Source: Candidatus Zhuqueibacterota bacterium (GTDB taxonomy: Bacteria > Zhuqueibacterota > Zhuqueibacteria > Residuimicrobiales > Krinioviventaceae). From it: DNA of 64,000 nt. The position numbers were made by a program, and so were the translations under genes. The DNA lies in contig JAFGJB010000153.1 of the NCBI GenBank assembly GCA_016929295.1, positions 10,830-74,829 on the forward strand, in the 5' to 3' direction. Below, piece by piece: positions 1-64,000 of this stretch; positions within the stretch are counted from its first letter, which is position 1; each line of letters starts with the position of its first letter. The notes beneath the pieces are model-generated. The model was not told where the DNA came from. It saw nothing but the letters and a program-made list of their open reading frames with translations, and searched no databases.

Positions 1-423
1 GCTCGCCGCCGGACAACTCTTCCGGATACTTGCGCGATTTGTGACTGAGACCGACATCGGCCAGAGCCCGCAGCACCTTGCGCTTGATCACCTTGCCGCG
101 AACTCCCACCACTTCCAGAACAAAGGAAATATTGCGAAAGACATCGCGATCATTGAGCAATTTGAAATCCTGAAAGACGATCCCCAGTTTGCGGCGAAGA
201 TAGGGAATATCCTGCTTTGACACAAACAACGAATTATATTCGCCGACGATGATATGGCCTTCGCTCGGCCTCTCCTCTAAAAATATAGACTTGAGTACAG
301 TCGATTTGCCGGCGCCACTCGGGCCAACCAGAAATACCACCTCGCCGGGATTGACCTTGAAAGTGATCTGCTGAATGCCATCACCGGTTGGATAGGACAC
401 TTTGACGTTATGCAGTTCTAACA
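1..423 (-). CDS. ftsE: Cell division ABC-transporter ATP-binding protein FtsE, partial (C-terminus runs off window start)
   Basis: Manual reverse translation from the ATG at 423..421 gives MLELHNVKVSYPTGDGIQQITFKVNPGEVVFLVGPSGAGKSTVLK...LSGGE: Walker A, Q-loop and ABC signature LSGGE in FtsE order. Not in the ORF track because no stop lies in the window. Confidence 0.85.
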
Positions 424-1188
424 TGTCGAGCTATTTTTCTTCAAGACAAAATGTACGCGTTCGCAGTTTTCGTGATACGGCTCCAGAGAGAATTCTTTGT
501 ATCCCGCAATGAGGCTGAATGGTGAATGGTCGATCAGAGCGACTATCTCTTCAAGATGCCGTATGCGCTGATGATGCGTCTCACAAAACAGATGTCCCGG
601 CTGGTGTGATAATTTTATTTCAAAATAGTTCGTCTGAATATTCTCTTTCCTGTCGAAGGTCGATCTTCGATGGTAGCTTCCGCCGGCGAAGGACTCACTA
701 TGAATATATCGTGCAAAGTCTTTTCTGGAATTATAGATCGTGCTGACATCGAAAATAAAGAGCCCGTTGTCCTTGAGGGCGAGAAAAATTTCGCGCAAAG
801 ACTTGTGCCACGATTCGGCCTTCATGAGATAGTTCATGCTGTCATAGAGCGAGACCATGACATCCGGCTGCGCCGCGAAGGGTAGCGAACGGAGGTCAGC
901 ACAAATATAGCTGTTTTTTTGCGGCAGTGTTTTACGCGCCGCCTGCTTCAACATGGCCGGCGAGCGATCCATGCCGGTCACATTATAGCCGTATCTGGCC
1001 AATAGCAGGCACAGCGTGCCGGTGCCGCACGATATATCAACGATCCAGTGACTGTGGGGCCGAAATCGAGTTATAATTTCATGAATATAGGCCGCCCAGC
1101 GCTTATAGTTGACGTGCGCCATCACATCATCATAGATATGTGCCAGGGCGGAATAGGGCGCCACACGCTTTTTTGCAACCCATATCAT
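418..1188 (-). CDS. Class I SAM-dependent methyltransferase
   Basis: VDISCGTGTLCLLLARYGYNVTGMDRS is methyltransferase motif I (GxGxG-like) with a downstream acidic motif II. A 4-bp overlap with the ftsE start suggests co-transcription. Confidence 0.8.
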   Translation of the reverse strand: MIWVAKKRVAPYSALAHIYDDVMAHVNYKRWAAYIHEIITRFRPHSHWIVDISCGTGTLCLLLARYGYNVTGMDRSPAMLKQAARKTLPQKNSYICADLRSLPFAAQPDVMVSLYDSMNYLMKAESWHKSLREIFLALKDNGLFIFDVSTIYNSRKDFARYIHSESFAGGSYHRRSTFDRKENIQTNYFEIKLSHQPGHLFCETHHQRIRHLEEIVALIDHSPFSLIAGYKEFSLEPYHENCERVHFVLKKNSSTC

Positions 1189-1286
1189 TTGATTAAAATA
1201 TAGGCAGTTTTTTTTTAAAAGCCAATTTGTTTAGGACGATGCAACCACCCAAAAGCGCCGTTCGCCGAGGCTCGTCACGATTCGGA

Positions 1287-1688
1287 TCAACCTTCGCACA
1301 CCTTGACAATACAGGACCTTGACCGCGGTCCGTCAAATTCACAAAAATAGAGAGATTGCCATGTTCCGTAGAGTGGACGACCATCTTCAATGATCAACGT
1401 AAGTGAGGGGCCGATCACACTCGACTTTATATGGGCGGCAGAATTGCCTTCCATATGAGAATAGCCATCGTCGAACGGGACGATCTTGTTGATCTCTTTT
1501 GTCATGTCACGCACCACATCAGGATCGGCATTTTCATTGATCGTCACCGCCGCTGTGGTGTGCGGCACGAAAATGAGACAAAAGCCATCCGCGACACCGC
1601 TGTTGCGGATGATCTCTTGCACCTCGCGATCGATATTGATGAATTGCACCCCCTGTGATGTCTTGATATGCAGTCTTGTTGATTTCAT
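1287..1688 (-). CDS. yjbQ: YjbQ/UPF0047 family secondary thiamine-phosphate synthase-like protein
   Basis: 133 aa. Motifs HTTAAVTINENADPDV, AHIKSSVIGPSLT and GTWQSLYFCEFDGP are typical of the YjbQ family. Confidence 0.85.
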   Translation of the reverse strand: MKSTRLHIKTSQGVQFINIDREVQEIIRNSGVADGFCLIFVPHTTAAVTINENADPDVVRDMTKEINKIVPFDDGYSHMEGNSAAHIKSSVIGPSLTLIIEDGRPLYGTWQSLYFCEFDGPRSRSCIVKVCEG

Positions 1689-1705
1689 GCGTCGCTCTCG
1701 TTTGC

Positions 1706-2317
1706 CTAAAATATGCCAACAGCCAATGAGCTGGATGCCGTGAATCCGGACAGGTTGCCGTCTTGCAATCCCGGGGCCTTTACTCCGGATACGAATCGAT
1801 AAATAAATCCGATATTTACCTTTACATATTCTGATATATTGAAATTGATGTTCACGGTTGGTTCGACAAAAAGGTGTCGATCATCGATTAACGCCTCAAA
1901 ATAGGCCGGCTCCTCATATATAACATGGCCCACGCCCATCAATATGGCGAGAGAAAAATGCGCCTGTTTTTCAGGTGTGAAATAATATTCAAACTCTATT
2001 CCCGCTTTATTTGTGTCAAACAGATAATAGTTACCGTCCTGTTGCGGTTGCACGGCGTCCGGCGCATAGACTTTATAGTGAGTTAAATACTTTGCCATAT
2101 CAAAATATGCCGCACCCAGGCTAAAATGGCGATTGACAATCCACCCCATTCGAAAGCCATACATACCATACCAGGCATCTTTCACATTGGCGCACGTGAC
2201 AGAAGCGGCGATAAATCCGCCATGCTGAGCATTGCCTCTGGTCAACGTCTGCTTTTCCTCCATCTCCGACAGCACGATACTGGCCAACATGAAAATTAAA
2301 AGCAAGGCCTTTTTCAA
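1706..2317 (-). CDS. Hypothetical outer-membrane beta-barrel (porin-like) protein
   Basis: N-terminal signal peptide MKKALLLIFMLASIVLS, alternating hydrophobic beta-strand pattern, C-terminal aromatic residue (..LAVGIF) typical of OMP barrels. Confidence 0.5.
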   Translation of the reverse strand: MKKALLLIFMLASIVLSEMEEKQTLTRGNAQHGGFIAASVTCANVKDAWYGMYGFRMGWIVNRHFSLGAAYFDMAKYLTHYKVYAPDAVQPQQDGNYYLFDTNKAGIEFEYYFTPEKQAHFSLAILMGVGHVIYEEPAYFEALIDDRHLFVEPTVNINFNISEYVKVNIGFIYRFVSGVKAPGLQDGNLSGFTASSSLAVGIF

Positions 2318-2332
2318 AATTCGTCATCCATT

Positions 2333-3601
2333 CTATGTTTTCAGCTTTTTCTTCTTGGCTGCAGGGAATAGAATGTTGTTCAGAATGAGTCGATAGCCGG
2401 GTGAATTTTTATGCAAAGAGAGCTGCGTGGGAGGATCATTGACAAAATGCTGATAGTCTTCAGGATCATGTCCCGCATAGTAGGTGAACGTCCCCTTGCC
2501 GAAATTGCCATGCACGTACTTGACCTGTTCCGTACCTTCGGCTTCGCCCAAAATGACGACGGATGGCTTGATGAGGCTCTTTTTAAAACCCGTGGTTTGC
2601 CCCATAAAACCTTTAATCGCATTGACATGGCACTGGGTGAGCATCGTCGGCACCGGATCGTACTTGGCGGAAAATTCAAAAAGTGTAAAATAGTCCGCTT
2701 CTGCGCCGCGCAGGAGCGGCGCATAGCTTGGCGGGATATCGATATCAGAGTATTCATAGAGCAGCGGATTCGGATCGATGGTGAAATTTTCAAAAGCCAG
2801 AGTATTGGCATAGTCCAGTTTTGACTGAGCCCCGGGCTCCACCGGGTCGCCATCAAAAACAGCATCCACAATATCCACGCCCATGGCAGCCAGAGCGATA
2901 TCAAAAGTGTCTGTGGCCGAGCACATGGCAAAAACAAAACCACCACGGCGAATATAGTCCTGAATGGCCAGGACAACGGCTTTTTTTAGCTCGGATACTT
3001 TGGCAAATCCCAGCCGCTGCGCCATCGCCTCATTTTTTTCGACTTCATCTCTATACCAGGCGGTATTTCTGTAATTTGCATAAAACTTGCCATATTGACC
3101 GGTAAAGTCCTCATGATGAAGATGGAGCCAGTCGTAGAGCTCCAGCTCGCCGCCGAGGACCTTGTCATCCCATAATTTGTCGTGCGGAATTTCAGCATAT
3201 TCCAGCGCCATCAACACCGCATCATCCCACGCCTGCTTGTTTGGCGGGGCATATATGGCAATTTTCGGCGCCTTTTCGAGCAACACCTTGTCCATATTCT
3301 CTTCATCAATGACCGCATACAGCTGCGCCATCTCACTGCCGCCGAGCAATGAAAAGGATACGCCGCGAATGCGCAGCTCTCTCTCGACAGCCGGATAGTG
3401 ATCCATCAAAAAGGAGCCGCCGCGATAGTTGAGCAGCCACTCGACATTGATGCCGTTCTCAAGGGTCCAATAGGCAACGCCATAAGCTTTCAGATGATCA
3501 GCCTGCTGCAAGTCCATATAAACGAGTATTTTTTGGGCGCAAGCGGACGAAGAAAAAAACATAAAGAGGAGCCACAATAGCAGAATATTTTTCGTTGTCA
3601 T
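2333..3601 (-). CDS. Secreted hypothetical protein (possible glutamine-amidotransferase-like fold); last gene of DUF4159 operon
   Basis: Signal peptide MTTKNILLLWLLFMFFSSSACAQ. 422 aa. Start overlaps the stop of the upstream TPR gene by 4 bp, suggesting translational coupling. No diagnostic catalytic motif recognised. Confidence 0.6.
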   Translation of the reverse strand: MTTKNILLLWLLFMFFSSSACAQKILVYMDLQQADHLKAYGVAYWTLENGINVEWLLNYRGGSFLMDHYPAVERELRIRGVSFSLLGGSEMAQLYAVIDEENMDKVLLEKAPKIAIYAPPNKQAWDDAVLMALEYAEIPHDKLWDDKVLGGELELYDWLHLHHEDFTGQYGKFYANYRNTAWYRDEVEKNEAMAQRLGFAKVSELKKAVVLAIQDYIRRGGFVFAMCSATDTFDIALAAMGVDIVDAVFDGDPVEPGAQSKLDYANTLAFENFTIDPNPLLYEYSDIDIPPSYAPLLRGAEADYFTLFEFSAKYDPVPTMLTQCHVNAIKGFMGQTTGFKKSLIKPSVVILGEAEGTEQVKYVHGNFGKGTFTYYAGHDPEDYQHFVNDPPTQLSLHKNSPGYRLILNNILFPAAKKKKLKT

Positions 3602-5439
3602 TTTTTCTCTTCCAGCTTTCTGACTCTTTCCCTGGCGCGTTCCAGGTGGATGCTGCCGGGAAATTCTGCCAGTAATTTCTCATATCGTTGCTGCGCCAGG
3701 GCATAGTCGGCGATATCCTGTTCGTATATCTCCGCCGATGTCAGCAGGGCTTCATCCCGGCAGTAACTGTCCTGGTCGGCGTAAATGCTGTCAAGAGCTG
3801 AGACGGCCGGCGCAAAGTCTTTCATCTTTCGATATGCTTCCGCTAGTAAAAGCCGTAACTCGCTACGTAGCAGTGAATTGCGGCTTTCTGACAGGTGCAC
3901 TTCCAGAGCCGTTTTCGCTGCTTCATAGCGCCGTTGGTTCATCAGCAAGCGCGATTTTCCCAAAACGGCCAATCCGGTCGAATCGTGAATGTTATCCTGT
4001 AAAAGTATACTCAGCTCCAGAGCGTCATTCTCCAATTCATCGACGCGAGTCGTGGGCACAGCGGCCGATAGATCAGCGAGATAATTCAGGCTTGCACGCG
4101 GCCGCATGCGATAAAATTCCAGATATGCCAGTTGCAAAAGACAGGCGTCCTTCAAGTCCGGCGCTTTCAGCGTCCTGGAAAAGGCATTCTGCAGATAATT
4201 TTCAGCGCCCGTCAGATCATCTCTGGCGAGAGCGCATTCGGCGAGGCGAAACCATGTCTGGATTTGCAGTCGATTGTCAGGATAGTGCAGCGCGCGTTTG
4301 TAAGCGCTTTCAGCCTGGCTGATATCGAACAGGTGCTGAAAGGAAATCTCGCCGATCTGCAGCAAGGCATTTCGCGTGTCTTCGGCGGATTCATTCGACT
4401 CGACAAAGAGCTGCAGGGCAGCGAGCGCCTGCGCATAATTCCGGTTTTTCACATAGACGTTTGCCAGATTGAGGCGTGATTTTGCCACAAATTTGCTGTC
4501 AGGCAGATCTGCAATGATCGCCAGCAAAGCTTCTTCGGCATATTGTGTTGCCCCCGCATTCAACGCCATATTGGCAAAGTCGAAGAGATACTTGCCGCTC
4601 TGAGAGGGGGCAAAAATCTTGTCCGCCTTGCCCTGCAGCAGGGCTGACTCCAGCTCTCGGTAATGCAGCAGCGCGTTATCATAAATATCGAGCGCGCTGT
4701 AGGCATCGGCGAGAAAGAGATGAATTGCCCACTCGATTTCGCCCTGATTTTTGAGCGCCTTGTTCAACTCCTTGAGCAGAACCCGAACATCCGGCTGATT
4801 TTGGCAAAATCGCTGCAATTCCGTCGATAAAAACGCGATTTGTTGGGGATGAGTTTGCGCATAGCGCAGATATTCGTGAACCAGCTTCTCTTGTTCGTTG
4901 GTTATTTTATAGAGATTCGCCATTTCGAACATGTAAACAGTCTCATCTTTCAACATCGCGCGAGCGGACTGAAAAACGCCGATGGCCTCTTCATAAAGCT
5001 GCGCTTCCGCGTAAATCTGGCCGATCAGAGCATAAGCCTGTTGATCATATGGATTCTCCTGCAGAATCCGTTTCCATGCCTCTCGAGCCGTCGCTTCATC
5101 GCCTCTCGCATGAATGATCCAGGCCAGATCGACGCGATAGCGAATGTCGCGGCGCTTTTGTTCGAGCATATGAATCAGCTGCTCCAAGCGATCGTAATCG
5201 CGCAACTGTGCAAGAGCGCGTTTGGCGCCAAGGTAGGCGACGACATCTTGCGGATTAGCCAGGCATGCCCGGATATAAAAGTCCGCGGCGTTCTCATACT
5301 GACCGACTCTTTCGAATGATTCTGCCATCCTTTTCAGAGTCAGAAGGTCATCCTTGTTCGCCGGTTGAGCATGGCTCGCCGTCTGCAACAGAAAGAGCGC
5401 GGCGAAAAAAAATAGTGCCCTATTCTTGCGACATTTCAT
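3598..5439 (-). CDS. Tetratricopeptide-repeat protein with signal peptide
   Basis: Signal peptide ...FFFAALFLLQTASHAQ, then multiple 34-aa helical repeats with the A/Y/L pattern of TPR. Overlaps both neighbouring genes (3598/3601 and 5420/5439). Confidence 0.7.
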   Translation of the reverse strand: MKCRKNRALFFFAALFLLQTASHAQPANKDDLLTLKRMAESFERVGQYENAADFYIRACLANPQDVVAYLGAKRALAQLRDYDRLEQLIHMLEQKRRDIRYRVDLAWIIHARGDEATAREAWKRILQENPYDQQAYALIGQIYAEAQLYEEAIGVFQSARAMLKDETVYMFEMANLYKITNEQEKLVHEYLRYAQTHPQQIAFLSTELQRFCQNQPDVRVLLKELNKALKNQGEIEWAIHLFLADAYSALDIYDNALLHYRELESALLQGKADKIFAPSQSGKYLFDFANMALNAGATQYAEEALLAIIADLPDSKFVAKSRLNLANVYVKNRNYAQALAALQLFVESNESAEDTRNALLQIGEISFQHLFDISQAESAYKRALHYPDNRLQIQTWFRLAECALARDDLTGAENYLQNAFSRTLKAPDLKDACLLQLAYLEFYRMRPRASLNYLADLSAAVPTTRVDELENDALELSILLQDNIHDSTGLAVLGKSRLLMNQRRYEAAKTALEVHLSESRNSLLRSELRLLLAEAYRKMKDFAPAVSALDSIYADQDSYCRDEALLTSAEIYEQDIADYALAQQRYEKLLAEFPGSIHLERARERVRKLEEKK

Positions 5440-8400
5440 ATTCTGTCAACGCCTTGAAATAGTGCTCAATCACCTCCAGGTAATCACGAGTATAGCCTTC
5501 CTTCTTGGCGCGCATCAGGGCCTGATCGAGTTGATTTTCTCTTTCTCCCAGCGATGGAGGAAGTTCATCGGGGCTCCTTGTGACATAGTCTTTTCCTCGT
5601 TCGGCTTGTCGCTCGCGGCTGAATTCTCTTTGATGTACCGATTTTTGCGCATCCAGCATGCGGGATAAAATTCGGTTTTGGCGATTGATCGTATCGCGCG
5701 TTATATTTTGATTGACAAAATCATCCTCGACTTTTTTCATCTCCTCGGCTATGTGGTCCAGACTTCCCAACACCTCGGACATGCCCGCTGCTTCGCGGGC
5801 CAGCTGTTCCATGGATTTGCGCACCTGGCGCTGCTCCGCCGCCAGTCTCGCCATGGCAGCCTGTTGACCGAGAGTCAGCATGCCCTCGGATCCCAAAGCT
5901 TGCGATTGTTGGTTTATCTGACTTTGAGAATCGCCCATCTGCTGCATCTGCTGTAAAAACTGTTGATAACTCATGCCGCCGCCGCCCCCTTGCTGCTGCA
6001 TATTTTGCATCGACTGCTGCAATTGACGGACAGCGGCGTTGAGAGCCATCATAGCATTGCCCTGGTTCACCGAAGCATTTGCCGCATTTCGACTCTCCAT
6101 ATACGCGAGCGCATCGTCCATGCTCATCATCGCCTGGCCGAGAGAACGGCTCACCTGCGGGTCCATACCGAAATTTTCCTTCATTGCCTGCGACATATCG
6201 TCGGCAACGCGCTCGAGGCCGGCAGCGATCTGCTGCTGCTGGTTCGCCTGATCGGGAAATTCCGCGCTGTTGAGCGGCATGCTCTTTGTCCCGTGCATGA
6301 CTTTTTCCTGGCGTTTGGATAACTGCAGCAATTCCCGCTGACTCTTGCGCATGGCCTTTAGCGCCTCTTGTTGCATCTGGCCACTCAAGAGCTGTTTGGC
6401 CATATCCAGTTGAGCGGCGATGTTTTCGAACGAGCCTGCGGCTTGAGATGATTTTTGTGGAACATTTTGCAAGAGATTTCTTGCCAGCAAATCTTGCAGT
6501 GTCGTCAGATTATCCTGCAGATTCTGGCTTTGCATCTCTGCGGCAGCATCATTGATCTGTTGATTCGGCATGGTCGGGATATCTTGAGATTCGCGTTGCA
6601 GCTCATTCAGCAGATCGGATAATGCGGCGGAATCTCTGCTGATCCGCTCCTGCTCCGCGTGCAGCCGCTGATGGTCGGGTTGCCGTTGCGCGCCCTCGGT
6701 GATGGAGGATTGTCTTGCCTGCAGATCGTGCGCCATTTTTAGCGCCTGATCCAATTTTTGTTCAGCTTTTAATTTTTTCAACAACGAGATCGTCCGGTCC
6801 AGCGTCTTTTCATACTCTTCGGCGTTCAGTTTTATTTCTTCCATGGCCTGACGTATCATCTCTTCATCCAGATTCTGCAGGGCCTCGGCCATTTTTTCCA
6901 TCGCCGTTTGCAGTTCAGGCGTCATGATCTCCTGATATAATTGCTGAATCTCCTGTAACTTGGTTGCTGTTTCCGGCGTGAAGAGATCGTTCTTTGTGAT
7001 CTTTTCGACCATGCTTTCCATTTTTTGCGTCAGCTCTTGAATATTTTTGTCGATCTCTTTCTGTTGCTCAACGGCCTGCTCTATTTCCTGCTTTTGCTGC
7101 CAGTCCATATCCGATGTCCGTTTCATATCCAGCGACAGTTGATCAAATTTCTTCTGCAATTCGCGGTTTTTCTCCAGGGTCTCGGCAAATGCATCTGTCA
7201 CATCATCCTGTTCAGTCGCAAACTCTTCATACATCTCATAGAGGGATGGAAAACGGGCCCGATACATGGCGCTGCGGGAACTCTTTGGGCCGCTGATGTC
7301 GTCATTGTCAAAGGCTTGTACATAGTAGACAAGAACATCTGTCGGAAACATCTCCTGCTGAGATAGATCCCAATTGAAGGCTATACGCAGCTCTTCCTCA
7401 TCTGCAGCGAATCCCCGTATGGGAGTCAAGGCAAAGCGCGCCGAGTCCGGCTCGCCTTCGCCACCCGGGAGGAGCTGATGGGCGAGCTGGAGTTTCGAAA
7501 TGCCAAAATCGTCTTGCGCCTCGATGGCGAGCGGGATCAGCATATCATCAGCGAGATCTATATCCCGCCCCGGGGTGACAATCTGCACGAAAGGAGCATT
7601 ATCCGGCATGACAGTTATCTGATAGGTGATGGGGGCGGCATTGCTGTGGCCGGCATCATCCGTCAGATTAATCGAATAAGTGTCATTCTGCCTGATGATG
7701 AAATCAGCGGAGATTCGCCGATCCTGAACATCAATACTCCTCCTGTCATCGGAAAAAAGCAGATAACCGAAATCCAGTTCTTTATTGGCGATGCCGGCAA
7801 GCTTGATTCTTGATCCCTTGAGCGCATAAATATCGCCGATATTTTCATCCAGCAGTGAGGATTCAATGCCAGCGTAGGCAGGAGGATCGACGCGCACCTG
7901 CAGGGAGCGCAGCATGGGGCGTTCGATGGGATAGACTGAAAAAACGCGCGAACGAATATCCCGCAATGAAAAAGAGTAGTTCAGGGTGTCGCGTATATTG
8001 GGAAAGGTGTGAGAAAAAGAATCAGCCATGGACCGCTGCAAGGTCAGCTGTTGCTGTCCGGATGGATTTTCAAAATGCAGCGTGAGTGACATGGCGCTGC
8101 TGTCAGAAAGCCACGCGCGCACGCGGAGATCCTGTCCTTTTATCACGCTTGCATCGCCCGGCACGACGACAAAGTCAATTTTTTCTTCGCCACGGACATC
8201 GGCGGCAGGAGACAACAGCCGCGCCAGCCCGACGGAAAAAAAGCTGCTGAACAGGAGGCCGGGAAGGAGAGAGAGTGCAACCAGGATGGCCAGCTTTTGG
8301 CCGGCACTTTTGGTCTGTGCGGCATTCACTTTCGAACTGAACTGTTCATCACCGATGAGATGTTCTATTTTAGCCAGGGAAGCCTCGATCAGATCGACCG

Positions 8401-8782
8401 AATATCTCCCTTCATCCCTTTCATAGTTTTCATAAAGTTGAAGAGCATTCACCAGCCGATCATCGACATTTGCATACAGTGCCCCCACTCGCAGCGCCAC
8501 GTCGGCCATATCGGGTCTGAACAATGAGACAAACGATCGCAGCGTGCGGCCGCCATGAATCAGCCCAACGATCAGCAACACGCATGACAATGCGATGAGA
8601 CAGGCAAGTCGCCACGCTTTCCCTGGCAGCAGCGCCAGTGCGAGAGTGGACATAAAGACAGCGGGGATCATGACGATGAAAATTGCCATCAGGCCCTGCA
8701 CCGTCGCCAGCGTTTTCTCTTTGCGATAATATCGCTTGAGATTGGCGACGAGCTTGAGAAATGTCGGGGTGTTTTGTTTCAT
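5420..8782 (-). CDS. Giant membrane-anchored coiled-coil protein (1120 aa) with poly-Q/low-complexity C-terminal half
   Basis: Two N-terminal TM helices (IFIVMIPAVFMSTLALALL, LACLIALSCVLLIVGLI) and a third at about residue 170. A beta-rich middle region, then ~550 aa rich in E/K/Q/M with heptad character and a QQQGGGGGMSYQQFLQQMQQM tract. The stop overlaps the DUF4159 gene start. Confidence 0.7.
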   Translation of the reverse strand: MKQNTPTFLKLVANLKRYYRKEKTLATVQGLMAIFIVMIPAVFMSTLALALLPGKAWRLACLIALSCVLLIVGLIHGGRTLRSFVSLFRPDMADVALRVGALYANVDDRLVNALQLYENYERDEGRYSVDLIEASLAKIEHLIGDEQFSSKVNAAQTKSAGQKLAILVALSLLPGLLFSSFFSVGLARLLSPAADVRGEEKIDFVVVPGDASVIKGQDLRVRAWLSDSSAMSLTLHFENPSGQQQLTLQRSMADSFSHTFPNIRDTLNYSFSLRDIRSRVFSVYPIERPMLRSLQVRVDPPAYAGIESSLLDENIGDIYALKGSRIKLAGIANKELDFGYLLFSDDRRSIDVQDRRISADFIIRQNDTYSINLTDDAGHSNAAPITYQITVMPDNAPFVQIVTPGRDIDLADDMLIPLAIEAQDDFGISKLQLAHQLLPGGEGEPDSARFALTPIRGFAADEEELRIAFNWDLSQQEMFPTDVLVYYVQAFDNDDISGPKSSRSAMYRARFPSLYEMYEEFATEQDDVTDAFAETLEKNRELQKKFDQLSLDMKRTSDMDWQQKQEIEQAVEQQKEIDKNIQELTQKMESMVEKITKNDLFTPETATKLQEIQQLYQEIMTPELQTAMEKMAEALQNLDEEMIRQAMEEIKLNAEEYEKTLDRTISLLKKLKAEQKLDQALKMAHDLQARQSSITEGAQRQPDHQRLHAEQERISRDSAALSDLLNELQRESQDIPTMPNQQINDAAAEMQSQNLQDNLTTLQDLLARNLLQNVPQKSSQAAGSFENIAAQLDMAKQLLSGQMQQEALKAMRKSQRELLQLSKRQEKVMHGTKSMPLNSAEFPDQANQQQQIAAGLERVADDMSQAMKENFGMDPQVSRSLGQAMMSMDDALAYMESRNAANASVNQGNAMMALNAAVRQLQQSMQNMQQQGGGGGMSYQQFLQQMQQMGDSQSQINQQSQALGSEGMLTLGQQAAMARLAAEQRQVRKSMEQLAREAAGMSEVLGSLDHIAEEMKKVEDDFVNQNITRDTINRQNRILSRMLDAQKSVHQREFSRERQAERGKDYVTRSPDELPPSLGERENQLDQALMRAKKEGYTRDYLEVIEHYFKALTEYEMSQE

Positions 8783-9525
8783 TGGGTTAGAGCATAGATG
8801 ATGATATTGACGCCCATCTGCAGCGCTTTTTCACGCACGGCCTCCGGGTTGCCATGCACCTCCGCGTCAGCCCAGCCGTCCGAAATATTGGTGTTGACAC
8901 TGTAAAAAGCAACCATGCGTCCGTTGTGAAAATAGGCATACGCCGCCGGTGGGCCGCCATCGTGTTCGTGAATTTTCGGCAGACCGCTCGGAAATTCAAA
9001 ATGATTATGAAAAACAGGGTGACTGAAAGGCACTGGCACCATTTCTTTGTTCGGAAACACCTTGGTCATTTCCTGGCGAAAGTATTGATCCATGCCATAA
9101 TCATCATCGGCGTACAAAAATCCGCCGTTTGTCAAATAAGCGAACAGCCGTTCTGCCTCTTTGGCTGAAAAGGATATCCTTCCATGGCCTGTCATGAAGA
9201 GAAACGGAAATGAGAATAGATTATCATCCAGCAACGAAACTCGCGCCTCCTCCTGAGCGACGTGAACGGCGGACTGTTCTCCAAGATAGTTCAGCATATT
9301 GGGCACGCTCGACGGATCATTGTACCAATCCCCGCCACCGCTGTATTTCAGCCGAGCGATGGTGAACGCACTCGTCGCCTCGCTGACCTGGGACAAGGCA
9401 CTCTCGGTGAGGGTGATCATGGCAAATGCCGCTAAAAACAGTGTCAATGAATATCTCATATACGCTTCGTACCAACAATCAGGCCATGAGCAAAAAAGCC
9501 GGCGCAAACCGGCTTTTTTCATCAA
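8779..9525 (-). CDS. DUF4159 domain protein (secreted)
   Basis: Conserved LKYSGGGDWYNDPSSVPNML block (the GGG motif of DUF4159). Signal peptide likely begins at internal Met (MRYSLTLFLAAFAMITLTESA), so the true start may be about 9459. Confidence 0.65.
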   Translation of the reverse strand: MMKKAGLRRLFCSWPDCWYEAYMRYSLTLFLAAFAMITLTESALSQVSEATSAFTIARLKYSGGGDWYNDPSSVPNMLNYLGEQSAVHVAQEEARVSLLDDNLFSFPFLFMTGHGRISFSAKEAERLFAYLTNGGFLYADDDYGMDQYFRQEMTKVFPNKEMVPVPFSHPVFHNHFEFPSGLPKIHEHDGGPPAAYAYFHNGRMVAFYSVNTNISDGWADAEVHGNPEAVREKALQMGVNIIIYALTQ

Positions 9526-9539
9526 GAATGACGGCAGAT

Positions 9540-10835
9540 TTACAGGAGCGATTTGTCTTTATATTCAATATAAACCTGTCTTTTCATTTGCTCGAGCCAC
9601 TTTTCCAGCTCTTTTTGTTTTTTATAATTCAGCGCCAACGCCTCAATACGATCATAATCTTTATCAAGATCAATTTCCCGCGCCTGCTCGCGCGAATTCA
9701 ATTTCAGTATATGAAATCCGTATTGCGTTTTGACAGGATCACTGATTCCACCCACCTCGACGCCTTCGAGTGCAAAAATGAATTCTTTGGCCATGCTGCG
9801 CAGTTGCTCGACTTCATAGACGCCCAGATGTCCGCGATCATTTTTGGTGGACTCATCGTCTGAAAACTCCTCAACCAAAGCGACGAAATCAGCGCCGTCT
9901 TGCAACTGTCGATGAATATCTTTGATCCTGGCTGCGGCGGCGATTTCATCCTCTCGCGTGGGTGTGATGCTGATCAGTATATGACGAGTATGAATTTTTT
10001 CGCCTCGTTTGTCTTCCAGTTTGATGATATGGAAGCCGAACTGGCTTTCAACAATGTCTGATAGTTCTCCGGGTTGCAGGCTGAAGGCGGCTTCAGCGTA
10101 TTCTTTCACAAACTCATCGCGCGACATGAAGCCGAGGTCACCGCCGCGTTGGGCAGAACCCGGGTCAGCCGATTGCTTGGCCAATTCGGCAAAGTCCGCG
10201 CCATCCAGCAGCTCTTTGCGAATTTGAATCGCTTTTTCCATGGCTTCCATTCTCGCTTTTTCGCCCGGCTGCGTCTCGACGAGAATATGGCTGATATCAA
10301 CCGTATCATTAATTCTGCCGAGAGAGTCTTTCATCGTATTATAAAATTCTCTCACCTCGCGCCGATTGACCGTCACATTCGCCAATTTCTGTTCTTGCAC
10401 CGCATTGGCGCGCAATTCCTTTTCAATGTCATCCCGATAATTTCGCCGTATTCGCGAGATCGTCATGCCAAATATCTGCTCCAGTTTTTCCTCGCCGCCG
10501 GCCTGTTGTGTGGCCATTTGCATTTGCTGATTGAGATACGTTTCAATCTGCTGTTCATCCGCATTTATGGTGTCTTTATCTGCCTGGATGACGAGCAGTT
10601 CTTTGGTCACGATATTATTCGCGGCGATCTTGCGAAATTCAGCAAATTTGGTCTGATCGCGCGCCGGGTCAACGCCCATCTGCGCCGCCATCATCCAGGC
10701 CATCTGCGTGACTTCCGATTCCAGTACAATCTCGTCATCAACAACCGCGACGATGCGATCGAGCAGTTCCTGCCCGGACAGCATCGTCAGCAGGATGAAA
10801 ATGGTGCTGAAAATGATTTTTCCGATTCGCTTCAT
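9540..10835 (-). CDS. SurA-like periplasmic chaperone / PpiC (parvulin)-type peptidyl-prolyl isomerase
   Basis: Signal anchor, SurA N-domain-like region, and two parvulin motifs (GGDLGFMSRDEF..FGFHIIKLEDKR and DRGHLGVYEVEQL..YGFHILKL). Confidence 0.8.
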   Translation of the reverse strand: MKRIGKIIFSTIFILLTMLSGQELLDRIVAVVDDEIVLESEVTQMAWMMAAQMGVDPARDQTKFAEFRKIAANNIVTKELLVIQADKDTINADEQQIETYLNQQMQMATQQAGGEEKLEQIFGMTISRIRRNYRDDIEKELRANAVQEQKLANVTVNRREVREFYNTMKDSLGRINDTVDISHILVETQPGEKARMEAMEKAIQIRKELLDGADFAELAKQSADPGSAQRGGDLGFMSRDEFVKEYAEAAFSLQPGELSDIVESQFGFHIIKLEDKRGEKIHTRHILISITPTREDEIAAAARIKDIHRQLQDGADFVALVEEFSDDESTKNDRGHLGVYEVEQLRSMAKEFIFALEGVEVGGISDPVKTQYGFHILKLNSREQAREIDLDKDYDRIEALALNYKKQKELEKWLEQMKRQVYIEYKDKSLL

Positions 10836-10838
10836 TTT

Positions 10839-11720
10839 TCATCTTTCCAATTTAAGGGAATCAAGATAATTCCACTTTATGTCAATCTTTGCCTCTTCGT
10901 TCAGCTGGCTCAACAGCTCTTTATAGCTGTCTTCCCGATTTCGTGCCTTGACGCGCCATTCGATGATATCCCGGACTTCTTCAAGTTCCTGCACCTTGCC
11001 TTTTTCGCGAATGTCGCGAACGAGGACCAAATAGTAGCCGAGTGATGTATAGATTGGCGTCGACACTGTGTTGAGAGACAAGCCGGCAAGTCTTCTCGCA
11101 ATTTGCTCCGGCAGCCTGTCGGGCGTGATCCAGCCCATGTTGCCGCTACTCTCTTTGCTGGCGTCTATCGAGCTCTCCTTGGCGAGCGTTGCAAAATCTT
11201 CTCCAGCCGCAATTTTTCCTCGTATTTCATAGGCCTCTGTTGCCGACTTTAAAAGCATAAGCTGAATATTGTAAAAATCCTTGTCGCGGACGAACTCTTC
11301 CGCGTTTTCATTATAGTACAAAAGAATCTCACTCTCGGATACCGACAGGTTGCTGTCAATTTTTTCCTGCAAATAGGCTGCGACAATAAAGTCTTTGTTC
11401 AATTCGTAAATTTTCTTCTGTACGGCTGGATTCTTGTCGAATTGTTCAACAAGAGCCTGCTGGTAAATCAACTCTTTTTCAGACCATCTCTGAACATAAT
11501 TTTGCAGCTGAATTTTAGACAGTTGCAGTCCAGGATTGCTGTTGAGTATGGCTCTTATTTCATCCAGGTGCAAAGTTGCATTGCCAGAAGATGCAACAAC
11601 GGGCGAGTCCTCCATTGCACCATCACGATTGCTGCACGACACAATAGTCAAAATCACTGCAAAAAAGAGAATCCCGTGAACTCGCACCTTACTCATCAGA
11701 CTGCTCTCGCTCCTTTTCAA
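10839..11720 (-). CDS. PpiC (parvulin)-type peptidyl-prolyl isomerase
   Basis: Signal peptide/lipobox-like ILFFAVILTIVSCS. Parvulin domain SGNMGWITPDRLPEQIA...LGYYLVLVRDIREKG. Confidence 0.7.
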   Translation of the reverse strand: MKRSESSLMSKVRVHGILFFAVILTIVSCSNRDGAMEDSPVVASSGNATLHLDEIRAILNSNPGLQLSKIQLQNYVQRWSEKELIYQQALVEQFDKNPAVQKKIYELNKDFIVAAYLQEKIDSNLSVSESEILLYYNENAEEFVRDKDFYNIQLMLLKSATEAYEIRGKIAAGEDFATLAKESSIDASKESSGNMGWITPDRLPEQIARRLAGLSLNTVSTPIYTSLGYYLVLVRDIREKGKVQELEEVRDIIEWRVKARNREDSYKELLSQLNEEAKIDIKWNYLDSLKLER

Positions 11721-13401
11721 TCACGTCTCGATAGACAAAAACAGGATATTTTTTTCTCAGCTCATCCATCCACTCACGGTTCAACTGATCCCGGCGTGCA
11801 ATCCGTTTTTCTCTGCGAATGGCGAGTCTCACTTGGTCGAACGGCTTGGGTGCATCGGCCTGTCGCTCCAGGATCTTTATTATGGAATAACGATTGCCGA
11901 TTTTAATTGGTTCCGATATTTCACCGGCTTTCATTTTAACCGCCGCCCTGCCGATTTCGCCGTGATCTCTTCGGGTGACATAGCCTAACATTCCATCATC
12001 ATTGTTCTCTCTGTTATCGCCAAAATTGCGCACAAGCGTCGTAAAATCTTCCGTCAATGCTTTCTGATGTATTTCACGGGCTCTGGTGGAATCGGACAGC
12101 TGCAGTTCCTGCACCTTGACACGGACATTTTCCTCGTACAGATGCGTATTGGCGTTATAGTGAGCCACCAGTTCCTCATCTGTTATTTCGGCATTTTGAT
12201 CGATCTTGAGGCGTTGTATTCGTTGTATCATGGCGTTCTCTTTTTGCCGCAAAACAGCCTTCCGCACGCGCTCGCAGCGCTGCATTCGAGTTTTATAACC
12301 GTGATGTATCATGATTTTCCGCGGCACATTTCGATTTAAAAATTCAAGAACGGCAGCGGTATCCACCAGGGCCGGGCGTCGCATCGGCGATATCCGCTCA
12401 TAGGTGGTCAACAGCTCCGCAAAAGTATACTCACCACCTCTGAAGGAGGCGAGAGGAATTTGGCGTTCAGATAATGATAAAAACCCGGCAAACTGCCGCG
12501 GATCGCGGCGCAGGTTCACTTTCTCTTCTGTATGATTCTTCTCGGTGGCGTCGATCAGCACCAGTATGGTGTCGATCTTGTCCCGAAATATCTGCCCGTC
12601 ATACTTTTTGAACATCGCATCTCTGTAGGCGAAATAGGCGCTGTCCAATCTTGCGCTATTTTCACGAATCAGTTGTCGCTCGATATTTTCTTTTTCCTTT
12701 TCGAACGGTCCTTGAGCAACCGCGCGAATTTTAGCGACTTTGACCAGATGCAGCCCTTTGTCTGAGACAAAAGCCTTTGATACCTGCCCTTCTCTCAACG
12801 CCGCCACCTGCTGCATAAAGGCCTCGCCCCAGCTATTAACATCCCAGCGGATGAATCCCAGATCGCCATTCTTGCCGGCGCTTTTGGCGTCGCGCGAATA
12901 TTCACGCGCCAGTGCGCCAAAATCTTCGCCACGTAAAGCTCTCGCGCGCAACGAGTTCAGCTGTTGCATCGCCTGAGCAGAATCCTGCGTGAGGGGCATG
13001 AAGATATGACGGACCTGCCACTCTTTGGCATTTTCATAGCGCTGTCGAATCATTTTTTTGCTGATGACTTTGCGGATGACATCCCGTTCGATGGTATTGG
13101 ACAAAACCTCGCGCGTCTCGAAATCATTCATCCGCGACAGCACAACGGAATCCTGTTCAAAGCCGGAATTATAGGCGTCCATCAATTTCAGCTTTTCTTC
13201 CACCAGTCTGTCGACAATTTTTAACACCTCTGACAGAGAGTTCGCCGGCGTGCGTGCAGCCTGGATCTCTTGTTCAAGATCCTGCAGGCTGATGACATAG
13301 TTGCCGACGCGCGCAACAACCGGCCGTCGTTCGCACGTCGGGGAAAACATCGTAAAAATCATAAAAACAGCAAGATATATAAAAATAAGATGTTTTTTCA
13401 T
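11689..13401 (-). CDS. PpiC (parvulin)-type peptidyl-prolyl isomerase, SurA/PpiD-like
   Basis: Signal peptide. Two parvulin-like segments (NGDLGFIRWDVNS..KGLHLVKVAKIR and DDGMLGYVTRRDHGEIG..RYSIIKILERQ). Confidence 0.75.
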   Translation of the reverse strand: MKKHLIFIYLAVFMIFTMFSPTCERRPVVARVGNYVISLQDLEQEIQAARTPANSLSEVLKIVDRLVEEKLKLMDAYNSGFEQDSVVLSRMNDFETREVLSNTIERDVIRKVISKKMIRQRYENAKEWQVRHIFMPLTQDSAQAMQQLNSLRARALRGEDFGALAREYSRDAKSAGKNGDLGFIRWDVNSWGEAFMQQVAALREGQVSKAFVSDKGLHLVKVAKIRAVAQGPFEKEKENIERQLIRENSARLDSAYFAYRDAMFKKYDGQIFRDKIDTILVLIDATEKNHTEEKVNLRRDPRQFAGFLSLSERQIPLASFRGGEYTFAELLTTYERISPMRRPALVDTAAVLEFLNRNVPRKIMIHHGYKTRMQRCERVRKAVLRQKENAMIQRIQRLKIDQNAEITDEELVAHYNANTHLYEENVRVKVQELQLSDSTRAREIHQKALTEDFTTLVRNFGDNRENNDDGMLGYVTRRDHGEIGRAAVKMKAGEISEPIKIGNRYSIIKILERQADAPKPFDQVRLAIRREKRIARRDQLNREWMDELRKKYPVFVYRDVIEKEREQSDE

Positions 13402-13464
13402 CGCACCATCCTCATATGCGGCTATCCTTTTGTTTTATATTAATTTAGAATGAAATTTAATCAA

Positions 13465-16400
13465 TTATAACATACTTTGCAAGAACTTTTTGGCATCTGT
13501 CAGGTTCGTTTCTTTGCGGGACATGGTCATGGCAAAGCCGAGCTTTTCTTCGCCGTGTAAGAGCTCAAAACTGTCCGGAGCCTGTCGGATGATGTCAGCC
13601 AGCCAGGGTCGGAACTTGTCGCCTTGCGGGATCGCTGCGTAATCGAATTCTCCGCTCAGCCGGCCATTGTGAATGGTCACTTTTTTGAGGCGCAGCTGAC
13701 GTGCGGCCATTTTTATCAGAATATAGTCGATGAGATTTTGTGCCTGAGCAGGGATATCGCCAAATCGATCCAGGAGTTCTGTCCTCATGTCGTCGACCTC
13801 GGTCGCCTTGCGCGCCCTCACCAACCGACGATAGATATCAACTCGCTCCGCTGATGAGGTGACGTAATTCTCCGGCAGATAGGCATCCGCGTCGCACTCC
13901 ACTTTGGCCGCAAAAGAATCGTCCACTTGAACATCATCGTTCATATTCAAATCACGGCGAATCTCGGCGATCGTTTCCTGAATGATTTTGGTATACAGTT
14001 CATAGCCGAGGGCATTGATGAAACCTGTCTGCTCCGCGCCAAAGACGTTGCCAGCGCCACGGATTTCCAGGTCGCGCATGGCGATTTTATATCCGGCGCC
14101 CAGCTCCGAATATTCCTGAATCGTCTGCAATCGTTTGATCGCATCGCGCGTCATTTTCCGCATCGACGGGATGAGCAAGTAGGCGTAAGCTTGCTGGTCG
14201 GATCGTCCGACGCGTCCGCGCAGCTGATAGAGCTGCGCCAGGCCGAATTTATCCGCTCGATGAATGATGAGCGTATTGGCATTTGGCATGTCAATGCCGG
14301 ATTCAATGATCATCGTGCAGACCAGGACGTGCACTTTGCCTTCGATGAATTGCAGCATGATCTTTTCCAGTTGATGGCCTTTCATCTGGCCATGGGCCAC
14401 GGCGATGTTGGCTTCGGGAACGATCTCGTTCAATAGAGCGCTCACGCCATGTATGGATTGCACCCGGTTGTGCACAAAAAAGACCTGTCCGCCGCGATCC
14501 ATTTCCCGCAAGATCGCCTCACGGACGAGCTCGCGATCGAATCTGCTCACCTCGGTTTTGATGGCCAGTCGATTATGCGGAGGGGAATTGATGATGGACA
14601 TATCCTTGGCGCCCATGAGAGCGAGGTGCATTGTGCGCGGAATCGGCGTCGCGGAGAGCGTCAGTGTATCGACGGTCTGTTTCAAAAGCTTTATTTTCTC
14701 TTTATGAATGACGCCAAATCGCTGTTCTTCGTCGATGATCAGCAGACCAAGATCATTGAACTGTACGTCCTTAGACAGCAAACGATGTGTGCCGATGATG
14801 ATATCCACCTCGCCGTTCGCGAGTTTTTCGAGTATGTTTTTCTGCTGTCCGGTTGTTTTGAAGCGAGAAATCACTTCAACAAGGACGGGAAACTGCGCCA
14901 GTCGTTGCTGGAAAGTGGCGAAATGCTGTTCGGCTAAAATGGTGGTCGGGACGAGGATGGCCACCTGTCTGCCGTCAGTGACCGCCTTGAATGCGGCGCG
15001 AACGGCGACTTCTGTTTTGCCATAGCCGACATCCCCGCAGATGAGTCGATCCATGGGTTGGGCGGCCTGCATATCTTTTTTAACCTCGGCGATCGCGCTC
15101 AATTGATCGACCGTCTCTTCAAACTGGAAGGACGCTTCCAGCTCTTTCTGCCACACTGTATCCTCCGAAAAAGCATATCCCGGACGCATTTTGCGGGTAG
15201 CATAGAGCTTGATCAGATCCTCGGTGATTTCGCGCATGCGTTTTTTGGTACGTTTTTTCAATCTCTCCCAATTGGGACTGCCGAGCTTGTTCAGCACCGG
15301 CACAGCGCCTTCGGCGGACGAGTATTTTTGCACCTGATCCATTTTTTCAAGCGGCACATAGAGCTTGTCACCGTCCTGATAGAACAGTGTCAAGCATTCG
15401 CGAACCTTGCCATAGGCCTTGATTTTCTCAAGACCGCCGAAAGAACCGACGCCATAGTCATTATGGACGACATAATCGCCTTTTTTGATTGATAATCGCT
15501 CGCGAAAAGAGACTGAGCCCCTTTGCACTGGACTGAGCGCGTGCATTCGTATGCGGCTGTATAATTCACGCGTGGTGAAGACATGGAGATTCTTTGCCGG
15601 CCAGGAGAATCCGTGCGACAGATTCAAAGTGCATATGTGGATAAGTGGTGGAAAACCCTCTTCACGGAACAGCTCGATCATTCTATCTCTCTGACTATCA
15701 GTGTCGCACACAAGACAAACGACTGGCGGCGCTTTGGTGGATAAAAGGTGATCAAAATCCTGGCGAAACAATTTCAAGTTTCCGCCGTAATGGCCGTTTT
15801 CCCGAATGCCAAAATGGATGGCATTCTCATCCTGATCCGCAAAAGGCTTCACCTGGATGACGGGCCGTTTTTGCAAGCGTTCATCCAGTTCATCGGCGCT
15901 GCTGTAATAGTCGCCATAGGCAGGTTCGTCCGGCGCCCCTGCTTCCGCCACACTTTCAAAATGAACCATGGCCTGCCGCTCATGGTCCCGCAGCGCCGCT
16001 TGAATGAGCGCCTTGTTTTCAAGCCACAGGACGAACTCTTCATCCAGATAATCAAAAACAGTACATTTCAAGTCGAGATCGAGGAGGGTGCGCGCCTCGA
16101 CCGGGCCATAAGGGCCGGCGCAGCCGAGAGGCAAAATTCGTAGGGCGGAACATTTTTCGACAGATCGTTGCGTTTCAGCATCGAATGACCGAATGGATTC
16201 GATGGTGTCGCCCCAGAATTCAATGCGAAACGGATTTGGCCGTTCAAAAAGAAAGACGTCCACCAGACCGCCGCGGACGCTCATCTCTCCAGGGATGTCC
16301 ACGCGCTCCTCGCGACTGAATCCCATTTCCACCAGTTGTTTGACAAAGAGATCGAAAGGGGTTGTATCGCCGACCTGCAATGACAGGCTATACAGCTCAA

Positions 16401-16815
16401 CATCAGCGGGATCCGCCACCTTTTCCAGAAGTGCGGGCGCGGCGGTGATGAAAAAGCGGGCTGTCTTGGTCATGAGAGCATCAAGCGCCAAAATTCTGCC
16501 GCCGACCTGGGATCGCAGTGGGCCGAGCTCGTTCCATAATTTTGCCCCCAGCGCCGGATAGTAGACCACTTTTTCGTCATCAACCAGCTCGCGTATATCG
16601 GCAAAAAAGTGTTCTGCCTGCGACTCGCTCTCGCAGACGCAGAAAAATTTTCGTCGCAGACGTTGGTGCAGAGATGAAATCAGAAAGGCAGTGGCTGAAC
16701 CGGCCAAGGTGGCGACCGTCACATTCCGATGCTGTTCAACCCTGTTTTGAACGACATCGAGATTTTTTTCACCAGAAAACGCTGATCTGATTTTATCCAC
16801 AGCTGTCATCAACAC
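13465..16815 (-). CDS. mfd: Transcription-repair coupling factor Mfd
   Basis: 1116 aa. UvrB-homology N-terminus, RNAP-interacting domain, DEAD/DEAH superfamily-2 helicase motifs ([22 protein letters not shown]), and a TRG/translocation C-terminal region. Confidence 0.95.
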
Positions 16816-16851
16816 CGTTGTCCTTTTTGAACTGCTACAAACAAGCGCGCC

Positions 16852-17481
16852 TCATCGTCGTGCAAGGATGACAAGTTTTCGATGCGGCTCATGCGGCAAA
16901 AGCTGCTCGACGCGACAGGACACCGACTCTTTTTCCACCAGCTCTTTCAGTTCATCGTCCAGTTCGCCGCCTTTGAAGGCTAGGAGAAGTCCGTCCGTTC
17001 GCAAGTGCGGGCTGCTCCATGTCCACAAGCGGTGCAAACGAGCGACGGCGCGCGCGGTGATAATATCATAGCCGCAGTCACGCGCGAGTGTTTCCAGACG
17101 TCCGCAGACCACCGTCACATTTTTGAGGCCAATTGTTTCGACCGTCTCCCGGAGAAACAGCGCTTTTTTTCGCTGCGAATCGAGGAGTGTCACCGTCAAT
17201 TGCGGGAAATAGAGGGCGAGCGGAACGCCCGGAAAACCGGCGCCGGCGCCGACATCCAGCAGAGCGCCATTTCTGTCTATCAGATGATGCTGCACCACGG
17301 CCAAAGAGTCGGCGATGTGGCGCGAGACAATCTTGTCGCGATCAGATGTGGACACCAGATTCGCCCGGCTGGTCCATTTCTCGAGCAATTCAACATACTG
17401 CACAAATTGCCGCGTTTGCATCTCCGAGAGCGCGTGACGGCGAACGAGCGTCTGCAGAGCGATTTCGTTTGCCTTGATCAT
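16852..17481 (-). CDS. rsmG: 16S rRNA (guanine527-N7)-methyltransferase RsmG (GidB)
   Basis: LLDVGAGAGFPGVPLAL SAM-binding motif; 209 aa; directly downstream of mnmG as in the canonical gid operon. Confidence 0.9.
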   Translation of the reverse strand: MIKANEIALQTLVRRHALSEMQTRQFVQYVELLEKWTSRANLVSTSDRDKIVSRHIADSLAVVQHHLIDRNGALLDVGAGAGFPGVPLALYFPQLTVTLLDSQRKKALFLRETVETIGLKNVTVVCGRLETLARDCGYDIITARAVARLHRLWTWSSPHLRTDGLLLAFKGGELDDELKELVEKESVSCRVEQLLPHEPHRKLVILARR

Positions 17482-17510
17482 CGCAAATGTTTCACGTGGA
17501 ACATCATCTG

Positions 17511-19439
17511 TCAGTTGCGGTTCAATCGGCTCAGGATCATCATCAACACGGCGATATCAGCCGGTGATACGCCGAGGATTCTGGACGCCTGTCCAAGGGT
17601 CAGTGGCCGAAAGCGCATCAACTTTTCCCGTCCCTCTGTTGAAATGGCGGTCACCTCGCGATAATCAAATTCCATCGGGATAGTCAGTTCCTCGAACTCG
17701 ACCATTTTTTTGATCTGCTCGTTCTGTCGCTGCAAGAAGCCTTCATATTTAATATCGATCTCAACCTGTTCGCGGACGCGTCGCCAGAAATGACTGTCAG
17801 TTGCGTTGAACAGCTCATCAGCATAGAGTGGGGCAAAATCGGTCAGGTGCAGCTCCGGTCGTTTGAGCAGGCGTTGCAGTGATTCGCCATTTTCTATTCT
17901 GGCGCTGCCGACTTTTTCCAGGATCTCATTGGCATCCCGGACAGATGGGCGCTCTCTTTTGAGAAAGGCGATGCTCTCGGCAATTCTTTCTTTCATCGCC
18001 AGCATGGTTGAGTGGGTGTTGGAGTCAATGAGTCCGAATCGATATCCATAGCTCATCAATCGCAAATCGGCATTATCCTGGCGCAACAGCAATCGATATT
18101 CCGCCCGCGAGGTGAACATTCGATAGGGCTCCAGCACATCTTTGGTGACCAGGTCATCAATGAGGACGCCGATATAGGCTTCGGAGCGACCGAGGACAAA
18201 CGGTTCCTCGCGGCGCAGCTTGAGGACGGCATTGACGGCGGCAATAAATCCCTGCACAGCGGCCTCCTCGTAACCCGAGGTGCCATTTATCTGTCCGACA
18301 AAGTACAAATTTTCATAGAGCTTTGTCTCCAGCGTCGGACGCAGCTGCGATGGCGGAAAATAGTCATACTCGATCGCATAGCCCAATCGAGTGAGACGCG
18401 CCTTTTCCAGTCCCGGAACCGAGCGCACAGCTTTCACCTGGATATCTTCCGGCAGGCTGGTGGCGAATCCATTCAGGTAATATTCTCTCGTCCCGCGCCC
18501 CTCCGGCTCCAGGAAGAGCTGATGGCTCTCCTTATCCGCAAAGCGGACGACCTTGTCTTCAACCGACGGGCAATAGCGCGGTCCGATGCCTTCGATGATG
18601 CCGGCGTAGAGCGGCGACCGATCCAGTCCCGACCTGAGCAGCTCGTGCGTCCGAGCGGTCGTTCTGGTCAGATAGCAGGGAATCTGTTCGAGCTCAATTT
18701 TTTCATGTTTGTGCGAAAAAGGAACGGGATCGCTATCGCCCGGCTGTATTTCCATCGCCGAAAAATCGATTGTTCGCCCGTCAATACGTGGCGGCGTGCC
18801 CGTTTTCAGGCGGCCGACCTGAAAGCCGCAGGCGGCCAGCTGTTCGCTCAAGCCGCTGGAGGCGATCTCGCCCGATCGTCCGCCGCGCACATTTCTCAGG
18901 CCGACATGTATTTTCCCGTTCAAAAAAGTGCCCGCCGCGAGGATGACAGCGCCGCCCCATATCTGTGTGCCTATTTCGGTCACAATGCCGGCGACGCGTT
19001 TGCCGGCGAAAATGAGCTCCTTGACGTCATGCTGGCGGAGGTAGAGATTCGGTTGATTCTCCAAAATTTGCCGCATGATGTTGGCGTACTGGATTCGATC
19101 ATTTTGTGAGCGCAGAGACCAGACGGCCGGCCCCTTTGAGCGATTGAGAACCTTGAATTGAATGGCGCTGTCATCCGCGACAATCCCCATCTGCCCGCCC
19201 AGCACATCGAGCTCCTTCACCAGATGACCCTTGGCCAGACCACCGATGGCGGGATTGCACGACATCTGCGCGATGGTGAATATGTTGATGGTCACCAGCA
19301 GCGTGCTCGCCCCCATGCGCGCCGCGGCCAAAGCCGCTTCGCACCCGGCATGACCGGCGCCGATGACGATGACATCATATTTATTTTCACAATCCATCAA
19401 TTGCTTTTCACTGTTCCACGTGAAACAATCACTTGCCAA
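17511..19439 (-). CDS. mnmG: tRNA uridine 5-carboxymethylaminomethyl modification enzyme MnmG (GidA)
   Basis: YDVIVIGAGHAGCEAALAAARMG FAD-binding motif; about 630 aa. Likely true start at the internal Met (MDCENKYDVIV), about 19397. Confidence 0.95.
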   Translation of the reverse strand: MASDCFTWNSEKQLMDCENKYDVIVIGAGHAGCEAALAAARMGASTLLVTINIFTIAQMSCNPAIGGLAKGHLVKELDVLGGQMGIVADDSAIQFKVLNRSKGPAVWSLRSQNDRIQYANIMRQILENQPNLYLRQHDVKELIFAGKRVAGIVTEIGTQIWGGAVILAAGTFLNGKIHVGLRNVRGGRSGEIASSGLSEQLAACGFQVGRLKTGTPPRIDGRTIDFSAMEIQPGDSDPVPFSHKHEKIELEQIPCYLTRTTARTHELLRSGLDRSPLYAGIIEGIGPRYCPSVEDKVVRFADKESHQLFLEPEGRGTREYYLNGFATSLPEDIQVKAVRSVPGLEKARLTRLGYAIEYDYFPPSQLRPTLETKLYENLYFVGQINGTSGYEEAAVQGFIAAVNAVLKLRREEPFVLGRSEAYIGVLIDDLVTKDVLEPYRMFTSRAEYRLLLRQDNADLRLMSYGYRFGLIDSNTHSTMLAMKERIAESIAFLKRERPSVRDANEILEKVGSARIENGESLQRLLKRPELHLTDFAPLYADELFNATDSHFWRRVREQVEIDIKYEGFLQRQNEQIKKMVEFEELTIPMEFDYREVTAISTEGREKLMRFRPLTLGQASRILGVSPADIAVLMMILSRLNRN

Positions 19440-20811
19440 TACAGAAAGAGGAGAATATGTCGTTCAAGATCTCCTCGGTCGTCACGTCGCCGGTGATCTC
19501 ACCCAGAGCGTCCAGCGCAGCGCGAACATCGAAGGCGATGAATTCCGCCGACAAACGCTTCTCAATTGAATCTGCGGCCAGCGCCAGAAAGTATCGGCTC
19601 CTTCGTAACGCCTCCAGATGGCGCACTTTGTTGATGTGAACGGTCAATTCCGGCGTTTCTGAACCGACATTCGAATCCACCAGTTTTTTCTTCAATTCGG
19701 CAAATCCGTCACCCGTTTTAGCGGATATACTGCAGACGTGCTTGAATTGTCCCACAAATTTCCTGTCAATGGCATTGGCCGCGAGATCATTCTTGTTCAA
19801 AAGCAAAAGAGTGCTCTCCAGCCTGCCATTGATCAGAGAGAACGTTTTCAGGTCCAGTTCATCGAGCGGCGTACTCTCATCAACGACAAAGAGTATCTGA
19901 TCCGCATTTTTCAAGGTCTCCATGGCGCGCGCAACGCCGCTCGATTCGATGATGTCTTTTGCCACGCCTATTCCGGCGGTATCAGAGATTTTAAATAAAA
20001 ATCCATCGATATCCAACGACTCTTGTATGACATCTCGCGTCGTCCCCGGAATCTCGGAGACGATGGCGCGCTCCTCCTGCAAGAGTCTGTTCAGAATACT
20101 CGACTTGCCGACGTTGGGTTTGCCAATCAATGCGAGGTGCAGCCCTTCCCTGATGATTTTGCCAAAGCGGAAAGAGTCTATCAACTGGTCAACCTGGCGC
20201 TGCAGGGCAGAGACATGATCCGGCAACAGTTCTCTGTCGGCCAATTCAATATCTTCGGAAAAATCAAGCTCTATCTCCAGCAGGGCCAGCTGCTGTTTGA
20301 GCTGCTCGCGCAAGTGATCGAGTCTGTCGGACAAAACACCGGACAACTGGCGACGGGCGCTGTGCAAACTGTGTTGCGTTTGTGCGTCGATGACATCGCC
20401 GACGGACTCTGCCTGCAACAAATCCATCTTGCCGTTGAGAAATGCGCGACGGGTGAATTCTCCGGGCGCTGCCAGACGAGCGCCACAGCTCAACAGCTCG
20501 GCGATAATTTCCTGCACAATGTAGTCGCTGCCATGGCAATTGATCTCGATGAGATCTTCGCCGGTGTAAGAGTGCGGTCTGCTGAACTTTGCCACGAGCA
20601 CATCATCGATCATGCGGCCATTTTGTTCGTTCCGCATCGTGCCGTACGTCAGTGATGCGTGCGGCGCATCTTTTATTGTCCGCGCCGGACTTTTGAATAG
20701 TGCATCGATGATGCGAATGCTCTCCGCACCGCTCAGACGCACAATGGCGATCGCACTCTTGCCTCTTGCAGTGGACAGAGCGCAAATAGTATCACTCTGA
20801 TAGGCGATCAT
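19429..20811 (-). CDS. mnmE: tRNA modification GTPase MnmE (TrmE)
   Basis: G-domain GKPNVGKSSILNRLL, DTAG, NKND; C-terminal C(I)GK motif (..FCIGK). Confidence 0.95.
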   Translation of the reverse strand: MIAYQSDTICALSTARGKSAIAIVRLSGAESIRIIDALFKSPARTIKDAPHASLTYGTMRNEQNGRMIDDVLVAKFSRPHSYTGEDLIEINCHGSDYIVQEIIAELLSCGARLAAPGEFTRRAFLNGKMDLLQAESVGDVIDAQTQHSLHSARRQLSGVLSDRLDHLREQLKQQLALLEIELDFSEDIELADRELLPDHVSALQRQVDQLIDSFRFGKIIREGLHLALIGKPNVGKSSILNRLLQEERAIVSEIPGTTRDVIQESLDIDGFLFKISDTAGIGVAKDIIESSGVARAMETLKNADQILFVVDESTPLDELDLKTFSLINGRLESTLLLLNKNDLAANAIDRKFVGQFKHVCSISAKTGDGFAELKKKLVDSNVGSETPELTVHINKVRHLEALRRSRYFLALAADSIEKRLSAEFIAFDVRAALDALGEITGDVTTEEILNDIFSSFCIGK

Positions 20812-20820
20812 TTTATCCGC

Positions 20821-20860
20821 AAATACAAAACCCCACTATCGCTTGAACAAGAGTGGGGTG
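20821..20860 (-). terminator. Hairpin plus U-run downstream of yidC (intrinsic terminator or attenuator)
   Basis: Minus-strand RNA reads CACCCCACUCUUGUUCAAGCGAUAGUGGGGUUUUGUAUUU: 7-8 bp GC-rich stem followed by U-tract. It lies only about 10 nt upstream of the mnmE start, so read-through is likely. Confidence 0.5.
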
Positions 20861-20883
20861 TCAGCTCCTTTTCTGGTTTTCAG

Positions 20884-22665
20884 CTACTTTTTGCGCCTTT
20901 TAACAACCTGTGTTTCTACGACCTGCTGCGGCTTTTTCGGTGACAAATATTTTTGCTGCAGAATAGAAAGGATATTGAAAAGTGCATAATATAAGTTTAA
21001 TCCTGACGGAAAACTGTTGAACAGCAGCGTCAGAAATATTGGCATAAAGTACACCATCATCTTTTGCTTTGGGTCGGTCACGGTCATTTTTTGCTGAATG
21101 AACATCGTTGCCCCCATGACCAGCGGCAGAATATTGACGGTGTTGCCGTACAGCGGCAAGGAGAAATTTCCCGGAAAAGTATAGATCGTATCTGGCGCTG
21201 AAAGGTCGGTGATCCACAGGCCAAAGCCTTCCCCGCGCAACTCGATCGTCGTCCTGAACACGATGAATAAACCGAACAAAAGGGGCATCTGAATGAGCAT
21301 GGGCAAACAACCACCCATGGGATTGACGCGTTCCTCCTTATACATGGCCATTGTCGCCTGATTGAGCTTCTGCGGATCATTTTTATATTTTTCCTGCAGC
21401 TCTTTCAGCCTCGGCTGCAATGCTTGCATTTTTTGCATGGATTCATAGCTTTTATGCGTCAGCGGATAGACAATGAGCTTGATCAAAATCGAGAAAATCA
21501 GCAGAACGACGCCATAATTGGGGATGAAATTATGCATCCACTTCAAGGTCTTTAAAATCGGCAAACTGAAGTATTTTATGAATCCCCAGCCAAAATCCAT
21601 AAAGTCGTGCAAATTTTCATCATACTTTTTCAAAATATCATATTCAAGCGGGCCCAAATAGAGCTTGAATTCGCTGCTGGCGATCCGCTCGCCCAGAAAA
21701 GGCAGCGCGATCAGCAGACTGAATTTTTTCCATCTCTCCTTCACCGCCGGATTGATCGATATCTCCTCGCCGATGATGCGGGCATAATTGATATTCTCTG
21801 TCTGTGGAATGATAAAAAAAGCAAAATATTTTGTTCGCACGGCGACCCAGTCAATGTTGCCGCTTTCTGTGTAGGGCTTGCCGTTTGATCGATATCCCTT
21901 CTCGATGTCGCCGGCGGCGGATGTGGCCGCCTTTGCATACATCATATCATCTTTCAGCAGGCGCTCTGTGGATGCCAGACCGTTCGGGGCGGCAATGAAA
22001 AACCGCTTGTCAGCTATGATGTCTTCCATATTTTCAAGATCGACCTTCATCTCGATGTCGTATGAGCCATTCTTCAGGATGAAATGCTTCCTGATGCTCC
22101 TTCCCTCGCCAATCGGCAATGTAAATGTCAATGTATCTGAATCGGCGCCTTGCAGACGAGTTGAATTCGCCTCGGTCGCAAAGACCAGGTCGGCGGTGCC
22201 CAGAGAATCGCCACCCCGGGTGGTAAAACCCAGACTCAAGGTGCCATAACTGTCTTGCTGAAAAAGTTGCACCGCCTTTCCATCTGCCATGAGATATTTC
22301 TTTAATTCCCATTGCAAAATTGCGGCGCCGCGAGAAGTGAACGTCGCCTTGTACAGATCAGTATCGATGGTGATCGTCTTTTCTTCGGCTTTTTCAACGG
22401 CTTCAAAAAGGGGACTGTCATCCCCAGCAACGGGCTCTGGCGGCGCCGCCTTTTCAGTGTCAGGGGCTTTTTCCAGCTCTGCCAGGACCTGCCTGGCATC
22501 ATCCGCCGGGGGATTGGCGGCACGCTCGGCGATCATCTGTTTTCGCTGCTGGCTCCGCTCATAGCCGTGCGGATCGATCCATTTACGATAGAAACTGCTA
22601 TTGGCCAGAATCAATATCAAGCCAATCAAGACAAAGGCGAAAATGGTTTTTTTGTCAAAATCCAT
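20884..22665 (-). CDS. yidC: Membrane protein insertase YidC
   Basis: N-terminal TM, large periplasmic domain, C-terminal five-TM Oxa1/YidC core (..GCLPMLIQMPLLFGLF..), basic tail KRRKK. Confidence 0.9.
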   Translation of the reverse strand: MDFDKKTIFAFVLIGLILILANSSFYRKWIDPHGYERSQQRKQMIAERAANPPADDARQVLAELEKAPDTEKAAPPEPVAGDDSPLFEAVEKAEEKTITIDTDLYKATFTSRGAAILQWELKKYLMADGKAVQLFQQDSYGTLSLGFTTRGGDSLGTADLVFATEANSTRLQGADSDTLTFTLPIGEGRSIRKHFILKNGSYDIEMKVDLENMEDIIADKRFFIAAPNGLASTERLLKDDMMYAKAATSAAGDIEKGYRSNGKPYTESGNIDWVAVRTKYFAFFIIPQTENINYARIIGEEISINPAVKERWKKFSLLIALPFLGERIASSEFKLYLGPLEYDILKKYDENLHDFMDFGWGFIKYFSLPILKTLKWMHNFIPNYGVVLLIFSILIKLIVYPLTHKSYESMQKMQALQPRLKELQEKYKNDPQKLNQATMAMYKEERVNPMGGCLPMLIQMPLLFGLFIVFRTTIELRGEGFGLWITDLSAPDTIYTFPGNFSLPLYGNTVNILPLVMGATMFIQQKMTVTDPKQKMMVYFMPIFLTLLFNSFPSGLNLYYALFNILSILQQKYLSPKKPQQVVETQVVKRRKK

Positions 22666-22688
22666 GGCGATTCTTTTTTAGTGAGCTG

Positions 22689-22943
22689 TCAAACCGGATC
22701 ATAACCTCCGGACGAAAAAGGATTGCATCGGAGAATTCTGTAGAGAGATTTCATCACACCCTTGACCACGCCATACTTCTTTATGGCCTGCAGCGCATAG
22801 TCAGAGCATGTGGGGTGGTAGCGGCAGCAGTTCGGCAAAAGCGGTGAGATCGTCAACTGATAGAGCCGAATAAATGCAATGCACGCATGCGCCGCAGCCT
22901 TGGCCGCATATGAAAAAATAATCTGCATCCGCTTTCTCAACAC
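22689..22943 (-). CDS. yidD: Membrane protein insertion efficiency factor YidD
   Basis: [31 protein letters not shown] is the YidD hallmark; the true start is possibly the internal Met. Confidence 0.9.
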
Positions 22944-22952
22944 CGCTCTTCT

Positions 22953-23324
22953 CTAGATTATACCCGATATGCCCGATACTTGACTTTTATAGCACCTTTT
23001 TGCGATCATGTTTACCAGTTTGTTGAATTCACTTTGCCTTTTGTCATGCTTTGCAAGCAGGGCGCGCTTGTGTGTGATAATGACAATATGGGCAGAAAAG
23101 TGCTGCTGCAGGCTGTTTGTGCGCCACAATTCACGCGCAATCCTTTTCAGTTTGTTACGCATCGGCTTGTTTGGAGCTCTCCCTGCGGCAAAACCGATCT
23201 TAAAGTCATCTTCTTGTACAAAGAAAATGGAAAAATATTCATTCTTGACGGCATGGCCATGCTGAACAATGGAGCGAAATTCAGCGCTGTTTTTCAAAAT
23301 CGTGCTTTTGGGCAGCGTGTTCAC
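22953..23324 (-). CDS. rnpA: Ribonuclease P protein component RnpA
   Basis: 123 aa, basic; the motif KLKRIARELWR falls in the RNR-like region; sits in canonical position between rpmH and yidD. Confidence 0.85.
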   Translation of the reverse strand: MNTLPKSTILKNSAEFRSIVQHGHAVKNEYFSIFFVQEDDFKIGFAAGRAPNKPMRNKLKRIARELWRTNSLQQHFSAHIVIITHKRALLAKHDKRQSEFNKLVNMIAKRCYKSQVSGISGII

Positions 23325-23352
23325 TCAACGTTCAAGCCGGCTTCATTCGTCA

Positions 23353-23496
23353 CTGACAGTCAATTTTTTACGACCTTTGGCTCGACGGCGGCTGAGAACA
23401 GCTCTGCCGTTCTTGGTCGCCATGCGGGTTCGGAAACCATGCTTGTTAATTCTTTTTCGCCGGTGCGGTTGAAAAGTCTGTTTCATTCTTTATCTC
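23353..23496 (-). CDS. rpmH: 50S ribosomal protein L34
   Basis: Not in the ORF track because it is short. Manual translation of the minus strand from ATG 23496..23494 gives [47 protein letters not shown], a near-consensus L34. Confidence 0.9.
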
Positions 23497-23606
23497 CATC
23501 GCCTTGATAATTATCACAAGATTTATATTATAAGTATTTTAGTAATTAAAATCAAGCTCTTTTCTTTTGTTAACAAACACTTAGCACTCTCTGAACAACA
23601 CTATAT

Positions 23607-24140
23607 CTAGTATATTTCTATACGTCGCGCCCCTATAAATTGACTTGCATAGTATCTGTCCGACAACTTACTCAGAATAACACCTTTTGTTGAAGAAGCG
23701 TGGACAAAATAGCCTTTTGTCAGGTATAGTCCCATATGCGTCGGCTGGCGCCCGTGGCTGGAAAAAAAGACCAGATCACCAAAGAGCAGATCCATCTTGT
23801 AGATCTTTTTGCTTCTGGCGAATATTTCCTGGGTATTGTGGGGCAAGGTGATATTCGCCGAATTTTTATAAATGGTCACAATCAGTCCGGAACAGTCCGT
23901 GCCCTGCGACGAATCACCCCCCCATCTGTAGGGTGCACCATAAAACTTTTTGATTTCATCTTTCATCTTTTGCAAAATCTCTTCATTGAAAGAGACCTGA
24001 TGGCGCATGCCGTCGTAATACGGTACAGGCGCCAACCGGGCGCCACAGTGAAAAAGAGTCAGGGTTAGCAAAAATAACGGAAATAACAGGTGCTTTTTTT
24101 TCATTTTATGCAGTGTCATTCTTTTCGCTTGCATTTTCAT
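23607..24140 (-). CDS. NlpC/P60 (C40) family peptidoglycan endopeptidase lipoprotein
   Basis: Signal peptide/lipobox ..TLTLFHCG; catalytic Cys context GTDCSGLIV and His context THMGLYL. Confidence 0.8.
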   Translation of the reverse strand: MKMQAKRMTLHKMKKKHLLFPLFLLTLTLFHCGARLAPVPYYDGMRHQVSFNEEILQKMKDEIKKFYGAPYRWGGDSSQGTDCSGLIVTIYKNSANITLPHNTQEIFARSKKIYKMDLLFGDLVFFSSHGRQPTHMGLYLTKGYFVHASSTKGVILSKLSDRYYASQFIGARRIEIY

Positions 24141-24204
24141 TATATTGAATTAAATTGAATTATTAAAGAATTTTACTTATTATTTACTTCAATGACTGTT
24201 CTAT

Positions 24205-24747
24205 TTGCCACTTGGGTCGCCTATGTCCGGAATATATTCAACATTAAGATCGTGTTATCCCTGTTATTTGATACTGATCTCGATCGTATCAATCGTCTGC
24301 ATTTATCTCATTTCTCTTTTATACAAAAAACAGCCCAAAATATTTTGGACTATACTGATAACATCGATGGCGGTCAGCATATTCACCCTCGCCACGCAAC
24401 GGTTTTTCTTTCCCAGGTTCTTCAGACTTTTTTCTCTCATGTGCGGCAGACAACAACAGGTTGCGGAAGAATGGATCATCTATGATACTGATCCGCGCAA
24501 CGATGTCTTCATCAAGGGCAACCTGCGCTACGGCGAGTTGCGACGTCTCGATTCGGTGCTGATGCATGAAAAGAGAAACTACAACGGCATGCGTCTTGAC
24601 AGCGCCACCTTGAATGAATATGCCAAATACGATCCCCAGATAATCGATGCCTATGATCGCTGGCGTAAATGCAAGGATATGCGCCGCTCCTACCACAAGA
24701 GCATCTATCCCGATGAGCGCAGATTATACTATTATTTAAGGGACTAG
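24205..24747 (+). CDS. Hypothetical membrane protein (2 TM plus basic/aromatic C-terminal domain)
   Basis: ORF only. First gene after the minus-to-plus strand switch and followed by a clean intrinsic terminator. Start uncertain. Confidence 0.45.
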   Translation: MPLGSPMSGIYSTLRSCYPCYLILISIVSIVCIYLISLLYKKQPKIFWTILITSMAVSIFTLATQRFFFPRFFRLFSLMCGRQQQVAEEWIIYDTDPRNDVFIKGNLRYGELRRLDSVLMHEKRNYNGMRLDSATLNEYAKYDPQIIDAYDRWRKCKDMRRSYHKSIYPDERRLYYYLRD

Positions 24748-24791
24748 ACTTTCTTCACGGAACAAAAATGAACGTATAAAATATAATAGAT

Positions 24792-24817
24792 AAACCCGAA
24801 ATGACTCGGGTTTTTTC
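24792..24817 (+). terminator. Rho-independent terminator
   Basis: AAACCCGA-AATGAC-TCGGGTTTTTT: 8-bp stem, 6-nt loop, T6 tract, 45 nt after the stop at 24747. Confidence 0.65.
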
Positions 24818-24835
24818 ATTTAAGAGTGTCCTGTC

Positions 24836-25756
24836 ATGAAAATGCATTTCTTCGTCATTCTCTTGTTTGTCGCGATAGCGCCCCTGCTGCCATCCGAAAG
24901 AAAGCTGAATGCCACCTTCCTTTTCGCTTTTGGCGAAAAAGGCGAACAACCGGCACAATTCAATCGCCCCCTGGGCGTGTCGGCAGATGCCAAAGGCAAT
25001 GTTTACGTCTCGGATAGCGGCAATAACCGGCTGCAGAAATTTACGCCGCAAGGAGAGTTGATTGCATTCATCGGCGGTTTTGGCTGGGAAAAAGAGCAGT
25101 TTCAATTCCCGATAGATATATTTGTCTACAATTCACTGGATATCTTTGTCGCTGATTTTGATAACAACAGAATCGAGCGCTATGACAAGGACTTGAATTG
25201 GCTGACCAGCTACTATTCGAACGACAACTGGTCAGCAAAGATGCGCTTTCTCTTTCCCATCTCCGTTTGCGTGAGCCTGCACGGCGATTTTTTCATCGTT
25301 GATTCCGAGAATGATCGGGTCATTAAACTCAACGCTTCTTTTGAACCCGAGCTCTCCTTTGGCGATTATGATTGGGGTGCGGGTGTTCTTCAGGAAGCTT
25401 CACACATCTATGTCTCAAAGAACGATGTCATCTATGTGACGGATCCCGGGGCGCATAAAATCCTTGTCTATGATTATTACGGCAATTTTCTCTATGATGT
25501 GGGCGTCGGTGAGCTTGTCACACCCAAAGGTCTGTGCGTCGATGACCAGGAACAGATATTTGTCGCTGATGCCAGCAAAAATCAGGTCCTGACATTCGAC
25601 AAAAACGGCCGTTTGCTTTTGACAATCGGCTCTTTGAGCAGCAAGTTTGCAGGATTTAATGAACCCTCGGATGTCACCATCATTCGCGATAAACTGTATG
25701 TTGCGGATACGCAGAATCATCGAATTCAGATTTTTCAGCTTGCATGGGAAAACTAA
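24836..25756 (+). CDS. NHL-repeat (six-bladed beta-propeller) secreted protein
   Basis: Signal peptide. Repeated GVSADAKGNVYVSDSGNNRLQKF / FVADFDNNRIERY / FIVDSENDRVIKL / YVTDPGAHKILVYD / FVADASKNQVLTFD / YVADTQNHRIQIF blocks match the NHL repeat. Confidence 0.75.
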   Translation: MKMHFFVILLFVAIAPLLPSERKLNATFLFAFGEKGEQPAQFNRPLGVSADAKGNVYVSDSGNNRLQKFTPQGELIAFIGGFGWEKEQFQFPIDIFVYNSLDIFVADFDNNRIERYDKDLNWLTSYYSNDNWSAKMRFLFPISVCVSLHGDFFIVDSENDRVIKLNASFEPELSFGDYDWGAGVLQEASHIYVSKNDVIYVTDPGAHKILVYDYYGNFLYDVGVGELVTPKGLCVDDQEQIFVADASKNQVLTFDKNGRLLLTIGSLSSKFAGFNEPSDVTIIRDKLYVADTQNHRIQIFQLAWEN

Positions 25757-25759
25757 ACA

Positions 25760-28700
25760 TTGGCTGTAAATCGGGCTCATACATGGAAGATCACTCTCTT
25801 CTCCATCCTTTTTATGGCCATCGTCCTCTCTGCACAAACGACCGGCAGGCTCGGCGCCATTTCTCTTTTTGATAAAGATCTCGTCATGCTGGGAGAAGAC
25901 CGCCGCGGGCCTTATCTCCTTCCCGACAGTCTCATCATTGAAAATTCAGCACAGGTCTTTTTGGACGATGTGCAACAGTCCCCTGATGCCTTTGCAATGA
26001 ATTATGTCGCTGGTGAATTACGATTCAATAAATCCATTGCCAAAGATGTCAAAATTCGCGTCATTTATAAAATATTGCCCGAGCCGCTGCGCAAGACCTA
26101 TGCCCATCGCACTATTCAGCATCGCGTTTTTGGCGCTCCTACAGCGTCAGAACAGATCACCGCGCCCGGCGATCAGGAAGACTATGCCGCCCAATTGACA
26201 AAAAGCGGCAGCATCACTCGCGGCGTCACCGTCGGTTCCAACAGAGGTCTGAAAGTAAATTCAGCGCTCAACATCAATGTCAGCGGCAAAGTCGGCGACA
26301 ATGTTGAAATTGTCGCCGCCCTGACCGATCAGACGACGCCCATTCAGCCGGAAGGCACCACGCAAAACCTTCAGGAGATCGACAAGGTTTTCATCCAGAT
26401 AAAATCGACCGAATTGGCTGCTACTATGGGTGATTTTCAGATCTCATATGACCAAACGCAATTTGCCCAATATAATCGCAAACTCCAGGGCGCGTTGGGC
26501 GAGGCCAAGTATGATAAAATTCAGGCGGCCGCCTCTGCCGCGGTGTCGCGCGGGAAATATCATTCCATGCAATTCAATGGCCAGGAAGGCAACCAGGGCC
26601 CCTATCAACTCAAAGGCGACCGCGGCCAGAGCTACATCATTGTCCTGGCCGGCACAGAGCGAGTCTTCATCGACGGCGAGCTCATGGTGCGCGGCGAAAC
26701 AAATGACTATATCATCGATTATGCCGCCGCACAGGTCATCTTTTCGCGCCGCCGACTCATCACTTCTGATTCGCGTATCACGGTGGATTTTCAATACTCG
26801 GATGAACAGTACAGACGCAATCTCTACTCCGCTTCGGTGAATACAAACCTGTGGGACGAGCGGATTCATCTGCGATCCGTCTATCTTCATGAGGCGGATG
26901 ATGAGGAGAACCCCCTGGATTTCACCCTCAGCGATGACTATAAAAAAATCCTTCAACAAGCCGGAGATGATCAACTCAAGGCGGTCATCGAAGGCGCCAC
27001 TTTTGTCGGGCCGGAAAAGGGACGCTATAATTTCATCGACAGCGTCTATGTCTATGCCGGCGAAAAACTGGGCGACTATAACGTTGTATTTTCCGATGTT
27101 GGCGATGGCCTGGGTAGCTATCAGTATAACGGCAATGCTGTCTATAAATTCGTCGGCGAGGGCGAGGGCCAATTTGCTCCGGTGATCATTCTGCCGCTGC
27201 CCAAAAGTCATGATATCCTCGATTTATCCGTAAGTTTTTCACCATTGAAATTCCTCAACCTGTCCAGCGAATATGCCTTGAGCAATTTTGACAACAACTC
27301 TTTTTCAACAGCGGACAAAGATGATGATGTCGGCCTTGCGTACAACTATACAATCGATGTGCGGCCGAAAAACATCAAAATGTTCGGCAAGAATATCGGC
27401 AATCTGACTTTGACAGGTAAATACAAAAACGTCGACAATGACTTTTCAGATATCGATCGAACGACCGAAATAGAGTACACGCGTCGCTGGGATTTGCCCG
27501 ACTCTTCGGGAAGGGAGGAGGTGGTGAAGGAGTTTCGCACCCTCTACGAGCCCTTCAATGGATTCGGCATCGGTGGCGAAATTGGCAACATTCAAAAAGG
27601 CAACTATTTTAGGTCAGATCGCTGGCAGATCGAAAATTATTTCAGATATAATAAAATGCCGTCTGTAAATATCCGCGTGGAAAAAATTGACCGCCAGAAC
27701 GTGAACCAGAATCGACAGGCCGAGTGGTGGCGACAGCGCGGCGATGCAGAATGGGACATTTGGAAACTCAAACCTTTTTTTCGCTATGAGGGTGAAGTTC
27801 AAAAGGAGAGCTGGGCGGATACACTTCATACCGGATTAAAATTTGACGACCTCACAGGCGGGCTTGAAGTGAGACCTTTTGACAAGCTGCTCGTCTCCGG
27901 CCGTTTATCGCAACGCGATGACAAAGACTATACAGGATACGGACAGTTCCGTGATAAATCTTTCGCCAACACGCAAAACGTTCAAATACAGCTGCAACGC
28001 ATCAAGGAATTCAGCGCGTCCCTCGATCTGACCCATCGCGTCAAAAAATATGCGAATAGCGAATTAAGCGACAGCAATACGGACCTGGCTGAATTGCGCA
28101 TGCAGTTGACACCGTGGAAACGCGCCTTGAATGCCAATCTCAATTATATGATTTCCAATACAGCGACGGCCAAAAAGGAAAGAATCTATATAAAGGTGGC
28201 AGATGGGGAAGGCACTTTTCGATATGATCAAGATCTTAATGAATATGTCTATGATCCGCTCGGCAACTATGTGTTGCGCATTCTCACGACCGATCAGTTG
28301 ATACCAACCATCGAAATGAAGACAAGCACACGCGTTCGCCTGGAACCAAGCAATCTGTTTGCTCCGAAAACTTCTGATAGCACCGACGGATCTTTCTGGA
28401 GCAAATCCCTGCGCGCTGTTTCATCCGAAACCTATATCGCTCTGGAGGAACGCACGCAGACGGATGATGCGATGGATGTTTACCTGCTGCGCCAGCACAC
28501 ATTCCGCCAGCCAGGAACGACCATCCTGGGTTCTCTCCAGCTGCGCCAGGATCTCTATCTGTTTGAGCGTAATCGCGATTTTTCAGTTCGCTATCGATAC
28601 CTCACGCGCGATGAGTTGAACAATCAGTTTCTCGAGGGTGGCGAAGAGCGCAATGAACATGAGAATGCCCTGCGCATCACCGCGCGACTGTCACAGTTTT

Positions 28701-29182
28701 TCAGCTCACAATCGGAGATAAGCCAAAAAAGGATGCGTCGTTTTTTCGACTATGCCGGCAAACAAAATCGGGATATCCAGGCAACCCTGTTGAACTCGGA
28801 TCTGTCCTACGCACCGACGACCATCATCAAATTTGCGCTGGAGGGTCGCCTGTCGTGGGAAGAGGACGTCGTATATGAAACGCCCACACAGGTGCAATCC
28901 TATGCGCTGACGCCAAGAATCACCTATTCGATCCGTAATCGTGGTCGTCTGAGCGGCGAGTTTGAATGGAGCTATGTCGATGCCACTCCGGACGATCGCG
29001 TGCTGCCGTATGAGATGGCGAGTGGCCGAAGCATTGGACAGTCCACCCGCTGGGATATCCGCTTCGATTATCGGCTATCCAGCGCCATCCAGGCAACCCT
29101 CTCATATTCCGGTCGTAACGAGCCGGAACGCGAGCAGGTGATACACACCGGCAGAGCGCAGGTGACGGCCGCTTTCAGATAG
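25760..29182 (+). CDS. Giant (1140 aa) cysteine-free predicted outer-membrane beta-barrel protein
   Basis: Cleavable signal peptide (..FMAIVLSAQ). I found no Cys on scanning the 1140 residues by eye. Pervasive alternating polar/hydrophobic beta-strand pattern with Y/F/W/N/D/R-rich turns. C-terminus ..AQVTAAFR. Sits 34 bp upstream of the Omp85 gene. Confidence 0.55.
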   Translation: MAVNRAHTWKITLFSILFMAIVLSAQTTGRLGAISLFDKDLVMLGEDRRGPYLLPDSLIIENSAQVFLDDVQQSPDAFAMNYVAGELRFNKSIAKDVKIRVIYKILPEPLRKTYAHRTIQHRVFGAPTASEQITAPGDQEDYAAQLTKSGSITRGVTVGSNRGLKVNSALNINVSGKVGDNVEIVAALTDQTTPIQPEGTTQNLQEIDKVFIQIKSTELAATMGDFQISYDQTQFAQYNRKLQGALGEAKYDKIQAAASAAVSRGKYHSMQFNGQEGNQGPYQLKGDRGQSYIIVLAGTERVFIDGELMVRGETNDYIIDYAAAQVIFSRRRLITSDSRITVDFQYSDEQYRRNLYSASVNTNLWDERIHLRSVYLHEADDEENPLDFTLSDDYKKILQQAGDDQLKAVIEGATFVGPEKGRYNFIDSVYVYAGEKLGDYNVVFSDVGDGLGSYQYNGNAVYKFVGEGEGQFAPVIILPLPKSHDILDLSVSFSPLKFLNLSSEYALSNFDNNSFSTADKDDDVGLAYNYTIDVRPKNIKMFGKNIGNLTLTGKYKNVDNDFSDIDRTTEIEYTRRWDLPDSSGREEVVKEFRTLYEPFNGFGIGGEIGNIQKGNYFRSDRWQIENYFRYNKMPSVNIRVEKIDRQNVNQNRQAEWWRQRGDAEWDIWKLKPFFRYEGEVQKESWADTLHTGLKFDDLTGGLEVRPFDKLLVSGRLSQRDDKDYTGYGQFRDKSFANTQNVQIQLQRIKEFSASLDLTHRVKKYANSELSDSNTDLAELRMQLTPWKRALNANLNYMISNTATAKKERIYIKVADGEGTFRYDQDLNEYVYDPLGNYVLRILTTDQLIPTIEMKTSTRVRLEPSNLFAPKTSDSTDGSFWSKSLRAVSSETYIALEERTQTDDAMDVYLLRQHTFRQPGTTILGSLQLRQDLYLFERNRDFSVRYRYLTRDELNNQFLEGGEERNEHENALRITARLSQFFSSQSEISQKRMRRFFDYAGKQNRDIQATLLNSDLSYAPTTIIKFALEGRLSWEEDVVYETPTQVQSYALTPRITYSIRNRGRLSGEFEWSYVDATPDDRVLPYEMASGRSIGQSTRWDIRFDYRLSSAIQATLSYSGRNEPEREQVIHTGRAQVTAAFR

Positions 29183-29216
29183 TTGTACAAATTTTTAACT
29201 ATATTTATTTTCGACG

Positions 29217-30986
29217 ATGAAAAATTTGATCAAATATTTTACCCTCTTTTTCCTTTTGCCGGCTCTGTCGCAGCAGGCGCAAAAACGCATCACCGTCGCG
29301 GAAATCGAGTTCTTTGGTGCGGAACGCGTCTCAAGACGGATGGTGCAAAAATGGGCCGATCTGCAAAAAGGAGATCCTTTTCAACCGGACGAGCTGCTGC
29401 AAAAATGCGTTGCGATTTTGCAGGGATATAAATCGGCAGGTATGCCGTACACTCGGATCGACTCGCTCACCTATTCTATCTCACCCGACAGCAGTGCTGC
29501 AACGGTCCGCTTTTACATCCGCGAAGGGGAGCATGTCAATACGGGCGAGTTGACGCTCGCAGGACTGGATAGCAATGAAGCAGAAAATATCAAGAGATCT
29601 TTATATACAAAAACCGGCAGACCTTTCGATCGCGACAAACTGGAGCGCGATCTGGATGAAAGCATCACAAACCTGGAAAAACAGGGCTTCCCATTTGCCA
29701 AATACGATCTGCAGTCCCTCCGACTGGATTCAAGTTTGAAGGCCGACCAGCTGAGCTTCACCTTCAAAGTGTCGAAAGGACCCCGTCTTGTAATACAGGA
29801 AATTCAGATCGCCGGCAATGAGGTGACAAAAGACAAGGTCATACGCAGAGAAATCAGAATTAAAGAAGGCGAGCTGTATGATTATAAAAAAGTGGCCAAA
29901 ATTCCGACGAAACTGATGAAACTGGGTTATTTCCGCCGCGTGCATGAGCCCGCTGTATACATCGCGGAGGGCGATGCAGGTGGCCTGCTCATCACTGTGG
30001 AAGAGGGCAACACGAGCTCTTTTGACGGCGTGGTGGGTTATACGCCGGGGACGGATGAAGAAAAAGGCTATTTCACCGGCCTGATCAATGTCAATCTGGG
30101 CAACCTGTTCGGCACCGGCCGGGTTTTTTCTGCGCATTGGCAAAAGCGGGATAAAACATCTCAGGATATGATGTTTCATTACCGGGAACCATGGGTCGCC
30201 GGTCTTCCCGTCCATCTGGGTGGCGGCTTTAATCAGCTCATTCAGGATTCAACCTACATACAACGTGACTATGGAATGGATGTCTCTGTCCCTCTGGTCG
30301 AAAATTTTTCTGTCATTGCCGACATCAAAAAAATGAGCATATTGCCCGACTCGCTGGGAAGCCACATGCTGGGCATACCGAAAAGCGAAACCGTCAGCGC
30401 CTCTATCGGCATTCAGTACGATTCACGAGATGACGCGCTCAATCCGCAGTCCGGCATCTACTATTTCACCAGCATCGAAACCGGCGCCAAAAAGAATCTT
30501 GGTCCGGATGAGATCATCGATACATATAAGCTCGATCGGCAAGTTGACAACAAACGCTTCGTCATTGATATTGATTTCTATATTCCGACATTCCGTCGCC
30601 AGGTTGTGGCGCTCGCTTTGCATGGTCGACAAATCACCAGCACGGAACAGCATATTCCGCTTACTGATCAATATCGTCTGGGCGGCACACGTTCACTGCG
30701 GGGTTATCGTGAGGATCAATTCCGCGGCTCCGGCATTGCCTGGACAAACATGGAGTATCGCTATATCCTTGGACCTCGCTCCAGAGCCTTCGTGTTTTGT
30801 GACGTCGGTTACTATTATGCCGCCAATTCGCGCGGCGTGGTCGAAGACCTGAAAATTGGCTACGGTTTTGGCGTGCGTCTGGAAACCGGGCTCGGCATCA
30901 TGGGCATCGATTATGGTCTGGCCTATGGTGAAAAGCAAGGGCTGATGAGCGGCTTGTTGCACGTGGGATTGGTCAATGAATTTTAG
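29217..30986 (+). CDS. Omp85-family outer membrane protein with 3 POTRA domains (TamA/BamA-like)
   Basis: Signal peptide. POTRA-like repeats (ITVAEIEFFGAERV.., ..VIQEIQIAGNEVT..). C-terminal surface antigen D15 barrel ending ..LLHVGLVNEF (terminal aromatic). 589 aa fits TamA-sized rather than 5-POTRA BamA. Confidence 0.8.
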   Translation: MKNLIKYFTLFFLLPALSQQAQKRITVAEIEFFGAERVSRRMVQKWADLQKGDPFQPDELLQKCVAILQGYKSAGMPYTRIDSLTYSISPDSSAATVRFYIREGEHVNTGELTLAGLDSNEAENIKRSLYTKTGRPFDRDKLERDLDESITNLEKQGFPFAKYDLQSLRLDSSLKADQLSFTFKVSKGPRLVIQEIQIAGNEVTKDKVIRREIRIKEGELYDYKKVAKIPTKLMKLGYFRRVHEPAVYIAEGDAGGLLITVEEGNTSSFDGVVGYTPGTDEEKGYFTGLINVNLGNLFGTGRVFSAHWQKRDKTSQDMMFHYREPWVAGLPVHLGGGFNQLIQDSTYIQRDYGMDVSVPLVENFSVIADIKKMSILPDSLGSHMLGIPKSETVSASIGIQYDSRDDALNPQSGIYYFTSIETGAKKNLGPDEIIDTYKLDRQVDNKRFVIDIDFYIPTFRRQVVALALHGRQITSTEQHIPLTDQYRLGGTRSLRGYREDQFRGSGIAWTNMEYRYILGPRSRAFVFCDVGYYYAANSRGVVEDLKIGYGFGVRLETGLGIMGIDYGLAYGEKQGLMSGLLHVGLVNEF

Positions 30987-31043
30987 GAATGTTCTGCATT
31001 GGCAAATTCGTTTATATTATGACATTCTTACTTAGCAGGCAAT

Positions 31044-31577
31044 ATGCGAAAGCTCTCTTTTGAAGAAGCAAAACAGCTCCGACCCAATTTAGCAGAACTG
31101 CACGATCGGCCACGCCATCCCTTTGTTGTTCTGCTGGACAACATCCGCAGTCTTCATAATGTCGGCGCTCTCTTTCGTACGGCGGATGCTGTGCATCTCG
31201 AACATCTCTATCTGTGCGGCATAACCGGAAGACCACCGCGGGACGAGATTCGCAAAATCAGTCTGGGTGCTGAAGAGTCGGTGCCGTGGACTTTTGTCAA
31301 GGATGCCCATGAGGTGACAGAAAAATTGCGCCGACAGAGATATCAGATCGTCGCTCTCGAACAGACCGATGAAAGCGTCGATTATCGATTGGCTCCCTAT
31401 CGCTTCCCTCTGTGTCTCATCATTGGCAATGAATATCTCGGCATTCAGGATGAGCTCGTTCTCTCTTCGGATATGGCCGTAGAAATTCCAATGCATGGCA
31501 TCAAGCAGTCTCTGAATGTTTCCGTGGCATTCGGCATTATGGCCTATGAATTATTGAACCACTGCGACAAACCCTAG
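31044..31577 (+). CDS. TrmH/SpoU family RNA 2'-O-methyltransferase
   Basis: HNVGALFRTADAVHLEHLYLCG and LIIGNEYLGI..EIPMHG..SLNVSVAFGI: SPOUT motifs 1-3. Confidence 0.8.
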   Translation: MRKLSFEEAKQLRPNLAELHDRPRHPFVVLLDNIRSLHNVGALFRTADAVHLEHLYLCGITGRPPRDEIRKISLGAEESVPWTFVKDAHEVTEKLRRQRYQIVALEQTDESVDYRLAPYRFPLCLIIGNEYLGIQDELVLSSDMAVEIPMHGIKQSLNVSVAFGIMAYELLNHCDKP

Positions 31578-31590
31578 CGGAGTTTATCAG

Positions 31591-31794
31591 ATGCTCAAAG
31601 CGGCATTCAAAAAAATCAAAGAGGCCGATAGTTATAAAAAAAGAGGCGTCCTCTATGCGTCGGTGGCGATTCTTTTCATGCTCTATGAATTCATTTTTCA
31701 TCGCCCGCCGCGTCTGACTGTTTTATTATTGTGGCTCGGCCTCCTCATCATAGCCGTTTTTGTTATGACCACCTTGAAGGATCCGCGACGATGA
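31591..31794 (+). CDS. Small hypothetical 2-TM membrane protein
   Basis: 67 aa ORF, 14 bp after the SpoU stop. Hydrophobic segments VLYASVAILFMLYEFIF and VLLLWLGLLIIAVFVM. Overlaps the next gene start by 4 bp. Confidence 0.35.
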   Translation: MLKAAFKKIKEADSYKKRGVLYASVAILFMLYEFIFHRPPRLTVLLLWLGLLIIAVFVMTTLKDPRR

Positions 31795-33743
31795 AAAAAT
31801 ATCTATTGACGCTCTGTATCATTTCGATGCTGCGGGCGCAAGACAAACATGCCACCGATTTGTTCTTTTTAAGCAAAATGCCCGCAGCCGTCGAAGAGAT
31901 CAATCCCATCGATGTCATCAGTTATGATGTCGATATGACTTTGGATCTGCAAAATGAAAAGATCAGCGGCCATGTTCGGATGGAGATAAAGCTGCTTGAT
32001 CCGACAGCACCCTCTTTTTACATCCATTTGACAACGCCCCGTATTGCCAAAGCCATGTTGAATGGTGATGAAATTTCCTTCCTCCATGCTGCTGACAAGG
32101 TCTATTTCACTCTGCTGTCACCAGCAGAGGATATCACTTTAGACATTGATTACAGCGGCACTCCCGGCAATGACGGATTCGGCGGCTTTTATTTTCAGGA
32201 CAGCTATGCCTATACCATTGGCCAGGGGCTCAATTCCACCATTCCATCCATGCTGCGCCACTGGATTCCATCTCATGATGTCCCGCACGACAAAGCGACG
32301 GTTGACATGCGGCTCACCGTGCCGGCTGCGCTCGAGGCATTTGCAAACGGCTCACTGGTCACATCCGTCACTCACAACTCCACCAAAACAGTTCACTGGC
32401 GAGAGACCCATCCAATTGCCACCTACTTGATCGCCATTGCGGTCGGCCATTATACCATACTGCGTTCCACTTATCGTTCCATCAGCGGAGATTCCATCCC
32501 GCTCGAATTTTATGTTTACCCCGAACATGCGGCGGCGGCGGCAAATGACTGGAAAAACTTACCCCAAATGATGGGCTTTTTTGAACATCATTTTGCACCC
32601 TATCCATTTGACCGCTACAGCATGGCAGAGGCTTTCAATCGCGGCGCCATGGAACACCAAACGATGACCACCTATTCCTATCAGCTGATCACCGGCGATA
32701 ATCGATATGACTATATTATGGCCCATGAATTGGCGCACCATTGGTGGGGTGATCTGGTCACCCTGGCTGACTGGAGAGAGATCTGGCTGAATGAGGGATT
32801 TGCCACCTATTCCGAAGCCCTCTATTTTGAATCGCTTTACGGCGATGACTATTTGGCCGAATACATGAATGCACTTTTGGAAATCTATTTGGCCGAGGTG
32901 GTGCGCCGCGGTCATTTTCCAATCTACAATCCGGATTATCTGTGGGGTGGAACGATTTATCAAAAAGGCGCATGGGTGCTGCATATGCTGCGCTGGACCA
33001 TTGGCGAAGATGCTTTTTGGCGCACCCTGCAAAGCTGGGCGCACCGTTTTGCCTACGGCAATGCCTTCATCACCGATTTCATCCGCCTGGCAGAAGAACA
33101 GTCTTCCCAGGACCTGGATTGGTTTTTTGATCAATGGATCTATCAGGCCGGCTATCCGGATTTTGATATCATTTGGGACTATAGATTGAATGACAAGCGC
33201 ACCTGGTCAGTGACCATCGAGATCAGACAGCAACAATGGCAGAACTTCCCGTTCAGGGCGCCAATCGAAATCGAATTCGAATTTGCCGGCGGCTCGCGGC
33301 TGGATACGCTCATCTCATCTGCTGCATATCAGACCTTTCAGATTGAACTGCAGAATGAGCCGTACGCATTACATCTTGACCCGCGTAACTGGCTCTTGAA
33401 GCAGTATGATCTCATTTTTTCTCCATCTCTGCCGGATGCACAACCAAACGATTTTTACCTCGCGCAAAACTATCCCAATCCATTCGTCACTGGCTCGCAA
33501 ACATCTATCGTCTATCAGGTAGCGCAAATGGATTCTCCGCACCAGATGAGCATCCAGGTTTATAATATACTCGGCCAGCGAGTGAGCACACTCTTTGATG
33601 GACCATTACATGGCGGCATCTATAAAGCGGTCTGGGATGGGAAGGATATGGCGGGAAGGACTGTTCCATCGGGTGTCTATTTTTATCGTCTGCAATCTGC
33701 TGAAAAAACATATGAAAGAAAATTGGTCATATTGGAAAAATAG
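31791..33743 (+). CDS. M1-family zinc aminopeptidase with T9SS C-terminal sorting domain
   Basis: Start chosen at MKKYLLTLCIISMLRAQ (signal peptide). GAMEHQTMTTY (GAMEN motif), HELAHHWWGDLVT (HExxH) and downstream E (WLNEGFATY). C-terminal ..NYPNPFVTGSQTSI..GVYFYRLQ..KLVILEK matches the T9SS CTD. Confidence 0.85.
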   Translation: MKKYLLTLCIISMLRAQDKHATDLFFLSKMPAAVEEINPIDVISYDVDMTLDLQNEKISGHVRMEIKLLDPTAPSFYIHLTTPRIAKAMLNGDEISFLHAADKVYFTLLSPAEDITLDIDYSGTPGNDGFGGFYFQDSYAYTIGQGLNSTIPSMLRHWIPSHDVPHDKATVDMRLTVPAALEAFANGSLVTSVTHNSTKTVHWRETHPIATYLIAIAVGHYTILRSTYRSISGDSIPLEFYVYPEHAAAAANDWKNLPQMMGFFEHHFAPYPFDRYSMAEAFNRGAMEHQTMTTYSYQLITGDNRYDYIMAHELAHHWWGDLVTLADWREIWLNEGFATYSEALYFESLYGDDYLAEYMNALLEIYLAEVVRRGHFPIYNPDYLWGGTIYQKGAWVLHMLRWTIGEDAFWRTLQSWAHRFAYGNAFITDFIRLAEEQSSQDLDWFFDQWIYQAGYPDFDIIWDYRLNDKRTWSVTIEIRQQQWQNFPFRAPIEIEFEFAGGSRLDTLISSAAYQTFQIELQNEPYALHLDPRNWLLKQYDLIFSPSLPDAQPNDFYLAQNYPNPFVTGSQTSIVYQVAQMDSPHQMSIQVYNILGQRVSTLFDGPLHGGIYKAVWDGKDMAGRTVPSGVYFYRLQSAEKTYERKLVILEK

Positions 33744-33755
33744 AGAGAAGCTATC

Positions 33756-34517
33756 ATGAATTTGAGTATTTCGCTAAGTGATCAAGTCGCCCTGGTCACG
33801 GGAGGTTCACGCGGCATCGGTCGCGCGATTGCTGTCAGGCTGGCGCAAGCGGGCGCAGATGTTGCCATCAATTATCTTCGACAGCGGACCGCAGCGGATG
33901 AAACCGTCCGCTTGATTGAAGAGCAGGGCGCAAAAGCGCTGGCCATCCGCGCCAATGTGGGCGAGTATGAGAATATTGGCCAGATGATAAAAGAGATCGA
34001 GAACGCGTTCGGCAAACTGGACATCCTCATCAGCAACGCGGCGTCCGGTGTTCTCAAACCGGCGTTGGAGCTGACCGAACGCCATTGGCACTGGACAATG
34101 GATATCAACGCCGGCACGCTCTTGCCATTGACCCAGCACGCCTTGCCGTTGATGAAAGATGGCGGCACGATTGTCGCGGTCTCCAGTCTCGGCTCGGTGC
34201 GCGCGATCCCAAACTATGCCGCGGTGGGTGCATCAAAAGCGGCGCTGGAATCGCTCATCCGTCACCTCGCCATTGAGCTGGCGCCAAAAGGCATCAAAGT
34301 GAATGCCATCTCCGCCGGCACTGTTGACACTGATGCTCTCAAATATTTTCCGAACAGGGATGAACTTTTGGACGAATCCAAAAGGCGCACGCCCACCGGA
34401 CGCTTGACGACACCGGATGACATTGCCAATGTGGCATTGTATCTGTGCAGTCGTTTTTCGGATCAAATCCAGGGTCAAACCATCGTCATCGACGGCGGCT
34501 ATTCTATCCTGGCGTGA
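33756..34517 (+). CDS. SDR-family NAD(P)H oxidoreductase, FabL-like enoyl-ACP reductase
   Basis: VTGGSRGIGRAIAVRLAQAGADV (TGxxxGxG). The block SSLGS..IPNYAAVGASKAALESLIRHLAIELAPKGIKVNAISAGTVDTDALKYFPNR closely resembles Bacillus FabL. Confidence 0.8.
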   Translation: MNLSISLSDQVALVTGGSRGIGRAIAVRLAQAGADVAINYLRQRTAADETVRLIEEQGAKALAIRANVGEYENIGQMIKEIENAFGKLDILISNAASGVLKPALELTERHWHWTMDINAGTLLPLTQHALPLMKDGGTIVAVSSLGSVRAIPNYAAVGASKAALESLIRHLAIELAPKGIKVNAISAGTVDTDALKYFPNRDELLDESKRRTPTGRLTTPDDIANVALYLCSRFSDQIQGQTIVIDGGYSILA

Positions 34518-34608
34518 TCTCCACAGCGCTATCATCTCCTTTTCCCTTTCAGGAAAAATCGCTATATTTGGACATGCGGGTGATGATATCACATATAATG
34601 GAGCTTGC

Positions 34609-35313
34609 ATGACGCGTTCTGACATTGTGGGTCTCGTGCTTTCTTACTTCTACGCCTTTGGCTTGCTGTTCATCGTCGAGGCGATCGGCAAACGATTGCA
34701 CGTTTCACAAAATATAACCCGCAAGATCATTCACATCGGCGCGGGCTTGTGGGTGTGGGCCATCGTTGCCATTTTTGACCACTGGTTTTTCGGCATCATC
34801 CCGTTCGCAACTTTTATCATCCTCAATTACATTTTCATCAGAAAACAGTCGTTCGAACAGATGGATGACGAGCAGTCAACGCTCGGAACTGTCTATTTTG
34901 CTTTTTCGATCACAGTGCTGTTTTTAGCCTTCTGGCGCACCGACGCTCTCATTGATCGTGTTCCGCTCGCGATCGCAGCGACTATGGCCATGACGCTCGG
35001 CGATGCGTTTGCGGCTCTCCTGGGAGGACGCTTTGGCAAAAAAGTTTTTCATTTTTTCGGCAACACAAAAACGCTGTTTGGATCTGTTACCATGTTCTTT
35101 TCGAGTTTCGTCGCCATATTTTTCACCCTGCGTTATGTTCCGGGATCATCCTTGAGCCCGGCAAGCGCTGTGCTGTCGACTCAACTCGTTTTCTTATACT
35201 CGCTCTATTCTTCACTGGTGGCAACCATGGCGGAAGCACTTTCTCCGCAAGGGACAGATAATCTGACCGTTCCGCTGCTGACCGGATTGCTGCTGTATCT
35301 GTTAATTGGCTGA
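34609..35313 (+). CDS. Polytopic membrane protein, polyprenol/phytol kinase-like (SEC59/DGK1/VTE5, CTP-dependent) family candidate
   Basis: Start taken at ATG 34609 (MTRSDIVGLV..). Six or more TM helices. Motif ITRKIIHIGAGLW resembles the family signature. Assignment is by motif only. Confidence 0.5.
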   Translation: MTRSDIVGLVLSYFYAFGLLFIVEAIGKRLHVSQNITRKIIHIGAGLWVWAIVAIFDHWFFGIIPFATFIILNYIFIRKQSFEQMDDEQSTLGTVYFAFSITVLFLAFWRTDALIDRVPLAIAATMAMTLGDAFAALLGGRFGKKVFHFFGNTKTLFGSVTMFFSSFVAIFFTLRYVPGSSLSPASAVLSTQLVFLYSLYSSLVATMAEALSPQGTDNLTVPLLTGLLLYLLIG

Positions 35314-35366
35314 ACTCCTTCTCGGCACAACAGGCCGAAGGAAAACCTCATGTGAAAGGACTGCTC

Positions 35367-37808
35367 ATGGACTATGGTCATTTTGATGACGACAACAAAC
35401 AATATGTCATAACCAGACCAGACACACCTCTTCCCTGGATAAACTATCTCGGCAGCCATGAGTTTTTTGGCATCATTTCCAATACGGCCGGCGGCTATAC
35501 ATTTTACAAAGATGCCAAACTGCGTCGTCTGACCCGTTACCGTTATAACAATGTGCCGATAGACAGCAACGGCCGCTACATTTATGTGAAGGACGGCGAG
35601 ACCATATGGAATCCCATGTGGAAACCGACGAAAACGGCCCTGGATTATTACGAATGCCGGCATGGCATCGGCTATTCCATCATTCGCGGCGTTAAAAATG
35701 AACTCGGTGTGGAGATCACCTATTTTATCCCGACCGACGACACCGTTGAAATCTGGGATGTCAAAGTTCGCAATCTGTCGGAAAAAGAAAAAAATGTTCG
35801 CCTGTGGGGATTTGTCGAGTGGTGTCTGTGGGATGCCTGGGATGACCAGACCAACTTTCAGCGTAATTTTTCAATCGGCCAGGTGGAGGTGGAAGAAGAC
35901 ACGATCTTTCACAAGACCGAATACCGTGAGCGTCGTGACCATTTTGCCTATTTTTCAACCAGCGTGGCGACGAGCGGTTTTGACACCAGCCGCGATGCCT
36001 TCGTCGGTTTGCATAACGGCCTGAACGAACCGCGAGCCGTTCTGCAGGGTGACTGCTCGGGCAGCATCGCCTATGGCTGGGCTCCGGTGGCGGCGCAGCA
36101 GATCGACTTGACGATAGCGCCTGGTGACGAAAAATGTTTTCATTTTCTACTTGGCTATGCTGAAAACGATAAAGAGAGCAAATTTGTCAGGCAACACGTC
36201 ATCAACAAAACGCCGCTCCGGCGGATGAAAGAAAAATATTCGACGCAGCAGGCTGTTGATGCTGCTTTCGCTCGATTGAAGGACAGCTGGCAAGATCTCT
36301 TTTGCGTCTATCAGACAGAAACTCCTGACGAACATGTCAATCGTATGGTCAATGTGTGGAATCAATATCAATGCATGACGACCTTTAACATGTCGCGCTC
36401 CGCCTCTTTTTACGAATCCGGCATCGGCCGCGGCATGGGCTACCGCGACAGCAATCAGGATGTTCTCGGCTTTGTGCATATGATTCCTGACCGGGCGCGC
36501 CAACGCATCCTCGACATCGCCGCCACGCAGTTGTCAGACGGCGCCTGCTATCACCAATATCAACCACTGACGAAAAAGGGCAATGCGGACCTGGGGAGTG
36601 GATTCAATGATGACCCGCTATGGCTCATCCTCTCGACAGCGTCTTATCTGAAAGAGACCGGCGATTTCACCATTCTCGACGAAAAAATTGGCTATGCCGA
36701 CGTCGAGAGCAAAGAGGCGACCCTGATGGATCATCTCGATATCTCGATTGAATACACTATGAAATTTCGCGGGCCGCATCGTTTGCCGCTCATCGGCCAC
36801 GCGGACTGGAACGATTGTCTGAATCTCAACTGTTTTTCCGCTACACCGGGAGAAAGCTTCCAGTTGGCGGGCGATATATCAGAGGGGGCGGATGTCGCCG
36901 AATCGCTGATGATCGCCGGTCTGTTCTGCGCCGCCTGCACTGAATTGAGTGATATCTATTCATATTTACATCTCGAAGAAAAGTCGCGTCGCCTGCAAGA
37001 CTACTACAACGACATGTCAAAGGCAATCGTGCAAGAGGGCTGGGACGGCGAGTGGTTTTTGCGCGCCTTTGACGCTTATGGCGCCAAGATCGGTTCCAAA
37101 GAATGCAAAGAAGGAAAAATATTCATCGAAAGCCAGGCCTGGTGCATACTTGGCGGCGTTGGTTTGGCGCAAGGATATGCGCACAAAGCCCTGGCGAGTG
37201 TCAAAGAGCATTTAGCCACGCCGAACGGCATCATCCTGCAACAACCTGCCTATCAGGAATACCATCTGGAGCTCGGCGAGATATCATCCTATCCCCCTGG
37301 CTATAAAGAGAACGCCGGAATTTTCACCCATAATAACACCTGGATCCAGATAGCGGAAACCATGTTGGGCCACGGCGATCAGGCGATAGAATATTATATG
37401 AATATCTGTCCATCGACCAAAGAGAGCCAGATAAACACCTATCGAGCGGAACCCTATGTTTACAGTCAGATGACGGCCGGTCGTGATGCTCCGACGCCGG
37501 GGGAGGGCAAGAACAGTTGGCTGACCGGCACAGCATCGTGGTCCTTCGTCGCCATTTCACAGTTCATCCTTGGCATCAGACCCAAATTCAACGGACTGGA
37601 GATTGACCCCTGCATTCCCACAGCCTGGCGGGAGTATCATGTCACACGGCAGTTTCGCGGCAAAACCTACCAGATTTCTGTTGAAAACCCGCAGGCTGTC
37701 TCAAAGGGGGTAAAAGCAATCTTTGTTGATGAAAAAGAGATTGATGGAGTGCTCATTCCCCTGCAGCATGGCTCTGACATTGTCAAGGTTAGAGTGGTGA
37801 TGGGATAG
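35367..37808 (+). CDS. Cellobiose (cellodextrin/chitobiose) phosphorylase, glycoside hydrolase family 94
   Basis: MDYGHFDDDNKQYVITRPDTPLPWINYLGS..GGYTFYKDAKLRRLTRYRYNNVP..WDAWDDQTNFQRNFSIGQVEVEE..TEYRERRDHFAYF is near-identical in pattern to characterised GH94 cellobiose phosphorylases; about 810 aa. RBS AAAGGA 7 nt upstream of ATG 35367. Confidence 0.9.
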   Translation: MDYGHFDDDNKQYVITRPDTPLPWINYLGSHEFFGIISNTAGGYTFYKDAKLRRLTRYRYNNVPIDSNGRYIYVKDGETIWNPMWKPTKTALDYYECRHGIGYSIIRGVKNELGVEITYFIPTDDTVEIWDVKVRNLSEKEKNVRLWGFVEWCLWDAWDDQTNFQRNFSIGQVEVEEDTIFHKTEYRERRDHFAYFSTSVATSGFDTSRDAFVGLHNGLNEPRAVLQGDCSGSIAYGWAPVAAQQIDLTIAPGDEKCFHFLLGYAENDKESKFVRQHVINKTPLRRMKEKYSTQQAVDAAFARLKDSWQDLFCVYQTETPDEHVNRMVNVWNQYQCMTTFNMSRSASFYESGIGRGMGYRDSNQDVLGFVHMIPDRARQRILDIAATQLSDGACYHQYQPLTKKGNADLGSGFNDDPLWLILSTASYLKETGDFTILDEKIGYADVESKEATLMDHLDISIEYTMKFRGPHRLPLIGHADWNDCLNLNCFSATPGESFQLAGDISEGADVAESLMIAGLFCAACTELSDIYSYLHLEEKSRRLQDYYNDMSKAIVQEGWDGEWFLRAFDAYGAKIGSKECKEGKIFIESQAWCILGGVGLAQGYAHKALASVKEHLATPNGIILQQPAYQEYHLELGEISSYPPGYKENAGIFTHNNTWIQIAETMLGHGDQAIEYYMNICPSTKESQINTYRAEPYVYSQMTAGRDAPTPGEGKNSWLTGTASWSFVAISQFILGIRPKFNGLEIDPCIPTAWREYHVTRQFRGKTYQISVENPQAVSKGVKAIFVDEKEIDGVLIPLQHGSDIVKVRVVMG

Positions 37809-37821
37809 ATTCCGCTGCCGG

Positions 37822-38445
37822 TCAAAACTTTTGCGCTTTATAAAATATGATCTGCAAAATGAAAAAGAGCAGCGCGCCGGCAAGCGCAATCATACTGTCC
37901 AGTTTGCTGCAAACAAGCGCGGCAAAAAATGCGCAGCTGTCGATCAGGATGACCAACAGGGCGGAATAGAAAAAAATAGAATTCGTCTTGCCGAATTTCA
38001 GATGTTTGAGAGAGTCAATAGTCCAGTTGTATGCCTCTCTATCCAGTTTATAATTTTTCATATGCGAACTGTAAAAACTCTTTATCTTGTTCATGCTCAT
38101 AGCACTCTCAAACCAGGCCACGCGCAAGCGGATCAACGTGAGCAAAAAGAGTACGCCCATGAGAAAAAGTATGACGAATGCAGCCAAGACAACATGACGA
38201 AAAAGAGAAAATTGCAGCAACTCTGACTTTTTCGCGCCCAAGGCCATCAGGCCAACCATTGCCGTCAGGTACGGGATGAAAATACTAATGACATAAAACT
38301 GCACCATTTTGTGTCTGTCTTCCATCGCCTGCGCTGCCGTCTCGCGTGCATATTCAAACTCGGCAATCAAAATGGCATTGGGATCGAGTGGTTTTGCAGC
38401 TTGTTCGCTTTGCTCAGCTAAAGGCTTGGCATTTTCCTGTGTCAT
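37822..38445 (-). CDS. Hypothetical polytopic membrane protein
   Basis: ORF with 4-5 hydrophobic helices. Convergent with the GH94 gene. The long inverted-repeat element lies upstream. Confidence 0.5.
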   Translation of the reverse strand: MTQENAKPLAEQSEQAAKPLDPNAILIAEFEYARETAAQAMEDRHKMVQFYVISIFIPYLTAMVGLMALGAKKSELLQFSLFRHVVLAAFVILFLMGVLFLLTLIRLRVAWFESAMSMNKIKSFYSSHMKNYKLDREAYNWTIDSLKHLKFGKTNSIFFYSALLVILIDSCAFFAALVCSKLDSMIALAGALLFFILQIIFYKAQKF

Positions 38446-38532
38446 GATGTCCTCTCTTCTTACTCTTTTTTAAAACTACAAAATAATGAAACAAATCGCT
38501 ATCAAATATTGAACTGTAGAAATATAACTTTT

Positions 38533-38646
38533 TTCTGCACTCACGCAAAGGCGAGCCGCAAAGGATACGCAAAGAAAAATGAAATATTTTCATTCTTTTC
38601 AAGAACTTGCATATCTTTGCGCCTGCGTCTTTGCGTGAGTGCAGAA
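38533..38646. repeat. Long inverted repeat with perfect 18-bp arms and internal CGCAAAG/CTTTGCG heptamer iterations
   Basis: TTCTGCACTCACGCAAAG (38533-38550) is the exact reverse complement of CTTTGCGTGAGTGCAGAA (38629-38646). The interior holds three direct CGCAAAG copies (38544, 38557, 38568), two CTTTGCG copies (38615, 38629) and a central AATGAAATATTTTCATT near-palindrome. Confidence 0.6.
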
Positions 38647-38844
38647 GATAATATTTTAATGTCCCAACTAAATTACCCGCCCAGAATGGATATTCTGGGC
38701 GATCTCACATAGGGGTACGTGCTTTTTTATCAGGTTCTTGATGCTTTTACTACCTGTAACTGACCTTTCACCTCGTGAAGCTATTTGCTGTTGGATTACA
38801 ACTTCATTTTTTGTAAATTTTGTGATGCACATGATGGAGAAAAG

Positions 38845-39513
38845 ATGCGACGATTTAATCTGGTCATTTTTGATGTGGATGGTACGCTGGTGGACACTGC
38901 GACGGATGTGCATATCTGCCTCAATATGGCGCTGGAAAAAATGAAGCTGCCGACGATTACCGTCGAGATGGCAAAAAAAGCGATCGGACCTGGTCCGAAA
39001 GATTTTATCAAATATATACTGGCAGATCGAATTGACCTGGCGGAAGAATTTCATCATGTATTTCGCCCGCTTTATCTGCAGCATTGTGCGGACAATGCCA
39101 TCCCTTTTGATGGCATTGTGGAACTTTTACAGGAGCTTCGCGATAGAAATATAAAGATGGCCGTCGCTACTAACAAGGCCCGTAACAGCAATAATGCTGT
39201 ACTCACAGCATTACAGCTTGATTCCTATTTCGATATCATCTTGTCGCGCGACGATGTTGAAAATTCAAAACCGTCGCCGGACATGCTGTTTAAAGCGTGC
39301 GATCAACTGAATATCCCGCCGGCTAAAGCGCTGATGCTCGGCGACACCTATAACGATATATATGCTGCAAATGCCGCCGGCATGAAAAGTTGTCTGGCGT
39401 TATGGGGATTTTCGGAGGACTATCAGGATCTCATGGCGATTTCTACCTATGCTATCGAAAATCCCCTGCAGATTCTGGATATTATCGAAAGCGACATTCT
39501 TGAAAATGCCTGA
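38845..39513 (+). CDS. HAD-superfamily hydrolase (phosphoglycolate-phosphatase-like subfamily IA)
   Basis: Start at MRRFNLVIFDVDGTLVDT (DxDGT motif I), ..VATNK.. motif II, ..MLGDTYNDIYAANAAG motif III/IV. Confidence 0.8.
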   Translation: MRRFNLVIFDVDGTLVDTATDVHICLNMALEKMKLPTITVEMAKKAIGPGPKDFIKYILADRIDLAEEFHHVFRPLYLQHCADNAIPFDGIVELLQELRDRNIKMAVATNKARNSNNAVLTALQLDSYFDIILSRDDVENSKPSPDMLFKACDQLNIPPAKALMLGDTYNDIYAANAAGMKSCLALWGFSEDYQDLMAISTYAIENPLQILDIIESDILENA

Positions 39514-39991
39514 AGAAACATTTTTGCCGACCTACAAAGGCTGCCTGATATGCGGCGATCCGCAGGTCAATCCAAACACCCTCAATCGGCGATTCAAAGT
39601 CACGATGGGCGGGGTGGAGGTCGAATTTACCGCAGATGCTCGTCATGTTGGCTATGAGGGCATCGTCCATGGCGGCATCATCACTGCCCTGCTTGATGAG
39701 ACCATTGGCTGGGCTGTCGCCGTCGATCGTAAAAAACTCTTCATGACCGCCGAACTGACCGTTCGTTTCATACGCCCCCTGCCGATAGATTTGATGGTCA
39801 CAGTGAGAGGTCGCTCTGTGGAACACAAGTCCCGCTACTCCATTGCCGAGGGTGAAATCATCGATACGACAGGAACCGTCTATGCCAGAGCCTCGGGAAA
39901 ATTTTTTCTCATGAAAGAAGATCTAGCTCACAAGGTGAACGACTATCTCACCTATCTGGAAAATGACCTCAACATTTTAGCGTCATCATGA
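39506..39991 (+). CDS. Hotdog-fold thioesterase (PaaI/YbgC-like)
   Basis: GIVHGGIITALLDETIGWAV matches the PaaI-type active-site helix. Start taken at MPEETFLPT; 8-bp overlap with the HAD gene. Confidence 0.65.
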   Translation: MPEETFLPTYKGCLICGDPQVNPNTLNRRFKVTMGGVEVEFTADARHVGYEGIVHGGIITALLDETIGWAVAVDRKKLFMTAELTVRFIRPLPIDLMVTVRGRSVEHKSRYSIAEGEIIDTTGTVYARASGKFFLMKEDLAHKVNDYLTYLENDLNILASS

Positions 39992-41802
39992 ATATACTCG
40001 GCATATCCTGTTTTTATCACGACAGCGCGGCCTGCCTGGTGCAGGACGGCAAAATTTCTGCGGCAGCGCAGGAAGAACGGTTCACGCGCAAAAAACATGA
40101 CTTTGGCTTTCCCTATCATGCCATCCACTTTTGCCTTGATTTCAAAAAGCTCTCCATTGAAGATATTGACATCATTTCCTTTTATGACAAACCGTTCCTG
40201 AAATTTGAACGAATTCTCGAAACCTATCTCGCTTATGCACCGCGCGGCTTGAAATCCTATTTGATGGCCATGCCGCTGTGGATCAAACAAAAGCTCTGGA
40301 TCCCGGATATGATCCGCAATGAGCTCAATTATGACAATCGTATTATTTTTCCCGAACATCACGAGTCGCATGCGGCAGCCGCTTTCTTTCCGTCACCTTT
40401 TCAAAAAGCGGCCTTTTTGACAATGGATGGCGTGGGAGAATGGACGACGACTTCATACGGCATCGGCGTCGATAATCACCTCGACATCCTGGCCGAGCTG
40501 CATTTTCCCCATTCTCTTGGCCTGCTCTATTCCGCATTCACCTATTATACGGGATTCAAGGTCAATTCGGGCGAGTATAAAGTCATGGGACTGGCGCCAT
40601 ATGGCGAGCCCCTCTATGTGCAGACGATTTTAGACCATCTTGTTGATCTCAAGCAGGACGGCTCTTTCAAGCTGAATATGTCCTGTTTCAATTATGCCGC
40701 CGGTCTGACAATGACGAACAAAAAGTTTGACGCCCTGTTCGGCGGCCCGCCGAGAAAACCGGAATCAAAACTGACGCAGAAAGAAATGGATCTCGCGCGC
40801 TCCATTCAAGATGTGACAGAAGAAATAATGCTGCGCGCAGCGCGACATGTTCACCAGGAGACGCAGCAGAAATATCTCTGCCTTGCCGGCGGTGTGGCGC
40901 TCAACTGCGTCGGCAATGGCCGGCTGCTGCGCGAGAGCCCTTTTGCTGATATCTGGATTCAACCAGCTGCGGGAGACGCCGGCGGCGCAATCGGCGCCGC
41001 CCTGTTCGCCTGGTATCAGGTGGAAGGACATCCTCGCAAGACAAACGGTGAAGATGCACAGTCCGCTTCTTTGCTTGGCCCCGAGTTCGATGATGACAGC
41101 ATTCGTCTCTTTCTCGATGAAAATGCCATTCCCTACAAAAAACTCACCGACGCCGAGGTGATTGATGTGACAGCGCAACTGCTGACGGAGGAAAATGTCA
41201 TTGGCTGGTTTCAGGGACGCATGGAATTTGGTCCGCGCGCACTGGGCGGGCGCTCGATCATCGGCGATGCCCGTTCACCGCATATGCAATCGCGCATGAA
41301 TCTGAAAATAAAATATCGCGAAAGTTTTCGCCCGTTTGCACCGACGGTTCTGCAGGAACGCGTCAGCGACTACTTTGACATTGACCGCGAGAGTCCCTAC
41401 ATGCTCCTCGTCGCATCTGTTAAAAAAGAAAAACGCCGTCATATGTCGGAGCAGGAACAGCTGCTGTGGGGCATTGACAAACTCAATGTCGTTCGCTCCG
41501 AGGTGCCGGCCATCACCCACGTGGATTACTCGGCTCGCATTCAGACCGTGTCAGAACGGAATAACGGCCGCTATTACCAGCTTTTGAAAAAATTTGCCGC
41601 AAAGACCGGCTGTCCGCTCATCATCAATACGTCCTTCAATGTTCGCGGCGAACCCATCGTTTGCACACCTCAGGATGCTTATAACTGTTTCATGCGCACA
41701 GAAATGGATTTTCTGGTGATGGGCAACTATATTCTTGACAAAAAGAACCAGCCTCATTTTGCCGACAAAAGCAACTGGAAGGTGCAGTATGAGCTTGATT
41801 AG
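39988..41802 (+). CDS. Carbamoyltransferase (NodU/CmcH/HypF-like family)
   Basis: MNILGISCFYHDSAACLVQDGKI..AAQEERFTRKKHD..EHHESHAAAAF..: YrdC/Kae1-like N-domain plus carbamoyltransferase C-domain, 604 aa. Confidence 0.9.
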   Translation: MNILGISCFYHDSAACLVQDGKISAAAQEERFTRKKHDFGFPYHAIHFCLDFKKLSIEDIDIISFYDKPFLKFERILETYLAYAPRGLKSYLMAMPLWIKQKLWIPDMIRNELNYDNRIIFPEHHESHAAAAFFPSPFQKAAFLTMDGVGEWTTTSYGIGVDNHLDILAELHFPHSLGLLYSAFTYYTGFKVNSGEYKVMGLAPYGEPLYVQTILDHLVDLKQDGSFKLNMSCFNYAAGLTMTNKKFDALFGGPPRKPESKLTQKEMDLARSIQDVTEEIMLRAARHVHQETQQKYLCLAGGVALNCVGNGRLLRESPFADIWIQPAAGDAGGAIGAALFAWYQVEGHPRKTNGEDAQSASLLGPEFDDDSIRLFLDENAIPYKKLTDAEVIDVTAQLLTEENVIGWFQGRMEFGPRALGGRSIIGDARSPHMQSRMNLKIKYRESFRPFAPTVLQERVSDYFDIDRESPYMLLVASVKKEKRRHMSEQEQLLWGIDKLNVVRSEVPAITHVDYSARIQTVSERNNGRYYQLLKKFAAKTGCPLIINTSFNVRGEPIVCTPQDAYNCFMRTEMDFLVMGNYILDKKNQPHFADKSNWKVQYELD

Positions 41803-42226
41803 CGACGTTCGTATCGGCCTGGCTCGACTGGATCAATCTCCCCGGAATATGAAAAAGTTTGGCATCACCATGGCTGTGATATTTGGACTGTTGGCCACGC
41901 TGATATTTATTCTCGGCAGCCGGCCGCAGCGCGCCTGGTGGCTGTGGAGTATCGGCGCTCTCTTCCTTGTCCTGGTATTTTTTCTCCCTTTTCTTCTCAA
42001 ACCCATTCATCGTCTCTGGATGGGACTCTCACTCGTCCTCGGCTATTTCATGTCCCGACTCTTGCTCACTCTTCTCTTTTTCCTCGTCATCACTCCTATC
42101 GGCCTGGCAATGCGTCTATTCGGCAAAGATATTCTCAATGAAAAAATAGAGCCTGGCAAAGACAGCTATTGGATTAAAAGACCCGTAAAAAAGATACTGC
42201 CAGATCGCTATGAAAAATTATTCTAA
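41789..42226 (+). CDS. Small polytopic membrane protein (possible SxtJ-like partner of the carbamoyltransferase)
   Basis: Start ATG 41789 overlaps the carbamoyltransferase stop (41800-41802). About 145 aa with 3-4 TM helices. The SxtJ-like label is inferred from gene context only. Confidence 0.45.
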   Translation: MSLISDVRIGLARLDQSPRNMKKFGITMAVIFGLLATLIFILGSRPQRAWWLWSIGALFLVLVFFLPFLLKPIHRLWMGLSLVLGYFMSRLLLTLLFFLVITPIGLAMRLFGKDILNEKIEPGKDSYWIKRPVKKILPDRYEKLF

Positions 42227-42227
42227 A

Positions 42228-42787
42228 TTTAAAAATCACCAATAAGCATGTCGGTTTACTGATTAATTTCAATGTGTTGCAATTGAAAGACGGAGTGAAA
42301 AGGCTTGTAAACAAGTACGATGATAGTGAATGAGCATACATATTTTCATGCCTCGGCGACACTCGGCGTTCCCGGCGGTTGGGTACGCATTGTGGGAATT
42401 AACCAAATTTCACTTTACTTATCCACAGACAAATCTGGAAAAGTGGTCAAAAGCAGTGTAAAAGCTGTCGATTATGTGTTGATGAATTCGAATTTATCCA
42501 CCTTGATTCGGATTATTTTCAACAAGTGGTGATAAGAGCTTTATTATTCACCTTTATTCCACATTTCATTGTTGATATTCTGAAAAAGAATCAGCGTTGT
42601 TTTTTATAAAGTTATAATTAGTTTTTTAACATTATTACTTCTTTTCAACATATCCACAGCGTCTATTACTATAAATTATTTAAATAAATATTAATATATA
42701 TAATAATTATCTGGAACAGATTAAATTTCTTGTCGTATCCCTCATTATTATAAATATCTTTCATAACAGTTAAATTTGGAGGCTCAA
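42228..42787 (+). promoter_or_regulatory. 560-bp AT-rich intergenic region with DnaA-box-like motifs and promoter elements upstream of tldD
   Basis: Perfect TTATCCACA at 42419-42427; one-mismatch boxes TTATCCACC (42494-42502), ATATCCACA (42649-42657), TTATTCACC (42544-42552). About 100 bp nearly pure A/T at 42661-42760. TAAATTTG (42763-42770) resembles an FCB-type -7 element, followed by GGAGG and ATG 42788. Confidence 0.4.
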
Positions 42788-44320
42788 ATGGCAAACGTGA
42801 GCAGAAGGACTTTTCTTAACACGTCCATTGCCGTCGGAGGTGCTGCAGCATTCATGCGAATTATTCCGGGTGCGTGGGTACAATCTGCTAAAGCAGCAGC
42901 TGCGGGATTTTTCGAATCCGAGTTTGGCATGGATGATGAGCTGTGTAAAAAGGCACTCGAAAAGGCGCTGAGCAGAGGCGGCGATTTTGCTGACATCTAC
43001 TTTGAGCACACTGTATCGAATTGGGTGAGTCTGGAGGACGGCAAGGTTGATCGCGCCTACGGCAGTATTGATCTGGGTGTGGGGATCAGAACCGTTAAAG
43101 GAGATCAGACAGGTTATGGCTTCACTCAGGAGCTGACCGAAGAATCGATCCTTGCTGCCGCAGCGACGGCGGCAACGATTGCCGATGGTGCAGCAACTGG
43201 CACGGCCAAAAGCTTTGTCCGCGTGGAAACTGAGAATCACTATCCCCTGGAAAAACTCCTCACCGATATATCGCTTTCTGCCAAACTCCCGTTGGTGAAA
43301 AGCGTGAACGAAAAATGTTTTTCACTGTCCGACCTGATTATAAAGGTCAATGCGACCATGCACGATCAACAAAAAAGGATCATGATAGTGACAAGTGATG
43401 GCGCCAAAGCAGAAGATCTCATTCCGCGCAACTATTTGTCCGCTTCCATTGTGGCTGAAAAAGACGGTCGCCAGGAACGCGCCGGTTGGAATTTTGGTGG
43501 CAGACAGGAATTTTCCTATTTCACCCCGACCGTTGTCGATCGCTTGGCTGATGAGGTTGTGCGCCGCGCAGTCGTACTGTTTGAGGCTGAACAGCCGCCC
43601 GCCGGTGAAATGTCCGTTGTGCTTGGGCCTGGCGTGACTGGTATCCTGCTGCACGAGGCGATTGGCCATGGCATGGAAGCCGATTTCAACCGCAAAGGCA
43701 TCTCGACCTATGCGACAATGATCAGCAAAAAGGTGGCCGAACCTTTTGTCAATATCGTCGATGAAGGCATCACGCCCCGTCAGCTCGGTTCGATAAATGT
43801 TGATGACGAGGGCGTGCCCGGGCAAAGGACGATGTTGGTGGAAAACGGCATCTTGACTAGCTACCTGCACGACCGAATCTCGGCGAAACATTATGGCGTC
43901 AAGCCGACCGGCAACGGCAGGCGGCAAAGTTATCAGCACTATCCCATTCCGCGCATGCGCAATACCTATATGCTAGCCGGCGAGAGCACACCGCAAGATG
44001 TCATAGCATCTGTCAAAAAGGGCATCTACGTCGAAGACATCAGCAACGGCCAGGTGAAAATCGGCGAAGGAGATTTTGCCTTTTATGTGTCGCAGGGCAA
44101 GATGATTGAAAATGGTGAAATCACCAGGCCTGTCAAAGACATCAACATAATGGGTAATGGTCCCAAGATGCTGCAGAATGTGACCATGGTAGCGAATGAT
44201 CTCAAGCTGTACGAAGGCGGCACCGGCATGTGCGGAAAAGACGGACAATCGATGCCGGTTTCATTTGGTCTACCCACCTGTTTGGTGAAATCCATGACTG
44301 TTGGCGGCGTGCAAAAATAG
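42788..44320 (+). CDS. tldD: TldD-family zinc metalloprotease with twin-arginine (Tat) signal peptide
   Basis: Start at the second ATG, after GGAGG. MANVSRRTFLNTSIAVGGAAAFM is a Tat motif (S-R-R-x-F-L). HEAIGHGMEADF HExxxH metal site. TldD/PmbA fold signature (..GEGDFAFYVSQG..). Confidence 0.85.
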   Translation: MANVSRRTFLNTSIAVGGAAAFMRIIPGAWVQSAKAAAAGFFESEFGMDDELCKKALEKALSRGGDFADIYFEHTVSNWVSLEDGKVDRAYGSIDLGVGIRTVKGDQTGYGFTQELTEESILAAAATAATIADGAATGTAKSFVRVETENHYPLEKLLTDISLSAKLPLVKSVNEKCFSLSDLIIKVNATMHDQQKRIMIVTSDGAKAEDLIPRNYLSASIVAEKDGRQERAGWNFGGRQEFSYFTPTVVDRLADEVVRRAVVLFEAEQPPAGEMSVVLGPGVTGILLHEAIGHGMEADFNRKGISTYATMISKKVAEPFVNIVDEGITPRQLGSINVDDEGVPGQRTMLVENGILTSYLHDRISAKHYGVKPTGNGRRQSYQHYPIPRMRNTYMLAGESTPQDVIASVKKGIYVEDISNGQVKIGEGDFAFYVSQGKMIENGEITRPVKDINIMGNGPKMLQNVTMVANDLKLYEGGTGMCGKDGQSMPVSFGLPTCLVKSMTVGGVQK

Positions 44321-44331
44321 GGAGCATAATT

Positions 44332-45654
44332 ATGAGTACCGAGATGAATAATTTATGTGAGTTTGTTTTGGAGACGGCTAAAAAAGCCGGCGCCGATGAC
44401 TGCCGAGTTGCATTTTCCAAAAATCGTTTTGTCGAAGTGCAATATCGCGAGCGCAAGCCGGAGACCGTGAAAGAGGCCACGACACTAGGCGTCAATGTCG
44501 ATATTTATGTGAACGGTCGATACTCGTCGCAGAGCACGGCAGATGTGCGGAAAGAGGCATTGCGGACTTTTGTCGTCAATGCCATAGAGGCGACAAAGTT
44601 GTTGGAAGAAGATCCCTACCGCAGTCTTCCAGATCCCAGCTATTACCAAGGTCGCGCTGATATCGATCTGCAATTGTGCGATTCCGGCTATGAAACAATT
44701 ACACCCGAGCTGAGGCACAGCATGGCCAAAAAGCTTGAGGGCGCCTGTCGTGAAGCTGGCGGCGATGTGGTCATTTCTGTCACGTCGCAAGTTTACGATG
44801 AATTTCAGCAAGAAAAAATACTGACGAGCAATGGTTTTGCCGGTGAAACGCAAGCGACGGTCTGTTTCGCATACGCCGAGATGACGGCGCAAGATGAAGG
44901 TGATCGCCGTCCACAGGGCTATCACTATGTCGTGGATCGATCGTTGAGTAAATTTCCCGACTGTCAGCAAATCGGCAAAGAGGCCGCTGCCAGGACTATG
45001 GAATTGATGGGTGGAAAGAAAATACCGACAGAGACGTTGCCCATCATCATCGAGAATCGCGTTGCGGGTAATGTCGTTGATGGATTTGTCTCGGCGATGA
45101 GCGGCTGGGCGCTGCAGCAAAAACGCTCTTTTCTCATCGATAAAAAAGGGGAACGTGTTGGCAGCGATGTATTCACGCTCGTAGATGATCCTCACATTAT
45201 CGCAGGACTCGGCAGTCGCTTGTACGATGGCGATGGTTTTGCCACGCGCAAGCGCACCATGATTGAAAACGGCATTTTGAATGAATATTACATCGACTGG
45301 TACCGCAGCCGCAAGCTCGGGGTGAATCCAACGACCGGCGGAACATTCAACTTGATTCTGCCGCCGGGCAGCCGCACGGTTCAGGAGATCATGAAAGATC
45401 TGGGACGAGGAATTCTGATCAACGGTTTCATCGGCGGCAACTCCAACTCCAATACCGGCGATTTCTCCATCGGCATCACCGGCACCCTGTTCGAAAACGG
45501 CGAGCGGACCCAGGCGGTGGCCGAGATGAATATCGCCGATAATCACCTCAAATTCTGGCAAAAGCTGGCCGAGACGGCGAATGATCCGTGGACCTATAGC
45601 AGCTGGAGGATGCCGAGTTTGGTGTTTGGGGATGTGGTGGTGTCGGGAGTGTGA
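44332..45654 (+). CDS. pmbA: PmbA/TldE-family protein (partner of TldD)
   Basis: Start at MSTEMNNLCEFVLETAKKAGADD, 11 bp after the tldD stop. TldD/PmbA family C-terminal pattern ..GDFSIGITGTLFENGE..; lacks HExxxH, as PmbA/TldE does. Confidence 0.8.
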   Translation: MSTEMNNLCEFVLETAKKAGADDCRVAFSKNRFVEVQYRERKPETVKEATTLGVNVDIYVNGRYSSQSTADVRKEALRTFVVNAIEATKLLEEDPYRSLPDPSYYQGRADIDLQLCDSGYETITPELRHSMAKKLEGACREAGGDVVISVTSQVYDEFQQEKILTSNGFAGETQATVCFAYAEMTAQDEGDRRPQGYHYVVDRSLSKFPDCQQIGKEAAARTMELMGGKKIPTETLPIIIENRVAGNVVDGFVSAMSGWALQQKRSFLIDKKGERVGSDVFTLVDDPHIIAGLGSRLYDGDGFATRKRTMIENGILNEYYIDWYRSRKLGVNPTTGGTFNLILPPGSRTVQEIMKDLGRGILINGFIGGNSNSNTGDFSIGITGTLFENGERTQAVAEMNIADNHLKFWQKLAETANDPWTYSSWRMPSLVFGDVVVSGV

Positions 45655-45695
45655 GAAAGATTTACGTTCACATTGACATTATTTGATAGTCTGGA

Positions 45696-45780
45696 AAAAC
45701 CAGACCGAGAATTTTCACGAATGAAGGACTTTAGATTTATGTAACAGCGTCACTATGCGCGTTGTTCTCGGTCTGGTTTT
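45696..45780. repeat. 16-bp perfect inverted repeat with 53-nt spacer at the left edge of the low-GC island
   Basis: AAAACCAGACCGAGAA (45696-45711) and TTCTCGGTCTGGTTTT (45765-45780) are exact reverse complements. The right arm is followed by GTCAAGTTTTATATTT. Lies 41 bp after the pmbA stop. Confidence 0.5.
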
Positions 45781-46221
45781 GTCAAGTTTTATATTTGCAT
45801 TTTCTGCAAAACCGCACGTTGACTATTATCCCTAAAAAAAGCAGAGTTGGCAAAGATTTAATATGTTCTATAAACAATCTATAATAGGCTATTAATAGTC
45901 CCTCAGAAACTTGGCCGCTTTCGAAATATTCTGCTTTTAAAGGTTGTTCTCCATATAAAATAATGCCGGGGAAATTAAATCGAACCAAAAATCTACTATG
46001 TGACAATACTTGATATGCCGTCCCGGGAATAGTTAACGATCTTTATATTTTGCACCGACTGTTCTGTAGAATAAGTTTCGCTTCTCATAACTGATATTTT
46101 TCAGGAAATGCATGTAAGCGCCCCCAAGCCATACTGTGAAGGAAAAGACGAAATTGATTGGCTTGAAAAATGGGGCACGAGGTGCGATCCGAAAACAGAT
46201 GCTACTCTATTGGAGAGAGAA

Positions 46222-49200
46222 ATGAAAAAATTATTCTGTATAATTTTGTGCATCCTTGCTGTATCTACGCTTTTCGCGCAAAACAAGATTGATCCTACCC
46301 TCAAAAAAACCATCGAAAACAATACACTGCGGAAAGTCGATGCCGCAGATGTTGAAGTGCTCATAAAAATAACGAATAGCGACCTGTCCGCGTTGGAAAA
46401 AAGTGGCGCCAAAATAAAATACGTCATAGATGATGAATACGTCCGCGCTGCCGTACCCATTTTTAAAATTACTGAATTAGCAAATAATAAAGCCGTTTGC
46501 TACATAACCGGTTCTCGGCAAATGCAGCCACATAACGACATTGCCGCTTGTGTTTGCGGTGGTATCGTGGCAGCACAAGCCGGTTACACCGGAGAAGATG
46601 TTCTCATTGGGATTGTTGACACAGGACTTGATTTCAAGCATCCTGGATTCCTCAATGCAGATGGCAGTACCAGAGTTTTATACTTCTGGGACCAGACCGA
46701 TTTAGGATCAGACCAGCCAACGAACCAATTTTCCTATGGTTCAGAATGGACGAGCGCCGATATTGACGGCGGAGCCTGCACGTCAAAGGACACCGAAGGT
46801 CATGGCACGCACGTTGCCGGTTGTGCGGCGCAGCATTTTTATCATGACGCAGATGAGCAATATAACAGCGGCACGCTTTCGAACTTGCTCATTGTCAAGA
46901 CTGATTTTAATGGCCTGCACATTTTGGACGGTATTGTTCGAATTTTTCAAAAGGCGGAACAACTTGGCAAACCGGCTATTGTGAATCTAAGCTTAGGAAG
47001 TCGATGGGGTCCCCATGATGGTACTGATCCATTAACGGCTGCAACGGACCTGCTTACAGGACCCGGAAAAATTATTGTGCGATCGGCCGGAAATGATGGT
47101 GCTCGCAAATTTCATAACTATGCCATAGCTGATGCCGATGGCAATAGTATGGTGTTTAAGCTGTCGACAACTGTTGAAAATCTCGTAATTGGATGCTGGT
47201 ATGATGGGTCATCGAAAGTCGAAGCTGAAATTTTCTTGCCAGGTAACTTGAGTACGGGAAAAATTGCTACAGGTAAAGAGGCTACATTTAATATTGGCAA
47301 TACCAGCCGCCTGGAAATCTTAAACGCGCCATATGGCGTTGAGAACTATAATGGCGATAATAATTTAATGATTTCCTTTGTTGGCAAAATTCCAGCGGGC
47401 GAATATAGAATAGTTCTTTTCTCCAATGACAGGCCAGCAGTGTATGCTTGGTTGTATGACTGCTCGGTCGATACAAGTTTTGCCTTTGAAAATTCAAGCG
47501 ACCATTTTAGTCTGGCCAACGAAGCCTGTGGACGGAATGTCATTGTCATTGGTGCTGCAGTCACACGCAAAGAATTTTATGCTGTGGACGAACATGGCAA
47601 AGCGGCAACATGGGTAACACACGAAGAGGAAGAAACAGTAGCGTCGTTCAGCTCTGCTGGGCCAACGCGTGATGGCCGCCACAAGCCGGATGTGGTTATG
47701 CCAGGATCTTATATTACCACTGCCTTTTCCACTGATGCTATTTCGTCAGGCCCAGTAGGATCCTTGAGCATGATGCGCGAAGGTCCCATATATATCAATC
47801 CTTCTACAGTGAATACATTTGCCTATGTCCAGGGCACCAGCAGTTCCAGTCCGATATTTGTCAGTACGGCTGCGAAAACTTTTGCCTTTTTTAAAAAGAA
47901 ATTTGGACATTTCCCGGGTCCGACAGATATAATTGATCAAATCATAAAATATGCTGCAAAACCTGTATTCCAGTTGAAGGACGATTGTCAAAAACCAGTC
48001 GCAGGGCTCTCGCCCGTCTGGGATGAAAAAGCCGGATGGGGATATCTGGATTTACGCGCGCTTTTAAAAGAAGATATCCTCATTGTCACATGCGAGCAAA
48101 CTCAAGCAGATCAACTTGAGGTTCAATTTAGTAATCAGCAGGGCGTCGTCGAGAATCTCAATTCATATGTTATCACCGGCGCTTCGGAATCTCGTGTAGT
48201 GGAACTGCTACGACAGGGAGAAAGAGTCACGCTCACCTTGAATACGCCTTTAACTCCCGGCTTTAGAGATACTTTGAAAATCGACGCGGGCTTGGATCAA
48301 CGCCTCATTCCCATAAAAAAAATCGGCACCATTGTCGAATTGACCGATTTAACGACGAGAATGACATGGGATGCTGCACACTCTCCCTATTATGTGCATG
48401 GACAAATTGTCGTATACGAAAATGCATCGCTGACACTTTTAGCGGGCACGCAAATAGAGTTTATGCCCAATCCAAATGATGGATCTTCCGGGATAGTCGT
48501 TTTAGGTGAGCTGAAGGCATGTGGAGAAGAAAACTCGCCTGTTACAATACTGCCAGCAGCCCAAGCGGACTATTGGGATGGTATTTACATTGATCGAAAA
48601 GGGATGGCAAATCTAACCTGTAGTGAAATTGGCTACGCAATAGATGCAATAATGTGTTGGGGAGGAGATCTGGAAATCCACCACTCGATGATTGCGCATG
48701 CAAAAGGATTCGGTGTTTTCCTTGATAGTTGTGCTGCTAAAATCGATCACCTTCTATTGTGGGATACAAACGGCACTTCTGATAGCGGTAGCCTATGGAT
48801 TCAAAATACAATTGCTGACAACAATTTGTCTCACTTGACGCTTTATCAAAATATGCCGAATGGTATAGTTTCTCTAGGGCAACATCCGATAATTATTGAC
48901 TCTAGTATCATTGTTGAGAGCTCCATCTATGCGGAACCATATTATGGCAGCAAAATAATCATTAATGAATCGGATATATATAATTGCCAAATTTTTGGAA
49001 CTGTAAATGAGAGCGAATGCATTAGTGCTGATCCACGCTTTGAAAATCCGGATTCAGGTGATTTTAGACTGCGAGCTGATTCTCCGTGTCCAACATGGGG
49101 TGCCATAATTGACGACATAAATGATAAAAATATACAAGCTTCACCGTCTGCTTTTCGCATACATCAGAACTATCCTAATCCATTCAATGGCCACACCATC

Positions 49201-49425
49201 ATAAATTTTGATATGCCAAGGAAGGTTCATATCAATTTGGCCATATATAATATTCGAGGTGAACTTGTCAAGACATTGGCAGATAAAGAGTACAATACCG
49301 GCTATTACACACTTTCGTGGAATGGTATTGGCGACTCTGGGCAAATAATGTCTAGCGGAATATATTTTTGCCGTCTATCTGGAGACAGTTTTTCGCACAG
49401 TATTCGAATGCTGTACTTAAAATAG
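46222..49425 (+). CDS. S8 (subtilisin-like) serine peptidase with beta-helix region and T9SS C-terminal sorting domain
   Basis: Start at MKKLFCIILCILAVSTLFAQ (signal peptide; RBS GGAGAGAGAA). Catalytic triad contexts IGIVDTGLD, HGTHVAGCAA, GTSSSSPIFV. Right-handed beta-helix-like repeats in the middle. C-terminal ..NYPNPFNGHTIINF..GIYFCRL..MLYLK is a T9SS CTD. Confidence 0.9.
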   Translation: MKKLFCIILCILAVSTLFAQNKIDPTLKKTIENNTLRKVDAADVEVLIKITNSDLSALEKSGAKIKYVIDDEYVRAAVPIFKITELANNKAVCYITGSRQMQPHNDIAACVCGGIVAAQAGYTGEDVLIGIVDTGLDFKHPGFLNADGSTRVLYFWDQTDLGSDQPTNQFSYGSEWTSADIDGGACTSKDTEGHGTHVAGCAAQHFYHDADEQYNSGTLSNLLIVKTDFNGLHILDGIVRIFQKAEQLGKPAIVNLSLGSRWGPHDGTDPLTAATDLLTGPGKIIVRSAGNDGARKFHNYAIADADGNSMVFKLSTTVENLVIGCWYDGSSKVEAEIFLPGNLSTGKIATGKEATFNIGNTSRLEILNAPYGVENYNGDNNLMISFVGKIPAGEYRIVLFSNDRPAVYAWLYDCSVDTSFAFENSSDHFSLANEACGRNVIVIGAAVTRKEFYAVDEHGKAATWVTHEEEETVASFSSAGPTRDGRHKPDVVMPGSYITTAFSTDAISSGPVGSLSMMREGPIYINPSTVNTFAYVQGTSSSSPIFVSTAAKTFAFFKKKFGHFPGPTDIIDQIIKYAAKPVFQLKDDCQKPVAGLSPVWDEKAGWGYLDLRALLKEDILIVTCEQTQADQLEVQFSNQQGVVENLNSYVITGASESRVVELLRQGERVTLTLNTPLTPGFRDTLKIDAGLDQRLIPIKKIGTIVELTDLTTRMTWDAAHSPYYVHGQIVVYENASLTLLAGTQIEFMPNPNDGSSGIVVLGELKACGEENSPVTILPAAQADYWDGIYIDRKGMANLTCSEIGYAIDAIMCWGGDLEIHHSMIAHAKGFGVFLDSCAAKIDHLLLWDTNGTSDSGSLWIQNTIADNNLSHLTLYQNMPNGIVSLGQHPIIIDSSIIVESSIYAEPYYGSKIIINESDIYNCQIFGTVNESECISADPRFENPDSGDFRLRADSPCPTWGAIIDDINDKNIQASPSAFRIHQNYPNPFNGHTIINFDMPRKVHINLAIYNIRGELVKTLADKEYNTGYYTLSWNGIGDSGQIMSSGIYFCRLSGDSFSHSIRMLYLK

Positions 49426-49432
49426 TAGCCTC

Positions 49433-52405
49433 ATGAATGCCGACGTACTACAAAATTACAATCAAAACGATCGTGAGGTGAACATATTTATTTCCTCGAC
49501 ATTTCTTGACATGAACAATGATCGTGATTTTTTAAAGAACAAAGCGTTCTTGCAGCTCGCGGAAATATGTGAAAATAGGGGTGTGATCCTTACAGTCGTC
49601 GATTTGCGCTGGGGTGTTAATACTGATGAGATCGATAGTGAGAACGAAACCGAAAAACTCGAAAAAAAGGTGCTTGATGTTTGCTTTGATAGAATTGACC
49701 GATGTAATTATTTTGTCGGCATTCTTGGGGCGAGATATGGCTATATACCGAGGCATCTTTCAAGTCATATTATCGAACTGTTTGATGAAAAGTCGTCACC
49801 TATTGGACGTTCCGTAACCGAACTTGAGATAATTTATGCGACCCGGAAAAAAGGCTTGAACCAGGATAATATGCTCTTTTGCCTGCGCGATGATGATTAT
49901 TCTAAAAGTTTAGGTGCAGATTTTATCGAACATAATAACGAAAATCGTCAAAAACTAAAAGAACTATGTGATTACGTCAAGAGATATCAACCTCATTTTA
50001 TCGAAGGCTACAAGAATGTTCATGTGCTCAACAAAGGTATATTTGAATTTTTTAAAAATGTTCTAGACAGGCGATTCCCAGCGCCGGCAGCTCATGATCC
50101 GAATGAACTTTATTCATTAACCCACTACTTTTACGCCCTGCGGCAGCGACGATACTATGAAAAAAATGATCTTCTTCACTCAGAATTGAATCAATTCATA
50201 GAAAAGAAAGATCAAACTCTCCTGGTACTTGAAGGGGCGATCGGTTCTGGTAAATCATCTTTGCTAGCAAACTGGGGACTGTCATTGCTCGAAAAGAACA
50301 CAGCTAATGTCATTCTTCACTTTGTTGGGATAAGTAGTCAAAGTACAACATGGCAATCCACTCTAAGACACATGATATATGAACTTTGTTTTGATAACGG
50401 ATTGCCCTTTCTAATGCCTGAGAATGAGCTTGATCTACCCATGCTGCTGTATCAAACATTGCAGACGGTTAGCAAAAAACGCCGTGTGGTCATCGTTATT
50501 GACGGAATAAATAAATTCGAATTTGAAAATGGGACAACAGATTTATTTTGGCTGCCAGGAAATCTGCCCCAGAACGTGTCAATTATCATTTCAACTACAG
50601 CTCCCATCGAACAATTTTATAATCATGACGCTTGTAAATTCAAACTTGGGCATGAAGCTTTCTATGCCAGGGGGCAACAGCGTGACGAATTTATAAAACA
50701 ATACTTGGACAAAATACAATTTCGCGAGCTAAGCAAACAGCAAATTTCAAAGATTAGCAATCATCACCTTGCGTCAACGCCAAAGTTTTTGGTGACGATT
50801 CTGGAGAGTCTTTCATTATTTGGACTCGGAAAACGTGACAGTCCAGAATCAACCGAGAAAAACGACGATTATAAATATTATCTAGATAGCGAACTAGAAT
50901 ATTACATATCATCTAATAGTTATGTTGAATTATACGAGCGGATTTTTGACAAAATTGAGAAATTCAGTCAAGAAAGTAAGGAAATTTTGCGAGATGGCCT
51001 TCGATTTATATTTTACTCAAAAGACGGGCTTGCTGAAGAAGAGGTACTCCATTTAATCAGCAGAACGACCAAAAGTGAAATAATGTATATTGACTGGCAG
51101 CCTGTCTACTTGTCGATAGCAAACCTATTGGTAAATAATTCGGGCTTGCTATCGATCAGAGAAGAAGCAATCCGCCAGGCCGTGCAGAAAAAGTATGCGA
51201 TTGGCAAAGATTCTGAATTAGCATATAGGCAGGAAATACTGAATTATTTTGTGAGAAATAGAAATTCAACTCGTAAACTACAAGAATACGCGTGGCAGCT
51301 ATCACAATTGGGCTACAATGAAAAGTTGTTTAGGTATTTAAAACAGAGATCAGTATTTCATGATTTTTGGAGATTAGATCCTATTTCATTAAAAAAATAT
51401 TTTGTTTTTCTTATTAACAGTAAAGCAATTTATTTAAAAGATATCGCCGAGCATTTTGCAAAATTAGCCAAATCGAACAGTAAGAATGCAAAATTCCTTG
51501 AATCATTGTCTATTTTTTTATTTGATTTGGGTTTCTATGAGCATGCAAAAGAAATACAAGAAGACTTGATCAATCAGTTCAAAACGAAGGACAAAAATAT
51601 CTATCAAAGAACGTTGAGATTACTGGCTAATAGCGAGCTAAGACTTGGCAACTGGAGCAATGCTTATAGATACTATAAAAAGCAAGCATCAATTGTTACG
51701 CCTGCCGTATGTTTGGATGATTTTAATTCATTGCAAAAAAGCTATGGAAATCAGGCTATCGTTCTCGTAAAAATGGGTAAGAGTAAAAGGGCTCTTGAGC
51801 GCCTTGAAAAACAAGAAAATATTTGCAAAGACTATCATTTCTACGATGGTTTGATGAAGTGCTACGGCACATATGCGAATGCTTTTATTCAATTGCGAAA
51901 GTTAAAGGAAGCCTTGGAGTATCAGCATGAACAGGAGATATTAGCCAAGCGTATGAACGATCTCAAGGATTTGCATATCTCGCTTGGCAACAAGGCTGTT
52001 ATTTTGCAGACTTTGGGCAAATTTGAAGAAGCATTTCGTACTCATGAGCAAGAACGAGAAATATGCCTTAAAATTGGTGACCGCTACGGGCTTCAAGCTT
52101 CTTATGGCAATCAGGGCCATATTTTTTTAAAAAGAGGGATGTATATTGAAGCACTATCTCTTTATCTTCGACAAGAAGAAATTTGCATGGACATATCTGA
52201 AATGTGGGGCCTGCAAAATGCTTATTTTAATATAGGCGTTGCTTATACAAGATTAAAAAATCCACTCAAAGCAGCAGACTTTATAAGCAAGTGCATAAAA
52301 ATATGTGTTGAATTGCACTATAAAAAAGACTTACGCAAAGCTAAAATTCTACTATTTGCTTTAAAATTACTTAAACTTGGATTCAAGTCAGCCAAAAAAG
52401 CCTAA
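49433..52405 (+). CDS. NLR-like STAND NTPase: DUF4062-like N-terminal domain, NACHT-type P-loop NTPase, C-terminal TPR array
   Basis: N-term VNIFISSTFLDMNNDRDFL..VDLRWGV..GARYGYIP matches DUF4062 conserved blocks. Walker A LLVLEGAIGSGKSSLLANW (about nt 50231-50254); Walker B RRVVIVIDGINKFE (about nt 50486-50509). C-terminal about 300 aa of 34-aa TPR/KLC-like repeats. No signal peptide or TM. Start 7 bp after the S8 stop. Confidence 0.85.
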   Translation: MNADVLQNYNQNDREVNIFISSTFLDMNNDRDFLKNKAFLQLAEICENRGVILTVVDLRWGVNTDEIDSENETEKLEKKVLDVCFDRIDRCNYFVGILGARYGYIPRHLSSHIIELFDEKSSPIGRSVTELEIIYATRKKGLNQDNMLFCLRDDDYSKSLGADFIEHNNENRQKLKELCDYVKRYQPHFIEGYKNVHVLNKGIFEFFKNVLDRRFPAPAAHDPNELYSLTHYFYALRQRRYYEKNDLLHSELNQFIEKKDQTLLVLEGAIGSGKSSLLANWGLSLLEKNTANVILHFVGISSQSTTWQSTLRHMIYELCFDNGLPFLMPENELDLPMLLYQTLQTVSKKRRVVIVIDGINKFEFENGTTDLFWLPGNLPQNVSIIISTTAPIEQFYNHDACKFKLGHEAFYARGQQRDEFIKQYLDKIQFRELSKQQISKISNHHLASTPKFLVTILESLSLFGLGKRDSPESTEKNDDYKYYLDSELEYYISSNSYVELYERIFDKIEKFSQESKEILRDGLRFIFYSKDGLAEEEVLHLISRTTKSEIMYIDWQPVYLSIANLLVNNSGLLSIREEAIRQAVQKKYAIGKDSELAYRQEILNYFVRNRNSTRKLQEYAWQLSQLGYNEKLFRYLKQRSVFHDFWRLDPISLKKYFVFLINSKAIYLKDIAEHFAKLAKSNSKNAKFLESLSIFLFDLGFYEHAKEIQEDLINQFKTKDKNIYQRTLRLLANSELRLGNWSNAYRYYKKQASIVTPAVCLDDFNSLQKSYGNQAIVLVKMGKSKRALERLEKQENICKDYHFYDGLMKCYGTYANAFIQLRKLKEALEYQHEQEILAKRMNDLKDLHISLGNKAVILQTLGKFEEAFRTHEQEREICLKIGDRYGLQASYGNQGHIFLKRGMYIEALSLYLRQEEICMDISEMWGLQNAYFNIGVAYTRLKNPLKAADFISKCIKICVELHYKKDLRKAKILLFALKLLKLGFKSAKKA

Positions 52406-52426
52406 AAACAAAAAAGGAGAACTAAA

Positions 52427-52789
52427 ATGAAAGTGCTATGCAAAATTTTGATTGTAGCCTTTATCATTCTCTCAATTTCGGGATGCAAGGAATACACAAA
52501 ATTTAAAGTCAGTATTATCAACGACAGTTCATCTGAAATTACAGAAATTGAGCTGGGGATGATTGGCGTAGAAAAGACCGTTTCAGTTAATAGCCTGGCG
52601 GTTGGAGCAAGTACAAAGGTTTTTGTATTTTTATTGAAAAAGCTAGAGGAAGGCGTACCAGTACCAATTAGCTATGGTGATTATAGAGGTGGCTATAGTC
52701 AAAAAGGTGAAAAAAAACCCATATTTATTACCACACCTAATAAAAAAATTGAAATCAAAATAAATGATGATTCCTATTCCCCGATCTAG
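52427..52789 (+). CDS. Small lipoprotein (120 aa), third gene of island operon
   Basis: Lipobox ..FIILSISGC. RBS AAGGAGAAC 6 nt upstream. 21 bp after the NLR gene stop. Low GC like the NLR gene. Confidence 0.55.
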   Translation: MKVLCKILIVAFIILSISGCKEYTKFKVSIINDSSSEITEIELGMIGVEKTVSVNSLAVGASTKVFVFLLKKLEEGVPVPISYGDYRGGYSQKGEKKPIFITTPNKKIEIKINDDSYSPI

Positions 52790-55314
52790 TCAACAAGCAC
52801 AACCTTTAGCTGTCGGACTCTCTCGCCCATCTTCAGCCGCACTAAATAGACCCCGCTCGCCACAGCCTTATCATGCTCATTCAATCCATTCCATACAACG
52901 GAATGCTGCCCCGCGGCTGTCCTCCCCTCAAGCAGAATCCTGACGCGCCGGCCGCACACATCAAATATACTCAAGCGCACATCTTGCTCTTTCGGGACAT
53001 AAAACTCTATCCTCGTCGCGGCGTTGAACGGATTCGGATAGGCTTTTTTCATAACAAAACTATCCGATACCGCCCTTTGAACAACTTTGTTCACAATTTC
53101 GAAAAACGCTTTTATCGAGACATCACTATGGAGTGTCATGGATATTTGCGATTCTTGTTCAGCAATTCCCTCCCAGCCGACGAACCTGAACCCTTCATCG
53201 GGGAGCGCGGCGAGCTGAATGGGGACATCGCGATAGTAGATGCCACTCCACTCTTTTTCTATGGTCAATGAGTTGATCTGCAGCCGCCCGACGCCGCGGG
53301 GCTGCACATCTGCATGCACATCAGCTAAACCAGCGAGATTGAATTCATCTATAACGTGATCATGCAGGTAATCGCGACGATTGGCGAGAAAATTTTCGAC
53401 GTAACTAACATTCCGACGCCACTGCGTTTTGCTGCCGCCCCAGCGCGACAGATGCGCGCCAATTTCAGGATCGAGCTGCGCCGTCAACTTGCCCAGTTTC
53501 GCCAGGGTGACCTCCTCGCTGAAAAAAGAATTCATGAAATCGGCCAACTTGTTGATGAACATACAGGTGAAATTTTCATTTTCCAGTATCTTGCGAAAGA
53601 GAAAAGTGGACTCGGGCGGATTGGGCCAGTCCGGTCCGTCCTCCTCGCGGTAATAGGCGATGGTGTTGTCCATGTAGGCATCCGGCGCAAAGTGAAAATT
53701 GGGCACGAACAGGCGCATGGCGAAGGAATGATCAGTGTCATATAACAGCCAGCGATAACGCGATCCTGGATCATGCGAACGCCAGAATTTGCAGTTGTGG
53801 CCAGGACCGTCATGGTTGGCGAAAAAGATCTGGACAGCCATATAGGTGAGATAGTTGTCGACGTCCATCTGCGTCTTAACGTAATCGGCATGGGCGTCAT
53901 CCTGCAAATCATGGTCGAGGAGATAGTCGATGAGCGAGTTGTAGTGCTCGGCGCTGCCTTCGACGACCAGCGGATAGAGGGTGTGATAATCATCCAAAAT
54001 GTCCACCTCATCCGGATCGACGCCATGATGGGACGCGAGATAATCTTCATTCAGCTTTTCGCGGATCTCATAGATGCCCCAATAATCGCCATTCAGGTAA
54101 AGGTGACAGGGACGGTAAAGTTGATTATCAATATCCACATCCCGATCATCGAGCAGGAGGGCCGTCAAACCATCGCGAAACTGCACGCCACCTTCATTGT
54201 GCGTGTTATCGCTGCCGCCATTGCGCAGTAAAAATGATTTAAAGGTCGTCACGGAATAACCGGGGAAAAGAGCGTACTCCAGTTCGTCCGCACCATAGCC
54301 GCTACGCATGAAAATGGCAAACGATTTTTGCGGCAGCGTGCGCGTTGTCTTGCCGAACATCTTGATGCCCGCATTGACGCTCAAGCCGCGACCATCGGGC
54401 TCATACAGCTCGAGGTGCACCGGCCGCTCCCAGTCTTCCCAATAATTGGCCGGCGGCCCAATGGGATTGCTGGGATAGCCGCCCATGGCCGTGCCATTGC
54501 CGACGACATAGATGCCAATGTCGTCATCAAAAAGGTTGTCCGGATGCGTCGATATCGAGACCAGCGGGATGCCGCTCGTCACATCGACAAAATAGGTATA
54601 AGTGACCACAGCGCCGGCCAGTTTGCCCGTTTCGAAACAACGCGCTTTCAAGACGGTCGTCCGATTGATGGTGATGGGAGAAAGATAAGAGTGAGAGTTG
54701 ATATTCGGATCCGCGCCGTTCGTCGTGTAGCGGATCAGGCTGCCGGCGGTAGACGAGGAGAGGGCGACTGCGAGGGGCTGGCTGTGCAATCCGCCAGGTG
54801 GCGAGATCAACGGTTCGGGCGCATAGCCGGCAGCCGGCGCGGCGTCGTTGGCCGCTCGCGGCGTCGGCCGGCTGTAAAAAGCCCATTGACCCGGATCAGC
54901 AGGCGTGCGTCCGTAGGAATGATCCACAGCAAGAGGGGGGACGGTGAGGTCATCGAGGATCCTGCCCGACGCGTCGGAGAGCAGAATGCGTTCACCCCTG
55001 GATTTGATCTTAAAGTTGGTGTGCAACGAGTTCGGCGTGCGGCGATTTTTGTCGGATGCAAACACGACGAGGAAAGCATTCGTGGCAAGAGAGATGTTGG
55101 GAAAAGTCCATTTGTGCGGTTCTTCGGCATCATCTGACAGTCCATAACCGTTCAGATTGATGGGTGAACCCGGATTATAGAGCTCGATCCAGTCGGGATA
55201 GTCATCATCCTCATCTGCGAGGATGGAGGCATTCAATGACATCACCTCGTTGATGAGCGGAGCTTGAGAAAAGCAGAGTGCAATCAATGAAATTGCCAGC
55301 ATAAAGATTTTCAT
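52786..55314 (-). CDS. CotH-family (atypical kinase) protein with N-terminal lamin-tail domain and T9SS C-terminal sorting domain
   Basis: Start taken at ATG 55314 (MKIFMLAISLIALCFS signal peptide; the track ORF begins 6 nt earlier at TTG). LTD-like segment INEVMSLNAS..DWIELYNPG. CotH core ..YLNGDYWGIYEIREKLNEDYL... C-terminal ..KKAYPNPFNAATRIEF..GVYLVRLKMG..KVVLVD is a T9SS CTD. Confidence 0.85.
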   Translation of the reverse strand: MKIFMLAISLIALCFSQAPLINEVMSLNASILADEDDDYPDWIELYNPGSPINLNGYGLSDDAEEPHKWTFPNISLATNAFLVVFASDKNRRTPNSLHTNFKIKSRGERILLSDASGRILDDLTVPPLAVDHSYGRTPADPGQWAFYSRPTPRAANDAAPAAGYAPEPLISPPGGLHSQPLAVALSSSTAGSLIRYTTNGADPNINSHSYLSPITINRTTVLKARCFETGKLAGAVVTYTYFVDVTSGIPLVSISTHPDNLFDDDIGIYVVGNGTAMGGYPSNPIGPPANYWEDWERPVHLELYEPDGRGLSVNAGIKMFGKTTRTLPQKSFAIFMRSGYGADELEYALFPGYSVTTFKSFLLRNGGSDNTHNEGGVQFRDGLTALLLDDRDVDIDNQLYRPCHLYLNGDYWGIYEIREKLNEDYLASHHGVDPDEVDILDDYHTLYPLVVEGSAEHYNSLIDYLLDHDLQDDAHADYVKTQMDVDNYLTYMAVQIFFANHDGPGHNCKFWRSHDPGSRYRWLLYDTDHSFAMRLFVPNFHFAPDAYMDNTIAYYREEDGPDWPNPPESTFLFRKILENENFTCMFINKLADFMNSFFSEEVTLAKLGKLTAQLDPEIGAHLSRWGGSKTQWRRNVSYVENFLANRRDYLHDHVIDEFNLAGLADVHADVQPRGVGRLQINSLTIEKEWSGIYYRDVPIQLAALPDEGFRFVGWEGIAEQESQISMTLHSDVSIKAFFEIVNKVVQRAVSDSFVMKKAYPNPFNAATRIEFYVPKEQDVRLSIFDVCGRRVRILLEGRTAAGQHSVVWNGLNEHDKAVASGVYLVRLKMGERVRQLKVVLVD

Positions 55315-55323
55315 TTGCAAAAC

Positions 55324-55536
55324 TCACATTTTCACATCGATCCATACCAGACGATGGTCGGATGCCTTCTCTGCCAGTTTATAGCTCTGCGGGTCGTCGT
55401 CCTCAAACGGCCAGAACACACCGCCGCCGACGATTTTGAGATCGACGCTAGGCAGAACATAATCGACGCGCACTTGCCGGCCACTGACATTTGCCATAGT
55501 TGCTCCCATGATGAACCAAAATACTGTTGTTTTCAC
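55324..55536 (-). pseudogene. Endonuclease/exonuclease/phosphatase (EEP) family C-terminal gene remnant
   Basis: The 70-aa ORF ends ..QVRVDYVLPSVDLKIVGGGVF...ASDHRLVWIDVKM, matching the last two conserved blocks of EEP domains (RIDYI..S..L and SDHxPV). The N-terminal catalytic 200 or more aa are absent, and upstream is non-coding. Confidence 0.45.
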
Positions 55537-55751
55537 GCAAGCCTCATTTTCATACGTGGCAATAATGGATATAAAGATATGAAAATATTTCTTACATTGT
55601 AAAAATATTTCGCGCCTGACTATTTTCGATTTATCGACTGCGTTTACGCGCCTTTATTTTCAATAGGTTGGCGACCTTGAAAATACGATAGTATGGCACA
55701 GATGTTGTCCCATTTTCTTTGGTACAATCTCATCAATCATGGAGGAAAAGC

Positions 55752-58328
55752 ATGCGACACATTTTAACGCTGTTGTGTTTTGTTCTGCCGGCCGCACTCC
55801 TGACGCAGACAACTTTTAGCGCCGATGCCTACGAGCAATTTCTGCAGGATAACGCCAATATGACTGCACAGCAGATCTTGCAACGTCACCAACCTAGTAT
55901 GCAGTATTATAATGATCGCAAAGATAAATTGCAAGTCGCTGATTATGCCTATCTCGATTCCGTGCAGATGAAATACGGGCTCACGGCTAATGAAATGGAA
56001 AAACTGCAGAAAAACCATTTTGTCGTCAGCGAACGGCTTTCTTTCGATTGTTTTGGGCGGGCTCTGCATGATATCTATCAAAAGGATTTGCCTGTCATGG
56101 TGACCAGCGATGCCATTTTGTACGCGTTGCATTTTTCCTATGATCGAATTCTCTTTGATATCGAGCGCACCATACTCGAAGCCAAATTGAAGCAAGTTCT
56201 TGACGGCCTGTATTCGAGTTTTGAAAAACTGCAAAGCGAATACGGCAGTGAGCATGTCTTGCAGGAGCCACTGCAGGACGTCGATCTCTACATCACCCTG
56301 GCAAAATCGCTGCTGGATGAACAAGTGTCGCCGCCGCATCATGCTGACAAGAGCGATGTCGACGCTTTGTGGAAAGCCATTGCCAATGAGCAAATGACTT
56401 TTATGCCGCTATTCTCCGAGCGCGCTCGCAAACTGGATTTCAGCCAGTTCACCGTTCGCGGCCACTATACGAACGAGTTCTGGGATATCGGCGGCAAGCG
56501 TACGCTGGGGAATTACTTCAAGGCCATGATGTGGCTCGGCCGCATGGATTTCTATCTGACACCGCCGCCGGTCGGCCCCGAGGAAATGCCATGGACGCGC
56601 GAAGAGATCAGTCGCATGATCGCCGGCTCGCTTTTGCTGAATGAGCTGCTCGATCTCGCCGGCGTTCGTGACGAACTGAACGAGATCGATGCCATCATCA
56701 ACTTTATGGTCGGCGAGAGCGACAACCTGACGCCGGCGGAGTTGGCAGATGTGGTCGCTGAATTGACTATAACGCCGCTCTCCATCTACGACGAGACGGT
56801 CTACGATGAGCTGCAGAGCGAGCTCGTCTCCGAGGTCGTCTATGGCCAGCGCATCATGTCCGCTTTCTTCATCGTCGATCCTTTTGCCAACAAACCGGAC
56901 GAGCTGCCCATTTCCTATCGCTTGAGCGGGCAACGGTTCATCATCGATTCCTACGTGCTGGCGAATGTGGTCTATGATCGGATCATCTTTGACAATTATA
57001 AAGTGTGGCGGCCGATGCCCGATCCGCTGGATGCGATGTTTGTGCTCGGCAACGACAATGCGCTGCCTCTTTTACAGGAGGAGATCGAAGAATACAAATA
57101 TGCCTCGCAACTCGAAGCCTTGCGCTATCTTGTCGATGCCTACGATGCGGACTTTTGGGGCAACTCGCTCTACAACGTCTGGCTGCAGGGCATTCGCGCT
57201 CTCAATCCATCGGCGCAGGATGAGCACGCGCCCTATTTCATGCGGACCGTCGCCTGGCAGCAGCAAAAGCTGAACACCCAGTTGGCCTCCTGGGCACAGC
57301 TGCGGCACGACAACCTGCTCTACGCCAAACAGTCTTATACCGGCGGCACATCGTGCTCCTATCCGCACTCTTTTGTAGAGCCCTATCCCGATTTCTATCA
57401 ACAGATCGCTGCCTTTGCCGAAAAGGCTGAAAACCAGCTCATCCCCCTGTTGCCGGATGGTTCCTGGGAAGCCAATCTTTTGAAAAGATTTTTTCCTCAA
57501 GTCAGGGAAGTGATGTTGAAACTCAAGGCATTGGCGCAAAAGGAATTGGCCGGACAACCTTTTGCTGAAGATGAGATTCAATGGCTAAAGACCATGCTGT
57601 TCATCGACGGCATGAGCGGCGCGCCGCCGTTCTCCGGCTGGTATTCCGATCTGTTTTATAAACTGGAGATGACAATGGATGGGCAATATGAAGGGCACGA
57701 CTATCTCGTCGCCGATGTGCACACCCAGCCGACGGATCTGGGAGGCGCCGTTGTCGGCCGTGTTTTGCACGTCGGTGTCGGCGAGGTGAATCTCGGGCTC
57801 TTTCTCGCGCAATCGCCGTCCATGCAGTATCAGCCCATGGTTTTTGCCGGACCTGTGATGTCGTACTATGAAAAAATTACCGAGAACTTTAAGAGACATA
57901 CGGACGAGGAATGGGCCGAGCTGGTGATCAAGAAACAGCTGCCGCCACGGCCCGATTGGGTCAATGTCTATTTGACGGATGAAAATGGCAATGCCCGATC
58001 GACTGGTCGCGAACTGCCCGGCATGGAATATGTGCAGACGGACGTGGATGACATCTCCCTGCCGGACAAGAGTTCCTTGTTGCAGAATTACCCGAATCCA
58101 TTCAATCCAACGACATCCCTGCGCTATCAGATCAAAACGGCGGGGCAGGTCAAATTAGCGGTCTATAACACCCTGGGCGAAGAAATTGCCCTGCTGGTGA
58201 ATGAGAGCCATGAGCCAGGTGAATATCGAGTTGAATGGAATGGCCGGGATTTTCCGACCGGACTTTATTTTGCTGTGCTCGAAGCCGGTCAGTTACGCAA
58301 AACGATAAAAATGATATTGGTAAAATAA
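55752..58328 (+). CDS. Large secreted hypothetical protein with T9SS C-terminal sorting domain
   Basis: Start at MRHILTLLCFVLPAALLTQ after GGAGGAAAAGC. 859 aa. C-terminal ..QNYPNPFNPTTSLRYQI..GLYFAVLEAG..KMILVK is a T9SS CTD. No catalytic motif recognised. Confidence 0.75.
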   Translation: MRHILTLLCFVLPAALLTQTTFSADAYEQFLQDNANMTAQQILQRHQPSMQYYNDRKDKLQVADYAYLDSVQMKYGLTANEMEKLQKNHFVVSERLSFDCFGRALHDIYQKDLPVMVTSDAILYALHFSYDRILFDIERTILEAKLKQVLDGLYSSFEKLQSEYGSEHVLQEPLQDVDLYITLAKSLLDEQVSPPHHADKSDVDALWKAIANEQMTFMPLFSERARKLDFSQFTVRGHYTNEFWDIGGKRTLGNYFKAMMWLGRMDFYLTPPPVGPEEMPWTREEISRMIAGSLLLNELLDLAGVRDELNEIDAIINFMVGESDNLTPAELADVVAELTITPLSIYDETVYDELQSELVSEVVYGQRIMSAFFIVDPFANKPDELPISYRLSGQRFIIDSYVLANVVYDRIIFDNYKVWRPMPDPLDAMFVLGNDNALPLLQEEIEEYKYASQLEALRYLVDAYDADFWGNSLYNVWLQGIRALNPSAQDEHAPYFMRTVAWQQQKLNTQLASWAQLRHDNLLYAKQSYTGGTSCSYPHSFVEPYPDFYQQIAAFAEKAENQLIPLLPDGSWEANLLKRFFPQVREVMLKLKALAQKELAGQPFAEDEIQWLKTMLFIDGMSGAPPFSGWYSDLFYKLEMTMDGQYEGHDYLVADVHTQPTDLGGAVVGRVLHVGVGEVNLGLFLAQSPSMQYQPMVFAGPVMSYYEKITENFKRHTDEEWAELVIKKQLPPRPDWVNVYLTDENGNARSTGRELPGMEYVQTDVDDISLPDKSSLLQNYPNPFNPTTSLRYQIKTAGQVKLAVYNTLGEEIALLVNESHEPGEYRVEWNGRDFPTGLYFAVLEAGQLRKTIKMILVK

Positions 58329-58361
58329 CCTCCTAAAATATACGAAAGCCTTCTTTCCTAA

Positions 58362-58594
58362 TGGATTAGGGCTCAAGTCCTTTGTCGGGCTTAAGCCCTA
58401 AAACATTTCGCGGGACTGCATCAAAAGCCATAGTCGCAATGTCAAAATATTTATATTGTTATCCTTTGTGCTCTTTGCGTCCTCGGCGGTTAAAAATATG
58501 CTTTTGATACACCCCCGATCGTTCATATTTGACTCACTCATCAATGCTTTTTGGTTTACTTGCTACCTCGTACCCAGGCTCAGCCTGGGTACGC
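58362..58594. repeat. Two GC-rich hairpins in the 422-bp intergenic region upstream of the yfhO-like gene
   Basis: TTAGGGCTCAAG...CTTAAGCCCTAA (58366-58401; 12-bp arms, one mismatch) and CGTACCCAGG-CTCAG-CCTGGGTACG (58569-58593; perfect 10-bp stem). Neither is followed by a U-tract. Confidence 0.4.
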
Positions 58595-58750
58595 AATGGG
58601 CTCTGCGCAGATGTCTTGCTGCTGTTAATGATGCTCAGCATCGTAACTCCCAGAATTGCGCTAAAGGCTGATCACCTCAACGCCCTTTTTGATTTTCCAA
58701 CTTTTGCTGGACTTTATTTTTAAATCTGATTATTTTACAAGTAGAGTAAA

Positions 58751-61111
58751 ATGAACGGGAGCATAGTGGCAAAAACAGGGAAAAAGTTGTTATTTTTGTC
58801 CAAAGCACCGGCCTTTCTGGAACGGCAGGCGTTCTGGTTGACATTATTTGTCGCCATCCTGCTCTTACTTGCTTTTTATCACCAGTCGATTCTGCCGCAA
58901 GTGACGCAGCAAGCTCCCTATCTGCCAATTGACCGTTACACCTCCCTCGAACGTATACCACTTTGGAATCCGGCCATTTACAGCGGCATGCCCGTATGGG
59001 GAAATCCGCCCGATATCTCGCGAATCAATATCATTGATTCGGCACTTTTTTCTTTACTACAAGTTACGCGGCCGTTTGTACCGGATATCCATTTCTTTTA
59101 TCTCTTGCTCAATTTATTGTTGTGCAGCGGATTCATGTATGGCTTTATGCGACAGCTCGGTATTCGGCCTGCGGCAGCGGCTTATACAGCGCTTCTGGTG
59201 CTTTTCATCCCGCAAATTGTGATCCATGTTGTCGACATTCAGTGGCTAAATATTTTGCCTTTCTGTCTGACGCCGGCCGTGCTTTATTACACCTTGCTGC
59301 TGCTGGAGCAACGCAGATTGTTATGGTTTGCGTTGGGTGCATTTTTTCTCACTTTTCAACTGCTGCGAGCCAGCGCCGAAGTCACCATTATGACGCTGGC
59401 GTTGATTCTTGTTTTATACATCGTCTATAGTCTGCACTGGCGCGTCAAAACTAAAGTCCGAACTTTTATGAGCCGCGGCGCCCTGTGCCTGGCGATGATC
59501 GGCCTGAGCTCCTTACTGGCAGCCTATGTCTACCTGCCGTTTTTAGAGTTCATCCGCTATATTATCTTGCCCGAAAACGCCCGGCCGTTCTCCTTTGACG
59601 ATATTTTCCTGTGCGCTTATCCTTCTTTTAATGGCCAACTTGTCGATATGGAAACACGATTCATTCCGTATTTCGGCGTCATTGTCTTGTTTCTGGCCGG
59701 CTTTGCCATTTTGTTACGGCGAAACTGGCGAACGTTCTTATTGTTGAGCGCAAGCATCGGCTGCGTGGTCATCTCCTTATCCGGTCATTGGCGTCCGGCC
59801 ATTTATGCAACTCCTTTCATTTTTCTCATTTTGGCCGGCATTGGATTAAACGCCCTGGTGAAATATCGCCATAAAGAGCATGCGCGCAAGAAAGCAAGAT
59901 GGCTCGATGTTTATATGCTGATCGTTTGGGGAGTCTTTAGCGTCGGATTTATGATTTTTCTCATCAACAAGCCCGGCTATATGCATCATATTCTCGAACA
60001 AATGCCCTTGCTCACCTTGACCGATCAGAATATGCATTATCGGACGATGCTCCTGGAAGGCGCCATCGCTTTTGTTCTCATAAGCCTGGCTTTCCTGCTC
60101 ATCAGATTGTATATTGATGAAAAGATTCATGTCGGGCTATTCTTTGTCTCTCTCCTTGCCCTCAGCCTGGGAGATTACATGATCGCCGACTATAGGCTGA
60201 TGGCGGTTCGTAAAGAGCAGGCGCCGGAGCTGCCGGCCATTGTATCGGCGGAGCTAAAAAATGATAAAGACGTCTATAGAATCTTTTCGACGACCGAGCA
60301 CTCGTTGGCAGAATATTTTTCCATACTGGGTGAAACCAGGTCGGTGCTGAAAACATATTATGCTTTTCTGGATCGAACGGGCTTGAATGAAACCGACGTG
60401 CGTGGCATGCGAAATCCCTTTTTTGCCAAATACACGCGACTGGTCGCGCGAGGCGACGACATCGTCGAGGAGCCAATCCCTGTCGATTATATTGATCCCG
60501 TTCGTCTGCAATTCGATCGCATGATGCTGGATTTACTGAATGTCAAGTACATCGTTTGCCAGTCCCCTATTCATGACGCCAATTATTTTTGCATATATGA
60601 CAGCAGCTTTTTCGTTTACCGAAACAGTTCATTTTTGCCGCGCGCCTTTTTTGTTGATTCCGTTTTCGTATTGCCCGGTCGGCGAGCGATATTTGATGCA
60701 ATGCAGACAGCCAACTATGATCCGCGTCAGCTCGCTTTCATAGAGCAATATCCGCCGTTTTCAGTCGGCAAATCAGATAGCAGCCGCCTCGAAATCACCT
60801 CTTTTCGTGCAGGCAGAATGACAATGGACGTTGATGTGAAACATCCTTCCATGCTCGTCTTGAGTGAGGTTTATCATCCTGTCGGTTGGCGTCTCTTCAT
60901 CGATGATCAAAAAGCTGATTTGTATAAAACAAATTATTTTCTCATCTCTATGTTTTTACAGCCCGGCCAACATCGTATTCGCCTCGAATTTCAGCCAACC
61001 CTTTTCAGGCTCGGCGTCTCCATCAGCATTGTCAGCCTGGTCTTCTGGCTAGGCGCTTTTGTAACCGGAGTGATTTTCTATCTCCGTAAAAACAAACCCG
61101 GGACCAGATAA
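58751..61111 (+). CDS. YfhO-family polytopic membrane protein (putative envelope glycosyltransferase)
   Basis: 786 aa. 12 or more TM helices in the N-terminal 480 aa followed by about 300 aa extracytoplasmic domain, the topology and size of YfhO-family proteins. Family call by architecture. Confidence 0.6.
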   Translation: MNGSIVAKTGKKLLFLSKAPAFLERQAFWLTLFVAILLLLAFYHQSILPQVTQQAPYLPIDRYTSLERIPLWNPAIYSGMPVWGNPPDISRINIIDSALFSLLQVTRPFVPDIHFFYLLLNLLLCSGFMYGFMRQLGIRPAAAAYTALLVLFIPQIVIHVVDIQWLNILPFCLTPAVLYYTLLLLEQRRLLWFALGAFFLTFQLLRASAEVTIMTLALILVLYIVYSLHWRVKTKVRTFMSRGALCLAMIGLSSLLAAYVYLPFLEFIRYIILPENARPFSFDDIFLCAYPSFNGQLVDMETRFIPYFGVIVLFLAGFAILLRRNWRTFLLLSASIGCVVISLSGHWRPAIYATPFIFLILAGIGLNALVKYRHKEHARKKARWLDVYMLIVWGVFSVGFMIFLINKPGYMHHILEQMPLLTLTDQNMHYRTMLLEGAIAFVLISLAFLLIRLYIDEKIHVGLFFVSLLALSLGDYMIADYRLMAVRKEQAPELPAIVSAELKNDKDVYRIFSTTEHSLAEYFSILGETRSVLKTYYAFLDRTGLNETDVRGMRNPFFAKYTRLVARGDDIVEEPIPVDYIDPVRLQFDRMMLDLLNVKYIVCQSPIHDANYFCIYDSSFFVYRNSSFLPRAFFVDSVFVLPGRRAIFDAMQTANYDPRQLAFIEQYPPFSVGKSDSSRLEITSFRAGRMTMDVDVKHPSMLVLSEVYHPVGWRLFIDDQKADLYKTNYFLISMFLQPGQHRIRLEFQPTLFRLGVSISIVSLVFWLGAFVTGVIFYLRKNKPGTR

Positions 61112-62332
61112 ATGATCGCTTCTTTGAAAAGAACCATATATTTGCTCTCCGGCAGGCTGCGGGGCGCATTTTTTGTTCTTCTCACTTTGTCTGTCGTCGG
61201 CATTCTTCTCTACGGACAAAATATAGTCCGCGAGCTGCGCGACGAGTCTCGCGATATCGTCGAGTTTTATGTGAAAACCGTCGAGGGAATTGCCACAGCC
61301 GACATCGATGCTAAAGCCCTGGGGTGGGCCTTTACGAACATTAATGAAAAAATTGATTTTCCCATCATCATGACCGATCCCAATGGCATCCCGACCGGCT
61401 GGCGCGGCCTGGACATCGACTCGGAGGACAAATCACCGCAGGCGATTGAGGAAGTGAAAAAAATAATGTCGCGCATGAAACAGCAGACGCCGCCGGTTCC
61501 GATTTATTACAAGGATCCGACCACCGCAGAAGAAAGCATCCTGCAATATCTGTATTATGGAGAATCAAAAAATATCGTTCAACTCTCACTTTTACCCTAT
61601 ATCTCTTTGAGTATCATGGGACTGCTGGCTCTCATCGCCTTTGTTGGCTTTAACAGCATCAAAGCCAGTGAACAACGATTCATATGGGTTGGCATGGCGA
61701 AAGAGACCGCCCATCAGCTGGGCACGCCGGTGTCGTCTCTTTTGGGGTGGGTCGAAATGCTCAAAACAGGTCATGTGCAGAACAGTGACATGGCGACTAT
61801 CGCTCAGGATATGCGAACGGATGTCGCCCGTCTGGAAAAGGTGGTTGCGCGGTTTTCGCAAATCGGCTCCCAATCCGATCTCAAGGTTCAGGATATTCTT
61901 CCCATCTTTCGCGATATCGCCGACTATTTCATTCGGCGCCTGCCACAAGCCGGCAAAGAGATAAAAATAGTCCAACACTACGACGCTGTTCCGCCCATCG
62001 CTGTCAACAGAGATTTATTCGAGTGGGCGATCGAGAATTTAATCAAAAATTCCATCGATGCCGTCAAACGGAAAAAGGGCATCATTGAAATTTCGACCGG
62101 CATGATAGATGACAGACGAGTTTATATTGACATCCGTGATAACGGCATTGGCATAACCGCCAAGAGAAAACAGGACATTTTCAAACCCGGCTATTCGACA
62201 AAAAAACGGGGATGGGGTCTGGGATTGAGCCTGGCGAAACGCATCATCGAAGAATATCATCATGGTCGACTTTATGTCAAGGAGAGTCACCTGGACGAAG
62301 GCACGACCATGCGCATCGAATTGGGTCATTGA
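61112..62332 (+). CDS. Sensor histidine kinase (two TM, HisKA plus HATPase_c)
   Basis: ATG immediately follows the yfhO-like stop (TAAATG). TM1 FFVLLTLSVVGILLY, TM2 ISLSIMGLLALIAFVGF. H-box ETAHQLGTPVSSLLGWVEML; N/G boxes LIKNSIDAV..IRDNGIGI..GWGLGLSLAK. No response regulator gene adjacent. Confidence 0.85.
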   Translation: MIASLKRTIYLLSGRLRGAFFVLLTLSVVGILLYGQNIVRELRDESRDIVEFYVKTVEGIATADIDAKALGWAFTNINEKIDFPIIMTDPNGIPTGWRGLDIDSEDKSPQAIEEVKKIMSRMKQQTPPVPIYYKDPTTAEESILQYLYYGESKNIVQLSLLPYISLSIMGLLALIAFVGFNSIKASEQRFIWVGMAKETAHQLGTPVSSLLGWVEMLKTGHVQNSDMATIAQDMRTDVARLEKVVARFSQIGSQSDLKVQDILPIFRDIADYFIRRLPQAGKEIKIVQHYDAVPPIAVNRDLFEWAIENLIKNSIDAVKRKKGIIEISTGMIDDRRVYIDIRDNGIGITAKRKQDIFKPGYSTKKRGWGLGLSLAKRIIEEYHHGRLYVKESHLDEGTTMRIELGH

Positions 62333-62337
62333 GCGGA

Positions 62338-63315
62338 TCAGAGCCAGCCGTTTTCGTGATACCAGCTTGCGGTTTTTTGCATTCCTTGTGCAAGTGTCGT
62401 GGTGGACTGAAAATCCAGCATTCGCCTGGCTTTTTCACTGCTGCACAACCAGGCAGGTTGTTTCATTTCCTCAAATTTGTCCCGAGTGATGAAAGGCGGC
62501 TTTTTTGTCAATCGTGAGCTCAACGCCGCGGCTATGGCAATCAGTTTGACAAGAGGCAGCGGAATATGCAGCAGGTGAGGCTGGACACCCATGGCCAGCG
62601 AGATTGCCCTGGCAAGATCGGCAAAAGTGACAACCTCATCCGAGGTCATGAAAAATATTTCGCCGGCTGCTTCTTTTTTCATAGCGGCGAGGAGCCCGGC
62701 AATGAGGTCGGATATATAAATGAGGCTCATTTTCTGTGTTCCGTCACCGATCATCGGCAGAAAGCCAAAACGGCAGCTCTTGAACAGCTTGAAAAAATCG
62801 CGATCGCGCGGCCCGTACACGCTGGGAGGACGAATGATCGTCGCATGACGGTCATGGGCAAATTCCAAAACAGCCTCTTCGGCCATCCTTTTGGACCGAC
62901 CATAGCTGGAAATGGGATGAAGCGCCTCTTCCTCGCTCAGCGGCGTGCCCGCCATGCTGGGTCCTCCCGCTGCCTGACTGGAGACAAAGACGAATTTCTG
63001 CTGCGCGGGTCCTGAATTCTTGCATGCCTCGAGAAGATTCATCGTCGTAGTAAAATTACCGGCGATAAAATCCTCTTCCCTGTGGCCCCTGGTCACGCCG
63101 GCAAGATGGAAAACAACATCAACGTCGCGCACGGCCGGGGACAGCTGCGCCGGCGTGCGCAGGTCACCATAGTACAGCTCGACTTGCTTCTTTTGCAGCC
63201 ATTGCAGATTGCTCGTCTGGCGCACCAGACATCTGACTTGATATCCCTCCTCGACGAGTTTCTCGACGAGAGAGGAGCCGATAAAGCCATTGCTGCCGGT
63301 GACGAATGCTCTCAT
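62338..63315 (-). CDS. NAD-dependent epimerase/dehydratase (extended SDR) family protein
   Basis: Start at MRAFVTGSNGFIGSSLVEKL (GxxGxxG Rossmann motif) and a YxxxK-like catalytic region. The track ORF extends upstream of this Met without support. Confidence 0.85.
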   Translation of the reverse strand: MRAFVTGSNGFIGSSLVEKLVEEGYQVRCLVRQTSNLQWLQKKQVELYYGDLRTPAQLSPAVRDVDVVFHLAGVTRGHREEDFIAGNFTTTMNLLEACKNSGPAQQKFVFVSSQAAGGPSMAGTPLSEEEALHPISSYGRSKRMAEEAVLEFAHDRHATIIRPPSVYGPRDRDFFKLFKSCRFGFLPMIGDGTQKMSLIYISDLIAGLLAAMKKEAAGEIFFMTSDEVVTFADLARAISLAMGVQPHLLHIPLPLVKLIAIAAALSSRLTKKPPFITRDKFEEMKQPAWLCSSEKARRMLDFQSTTTLAQGMQKTASWYHENGWL

Positions 63316-63452
63316 GCCTGTCTCCTCAAAAAATGTAATATAAAATTTTTGCGGCATTTTCAACAGCTTTTTTGCGGCAAGAATTGGCTTGTGATTCGAT
63401 GATATTATTATTAACATTCTGCGGGTGAGGCGAAAAAATGTAATATATAGGC

Positions 63453-64000
63453 ATGAAATACTTTGATCAAAGCATAAAGATAACCACATCCATGCATCAC
63501 GCTGTTCCCTCGCTCATCTTCACCGTCGACGACGATCTGCGAGCTTTACATTCATTTGATAGAACAACAATCATTAACGATGTCGAGCATATGATGCTGC
63601 AAATAAATGACGGTCATGACTTTGGCATCGAACTCGCACAGGAATGGGTGCACTATCTGGAATTATTGCTGCGCGGAAAAAAGCAGCAGCTCGCCGATCC
63701 CTACGCCGATATACGAAATTATCACGTTCGCTCATTTTCACAATCAAGGCCAGATTTGTGCCAGGACGATTCTCTATTCATTCTCGATGAAATGCCAAAA
63801 GAAATTATGCATTCGAGCAATGGTGACAAAGATTTGTTGCCCAAATCGCTTTTTGTCATGGCTCTTGGCGGCGCGGATACAACTTTTTACAAGAGACTCG
63901 ATCATGAGCAAATGTTATCATTTGCCAGTGAGTTTTATGCCGCGGATGTCGTGGAGGTATTTGTCCGGCACAAGGTCGCGGATTTGATACCGCGCGGATT
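63453..64000 (+). CDS. Hypothetical protein, partial (runs off window end)
   Basis: Manual translation from ATG 63453: MKYFDQSIKITTSMHHAVPSLIFTVDDDLRALHSFDRTTIINDVEHMMLQINDGHDFGIELAQEW... stays open for 182 codons to the window end. Preferred over the track ORF 63607..63987 in another frame on composition. Divergent from the epimerase gene. Confidence 0.45.
   Translation, partial: MKYFDQSIKITTSMHHAVPSLIFTVDDDLRALHSFDRTTIINDVEHMMLQINDGHDFGIELAQEWVHYLELLLRGKKQQLADPYADIRNYHVRSFSQSRPDLCQDDSLFILDEMPKEIMHSSNGDKDLLPKSLFVMALGGADTTFYKRLDHEQMLSFASEFYAADVVEVFVRHKVADLIPRG

Follow-up and report, generated by a model that had tools for sequence, protein, structure and literature searches.

Four consecutive minus-strand genes of a candidate-division KSB1 bacterium, lying in a window of 64 kb (the whole stretch of DNA analysed), encode in gene order a DUF4159 protein, a 1120-aa DUF4175-family giant, a 613-aa exported TPR protein and an exported protein of 422 aa, here termed p422. 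The module looks like a relative, lacking MoxR, DUF58 and BatA/VWA, of the MoxR-linked DUF4159/DUF4175 clusters of Gemmatimonadota and, by extension, of the cmd operon of Rhizobium. It would represent a cut-down form of the poorly understood MoxR/Bat "cell-envelope integrity" clusters that recurs in several little-known phyla, and its best-conserved member, p422, is a probable enzyme misnamed asparagine synthetase B in databases. We propose, with about as much doubt as confidence, that the four genes specify a single extracytoplasmic machine composed of two conserved pairs and serving envelope maintenance in the periplasm.

Organization of the four-gene locus

The open reading frames (8779-9525, 5420-8782, 3598-5439 and 2333-3601) overlap by 4, 20 and 4 nt at successive junctions, where the letters read ATGA, ATG...TAG and ATGA; coordinates and junction letters confirm what an earlier sequence-only reading had described. 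The same overlaps are retained in two KSB1 relatives whose DUF4175 proteins share 61% and 45% identity with the giant. Stop/start overlaps of 4 nt are very common in bacterial operons, and while those seen here allow translational coupling, they do not prove the stoichiometric co-expression that had been read from them. A scan of the locus for consensus promoters and terminators gave no signal above chance. Three PpiC/SurA-like genes upstream, and the genes downstream, are co-directional and closely spaced with the four-gene set.

All three smaller proteins carry signal peptides, and the giant is predicted to be N-in/C-out. For the DUF4159 gene the maximal frame extends to a TTG at 9525, but the start is most likely the internal ATG at 9459 (M23), because homologues are 217-234 aa long and their N-terminal alignment begins at the signal peptide that follows, MRYSLTLFLAAFAMITLTESALS. 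The coordinates of the genes and their features are collected in Table 1.

Table 1. Genes, domains and motifs of the four-gene module, in window coordinates
Feature	Position	Strand	Basis
DUF4159 protein, 226 aa	8779..9459	-	Pfam PF13709, 221.5 bits, E 1e-65
DUF4175-family giant inner-membrane protein, 1120 aa	5420..8782	-	Pfam PF13779, 59.5 bits
Giant, TM helix 1, residues 34-52	8627..8683	-	Kyte-Doolittle 2.57
Giant, TM helix 2, residues 59-77	8552..8608	-	Kyte-Doolittle 2.55
Giant, TM helix 3, residues 164-182	8237..8293	-	Kyte-Doolittle 2.26
Giant, predicted periplasmic beta-rich region, residues ~200-510	7253..8185	-	AF2 strands 204-510, pLDDT ~90
Giant, predicted periplasmic helical region, residues 514-1119	5426..7243	-	AF2 secondary structure
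Giant, Q/G/M-rich low-complexity tract QQQGGGGGMSYQQFLQQMQQM, residues 929-949	5936..5998	-	
Exported all-TPR protein, 613 aa, signal peptide MKCRKNRALFFFAALFLLQTASHA	3598..5439	-	Multiple Pfam TPR families
p422, exported, 422 aa	2333..3601	-	Very conserved family
p422 motif DWLHLHHEDFTGQ, residues 157-169	3095..3133	-	On and just after core beta strand
p422 motif RGGFVFAMCSATD with Cys227, residues 219-231	2909..2947	-	Alignment and model
p422 motif GHDPED, residues 377-382	2456..2473	-	Model pLDDT <50 here
p422 C-terminal Lys-rich tail AAKKKKLKT-COOH	2336..2362	-	Alignment

The DUF4159 and DUF4175 proteins

The Pfam match of the first gene product leaves its earlier assignment to DUF4159 secure. 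Pfam places this family in the class-I glutamine amidotransferase (GATase) clan on structural grounds (PMC4702930), and its sole relative in the PDB is 4i66, the uncharacterised Hoch_4089 protein. Conserved Cys residues are absent, and the protein would be a small, exported, non-catalytic member of the clan, encoded beside DUF4175 in most lineages examined.

The Pfam DUF4175 match to the giant (E 2e-16) spans residues 293-513 only. A homologue search found 64 proteins, the 100% match being a KSB1 MAG protein, and the AF2 model has a mean pLDDT of 81.6. Hydropathy and the predicted strands at 204-510 bear out the three N-terminal TM helices and beta-rich extracytoplasmic segment seen by the sequence-only reading. 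From hydropathy and the positive-inside rule, with seven Lys/Arg before TM helix 1, the N-terminus is predicted to be cytoplasmic, as is a conserved helical loop of ~85 residues that precedes TM helix 3; the giant would be anchored in the inner membrane by these elements and extend ~940 residues into the periplasm, as about three Ig-like domains followed by a long acidic helical array. The beta region is modelled as roughly three tandem Ig/macroglobulin-like sandwiches and holds acidic motifs invariant in the DUF4175 family, DDFG (424-427) and DNDxISGPK (492-500). Its Foldseek matches in the PDB (E 4e-6 to 1e-4) are tandem MG/Ig domains, from complement C3/C4/C5 and from phage T5 pb4, and at the level of the predicted model they amount to generic fold similarity.

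A C-terminal coiled coil of about 550 residues had also been proposed. The region is indeed long (~600 residues), helical and acidic (pI 4.8), but AF2 predicts about 18 helices of 10-61 residues with loops between them, a pattern that points to a bundle or array of helices more than to one continuous coil. The low-complexity tract noted there is present and occurs family-wide in the homologues, with the consensus MQxMxQGGxxGMxxxQFMQQMQ. That a region so long, helical, charged and Q-rich belongs to a cytoplasmic cytoskeletal or SMC-like coiled-coil protein can hardly be true, as three TM helices put it outside the cytoplasm, the giant has Ig-like domains and exported partners, and its sequence matches in the PDB are at chance level (E >=0.01). 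Membership of a cytoskeletal or chromosome-segregation family devoid of membrane topology, which would have spoken against the sequence-only reading, finds no Pfam match in this three-TM protein.

A role for the giant in cell division, like that of AdvA in Acinetobacter, with the module acting at the septum, is also highly improbable. AdvA is essential for division and annotated with a DUF4175 domain, but its match is N-terminal, with its two predicted TM helices, before residue 203 (PMC7481262), whereas that of the KSB1 giant covers the Ig-like region. KSB1 relatives do carry FtsE/FtsX genes downstream, a few genes away, and one DUF4159-DUF4175 pair directly follows ftsQ-ftsA-ftsZ, yet ftsZ adjacency is confined to a single lineage, other contexts being SecDF, gidB and PpiC genes. 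We prefer to think of DUF4159 and DUF4175 as together forming an anchored periplasmic scaffold.

The TPR protein and p422

The C-terminal TPR_6 repeats of the TPR protein resemble YbgF/CpoB and BamD with scores under their cut-offs (61.6 bits against 90.1 for NCBIfam tol_pal_ybgF, over residues 498-605; 36 bits for BamD). In a profile search, an orthologue adjoined p422 at 44 of the 69 loci with at least 2 kb of upstream sequence.

Rather than the accessory secreted partner it had been taken for, p422 is by far the most conserved component of the module and alone among the four proteins shows enzyme-like invariant residues. Across four other copies its identity is 86, 76, 59 and 64%, against 69, 69, 50 and 42% for DUF4159, 61, 45, 25 and 29% for DUF4175 and 56, 35, 24 and 22% for the TPR protein, so that p422 retains 59-64% where DUF4175 has fallen to 25-29%. 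The family comprises only about 20 full-length clusters at 50% identity. Public NCBI records label it "asparagine synthetase B", a name that is unsupported because p422 has no match in Pfam or NCBIfam, including the N-terminal amidotransferase and Asn_synthase domains of AsnB, and carries an export signal; AsnB is cytoplasmic, and no likeness between the two is detectable.

The best structural matches of p422 are instead to the class-I GATase clan (ThuA, GATase1_like PF07090, Glyco_hydro_42M, DJ-1/PfpI and true GATases), the clan in which Pfam also places DUF4159. These structural scores are weak, and at the sequence level p422 matches no clan member; an hhalign comparison with DUF4159 aligns the strand of the Cys227 motif alone, at 31% probability. 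The likeness lies in a Cys at the nucleophile elbow and a C-terminal motif containing His. In the predicted model Cys227 occupies the turn between a strand (222-226) and a helix (229-238), the place at which class-I GATase-like enzymes have their "nucleophile elbow". Cys227 is the sole conserved Cys and, like His378, nearly invariant, the one sequence without it also lacking His378. Within DWLHLHHEDFTGQ, three residues (D165, F166, G168) are invariant and H163 is nearly so. The sequence of GHDPED recalls the His-Pro-Glu with which the GATase triad ends. Differences from the clan are an additional N-terminal alpha/beta domain (24-108), export, and H-D-P-E in place of H-P-E.

Taken with these weak structural scores, p422 is probably a GATase1-like-fold Cys/His enzyme. 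It could alternatively have this fold without catalysing anything, serving in binding or structure like DUF4159, GldG or the GIFT domain of IFT52, and be conserved on account of many protein contacts. This we think somewhat improbable: the elbow position holds a single conserved free Cys, the one sequence that has lost this Cys has lost the His as well, and the invariant His/Asp/Glu clusters and ~60% identity between phyla are conservation at the level of an enzyme. As an enzyme, p422 would be the catalytic subunit of the second pair, a hydrolase or transferase using Cys227 and His378, and its substrate may come from the envelope, for example peptidoglycan peptides, lipoproteins or material of the outer membrane. 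The TPR protein would be its adaptor, possibly gripping the conserved Lys-rich C-terminal tail. This tail is kept as ...KKxKT in most members and is replaced in some Bacteroidota by a T9SS type A sorting domain; Por_Secre_tail scores above cut-off in six of seven long variants, titled [quoted passage not shown] at NCBI. Judged from this sorting domain, such homologues probably act at the cell surface and therefore fit poorly with an obligate periplasmic scaffold.

Distribution and relation to MoxR, Bat and cmd systems

Beyond local synteny, the order DUF4159-DUF4175-TPR-p422 recurs between unlike flanks in KSB1, a Krumholzibacteria MAG and one further assembly, and such co-occurrence accords with the sequence-only reading. 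The full order is found at 15 of the 53 p422 loci with at least 6.5 kb of upstream sequence, including Marinimicrobia, Latescibacterota and Eisenbacteria, and junctions at joined loci are often -4 nt. Each pair also occurs without the other nearby: DUF4159-DUF4175 after ftsZ or gidB, and TPR-p422 in Ignavibacteria, Calditrichia and Bacteroidota, some of these pairs carrying ClpX or M16 peptidase genes in between. At 19 of the 53 loci neither TPR nor DUF4159/DUF4175 genes lie near p422, which is therefore not strictly dependent on them in cis.

Such separations, and p422 as T9SS cargo, would be expected if the pairs were two unrelated neighbouring systems, juxtaposed through inherited order or shared regulation. 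We regard this as distinctly unlikely, given that the joined order persists between unrelated flanks in five or more phylum-level lineages, that DUF4175/TPR junctions overlap or nearly abut, and that MoxR-linked clusters likewise join DUF4159/DUF4175 with a TPR and a GATase1-like-fold protein. On the single-machine proposal, the enzyme would sit on the scaffold within one periplasmic complex wherever the pairs are joined in a tight operon, as they are in KSB1, Marinimicrobia, Latescibacterota, Eisenbacteria and Krumholzibacteria.

Three independent genomes hold clusters of the Gemmatimonadota type, ordered TPR/Peptidase_MA_2, DUF4159, MoxR (AAA_3), DUF58, BatA_N+VWA_2 and DUF4175, as on Gemmatirosa kalamazoonensis plasmid 1 (NZ_CP007129.1); in two of the three a GATase1_like PF07090 gene lies nearby. 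Common to these clusters and the KSB1 module are a homologous DUF4159 and a homologous giant with a three-TM and Ig-like N-terminal half, the KSB1 giant profile matching the MoxR-linked giants from position 6 onward through the TM and Ig region (E 1e-87 to 1e-104). The clusters also hold a large exported TPR protein and a protein of GATase1-like fold, but no homology was detected between these and the KSB1 TPR protein and p422, so this parallel is architectural only: the KSB1 TPR protein is without a Peptidase_MA_2 domain, and p422 is soluble whereas the PF07090 protein is a membrane protein.

The KSB1 module further differs in having no MoxR AAA+ ATPase, DUF58 or BatA_N/VWA gene nearby. No such gene occurs among the window's ORFs of 200 aa or more, as the sequence-only reading had held for MoxR and VWA, or within 10 kb of the MoxR-less loci whose genes carry Pfam annotation. 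These absences weigh against a complete MoxR-DUF58-BatA/VWA system of which the module would be just the periplasmic half, its ATPase and VWA proteins being encoded elsewhere in the KSB1 genome and still driving the way the DUF4175 complex is assembled or remodelled. Such a split is unlikely in our estimation, even though MoxR-DUF58-BatA is flanked by DUF4159 and DUF4175 homologues in the three genomes and both types of giant conserve the N-terminal part, made up of the membrane segments and the cytoplasmic loop, that might serve for docking.

The Bat (aerotolerance) operon of Bacteroides and spirochaetes comprises MoxR, DUF58, BatA, BatB, BatC (a TPR protein), BatD and BatE. Like the KSB1 module it combines inner-membrane proteins having large periplasmic parts with a TPR protein. 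Searches of the four KSB1 proteins for BatD (PF13584), BatA_N (PF07584) and VWA found none, and identification of the giant as BatD is rejected. The description "Bat-like without MoxR/VWA" was nonetheless partly right, because homologues of DUF4159 and the giant sit in MoxR/DUF58/BatA clusters; it does not extend to the TPR protein and p422.

The cmd operon of alphaproteobacteria contains MoxR and DUF58. CmdD of Rhizobium is presumably a DUF4175/TIGR02302 protein, and the KSB1 giant has no match to NCBIfam TIGR02302, an alphaproteobacterial family. We know of no p422 homologue in the cmd system. The likeness lies in a MoxR-family operon for envelope integrity with two transmembrane proteins, which interacts genetically with TtpA, a periplasmic TPR protein with a homologue in Rhizobium; the 621 residues of Brucella TtpA are close to the 613 of the KSB1 protein, a resemblance of description and length. 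The CenR envelope regulon of Rhodobacter includes both a TIGR02302 and a MoxR gene. Mutants of Rhizobium leguminosarum cmdA-cmdD (RL3499-RL3502) are reported to have envelope and morphology defects (as cited in PMC5700661 and bioRxiv 10.1101/551135). To call the KSB1 module an "undescribed" scaffold was too strong, since both DUF families are in Pfam and this related operon has phenotypes that link it to the cell envelope.

The four-gene module and its DUF4175 protein

Four consecutive minus-strand genes, whose overlaps of 4, 20 and 4 nt had been read from the sequence as a coupled operon, were confirmed with minor corrections both by ORF scan and in the junction sequences (in module order CAATGAAA, ATGAAATGTCGCAAGAATAG and AAAATGACA). 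For the DUF4159 gene the ATG at 9459 is the probable start, with a product of 226 aa, because its called homologues are 217–234 aa long and their N-termini align with a signal peptide that begins at M23. All three of the smaller module proteins have signal-peptide-like N-termini. A promoter and terminator consensus scan of the module gave nothing above chance, and no family of the PADLOC anti-phage defence models matched any of the four proteins.

Features of the window discussed in the text
Feature	Position	Strand	Basis or content
203-aa ORF	1706-2317	minus	Signal peptide; very weak OMP beta-barrel match; lies between p422 and yjbQ
p422	2333-3601	minus	ORF scan; without Pfam match
TPR protein	3598-5439	minus	ORF scan; many Pfam TPR families
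DUF4175 giant	5420-8782	minus	ORF scan; Pfam DUF4175, E 2e-16, residues 293-513 only
DUF4159 ORF	8779-9525	minus	ORF scan; Pfam DUF4159, E 1e-65
Three consecutive PpiC-type peptidyl-prolyl isomerase genes	9540-13401	minus	431, 293 and 570 aa
1140-aa ORF, then POTRA + Omp85 protein (589 aa)	25760-30986	plus	1140-aa ORF without Pfam match
Large secreted proteins with T9SS-type C-terminal domains	31731-33743, 52786-55320, 55719-58328		CHU_C, FlgD_ig, Por_Secre_tail
S8 peptidase and STAND-type NTPase region	46108-52405	plus	G+C falls to 0.37-0.41 at ~48-52 kb

The DUF4159 protein matches Pfam PF13709 over profile positions 1–202 of 202 with 221.5 bits (cut-off 25.9), while the 1120-aa giant reaches 59.5 bits against PF13779 (cut-off 27.3), its best stretch covering profile positions 185–394 of 825 only; both therefore belong to their respective families, and relatives of the giant carry the NCBI name “DUF4175 family protein”. 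The C-terminal repeats of the TPR protein gave only sub-threshold YbgF/CpoB-like and BamD-like NCBIfam matches.

The giant has a 100% database match to a hypothetical protein on a 100-kb contig of a candidate division KSB1 MAG. Hydropathy places transmembrane helices at residues 34–52, 59–77 and 164–182, the first preceded by seven Lys/Arg, and these features argue for an N-in topology with a cytoplasmic loop of ~85 residues and ~940 residues outside the cytoplasm. The AlphaFold2 model (37 homologues, mean pLDDT 81.6) contains beta strands between residues 204 and 510, followed by ~18 helices between 514 and 1119. The three transmembrane helices and beta-rich segment of the sequence-only reading are thus retained, but in place of its C-terminal coiled coil the model predicts many separate helices; no continuous coiled coil was demonstrated in the protein, a crude heptad-periodicity test being uninformative. 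A cytoplasmic coiled-coil role, of the kind played by the cytoskeletal or chromosome-segregation proteins once considered as a counter-case, is excluded by the predicted topology. Foldseek against the PDB found tandem macroglobulin/Ig-like domains of complement C3/C4/C5 and phage T5 pb4 as counterparts of the beta region (E ~1e-5), a resemblance that we read as a generic statement about fold. The invariant positions of the family lie in this Ig-like part, as the acidic motifs DDFG and DNDxISGPK; the helical part is itself acidic (pI 4.8) and includes a Q/G/M-rich tract at residues 929–949 that is kept in the family consensus. PDB sequence matches to Cdc37 and other proteins, all with E of at least 0.01, were rejected as chance similarity of helical low-complexity sequence.

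p422, a conserved exported protein

Identities to four other copies of the module, from loci fetched for comparison, keep a consistent order in which p422 exceeds DUF4159, followed by DUF4175 and the TPR protein.

Identity of the module proteins to those of four comparison loci
Protein	L001	L002	L004	L091
p422	86%	76%	59%	64%
DUF4159	69%	69%	50%	42%
DUF4175	61%	45%	25%	29%
TPR protein	56%	35%	24%	22%

A word-indexed search with p422 gave at least 8000 matches, and identity is 71% or higher in the best 120 of them. When 1.84 billion representatives of 50%-identity clusters were searched exhaustively with a profile, 1762 hits emerged with only ~20 full-length clusters, so that the family has diverged very little. 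Scanning one genome per species located p422 in at least 598 species, among them Bacteroidota, Ignavibacteriota, Kapabacteria, Chlorobiota, Marinimicrobia, Latescibacterota, Calditrichota, Zixibacteria, Eisenbacteria, Cloacimonadota and KSB1; a few MAG labels among the carriers, Alphaproteobacteria and Lentisphaeria for instance, probably reflect errors of binning. The family comprises thousands of metagenomic sequences and is without a Pfam model or solved structure, and PDB sequence searches with p422, both as single sequence and as profile, gave nothing meaningful.

Relatives of p422 are named “asparagine synthetase B” in NCBI records. This name is unsupported, as Pfam, NCBIfam and PDB sequence searches gave p422 no match, and it bears a signal peptide, whereas asparagine synthetase B is cytoplasmic. 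Neither the N-terminal class-II amidotransferase nor the C-terminal Asn_synthase domain of AsnB was detected in p422 by Pfam or NCBIfam, and a literature search pairing the name with gliding or T9SS gave nothing relevant.

In the predicted model the sole conserved cysteine, C227 in the motif FAMCSATD, follows strand 222–226 and precedes helix 229–238, where the nucleophile elbow of a class-I GATase-like fold would lie, and the motif GHDPED (377–382) recalls the His-Pro-Glu end of the GATase triad. When the full-length members that diverge most are aligned, almost all keep C227 and H378, and the single aligned homologue without the cysteine (Asn instead) is also without the histidine (Arg instead). 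With the cysteine at the predicted elbow, the GHDPED motif and the near-invariance and joint loss of the two residues, p422 is probably an enzyme, either a thiol hydrolase or a transferase; it is these observations that weigh against a non-catalytic p422, one of the main rival readings. The structural matches of p422, which are weak, fall in the Pfam clan shared by DUF4159, ThuA, PF07090 and GH42M (PMC4702930). Direct hhalign comparison of p422 with DUF4159 aligned no more than a single strand, with a probability of 31%.

The C-terminus of most members is a conserved Lys-rich tail, FPAAKKKKxKT; Spirosoma (Cytophagales), a cultured carrier, has a p422 of this tail form. In longer members (497–545 aa) this tail is swapped for a T9SS type A sorting domain, with Por_Secre_tail above cut-off in six of seven, from Bacteroidota MAGs, and two named by NCBI as Bacteroidota T9SS-domain proteins. 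As the sorting domain replaces the tail, p422 is probably delivered to the cell surface in some lineages, and the alternative ends hint at its site of action. The KSB1 protein has no sorting domain (Por_Secre_tail or TIGR04183) and terminates in AAKKKKLKT. Elsewhere in the window, the proteins with T9SS-type domains include an M1 peptidase, a DUF3160 protein and one that resembles CotH kinases and has a lamin-tail domain; because several large secreted proteins carry such C-terminal domains, the KSB1 bacterium appears to use a type IX secretion system (T9SS), yet its own p422 has kept the tail. Binding of C-terminal peptides is common among TPR domains, as established for Hop/EEVD and PEX5/SKL, and by these precedents we propose that the adjacent TPR protein might read the Lys-rich tail.

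Gene context and neighbouring genes

Profiles of the four proteins were compared with all ORFs of 80 fetched loci, the upstream tally being limited to the 53 with at least 6.5 kb upstream of p422. DUF4159, DUF4175 and TPR genes precede p422 in the same order in 15 of the 53, DUF4175 and TPR in two and TPR only in 17; all three are absent in the remaining 19. Overlaps of 4 nt are frequent at the DUF4175/TPR and TPR/p422 junctions of these p422 loci. In KSB1 relatives the module keeps the flanks that it has in the window, and Krumholzibacteria-type loci have the complete module with SecDF upstream. DUF4159–DUF4175 without the other pair follows ftsQAZ or gidB. Since each pair is met apart and the joined order recurs in several phyla, the module consists of two separable pairs that several phyla have joined. 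Separate occurrence is also what a second main rival builds on, namely that the DUF4159–DUF4175 and TPR–p422 pairs act independently, to be set against their joined order. A role in cell division is weakly suggested by the one ftsZ adjacency and by AdvA of Acinetobacter, although the link of AdvA to DUF4175 is confined to its N-terminal transmembrane region.

ClpX lies between the TPR gene and p422 in Ignavibacteria (12 loci), and two M16 peptidase genes take this place in one Bacteroidota MAG. ClpX also adjoins a DUF4175-like/TPR pair in a Brocadiaceae genome, and the association with proteolysis genes is recurrent (positions 8658-9914, 7254-10000 and 15205-16458 of comparison loci L027, L013 and L005, respectively). 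An apparent TPR–p422 fusion in an Ignavibacteriales MAG (L023, 8030-11242; a 1070-aa ORF matched by both profiles) was rejected as Rosetta-stone evidence: a run of N, translated as X, bridges the two genes, which shows how automated calls of gene fusions in MAG scaffolds can mislead. A solitary gene for DUF4159, with 45% identity to its KSB1 counterpart, occurs on Corynebacterium crudilactis plasmid pCRULAC1 (NZ_CP015623.1; L093, 9028-9645), adjoining a dihydrofolate reductase gene within a mosaic of IS26/Tn3 and aminoglycoside/sulfonamide resistance genes. A Gram-positive plasmid is an odd site for a periplasmic-type DUF4159, a hint that the gene was acquired from a diderm.

Directly upstream of the module in the window, the PpiC-type trio, whose first member has a weak SurA_N match, comes after mfd, rsmG and mnmG; two KSB1 relatives share this order of genes, other phyla do not, and the trio might be co-transcribed with the module. 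On the other side, the 203-aa ORF was rejected as a fifth member because no homologue was found near p422 in the 80 loci and none in KSB1 relatives; nor did it match the ORF of 210 aa found after the module in L004. The conserved downstream neighbours YjbQ/UPF0047, FAA hydrolase and FtsE are cytoplasmic housekeeping genes and were therefore attributed to synteny only. Farther away, the 1140-aa ORF and Omp85 protein, preceded by an NHL-repeat protein, look like a TamB/TamA-type translocation-and-assembly pair. The region of low G+C, whose products are an S8 peptidase of 1105 aa bearing a T9SS sorting domain and a STAND-type NTPase of 990 aa (DUF4062, NACHT/AAA and TPR), may be a horizontally acquired or defence-related island.

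Relation to MoxR-containing envelope clusters

Clusters of MoxR, DUF58 and BatA-type genes are widespread, with Bat known from Bacteroides and spirochaetes and cmd from Rhizobium and Brucella, and have effects on the integrity of the envelope, on shape or on tolerance of stress; to our knowledge their biochemical role has gone unexplained for over two decades. The sequence-only reading had likened the module to a Bat operon lacking MoxR and VWA genes. This absence holds for every window ORF of 200 aa or more, among which no MoxR (AAA_3), DUF58 or BatA_N/VWA gene was found, and none lies within 10 kb in related MoxR-less loci. Distant homologues of the giant do sit in clusters with MoxR, DUF58 and VWA genes, found in two metagenome-derived loci and in cultured Gemmatirosa kalamazoonensis (megaplasmid NZ_CP007129.1, where tblastn matches were located), and a third main rival supposes that other regions of the KSB1 genome supply the ATPase and VWA components. 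The clusters share a core of TPR+Peptidase_MA_2, DUF4159, MoxR (AAA_3), DUF58, BatA_N+VWA_2 and DUF4175-like genes, to which the metagenome-derived loci add a GATase1_like (PF07090) gene and a ~330-aa gene without Pfam match. By hmmsearch, the KSB1-type giant profile matches the MoxR-linked giants over the transmembrane and Ig-like half (E 3.6e-104 and 2.9e-87), and the DUF4159 profile matches the same clusters at E 1e-31.

The link to Bat/MoxR-type clusters therefore stands for two of the four proteins, DUF4159 and the giant. A Pfam scan at E up to 0.01 gave DUF4175 alone in the giant, without the BatD “oxygen tolerance” domain PF13584; the TPR and p422 profiles had zero matches at E up to 10 to the MoxR-cluster TPR/Peptidase_MA_2 and PF07090 proteins, and Pfam found neither of these last two families in the window proteins.

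We prefer, as the best-supported reading, a module in which DUF4175 and DUF4159 would form an inner-membrane-anchored periplasmic scaffold, to which p422, as probable enzyme, and its TPR adaptor would have been joined in the KSB1 lineage, the whole being a MoxR-less relative of cmd/Bat-type clusters for envelope maintenance. The earlier interpretation, of a Bat-like envelope scaffold, is partly supported. Directly observed are the order and overlaps of the genes, their domains and export signals, the pattern of conservation and the link by homology, from which we infer complex formation, catalysis, substrate and physiological role. A fuller version, which we consider rather unlikely as a whole, would make p422 a Cys/His enzyme of the FCB superphylum, exported, extremely conserved and previously overlooked, which modifies a polymer or lipoprotein of the envelope; a TPR adaptor of its own would position it via the Lys-rich tail, the pair would dock on an ATPase-independent DUF4159/DUF4175 trans-periplasmic scaffold in several candidate phyla, and other lineages would swap the tail for a T9SS sorting domain leading to the cell surface. 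If true, this would represent a new envelope-maintenance pathway and the first biochemical handle on the Bat/cmd/MoxR clusters. Practical value is limited for now, as all function is inferred; the main value of the finding is p422 as a candidate enzyme to assay from a mis-annotated, extremely conserved family.

The cmdA-D operon of Rhizobium leguminosarum (RL3499-RL3502) is described, in later papers that cite the original work, as encoding MoxR, DUF58 and two membrane proteins, with envelope and morphology defects on its loss and genetic interaction with the periplasmic TPR protein TtpA (PMC5700661; bioRxiv 10.1101/551135). Growth defects in Tn-seq data support this. The CenR envelope regulon of Rhodobacter includes a TIGR02302 gene and a MoxR gene. 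CmdD may be a homologue of the giant; TIGR02302, an alphaproteobacterial long low-complexity membrane protein family, itself has no match to the KSB1 protein, for which NCBIfam gave zero families at E up to 0.01. The module indicates that DUF4159 and DUF4175 do not need ATPase and VWA genes beside them to persist, and by its union of these two with a TPR protein and with p422, which is very conserved and probably catalytic, suggests which components form the functional core. The module and the Gemmatimonadota-type MoxR clusters are alike in combining a DUF4159/DUF4175 core with a TPR protein and a protein of GATase1-like fold, the fold being putative for p422, yet the proteins in these last two positions differ between the two.

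Follow-up and report, generated by a model that had tools for sequence, protein, structure and literature searches.

To our knowledge, SprA is the largest single-chain outer-membrane barrel. The SprA/Sov proteins (TIGR04189, PF14349; PDB 6H3I) are built of around 2400 residues, with over 150 kDa of the chain in an extracellular cap and with a lateral opening, and work with demonstrated partners, PorV, Plug, PPI, SprE and SkpA, to export cargo that bears a C-terminal sorting domain. The SprA barrel comprises 36 strands, and the cap helps to bind the C-terminal sorting domain, CTD (PMC10994853). SprA is present in all FCB phyla but Chlorobiota (PMC12611786).

Two other envelope systems pair an Omp85 protein with a large partner or with a second barrel. 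In the TamA-TamB arrangement, an Omp85 protein of ~580 aa with three POTRA domains is encoded beside a very large envelope protein, TamB, which is an inner-membrane-anchored AsmA/DUF490 beta-taco. The clusters encoding BamA, the essential sole OMP insertase with five POTRA domains, are usually found at a pyrH-frr-type location. In Bacteroidota the BAM complex includes an integral barrel subunit (PMC12611786); this BamA-bound subunit, BamG, is a 14-strand FadL-type barrel.

The locus analyzed here, from a candidate division KSB1 genome, has features in common with all of these systems. Its central gene encodes a giant predicted barrel of 1140 residues, best read as a distant, half-size relative of SprA/Sov, and it is flanked by genes for a secreted NHL propeller and an Omp85 protein.

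Organization of the locus

The locus lies in a 64-kb stretch of DNA, referred to below as the window. The three genes are tightly packed in the order NHL propeller, giant barrel, Omp85, and the re-analysis of open reading frames reproduced exactly the coordinates and the spacers (3 nt between NHL and giant, 34 nt between giant and Omp85) given in the earlier note.

24754-24782, promoter-like site (consensus scan)
24792..24813, both strands, bidirectional terminator-like hairpin just upstream of the NHL start (consensus scan)
24836..25756, + strand, gene for an NHL-repeat protein, 306 aa (Pfam NHL 1.4e-34)
25760..29182, + strand, gene for the giant outer-membrane beta-barrel, 1140 aa, TTG start (predicted barrel)
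29217..30986, + strand, Omp85-family gene, 589 aa (Pfam POTRA and Omp85)

Judged by consensus alone, the hairpin and the promoter-like site probably form the 5' edge of the three-gene unit. As the NHL stop codon lies 3 nt before the giant start, the NHL and giant genes are probably translationally coupled. The TTG start is also that of NCBI entry JW998_07555 (100% identity), which is annotated as 'hypothetical'. A 180-aa ORF at 24205-24747 was considered as a further gene; it has no family match and is probably not one. Genes for CTD-bearing type IX secretion system (T9SS) cargo lie elsewhere in the window and many type-A CTD proteins are encoded in the genome.

Composition and predicted fold of the giant protein

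The giant, first described as apparently cysteine-free, contains no cysteine among its 1140 residues. Given the background of 0.91% in the remaining proteins of the window, the probability of such an absence is ~3e-5. The depletion is family-wide, since 169 of 248 relatives have no cysteine beyond residue 30, which approximates the mature protein. The N-terminus, MAVNRAHTWKITLFSILFMAIVLSAQ|TT, reads as a cleavable Sec-type signal peptide, in agreement with the initial proposal; the structural model places a helix at residues 8-22 followed by disorder at 23-34. The C-terminus (...VTAAFR) is beta-signal-like, and in the family 183 of 248 relatives end in Phe and 59 more in Phe-Arg. No Pfam family was assigned to the giant, and Pfam and NCBIfam detected no OstA/LptD, usher, SLH, peptidoglycan-binding, DUF490/AsmA or TPS domain in it. 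The family is unnamed in both collections.

AF2 was run twice on the giant, and the second run, with an input of 70 sequences, gave a model with pLDDT 88.4 and pTM 0.77. The model predicts that a single chain forms an outer-membrane beta-barrel with some 36-40 strands, and the closed state of the barrel likewise rests on it. The soluble beta-helix or taco (TamB/AsmA-like), named earlier as the outcome that would speak against a very large outer-membrane barrel, was not what the prediction returned. The beta periodicity that had been noticed from end to end is not strictly continuous: it is broken by a separate domain (38-105), a disordered segment (116-142) and inserts at ~274-338 and ~386-482. 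The putative parts of the protein are as follows.

25760..25837, + strand, signal peptide, residues 1-26, with the cleavage-type motif ...LSAQ|TT
25871..26074, + strand, N-terminal small beta domain, residues 38-105 (AF2 strands, pLDDT 80-93; hhalign match to SprA)
26198..26407, + strand, the family's most conserved stretch, residues 147-216 (invariant alignment columns)
26579..26809, + strand, SprA-type small beta domain inserted between barrel strands, residues ~274-350 (TIGR04189 and hhalign matches)
26915..27205, + strand, second inserted domain, residues ~386-482, a helix and short strands (AF2 secondary structure)
27206..29179, + strand, residues 483-1139, 29 long antiparallel strands that form the main run of the barrel (AF2 pLDDT mostly >90)

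The most conserved stretch consists of predicted strands at 147-159, 165-179 and 182-190 (pLDDT 76-84), followed by an invariant IQPEG[NT]TQ loop modelled with lower confidence (~58), and its hairpin covariation is strong (z 8.2 and 4.5). Plain MI was swamped by gap and phylogeny noise in this family, and ladder scores were used instead. In the main run, where the modelled connections between strands are mostly very short (2-7 residues), mean covariation reached 0.030 for adjacent strands versus 0.014 +/- 0.007 for non-adjacent ones. Strands 369-385 and 483-496 also covary (ladder score 0.042, z 3.6), which identifies them as neighbours despite the 97-residue insert; by strand parity in the model, this second inserted domain is probably extracellular. 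Covariation thus supports the predicted strand neighbours, including pairs split by inserted domains, and together with the model it lends weight to the view of the giant as a very large barrel. For the last strand, covariation was seen with residues 1108-1117 (z 4.5) and 202-211 (z 4.0); for the closing seam of the barrel this evidence is only suggestive.

When the model was compared with the PDB, the longest alignment was obtained with SprA (6h3i_A, 612 residues), followed by SlpA (408) and TonB-dependent transporters (~260). LptD, MtrB and the FimD usher, which like SlpA share the large beta-barrel fold, were also among the matches. None of these structures matches the whole barrel, and the partial alignments have a low TM-score or a high rmsd. 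The identification of the giant as LptD was rejected, as no Pfam or NCBIfam match supports it and the Foldseek result (E 4.5e-7, TM 0.15-0.20) reflects generic barrel similarity.

Relationship to SprA/Sov

The giant itself does not match TIGR04189 even at E<=1, and Pfam PF14349 (SprA_N) is absent from it. The sequence link is provided by its relatives: 26 of 42 diverse family members match the Sov/SprA model, with a best E of 8.7e-10. The matches are local, covering model positions 602-686, equivalent to residues ~274-350 of the giant, and their scores do not exceed 36 bits versus a cut-off of 200. The comparison of the giant family with verified Flavobacterium johnsoniae SprA by hhalign gave scores of 39.5, 34.1, 29.6, 27.3 and 24.6, with reversed and shuffled controls peaking at 21.8. 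The best alignment pairs giant residues 280-377 with SprA 680-778 (39.5), the second pairs 46-92 with 685-731 (34.1), and the third pairs 1096-1117 with 2353-2374 (29.6); a weak, collinear match joins 160-193 to 165-198. Three of the matches, one each in the N-terminal region, in the inserted domain and in the C-terminal strands, are collinear in the two proteins. From these alignments, the SprA-type small domain appears to occur twice in the giant, residues 38-105 being the second copy and probably located in the periplasm. The family HMM gave only marginal domain matches to F. johnsoniae SprA, and, against the relationship, PDB sequence searches with three family profiles (A1, A4 and the domain profile A6) and with member P0359 returned chance matches only, SprA not among them. 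The local but significant matches of the relatives strengthen the connection with T9SS or outer-membrane biogenesis that had been suggested for this locus.

The giant resembles SprA in its predicted fold, a single-chain giant outer-membrane barrel with a comparable predicted number of strands, in the small inserted beta domain common to both, and in its restriction, among the carriers listed, to FCB lineages. In contrast, the giant has 1140 residues versus ~2400, and its family scores far under the SprA cut-off. Strand parity assigns only ~280 residues in total to its extracellular loops, and with connections mostly of 2-7 residues in a chain of this length a cap the size of SprA's would not fit; the giant lacks one. 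The partners demonstrated for SprA are not demonstrated for the giant, and SprA, unlike the giant in some phyla, is not encoded together with an Omp85 protein and an NHL propeller. A cap-less, half-size relative of SprA would offer a minimal version for studying giant-barrel architecture.

Family distribution and synteny

At E<=1e-3 the family takes in 4382 representative clusters (50%-identity representatives); the stricter E<=1e-30 leaves 2308. Relatives of the giant are encoded in at least 538 species genomes, all bearing FCB-type labels among those listed; the named carriers are KSB1, Zhuqueibacterota, Zixibacteria, Calditrichota, Ignavibacteria and some Chlorobiota/Bacteroidota MAGs, with Chloroherpeton-type Chlorobiota MAGs among those reached. 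Cultured species among the carriers are few (Melioribacter, Ignavibacterium); the uncultured ones number in the hundreds. With this family, thousands of 'hypothetical proteins' receive a name and a model. Literature searches on T9SS or SprA in KSB1, Ignavibacteria and Caldithrix found nothing relevant.

The co-occurrence of the NHL/giant/Omp85 trio in other FCB genomes, raised earlier as a check, was observed: it was found in KSB1, Zhuqueibacterota, Zixibacteria, Calditrichota and unclassified relatives, between flanking genes that vary. In ~24 of 84 loci the gene directly upstream of the giant is an NHL orthologue, and in ~26 loci a ~590-aa Omp85 orthologue follows the giant. Two MAGs labelled 'uncultured Ignavibacteria' (L076, L083) carry the trio. 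In loci with the labels Ignavibacterium, Melioribacter or Chlorobiota, neither NHL nor Omp85 adjoins the giant, which indicates that the Omp85 partnership is not obligatory in cis. The gene neighbourhoods of the giant are of housekeeping type; pyrH-frr is directly upstream of the trio in five loci, and the order in L003 is rpsB-tsf-pyrH-frr-NHL-giant-Omp85.

The adjoining Omp85 and NHL proteins

The Omp85 protein has a signal peptide, three POTRA domains (~26-275), a 16-strand-type Omp85 barrel (~296-589) and a terminal Phe (...VNEF). Pfam finds POTRA in three stretches (7.8e-27) and Omp85 (4.7e-22), in accordance with its earlier description as a TamA-sized protein with three POTRA domains. 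The architecture fits TamA, but the TamA model (NF047950) scores 48 bits (cut-off 625) versus 193 bits for BamA (TIGR03303, cut-off 297), and among PDB entries it is matched best by Neisseria BamA (POTRA3-5 and barrel, E 6e-24). The protein is therefore closest to BamA by score and not TamA-like; it is not a typical BamA either, as 193 bits is under the curated cut-off and three POTRA domains are present rather than five.

The NHL protein carries a signal peptide and no lipobox and reads as secreted. Besides NHL, Pfam assigns SGL and DUF5128 six-bladed propeller families to it, and PDB matches are to the NHL propellers of TRIM71 and Brat; the secreted propeller placed upstream of the giant by the earlier note is thus borne out. 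It was rejected as a BamB-like lipoprotein, being a six-bladed NHL and not an eight-bladed PQQ-like propeller, with no Cys in the signal region; a periplasmic beta-propeller beside an Omp85 is nonetheless a feature shared with BAM.

The resemblance to BamA raises the alternative that the Omp85 protein is the housekeeping BamA of these organisms, with only three POTRA domains, and that the giant and the NHL protein serve as additional subunits of BAM or as the client that demands most of BamA. In that case the propeller would be BamB-like, the giant would sit beside BamA like BamG, and the locus would serve general outer-membrane biogenesis instead of being a dedicated module. The family and PDB matches favour this, as do the pyrH-frr genes upstream of some trio loci, the absence of a second Omp85 gene from the window and the precedent of an integral barrel subunit in Bacteroidota. 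However, the score below the cut-off and the number of POTRA domains argue against it, and uppS, cdsA, rseP, skp and lpxD, the usual neighbours, were not seen among the flanking genes scanned. BamG, with its 14 strands compared to ~40 in the giant, was rejected as an analogue, the NHL protein is neither a lipoprotein nor PQQ-like, and the giants of Ignavibacteria and Chlorobi adjoin no Omp85. We consider this alternative rather unlikely.

Proposed role of the trio

The explanation that best fits the whole, to which we give about an even chance, is that the giant is a compact, SprA-like channel of large bore, served by an insertase, either dedicated or BamA-like, and by an accessory protein in the periplasm. 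Directed by its C-terminal aromatic signal, the giant would be inserted by an Omp85 machine. The co-transcribed BamA-like Omp85 with three POTRA domains may be this insertase in KSB1 and several sister phyla, or else a stable partner of the giant, and the NHL propeller would assist from the periplasm, as a scaffold bound to the POTRA domains or by plugging the pore. Once mature, the giant may be a gated, very wide channel exporting folded macromolecules, most plausibly proteins, and its pore may be occluded by its own N-terminal region, by its own inserted domains or by the propeller. The pairing of the barrel with its own Omp85 and propeller in several phyla makes the insertion of very large barrels testable.

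In a bolder form, which we hold only tentatively and think unlikely, the giant would be a minimal, ancestral-type, cap-less SprA of ~36-40 strands and itself the protein-conducting pore of a simplified type IX-like or a distinct, so far undescribed export pathway, with a wide distribution across KSB1, Zixibacteria, Calditrichota and Ignavibacteria; in the trio lineages it would make up a dedicated three-part machine together with its own Omp85 insertase or partner and an NHL periplasmic gate. What the family marks may be a new route of export or else, in FCB phyla outside Bacteroidia, the pore of the T9SS.

It is doubtful that these lineages use the giant as their actual T9SS translocon in the outer membrane, in which case it would be a functional orthologue of SprA in minimal form that replaces the 2400-aa protein. 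The SprA-model and weak collinear matches, a predicted strand count near the 36 of SprA, the many type-A CTD proteins, the FCB-type distribution among the carriers listed and a PorV gene 7 kb upstream of the giant in one locus (L004) are all consistent with such a role. Against it, the presence of SprA in all FCB phyla save Chlorobiota (PMC12611786) suggests that the giant probably coexists with canonical SprA and does not replace it. The cap that helps SprA to bind the CTD is absent from the giant, porV, sprE, gldKLMN and plug genes show no recurrent linkage to the giant loci scanned, and the family extends to Chloroherpeton-type Chlorobiota.

The very short loops and housekeeping-type neighbourhoods would also suit a structural or uptake barrel without an export role, such as an abundant giant porin or an envelope organizer like Deinococcus SlpA; this we find improbable, as the SlpA likeness is generic barrel similarity, no SLH or peptidoglycan-binding domain was detected in the giant, and its sequence link goes to SprA and not to porins. 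Finally, although a TamA-sized three-POTRA Omp85 does adjoin a very large protein and weakly matches ShlB (E 0.003, under the cut-off), it is very improbable that the giant is a periplasm-bridging TamB analogue or a TpsA-type Omp85 cargo: the predicted barrel, neither taco nor beta-helix, largely refutes this, DUF490/AsmA and TPS domains were not found, the signal peptide reads as cleavable and not as an anchor, the C-terminal Phe is of OMP type, and TpsB has two POTRA domains versus three here. The initial judgement that this is not the E. coli TamA-TamB arrangement is supported; a two-partner module of the TpsA/TpsB type is not.

The region around residues 274-350 of the giant also weakly matches the phage tail family DUF2460/TIGR02217; the signal is confined to the small inserted domain and does not indicate a phage origin.

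Three adjacent genes for a predicted giant outer-membrane barrel and its proposed partners

The earlier note had described a cysteine-free giant protein encoded between a secreted NHL propeller and a three-POTRA Omp85 protein, and the three open reading frames stand as it had placed them, with spacers of 3 nt (NHL to giant) and 34 nt (giant to Omp85):

24836-25756 (+), secreted NHL propeller, six-bladed, without a lipobox
25760-29182 (+), giant protein, TTG start
29217-30986 (+), Omp85 protein with three POTRA stretches and an Omp85 barrel, C-terminal ...NEF

The source of the window is a candidate division KSB1 bacterium, and the giant is 100% identical to NCBI 'hypothetical protein JW998_07555'. 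Its N-terminal sequence resembles a cleavable signal peptide, and no cysteine was counted in all 1140 residues, an outcome with a probability of about 3e-5 given 0.91% Cys in the other proteins of the window. After residue 30, cysteine is also missing from 169 of 248 relatives. Family members end in Phe (183/248 relatives) or Phe-Arg, C-termini typical of beta-barrel assembly machinery substrates. A 180-aa TTG open reading frame between the nlpC/P60 and NHL genes (24205-24747) matches no family and is unlikely to be a gene; in its place the related KSB1 locus L001 carries two genes, both unannotated (127 and 437 aa).

Predicted fold of the giant protein

A Pfam scan of the giant returned zero matches. 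AlphaFold2 produced a mediocre model from 38 relatives (pLDDT 75, pTM 0.61); with 70 relatives of greater diversity it gave a model with pLDDT 88.4 and pTM 0.77, in which the following parts were distinguished (giant residues):

38-105, small N-terminal beta domain
116-142, disordered linker
147-1139, 36-40 long antiparallel strands, connections mostly of 2-7 residues
about 274-338 and about 386-482, two inserted small domains

Covariation among 248 family members, analysed independently of the model, gave a mean ladder score of 0.030 for predicted neighbour strands versus 0.014 +/- 0.007 for non-neighbours, and the neighbour signal was also seen across the 97-residue insert. For the last strand, covariation was strongest with the strand predicted to lie next to it (z 4.5), followed by residues 202-211 (z 4.0), a pattern suggestive of barrel closure. 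The core idea of the earlier note, an outer-membrane barrel and not a TamB-like taco, is supported by the modelled fold.

Conservation in the family peaks at giant residues 147-216 (window 26198-26407). This stretch, which includes an invariant IQPEG[NT]TQ loop, is the lowest-confidence part of the modelled barrel region (pLDDT about 58). Because its strands covary with the far strands 837-861 and 339-364, we suggest that it is a partner-dependent or lumen-facing element.

Family distribution and relation to SprA

The giant is a member of a very large FCB family that has no name. When 1.84 billion representative proteins were searched with a family profile, 4382 clusters matched at E<=1e-3, of which 2308 reached E<=1e-30, and nearly all of the top 150 were 1050-1250 aa long, fragments aside. 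Relatives are encoded at at least 538 loci in GTDB species genomes; the labelled carriers are KSB1, Zhuqueibacterota, Zixibacteria, Calditrichota, Ignavibacteria (including Ignavibacterium album and Melioribacter), Chloroherpeton/Thermochlorobacter-type Chlorobiota and 'Bacteroidota' MAGs. Source databases name the members only 'hypothetical protein' or, spuriously, 'DUF2460', and neither Pfam and NCBIfam nor the literature that could be searched yielded a description of the family.

In an NCBIfam scan, 26 of 42 diverse members matched TIGR04189, the T9SS outer membrane translocon Sov/SprA (best E 8.7e-10), in every case locally, between the first inserted small domain and model positions 602-686; for the giant of the window itself this similarity was below detection. 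The family profile was also compared with a SprA alignment by hhalign. The F. johnsoniae SprA sequence was checked against databases: residues 1-883 were near-identical to PDB 6h3i_A, whose own residues were used there, the rest matched 884-2403 full-length at 3469 bits, and the complete sequence is 100% identical to database protein P0389.

hhalign matches between the giant family and SprA (control ceiling with reversed or column-shuffled SprA templates, 21.8)
Giant 280-377, SprA 680-778, score 39.5
Giant 46-92 (N-terminal domain), SprA 685-731, score 34.1
Giant 1096-1117, SprA 2353-2374, score 29.6
Giant 65-105 (N-terminal domain), SprA 426-466, score 27.3
Giant 160-193, SprA 165-198, score 24.6

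Three of these (giant 160-193, 280-377 and 1096-1117) are collinear in both proteins; PDB sequence searches with family profiles did not retrieve SprA. On these results, homology of the small inserted domain is well supported; whole-length homology is plausible, with weak support. The giant is a compact distant relative of SprA, best classed with the SprA-type giant barrels, and its operon partnership is new. Membership in the SprA family proper fails on score, size and cap.

Genomic context and proposed role

The proposed pairing of the giant with an NHL propeller and an Omp85 protein is borne out by the recurrent NHL-giant-Omp85 order, although the synteny is not general. In tblastn searches over 84 loci, an NHL neighbour was present at about 24 and an Omp85 neighbour at about 26, with several more cut by contig ends. 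Carriers of the arrangement are KSB1, Zhuqueibacterota, Zixibacteria, Calditrichota and unclassified relatives. Neither neighbour is present at any Ignavibacterium-, Melioribacter- or Chlorobiota-labelled locus, though two 'uncultured Ignavibacteria' MAGs (L076, L083) carry both. The flanks vary, with pyrH-frr upstream (5 loci), UbiA downstream (4 loci) or, in several KSB1 loci and the window, a divergent NlpC/P60 gene. Solo giants lie amid housekeeping genes, with NUDIX, MGMT, UvrD or PfkB downstream. A MacB_PCD/FtsX (LolC/E-like) permease pair directly precedes the giant at L071 (2362-4826), L077 (2088-4552) and about 8 other Ignavibacteria-type loci, which hints at a tie to lipoprotein or envelope export in Melioribacter/Ignavibacteria lacking the three-gene arrangement.

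We propose that the adjacent BamA-like Omp85 would insert the giant via the C-terminal signal of the barrel, that the NHL propeller may act as a periplasmic accessory or plug, and that the barrel could form a gated wide channel exporting macromolecules. One main alternative casts the Omp85 as no more than the housekeeping BamA, encoded in a general biogenesis cluster. The protein scores best as BamA (TIGR03303, 193 bits vs a cut-off of 297) and poorly as TamA (48 bits vs 625), in the PDB it matches Neisseria BamA best (POTRA3-5 and barrel), its orthologues have a uniform length of about 590 aa, and no second Omp85 was found in the 64-kb window. The surroundings of pyrH-frr are the classical place of bamA clusters in other bacteria, and the Omp85 site downstream of these genes in some genomes recalls that neighbourhood. 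The three genes directly follow rpsB-tsf-pyrH-frr, or at least pyrH-frr, at L003 (2818-7894), L009, L012, L015 and L069.

Another main alternative is that in these phyla the giant itself serves as the T9SS pore. The family is confined to FCB-type lineages among those listed, and cargo with T9SS C-terminal sorting domains is encoded in this genome and at several related loci. Since the window encodes at least four such proteins, the organism, judged from its genes, has and uses a type IX pathway; those with type-A sorting domains are:

31731-33743, M1 aminopeptidase
46108-49425, S8 subtilase
52786-55320, CotH-family protein
55719-58328, DUF3160 protein

Against this reading, SprA is stated to be present in all FCB phyla except Chlorobiota (PMC12611786). 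Around the giant loci, no T9SS component genes were recurrently linked; PorV lies 7 kb from the giant at one locus. The remaining main alternative is a structural or uptake barrel. A TAM-like role, and the two-partner module that the earlier note had considered, are essentially excluded by the predicted fold.

Other genes in the window

Three consecutive peptidyl-prolyl isomerase genes (9540-13401, -) adjoin mfd (13465-16815); the first product is SurA-like (SurA_N and two rotamase domains) and the third has 570 aa. An operon-like row of four genes (2333-9525, -), possibly a Bat-like or envelope cluster, encodes:

a 422-aa protein without a family
a 613-aa TPR protein with a weak YfiO/BamD-like match (1e-4)
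a 1120-aa DUF4175 protein
a 248-aa protein without a family

The region 48000-52500, a GC trough (0.37-0.41 vs about 0.49 elsewhere), has the appearance of an acquired island for defence or signalling; within it, 49433-52405 encodes a 990-aa STAND-type protein with DUF4062, NACHT and TPR domains.

Follow-up and report, generated by a model that had tools for sequence, protein, structure and literature searches.

A 114-nt palindrome in a divergent spacer of candidate division KSB1: probably mobile repeat DNA, with counterparts of its repeat module in phage contigs

Several groups of small elements offer points of comparison for the palindromic locus described here. REP sequences and their REPIN doublets are short non-coding extragenic repeats that occur both as singlets and as inverted doublets folding into hairpins of ~100 nt; they come without target-site duplications, and genes tolerate them at their 3′ ends, whereas regions between divergent genes rarely contain them. 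An excess of convergent over divergent placement is a known bias of REP-type repeats. The REP unit is an imperfect palindrome of 20 to 40 nt with a conserved 5′ tetranucleotide (the GTAG head) and is mobilized in trans by a RAYT (TnpA-REP) transposase. MITEs of the Correia/NEMIS, ERIC, and Nezha kind are non-coding elements of 100 to 150 nt with terminal inverted repeats, in which the whole element forms a hairpin; they show intergenic presence/absence polymorphism and have the potential to alter neighboring promoters.

The locus resembles both groups. With REPs and REPINs it shares the features of extragenic, non-coding singlets and hairpin-forming inverted doublets that are listed above, whereas its building block is not the REP unit but a module of three to four direct heptamers behind a TCTCA prefix, and the window (that is, the whole 64-kb stretch of DNA analyzed) holds no RAYT gene. 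As in MITEs, the palindrome has arms of 18 to 21 nt bounding 114 nt (below ~600 bp), no coding capacity, and a presence/absence polymorphism. The only known elements that carry the core of the module are uncharacterized, MITE-like units of Nostocales plasmids, in which this core is internal to other inverted repeats. We conclude that the palindrome is probably selfish or mobile DNA rather than a regulator of the neighboring genes.

Anatomy and genomic setting of the palindrome

The element is an imperfect palindrome of 114 nt located at positions 38533 to 38646 of the window. Its outer arms, 38533 to 38550 (TTCTGCACTCACGCAAAG) and 38629 to 38646, are exact reverse complements over 18 nt, as the original prediction had stated, and can be extended to 21 nt with one mismatch (95% identity; 38533 to 38553 and 38626 to 38646). 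CGCAAAG occurs three times on the plus strand (starts at 38544, 38557, and 38568, i.e., at a spacing of 13 and 11 nt) and twice on the minus strand (38615 to 38621 and 38629 to 38635). The sequence TGCAAG at 38606 to 38611 represents a sixth, degenerate copy of the heptamer, and each arm contains one additional degenerate unit between its units 1 and 2. When the palindrome is aligned to its own reverse complement, 96 of the 124 alignment columns are identical.

The palindrome can be described as two facing copies of a module, i.e., of a core TCTCACGCAAAG followed by further CGCAAAG units. The left module (38533 to 38592, plus strand), which aligns with other module copies in a multiple alignment (alignment A2, see below), reads TTCTGCA and CTCACGCAAAG, followed by a degenerate unit (CGAGC), CGCAAAG, GATA, CGCAAAG, and finally AAAAATGAAA. 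The right module (38584 to 38646), which matches the copy at a second KSB1 locus termed L006, reads on the minus strand TTCTGCA and CTCACGCAAAG, CGCAGG, CGCAAAG, ATA, TGCAAG, and TTCTTGAAAAGAATGAAAAT. A TTCTTGAA block is present in the right module and in the L006 copy and is missing from the left module. With their inner ends, the two modules adjoin in a central near-palindrome, AAAAATGAAA/TTTCATTCTT, at 38575 to 38597; together with the three CGCAAAG and two CTTTGCG heptamers, this center was recovered as originally described. Each inner end consists of an A-rich stretch plus ATGAAA, the ATG triplets being located at 38579 to 38581 on the plus strand and at 38593 to 38591 on the minus strand. 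In the phage contig L128 (6440 to 6480), the corresponding junction ...CGCAAAGAAAAAATGAAAA is the start of a genuine gene.

Both the palindrome and the clustering of heptamers are far beyond chance. The number of perfect 18-nt inverted repeats expected in 64 kb at a distance of up to 150 nt is 1.4e-4, the palindrome is the longest inverted repeat of the window, and a stretch of 92 nt holds 5 of the window's 20 CGCAAAG copies (Poisson probability, 4e-11). The potential to form a hairpin of about 110 nt, which had been proposed from the letters alone, was substantiated for the 114 nt at a z-score of about -10 for both RNA and DNA: the predicted RNA fold has an energy of -60.3 kcal/mol (z = -9.9; 0 of 200 shuffles) and the predicted DNA fold one of -38.2 kcal/mol (z = -10.3). 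The palindrome could also be extruded as a cruciform.

A coding signal was not found in the palindrome; its open reading frames are artefacts of the palindromic sequence and are not kept in the L006 copy, and a six-frame peptide query against 5.8 billion proteins returned no protein at E ≤ 10. No Rfam family matched at the gathering threshold, and the permissive mode gave just sub-threshold matches to plant miRNA precursors, as it does for any long hairpin. A scan of positions 38300 to 38950 detected neither a sigma-70-like promoter nor an intrinsic terminator, and BLAST searches with the surrounding 278 to 400 nt against E. coli genomes, plasmids, and phages gave no match. An nhmmer model built from three copies found no other copy of the palindrome or module in the 64-kb window, which thus contains one copy in total, and no additional copy in 14 KSB1-related loci.

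The neighboring genes are ordinary chromosomal genes coding for a GH94 phosphorylase, for HAD, 4HBT thioesterase, carbamoyltransferase, and SxtJ-like proteins, and for a TldD/PmbA pair. The gene to the left of the palindrome (37822 to 38445, minus strand) encodes a 207-residue membrane protein without a Pfam domain that is identical to JW998_07595 of a candidate division KSB1 MAG, and the gene to the right (38845 to 39513, plus strand) encodes a HAD-family hydrolase and is the first of a HAD-4HBT-carbamoyltransferase run. The palindrome lies 88 bp from the minus-strand ATG (38445) and 199 bp from the HAD ATG (38845), in agreement with the divergent intergenic position and the 88 and ~200 bp originally noted. 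No transposase, RAYT, or recombinase gene was found in the 64-kb window, nor does an integrase, transcription factor, or other regulator gene lie near the palindrome.

The 134 nt between the palindrome and a conserved block on the HAD side, which is described below, include a second hairpin, CGCCCAGAAT-GGAT-ATTCTGGGCG, with a perfect 10-bp stem and a 4-nt loop. It extends from 38678 to 38701 and is therefore longer than the 38679 to 38698 initially assigned to it. This hairpin occurs once in the window, has no T-run on its 3′ side on either strand, and yielded no relatives in our searches. The Logan contigs L001 and L063, which cover the palindrome locus, both terminate in it.

Insertion into a conserved spacer and a second KSB1 copy

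The divergent pair formed by the membrane-protein gene and the HAD-4HBT genes is conserved in five related contigs (L019 to L023). The membrane-protein homologues share 73% identity in L019 and 67% and ~42 to 44% identity in the four contigs that span the spacer (L020 to L023). The divergent HAD gene is kept in all four and the 4HBT gene also in L021 to L023, while L019 comprises just 107 nt upstream of the gene before the contig ends. The spacer has a length of ~142 bp (142 to 144) in the four spanning relatives versus 400 bp in the window. In a spacer alignment (A1), one gap of ~242 columns was found in L019, L020, L021, and L022, covering the palindrome, the second hairpin, and their surroundings; the segment unique to the window relative to the orthologous spacers comprises ~240 to 268 nt (38513 to 38780, boundaries being approximate). 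On either side of it lies a promoter-proximal block: that of the membrane-protein gene (38473 to 38512, minus strand; ..ATAGCGATTTGTTTCATTATTTTGTAGTTT..), situated between palindrome and gene, is conserved in L019 to L023, and that of the HAD gene (38781 to 38830, plus strand; ..GCTGTTGGATTACAAC..TTTTGTAAATTT..) is conserved in L020, L021, and L022. The palindrome is present in none of the five orthologous regions, i.e., four whole spacers and the 107 nt of L019. A target-site duplication was not detected at the window element at boundary offsets of 0 to 7, and one may have eroded. Judged from these alignments, the segment at ~38513 to 38780 is a lineage-specific insertion between two conserved promoter-proximal blocks. 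The palindrome triples the spacer between the two promoters.

As the palindrome is located upstream of both promoter-proximal blocks, the 5′ untranslated region of neither gene should contain it, and an insertion without counterpart in relatives speaks against a conserved element, be it a riboswitch, a leader, an sRNA, or an operator. The original prediction had seen in this region a candidate sRNA, riboswitch-like leader, or array of transcription-factor operators and had named a lack of conservation in related genomes as an argument against function. The palindrome is indeed not conserved in L019 to L023, and the three proposals were not supported, the element being absent from the orthologous spacers and showing no promoter, terminator, or Rfam family. 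Specifically, a riboswitch or leader RNA is not supported in view of the element's absence from the readable orthologous regions, its position upstream of both blocks, and the lack of an Rfam match at the gathering threshold. An sRNA gene is not supported either, as the scan of 38300 to 38950 revealed neither a promoter of the sigma-70 kind nor an intrinsic terminator and the element is not conserved in relatives. An intrinsic terminator was not found by the scan either, and a divergent region has no upstream gene on either strand. A PhoB/OmpR-like direct-repeat operator would have a fixed period of about one helical turn, but the unit period varies from copy to copy in KSB1 (13/11, 14/10, and 15/10 nt, respectively, for the three known) and is 8 to 9 nt in phages; conservation in orthologues is lacking as well. 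For the palindrome locus, the tempting but unsupported annotation as riboswitch, sRNA, or operator is thereby removed; what emerges instead is that inserted repeat DNA has disrupted the promoter region between two conserved divergent genes.

The exact 18-mer arm, a KSB1-specific query since it includes TTCTGCA, was scanned against 185,579 representative genomes and the JGI metagenomes. It matched seven representative genomes, six of them without similarity past the seed; the one true match is L006 (KSB1 MAG RQOI01000583.1, positions 6761 to 6825). The JGI metagenomes contained no true match, just single chance 18-mers. The L006 match covers 65 nt of the right arm in its minus-strand reading, with 56 of 63 aligned bases identical to the right module and 2 gap columns. 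For the 47 nt past the 18-nt seed, the match has a z-score of 8.5 against shuffles, and the 38 identities among 45 positions have a binomial probability of 9e-17. The L006 copy precedes an Nramp gene by 194 nt, the contig ends at a distance of 109 nt from the copy, and no inverted partner is visible in the remaining contig sequence. In both KSB1 genomes, the outer module edge thus lies 194 to 199 nt from the start codon of the gene that it faces. Six to seven contigs with Nramp orthologues (L060 to L062 and L065 to L068; 83 to 87% identity) have kept the promoter block and lack the module; a further one (L064) includes 89 nt of upstream DNA and is uninformative on this point. A presence/absence difference relative to the orthologous regions is therefore seen at both readable KSB1 loci. 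The contig end of L065 carries a palindromic repeat of a different sequence.

The right arm shows 2 gap columns when aligned with L006 and 15 when aligned with its partner arm. This closer relationship, i.e., fewer gaps and the shared TTCTTGAA, indicates that the arms are two end types rather than the product of a recent local duplication. An additional similarity between the tail of the window element and L006 (GTRAAAGGTCAGTT) was not significant (25 of 500 shuffles), and the idea that L006 represents the same locus, upstream of a membrane-protein orthologue, was discarded because the sequence following the module is unlike the conserved block. With one copy in 64 kb and one true match of the 18-mer, the KSB1 subfamily appears, as far as could be told, to be rare and not high-copy. 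The suggestion that the palindrome might be a repetitive extragenic element of REP or MITE type comes closest to the data: related copies are present at an unrelated KSB1 locus, and dozens of contigs from phages as well as plasmids of cyanobacteria also carry them. A high copy number was not found for the KSB1 subfamily.

The module family in phage contigs and Nostocales plasmids

A search of IMG/VR with CACGCAAAG..CTTTGCGTG, in which the KSB1 tip was dropped, returned several palindromes of like architecture, with three GCAAAG units per arm and the tips CTCACG/CGTGAG. The single-arm pattern CTCACGCAAAGNCGCAAAG identified 63 stretches in IMG/VR viral contigs, whereas the reversed control pattern identified none; a triple-heptamer pattern free of the prefix gave 81 stretches, most of them preceded by yTCa. 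A position weight matrix calculated from 153 array starts delimits a self-contained module from -5 to +23, composed of T-C-T-C-A, CGCAAAG, g, CGCAAAG, r, CGCaAAG, and g, with a weak A-rich patch upstream and no conservation past +23. The phage module accordingly comprises ~29 nt (TCTCA-CGCAAAG-g-CGCAAAG-r-CGCaAAG), while the KSB1 copies are extended to ~60 nt.

Of the 13 sequences in alignment A2, three are KSB1 arms, eight come from phages, and two from Nostocales; CTCACGCAAAG.CG is invariant in all of them. The KSB1 arms possess four units, the second of which is degenerate, and their unit spacing is 10 to 15 nt versus 8 to 9 nt in phages. Homology of the KSB1 and phage modules is suggested by ~20 invariant bases together with the common architecture. 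In Nostocales plasmids, a 19-mer of the module is found inside MITE-like units that have terminal inverted repeats of their own. Viral scans with KSB1-type spacing or with the inner-arm sequence produced chance matches or none, and viral heptamer arrays with spacers of 4 to 9 nt turned out to be nearly all 12-nt coding tandem repeats or signal-peptide codons. Literal literature searches for the module sequence returned no description, just PCR primers, and a comparison with Rfam returned no family; the TCTCA-(CGCAAAG) module family appears to be undescribed.

Portal, tail, and helicase genes identify the module-bearing contigs as genuine phages, and one of these is Mu-like. They share no gene family, the maximum being 4 of 63 loci, and the 63 phage loci have no common neighboring gene. 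A single phage contig contains up to five modules. Crude gene calls place 58 of 77 instances in intergenic DNA; 12 are positioned between convergent genes versus 1 between divergent genes, and those between co-directional genes are oriented in the sense direction in 25 cases and antisense in 14 (about 2:1). Many phage singlets are located 5 to 40 nt before a ribosome-binding site and start codon. Although the family copies are mostly singlets, inverted doublets are far commoner than chance: an inverted partner within 150 nt was found for 8 of 73 copies with exact matching and for ~13 of 73 with variants counted by eye (~10 to 18%), compared with 0.8% in control windows. In three contigs (L128, L133, and L125), inverted modules bracket a small gene, and no target-site duplication is visible at these module-gene-module units. 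In two related phages, a homologous spacer contains the module in one genome and lacks it in the other. No transposase, RAYT, or recombinase was found linked to the phage copies at the 63 loci, nor did the window, these phage loci, or the matches of the KSB1-specific 18-mer yield an autonomous element whose ends correspond to those of the palindrome.

A mobile repeat doublet, its alternatives, and related systems

For the palindrome as a whole, we see an even chance of its representing the inverted-doublet form of a short, dispersed repeat, non-coding and non-autonomous, of REPIN/MITE-like character, with the heptamer array as a putative protein recognition site. This reading is suggested by the non-coding nature of the element, by the insertion polymorphism at two independent KSB1 loci, by the conservation of the spacers along with the units between non-homologous sites, by hosts unrelated in their genes, by a preference for extragenic sites and gene 3′ ends, and by the coexistence of singlets and doublets. 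The doublet has been inserted, in the KSB1 lineage concerned, between the two promoter-proximal blocks along with ~130 nt of unrelated DNA that includes the second hairpin. The family would spread as selfish non-autonomous DNA in the manner of REPs/REPINs or MITEs; the heptamers and the TCTCA prefix would form the recognition array of a DNA-binding or mobilizing protein acting in trans, and the inverted pair of modules would supply two recognition ends. At the window locus, the palindrome is most likely a passenger, not a conserved control element of its neighbors, and protein binding by the heptamer array, if it exists, would pertain to the family in general rather than to the window locus. 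A broader proposal, which we regard as conceivable but doubtful, is that the module constitutes an undescribed, phyla-crossing, largely phage-borne cis element read by a conserved protein system, with the KSB1 palindrome as its doublet or "replicative" form. Candidates for such a system would be a new mobilizing enzyme able to act without hairpin units and without duplicating its target or, alternatively, a widely shared expression or termination signal.

The heptamer array could also be the binding site of a regulatory DNA-binding protein, the KSB1 copies then being phage-derived operator cassettes that modulate divergent promoters; analogues would be the stoperators and start-associated sequences of mycobacteriophages or the arrays bound by ribbon-helix-helix or winged-helix proteins. 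We consider this unlikely. A discrete 29-nt motif with direct repeats and a conserved prefix, several mostly intergenic copies per phage genome, start codons just downstream of many copies, and the distance of 194 to 199 nt from the outer edge to the faced start codon in both KSB1 genomes are what such an array could look like, but conservation between the non-homologous KSB1 loci reaches beyond the contact motif into spacers and flanks, and the motif occurs in phages without common genes, hence with no shared regulator evident. Moreover, divergent and thus promoter-containing regions are avoided (1 versus 12 convergent), the array is missing from the orthologous promoters, no regulator gene is near the site in the window, and the variable unit spacing (8 to 15 nt) is awkward for cooperative binding to one face of the DNA. 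Still less probable is a family acting at the RNA level, in which the doublet would serve as a stabilizing or terminating hairpin, the singlet as a 5′ leader with Shine-Dalgarno-like AAAGG as standby or enhancer sites, and the window copy as an sRNA or leader. The fold is very stable, and phage doublets often lie 9 to 24 nt past a stop codon between co-directional genes, yet the hairpins have no U-tract on their 3′ side, no promoter or terminator consensus was found within 38300 to 38950, and the window element, being divergent and upstream of both blocks, has nothing to terminate. Likewise, singlets frequently continue directly into AGGAG-ATG, and the orientation is ~25 (or more) to 14 in the sense of the flanking genes, but one-third of the phage copies are antisense to their neighbors, and there is no Rfam family. 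The non-conservation of the palindrome and its position upstream of both blocks weaken both of these functional readings at the window locus.

Two further explanations concern the DNA itself. The resemblance to outside sequences might be a low-complexity coincidence of GCAAAG and the palindrome a local inverted duplication of ordinary spacer DNA, as the single copy in 64 kb and the plainly coding tandem repeats among phage GCAAAG arrays might suggest. This reading is disfavored and very improbable, given the 65-nt match to L006 (z = 8.5), the re-emergence of the TCTCA prefix in most arrays of the prefix-free scan, the 63 stretches obtained with the true pattern against 0 with the reversed control, and an arm-to-arm alignment that is more gapped than that of the right arm with L006. 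Least probable of all is an inverton, i.e., a promoter switch between the two genes in which inverted repeats of 18 to 21 nt would flank an invertible segment of 72 nt. KSB1 belongs to the FCB group, in which invertons are common, and the perfect outer arms, the asymmetric interior, and the location between divergent genes would be in line with this analogy. Nevertheless, the Logan contig L001, the one independent assembly of the locus, crosses the palindrome in the same orientation and unbroken at the repeats, the 64 kb contain no recombinase gene, the interior is itself mostly palindromic, and the family consists mostly of singlets. The genome from which the window derives shows no enrichment of the Bacteroidota -7 motif TAnnTTTG, for which reason a -7 box of this type was also dropped as promoter evidence.

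Returning to the dispersed-repeat doublet, the main interest of the locus lies in the repeat family rather than in the window copy. If mobile, the family would be a REPIN/MITE-like one of unusual architecture, with a direct heptamer array and no target duplication, and the module could then serve to mark the exchange of DNA between phages and their hosts. Should the module be a signal instead, very different phages would have it in common.

Among known systems, REPs and REPINs differ from the module family in that the latter is found mainly in phage contigs and has an apparently low-copy KSB1 subfamily. Self-folding of a single module, which would be expected for a REP unit, is impossible, and as its unit is not a hairpin, the module is not a REP in the strict sense. 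Compared with MITEs, there is no target-site duplication, no parent insertion sequence with matching ends, and no sequence similarity to named families, and singlets outnumber doublets. The ends of Mu (attL/attR), Tn7, IS21, and Tn402 are similar in having three to four direct repeats per arm and inverted, non-identical "left" and "right" arms, and TCACGC-AAAG-GCGCAAAG may resemble the MuA sites R1 and R2 (..CACGAAAAACGCGAAAG and ..TCACGATAAATGCGAAAAC, respectively). However, the units of the module are 8 to 15 nt apart, in contrast to sites of 19 to 22 bp in these transposon ends, and the module lacks 5′-TG..CA-3′ tips with duplications at their flanks; the one Mu-like phage contig (L109) carries its modules at internal rather than terminal positions. 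Similarities to CIRCE, the IS26 inverted repeat, T3/T7 promoters, attC, and parS, which we take to be partial resemblances, were set aside. Stoperators and start-associated sequences of mycobacteriophages are likewise short asymmetric motifs with many intergenic copies per phage genome, often near start codons, but each such motif is restricted to a single phage cluster with its repressor, whereas the module recurs in phages that are unrelated to one another, in plasmids of cyanobacteria, and in chromosomes of KSB1 and, unlike those sequences, forms inverted doublets.

Flanks and hairpin at the palindrome locus

The conserved promoter-proximal blocks flanking the insertion, on the membrane-protein side (38473-38512) and the HAD side (38781-38830), have in common an inverted TTTTGTA(G/A)(T/A)TTT motif, which may be the promoter element of the KSB1 clade in question. 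The TAnnTTTG box of Bacteroidota was not enriched across the window (41 occurrences observed versus 33 expected). The two Logan contigs covering the locus (L001 and L063, run SRR13394437) both terminate within the perfect 10-bp hairpin at 38678-38701, and their mutual overlap is limited to 13 nt (positions 1-13 of each). Because this hairpin is shorter than the assembler k-mer size, it does not account for the break, for which strain heterogeneity or a drop in coverage are possible causes.

Gene content downstream of the element

The segment 39449-45654 encodes, in this order, a 4HBT thioesterase, a carbamoyltransferase, an SxtJ-like protein, a 70-residue open reading frame (42320-42532), and two TldD/PmbA-type peptidases. 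The run resembles a small gene cluster of the natural-product or peptide-maturation type. Within region 46108-52405, where the GC content falls to 0.37-0.41 near 48-52 kb, an S8 peptidase of 1105 residues with a T9SS sorting tail is followed by a DUF4062-NACHT-TPR protein (STAND NTPase) of 990 residues, whose gene may have been acquired and be of a defence type.

A second foldback of the window was located at 45696-45780, approximately 40 nt past the stop codon of the TldD/PmbA pair. Its perfect 16-nt arms (AAAACCAGACCGAGAA / TTCTCGGTCTGGTTTT) are separated by 53 nt, and it bears no sequence relation to the 114-nt palindrome.

The Nramp locus in relatives

The gene run YfhO-histidine kinase-epimerase at the end of the window (58751-63489) is syntenic with positions 289-4859 of L060, a contig carrying an Nramp orthologue. 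In L060, Nramp, the gene adjoining the single module copy of the KSB1 contig L006, directly follows this run, whereas it does not in the window. The intergenic site between UDP-glucose dehydrogenase and Nramp varies in several lineages: comparison of L066 (3331-4001) with L062 gave spacers of about 150 nt in one relative versus 670 nt in the other, the added DNA of the longer spacer being unrelated sequence.

Upstream of an Nramp orthologue from another metagenome (L065, 1-80), a different palindromic repeat was observed, likewise at a contig end. It comprises ACGTGAA and ACGTCAA heptamers and has 22-nt arms that are 91% complementary and spaced 24 nt apart; its units resemble parS half-sites (GTTTCAC).

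Module-bearing units on plasmids and phages

Plasmids of Nostoc, Sphaerospermopsis, Calothrix, and Dolichospermum (L086-L090) carry a MITE-like unit whose terminal inverted repeats read approximately GCGTTGCTGATTGAAAGTATGAAT / ATTCATACT..CAGCAACGCC and which has TCTCACGCAAAGGCGCAAAG just within its left end. These units occupy spacers without annotation, and one lies inside a type III-B CRISPR module.

In three phage contigs, a pair of modules, inverted relative to each other, encloses one small open reading frame of about 115-165 residues (L128, 6440-7003; L133, 3943-4488; L125, 2088-2928). A PHROG search of two of the enclosed frames gave no match, and no flanking duplication was seen around the three units, whose module-gene-module layout resembles a mini-cassette.

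Follow-up and report, generated by a model that had tools for sequence, protein, structure and literature searches.

A low-GC pmbA–CotH islet of an uncultured KSB1 bacterium, probably acquired horizontally, and its pairing of an exported S8 subtilase gene with an NLR-like gene

Roughly 7.0 kb of DNA (about 45781–52785) lying between pmbA and a convergent CotH gene in the metagenome-assembled genome of an uncultured KSB1 bacterium is probably a horizontally acquired three-gene operon, inserted in a recombination-prone gap and built around a two-gene core, an S8 subtilase (gene A) and an NLR-like protein (gene B). Judged by sequence comparison across lineages, these two genes are a conserved module that the initial annotation had missed, whereas the small gene C, judged in the same way, is outside it. 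The window, i.e., the whole 64-kb stretch that was analyzed, belongs to a 100-kb contig, and the positions of the features in it are given in Table 1.

Table 1. Features of the pmbA–CotH region, in window coordinates.
Feature	Position	Strand	Basis or remark
pmbA (TldD/PmbA family), conserved left flank	44332..45654	+	all three PmbA_TldD Pfam domains match
Hairpin: 16-bp perfect inverted repeat, 53-nt structured loop, then U-rich tract	45696..45780	+	repeat search, RNA fold
AT-rich non-coding leader, GC about 0.35, with left junction and promoter-like sites	45781..46221	+	
Gene A, exported S8 subtilase, 1067 aa	46222..49425	+	Peptidase_S8 E = 1.2e-24
Gene B, NLR-like STAND protein, 990 aa	49433..52405	+	DUF4062, NACHT and TPR Pfam matches
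Gene C, lipoprotein-like protein (signal peptide plus Cys), 120 aa	52427..52789	+	strong AGGAG ribosome-binding site before ATG
Right junction, CTAG	52786..52789	.	TAG stop of gene C (+) and TAG stop of CotH (-)
CotH-family T9SS-sorted protein, conserved right flank	52786..55314	-	CotH E = 8.5e-45

Composition, borders and the same site in relatives

The GC content dropped from 0.57 to 0.36 at 45655 and rose from 0.33 to 0.55 at 52786 (150-bp windows), whereby both steps coincided with stop codons, those of pmbA and CotH. The GC3 values of genes A, B and C were 0.398, 0.357 and 0.331, respectively, which corresponds to z-scores of -4.1, -5.0 and -5.7 relative to the remaining 35 genes of the window (mean 0.570, sd 0.042, minimum 0.466). 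Codon frequencies of the island genes correlated with the rest of the window at 0.40–0.62, in comparison to 0.86–0.95 for the other long genes. The low-GC island described in the initial annotation is thus confirmed by the GC steps and the GC3 deviations, and neither GC nor codon usage is uniform along the window.

Six KSB1 relatives (L001–L006), all of which keep tldD-pmbA, were compared at this site. Their PmbA proteins are 73–85% identical to that of the window, with L001 as the closest relative (85%), and the CotH protein, an exact match to the 842-aa NCBI protein MBN1560109.1, is 59–60% identical to those of L001, L004 and L006. The three island genes were absent downstream of pmbA in all six genomes, so the same genes are not found in syntenic position in the relatives; atypical composition and absence at the syntenic site together mark the segment as horizontally acquired. 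However, the clean empty site with directly adjacent pmbA and CotH, which had been suggested as a check, was not found, as different cargo was present there: a low-GC pseudogene in L001, seen as a frameshifted ORF pair (GC3 0.39–0.42; by eye, of the AAA_14/DUF4143 type), abgT in L004, and abgT together with a cation antiporter and a TspO-like gene in L006, while L003 had other genes downstream of pmbA and no CotH. Since the relatives hold different cargo, the pmbA–CotH gap appears to be a variable site into which foreign DNA was taken up. No remnants of earlier cargo or of a donor context were detected in the junctions by tblastn and blastn with the genes of the relatives and with the genes flanking the pair in L081–L083.

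The distant KSB1 genomes L081 and L082 (GC 0.39–0.41) also hold an S8–STAND pair, which might suggest an ancestral origin of the island genes in this KSB1 lineage with later loss from the relatives compared here, gene-specific constraints then accounting for the unusual composition of these genes. This scenario is very improbable: the L081/L082 pair resides in another genomic context and is only 32–40% identical, the GC3 of all three island genes is 4–6 sd below that of the other window genes, abgT at the site in both L004 and L006 suggests other ancestral content, and the low-GC insert that the closest relative, L001, carries at this position is a different one. In L081 and L082 the pair has a GC3 of 0.39–0.40, like its neighbors, and the best matches to the island genes reached 42% (S8) and 34% (STAND) identity. 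Under the preferred reading of acquisition, the DNA probably came from a lineage within the same broad group but with lower GC (such as KSB1 or Calditrichota), where the pair does not differ in composition from its host.

The left border differs from the one first proposed. The 16-bp perfect inverted repeat at the island edge does exist (arms 45696–45711 and 45765–45780, with 53 nt between them; a single occurrence in the window), and it folds into a hairpin with -33.8 kcal/mol (z = -3.9). Yet island-free L001 has an equivalent hairpin at 4668–4717 (arms AAGACCGCAAA/TTTGCGGTCTT, z = -3.5), differing by two compensatory pair changes (A-U to C-G and G-C to A-U) with the loop start AATTTTCAC kept; an exact copy of the repeat was not present in 80 related loci. 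Because the closest relative has the same hairpin with compensatory changes but no island, we assign it to the 3' end of pmbA, as a conserved element which, by this comparison, predates the insertion and is probably a terminator. Its role as the island border was, therefore, abandoned, and so was the repeat as the end of a mobile element, given that it occurs just once in the window and that L001 shares the hairpin. It follows that the low-GC stretch starts within native DNA and that the actual junction on the left has to be placed in the interval from about 45781 to 46221. The leader in this interval has no similarity to any relative and contains no gene remnant; a sigma-70-like site at 45858–45885 matches 10 of 12 positions, as a consensus match only. 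Rfam search of a 567-nt leader gave no family at gathering score, and a structured RNA was rejected. DNA homology to the relatives ends at the pmbA stop codon, and that to L001 resumes at 52790, past the CotH stop. The 4-bp tail-to-tail overlap noted earlier at the right border is real, the palindromic tetranucleotide providing TAG stops on both strands.

The initial annotation had recognized no integrase, transposase, tRNA or direct repeats, and the domain searches, the tRNA scan and the repeat search against shuffled sequences agree with it. No integrase, transposase or recombinase domain was detected in the three island genes, no tRNA in the 64-kb window and no flanking direct repeats above chance, the longest word common to the junction zones being 8 nt, i.e., not above the shuffle expectation; target-site duplications and att repeats were accordingly rejected. 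Thus, the interval lacks the integrase or transposase and the tRNA, direct repeats or terminal inverted repeats of a self-mobile island. Carriage of gene B by plasmids or phages was rejected as well: none of 72,556 plasmids encoded a full-length match (the best, a single DUF4062 protein, covered 37% of the query), and IMG/VR viral contigs yielded one partial relative only. As a cassette without its own mobility machinery, the segment would have arrived most likely by recombination, either via the conserved flanks or illegitimate.

As the source is a metagenome-assembled genome and the island proteins were seen on just one NCBI contig, a chimera also has to be considered, in which assembly or binning fused 7 kb of foreign sequence to the KSB1 contig; we regard it as highly improbable. 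Both junctions are located at gene ends, with one stop codon common to gene C and CotH; the island is surrounded by syntenic flanks on either side within the 100-kb contig; an independent Logan assembly contains the pmbA protein and the lipoprotein in identical form; and the T9SS tail of gene A is of the same type as in the host's own genes.

Products of the island genes

Gene A encodes a predicted T9SS-sorted S8 subtilase, with a signal-peptide pattern, an Asp/His/Ser triad and a type-A sorting domain (TIGR04183, 29.3 bits against a cut-off of 23). The protein starts with MKKLFCIILCILAVSTLFA-QNK, which on inspection by eye has the hydrophobic pattern of a signal peptide. A prodomain-like N-terminus follows, then the Csp-like catalytic domain, a beta-helix-like region rich in beta-strands (residues ~620–960) and the sorting domain. 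Catalytic residues D133, H194 and S540 are invariant across its S8 clade, the nearest solved structures are the Csp germination proteases, and the homologues bear Pfam Beta_helix/NosD domains. The full-length AF2 model had too low a confidence for a fold search (pLDDT 64.5, with 80–90 only in the C-terminal half), so only the C-terminal strand pattern was used. In PADLOC, gene A weakly matched the 'subtilase' model (E = 2.5e-11) and IetS (E = 0.008). The former is numbered beside 'TIR-NLR', but as a known protease–NLR system it was discarded, TIR-NLR being a single gene (Rousset et al.), and no link between the two models was found in the literature searched.

Gene B combines an N-terminal NIR/DUF4062 TIR-like NADase domain (residues ~14–215), a NACHT NTPase (~250–420) with the Walker A motif GAIGSGKS, and a TPR array (~690–965). 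The DUF4062 profile (PF13271) is covered entirely by residues 18–136 at 51.3 bits (cut-off 24.7), while NACHT barely passes with 27.0 bits against the Pfam cut-off of 26.7, and the repeats match TPR_12. The N-terminal domain shows the three-layer fold of the TIR/nucleoside-deoxyribosyltransferase type. Glutamates E130 and E132 belong to an invariant S-x-T-E-L-E motif at a helix start and are conserved in 42–46 homologues; one of the two would be the catalytic residue. Of the Walker residues, G268, G271, G273 and K274 do not vary, and D357 hardly does; hence, gene B is built as effector, STAND NTPase and repeat sensor, with both Walker motifs (A and B) intact. None of the PADLOC Avs1-5 or bNACHT models matched gene B, which gave only a generic TPR match (3.4e-06) and a marginal one to mad8, and for this reason it is treated here as NLR-like, outside the named Avs clades. 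It has no signal peptide and would need ATP and NAD+. Domains of the DUF4062/NIR family were shown in preprints of 2026 to be Glu-dependent NADases giving abortive-infection defense against phage through NAD+ depletion, including those in NIR-STAND-TPR Avs2 and other NLR-like fusions (bioRxiv 10.64898/2026.09.04.749371; 10.64898/2026.05.01.722283), the catalytic glutamate being E108 in PsAvs2 and E97 in KpSwz. By analogy, gene B is predicted to destroy NAD+, presumably with ADP-ribose and nicotinamide as products, and from the same homologues we infer its NADase activity, trigger and anti-phage role.

STAND–TPR proteins also include regulators, gene B weakly matches the TPR_MalT and AfsR TPR regions, and it shares an operon with the protease, so that it might act as a MalT/AfsR-like regulator of protease expression or secretion instead of an immune effector. 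This is very improbable for a protein without a DNA-binding or other output domain, whose N-terminus has a TIR-like NADase fold with an invariant Glu motif; moreover, the partner in the sister clade carries a CHAT caspase-like protease with an invariant SACETG cysteine, which is not a transcriptional output.

Gene C had no Pfam, NCBIfam or PADLOC match. Its homologues form 38 representative clusters, the best being 58% identical and one from Cloacimonadota 53%, and it is missing beside the S8–STAND pairs of L081, L082 and L084. Regarding the idea of a defense islet in the initial annotation, the central gene is indeed of a defense type (DUF4062/NIR-NACHT-TPR), but the setting is not that of a defense island: by Pfam, no known defense genes occur among the ten flanking genes, which encode metabolic enzymes and secreted hydrolases instead (GH94, HAD, carbamoyltransferase, SxtJ, TldD/PmbA, CotH, DUF3160, YfhO, histidine kinase and epimerase).

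The S8–TPR pairing across lineages

The S8 clade of gene A comprises 12 protein clusters, beyond which the scores drop abruptly, from 1e-169 to 1e-84. Adjacency was tallied from the members of this clade over 10 lineages, whereby L083 and L084 were counted as one, being contigs of one MAG with a 125-nt overlap at 122/125 identity, and L176 (P0129) was left out as uninformative on account of its short contig and apparently frameshifted gene. In all 10 informative lineages, the S8 gene has a co-oriented neighbor 7–114 nt away that encodes a large cytoplasmic TPR protein bearing an effector of the death type. In three of them (the window, L081/L082 and L083 + L084) it is a NIR-NACHT-TPR gene downstream, and in the other seven (L085, L088, L170, L172, L173, L174 and L175) a TPR-CHAT gene upstream, encoding an intact CHAT domain with the invariant SACETG cysteine. 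A rough background set of 80 loci with other S8 peptidases outside the clade, taken from a metagenome scan on generic subtilase motifs, had no NIR-STAND neighbor and a single weak CHAT-like match nearby. A specific sensor common to both partner types was rejected, the profile–profile match being one of generic TPR only (98.9% probability, 18% identity) and showing no common ligand. The pairing of an S8 subtilase with an NLR-like NADase was not found described in the literature searched.

It is possible, albeit rather unlikely, that gene A, an ordinary nutrient-scavenging protease, and gene B, a self-sufficient defense system, are unrelated neighbors co-travelling as accessory genes. NIR-Avs2, Vulcan and TIR-NLR suffice for defense as single genes, the two products act in different compartments, and the host has many T9SS-sorted hydrolases (CotH, DUF3160 and an M1 peptidase in the window). 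Yet the adjacency persists in every informative lineage despite a pairwise S8 identity of 33–55% between lineages, and the partner type is swapped, yet large size, TPRs and a death-type effector are common to all partners. The short same-strand gaps and the near-absence of such neighbors in the background (0–1 in 80 loci) speak against chance proximity as well, as does the correlated divergence of S8 and partner (S8 versus TPR-CHAT pairwise identities, r = 0.68, exact Mantel p = 1/5040).

Possible mode of action and relation to known systems

In the mode of action we propose for the acquired module, gene A would be exported by the T9SS and gene B would remain cytoplasmic. Judging from published homologues, the TPR array of gene B would bind a trigger, most likely a phage protein, upon which the NACHT NTPase would drive oligomerization, and the infected cell would arrest or die ahead of phage release. 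We infer a part for the subtilase in this process as well. Since gene A is exported and gene B is cytoplasmic, a direct interaction between them is not obvious; gene A might serve as an extracellular arm, or it might itself be what is guarded, as an export substrate under surveillance. Guard logic is possible, with the TPR array monitoring the unexported or uncleaved protease precursor and a block of export in infection leading to NAD+ depletion or proteolysis. Tentatively, and at somewhat below even chance, the S8 subtilase and its TPR neighbor might constitute an undescribed two-component conflict or cell-death system, in which an exported protease is coupled to a cytoplasmic sensor-executioner and the executioner is interchangeable (NIR on NACHT-TPR, or CHAT on TPR).

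A subtilase or other protease is paired with an ATPase or sensor in the conflict systems IetAS and the gasdermin-associated proteases, where the protease works in the cytoplasm on an effector inside the cell. Gene A differs from them in having a signal peptide and a tail for T9SS sorting, and homologues of gasdermin or IetA are absent here. Compared to PsAvs2 and the NIR-STAND proteins (Le Mouellic et al., bioRxiv 10.64898/2026.09.04.749371), gene B has no PADLOC Avs match, its NTPase is NACHT-like, and it stands in an operon with an exported subtilase in an uncultured KSB1 host, neither alone nor in a defense island. The TIR-NLR of P4 satellites, a single-gene system with validated anti-phage activity (Rousset et al. 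2022, PMC9122126), likewise combines a STAND NTPase and TPRs with an N-terminal domain of the NADase type, but this domain is a canonical TIR and not DUF4062, it occupies a mobile satellite hotspot and it has no protease partner. Swarozyc and Evangelion share with gene B the DUF4062 effector family and Glu-dependent NAD+ hydrolysis (bioRxiv 10.64898/2026.05.01.722283; 10.64898/2026.06.25.731849), in gene B by homology; they lack a STAND NTPase and a TPR array and are activated through another auxiliary domain (by the phage portal for KpSwz). The alternative partner of the S8 clade resembles Csx29 of type III-E CRISPR (Craspase; PMC10028731), with TPR plus CHAT and an intact catalytic Cys motif, although the S8/TPR-CHAT loci have no CRISPR context and an exported subtilase takes the place of Cas7-11 or Csx30 as the conserved neighbor.

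NIR/DUF4062 NADases were tied to immunity only in 2026, when NLR-like NIR proteins were described as single-gene sensors, and the same domain is present in human TEP1, NWD1 and NWD2. The locus appears to be defense-type cargo that entered a variable site between core genes without mobility genes, which bears on the spread of defense genes in uncultured phyla. If the pairing is incidental, the finding shrinks to an ordinary acquired islet. If it is true, a conserved exported operon partner would represent a new design for bacterial NLR-like systems, especially as the S8 clade also pairs with TPR-CHAT, and the S8 partner would offer a tangible starting point for finding out what TPR sensors of this kind recognize.

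Composition and borders of the island

The window derives from a 100-kb contig of a metagenome-assembled genome of candidate division KSB1, for which the NCBI entries include the island proteins, flanked by MBN1560105.1 (PmbA) and MBN1560109.1 (CotH). Exactly three genes, all co-directional, occupy the interval between pmbA and the convergent CotH gene.

Genes of the island and its flanks (positions in the window)
Feature	Position	Strand	Description
pmbA	44332-45654	+	left flank
gene A	46222-49425	+	S8 subtilase
gene B	49433-52405	+	DUF4062/NIR-NACHT-TPR
gene C	52427-52789	+	lipoprotein-like
CotH gene	52786-55314	-	right flank, convergent

The initial annotation had described a sharp fall in GC after the pmbA stop and a recovery at CotH, and both were reproduced in 150-bp windows, with GC dropping from 0.57 to 0.36 at 45655 and recovering at 52786 from 0.33 to 0.55. 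Codon usage was likewise non-uniform: the GC3 of genes A, B and C was 0.398, 0.357 and 0.331 (z = -4.1, -5.0 and -5.7) vs a mean of 0.570 (sd 0.042, minimum 0.466) for the remaining 35 window genes, and the codon frequencies of the island genes correlated with those of the remaining window at 0.40–0.62, compared to 0.86–0.95 for other long genes. GC was also moderately lower (0.42–0.43) at 23000–25000 and 38000–39000; unlike the island, the genes there had a GC3 of 0.47–0.57, inside the host range. About 550 bp of AT-rich DNA (42227–42775, GC about 0.38), without a convincing ORF, lies between tldD and an SxtJ-like ORF located after a carbamoyltransferase gene.

The absence of mobility features was confirmed. 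Domain searches found neither integrase nor transposase domains in the island genes, the window contained no tRNA, no Rfam family was matched, and the two junction zones had no direct repeats in common longer than expected by chance. Gene C and CotH overlap tail to tail by 4 bp, the palindrome CTAG, from which both genes take a TAG stop. A perfect inverted repeat of 16 bp does lie downstream of pmbA and occurs once in the window, but it is not a border of the island, since the closest relative, L001, which is free of the island, has a matching hairpin at the same position (arms AAGACCGCAAA ... TTTGCGGTCTT). The two hairpins have the core AGACCG/CGGTCT and the loop start AATTTTCAC in common, whereas two pairs have changed in both arms, A-U being replaced by C-G and G-C by A-U. 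In comparison with shuffled sequences, each hairpin folds more favourably (z = -3.9 in the window and -3.5 in L001), and the remaining relatives have ordinary terminator hairpins at this position. As judged from this conservation, the repeat belongs to the 3' end of pmbA, probably as a terminator, and predates the insertion. The left junction thus lies within 45781–46221, an AT-rich leader for which no similarity to the retrieved sequences was found.

The pmbA–CotH site in related genomes

Six KSB1 relatives with tldD-pmbA (protein identity 73–85%) were recovered when one genome per species was scanned. The initial annotation had proposed checking such genomes for an empty site, with pmbA and CotH directly adjacent. 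Genes A, B and C were indeed missing downstream of pmbA in all six, but the contents of the interval differed from relative to relative. In L001 (85%), a 1.2-kb interval with a frameshifted ORF pair (4749–5691, minus strand), resembling by eye an AAA_14/DUF4143-type ATPase gene, precedes CotH. In L004, pmbA is followed by abgT and CotH, and in L006 by abgT, a cation/proton antiporter gene, a TspO-like gene and CotH; L003 carries genes for a T9SS-sorted protein and an endonuclease/exonuclease/phosphatase, without CotH. The window and L001 are homologous at the DNA level up to the pmbA stop (45656) and again from the CotH stop (52790) onwards. The L001 insert has a GC3 of 0.39–0.42 vs 0.59–0.67 in its flanks and represents a separate foreign insertion, the second at this position; abgT in L004 and L006 has the composition of its host. 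Given this low GC3 and the differing contents, the pmbA–CotH gap is a recurrently remodelled site which, within this sub-lineage, has acquired foreign DNA on two or more occasions.

Beyond CotH, between its start and the DUF3160 gene, the window retains a remnant of the endonuclease/exonuclease/phosphatase gene (55327–55482, minus strand). It consists of the last 52 codons, 63% identical to the intact L003 gene (12648–13808), and the bulk of the gene has been deleted, which indicates that the wider stretch is likewise prone to rearrangement.

The foreign composition, together with the syntenic absence in six relatives, bears out the proposed horizontal acquisition: the island is real and acquired. 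Its entry would have occurred through flank-mediated or illegitimate recombination, a route suggested solely by the missing mobility signature.

Predicted products of the three genes

The hydrophobic N-terminus of gene A reads as a signal peptide, its Asp/His/Ser triad is intact, and its catalytic domain is nearest to the Csp germination proteases. The C-terminal region is strand-rich (Pfam Beta_helix/NosD in homologues) and bears a T9SS type-A sorting domain, found also on CotH, DUF3160 and an M1 peptidase in the window, showing that this export route is in use in the host. The product is an S8 subtilase, predicted to be exported. Gene C encodes a lipoprotein-like protein of 120 aa behind a strong ribosome-binding site and falls in a small family, so far uncharacterised, that comprises 38 representative clusters (top match 58% identity); it is absent beside the S8–STAND pair in other genomes.

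Gene B matched Pfam DUF4062 (51.3 bits), NACHT (27.0 bits, just past the cut-off) and TPR_12. DUF4062 now bears the name NIR; it is an NADase of TIR-like type that has a catalytic glutamate and drains NAD+ in abortive-infection defence (bioRxiv 10.64898/2026.09.04.749371, 10.64898/2026.05.01.722283, 10.64898/2026.06.25.731849). Alignments of 42–46 homologues showed no variation in the motif S127-x-T129-E130-L-E132 or at G268, G271, G273 and K274 of Walker A. Gene B is NLR-like with a NIR effector, and it is placed outside the named Avs clades because no specific PADLOC model was found for it. The NCBI start (ATG at 49511, 964 aa) truncates the NIR domain by its first beta-strand, which includes the invariant F19, S21, S22, F24 and D26. 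The loss of these residues favors the upstream ATG at 49433, 7 nt past the gene A stop and in agreement with all homologues, as the likely true start.

By analogy, gene B most likely acts like published NIR and TIR NLR-like proteins: the TPR array would sense a trigger, the NTPase would then drive oligomerisation, and the NADase domain would be switched on, leading to growth arrest. The initial reading of a defence islet is reasonable for gene B.

Conserved pairing of the protease with death-type effectors

The homologue search with gene A recovered 12 protein clusters that form a tight clade, set off from the next matches by a jump in score from 1e-169 to 1e-84. The genomic context was examined for all other clusters of the clade, one of which (L176) was uninformative. 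In the three closest lineages, a NIR-NACHT-TPR gene lies directly downstream of the S8 gene. These are the window, two related low-GC KSB1 genomes (L081 and L082) and a Calditrichaeota MAG, where the pair is split between two contigs, with the S8 gene at the end of one and the STAND gene at the beginning of the other; these contigs overlap by 125 nt (122/125 identity). In the other seven lineages, a TPR-CHAT caspase-like protein is encoded directly upstream (949–1084 aa in six complete copies, the seventh being cut by a contig end), without a signal peptide and with an invariant SACETG cysteine motif. Partners lie on the same strand, 7–114 nt apart, and S8 identity across lineages is 33–55%.

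Additional genes lie beside the pair in some lineages. In one CHAT-type lineage a TIR-DUF4384 gene follows the subtilase (L170 6196–7227, L171 5488–6519), so the protease there is flanked by two death-type effectors. Proteins of 432 and 440 aa in L173 (110–1408) and L174 (823–2145), with a mutual identity of 28.5% and no Pfam or PADLOC matches, are encoded by genes overlapping the TPR-CHAT gene start and may supply the CHAT-type modules with a third component. In the low-GC KSB1 genomes L082 (1–1621) and L081 (1–222), a TrkA_N + RyR gene lies upstream of the subtilase gene, 22 nt away, and may belong to the same operon there; no trace of it was found in the window.

The L081/L082 pair has a GC3 of 0.39–0.40, which is the composition of its host and points to low-GC relatives as the type of donor; the best identities of the island S8 and STAND proteins to sampled homologues are 42% and 34%, and the actual donor is unsampled.

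One question is whether the pairing of genes A and B is coincidental. Coincidence is favored mainly by the separate compartments of an exported subtilase and a cytoplasmic gene B product, and by published gene B homologues functioning without a partner. Against it stands an adjacency that is conserved and co-evolving, with an interchangeable executioner domain, which argues for a functional link. The pairwise identities of S8 and TPR-CHAT proteins correlate (r = 0.68, a value attained among 5040 permutations by the true labelling alone), and a set of 80 loci carrying other subtilases included none with a NIR-STAND neighbour and one with a weak CHAT-like match nearby. A functional link between the S8 protease and its TPR partner has, overall, roughly even odds. 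No description of an S8–NLR/CHAT pairing was found in the searchable literature, the coverage of which is incomplete. The interesting content of the island is this conserved protease–NLR/CHAT module.
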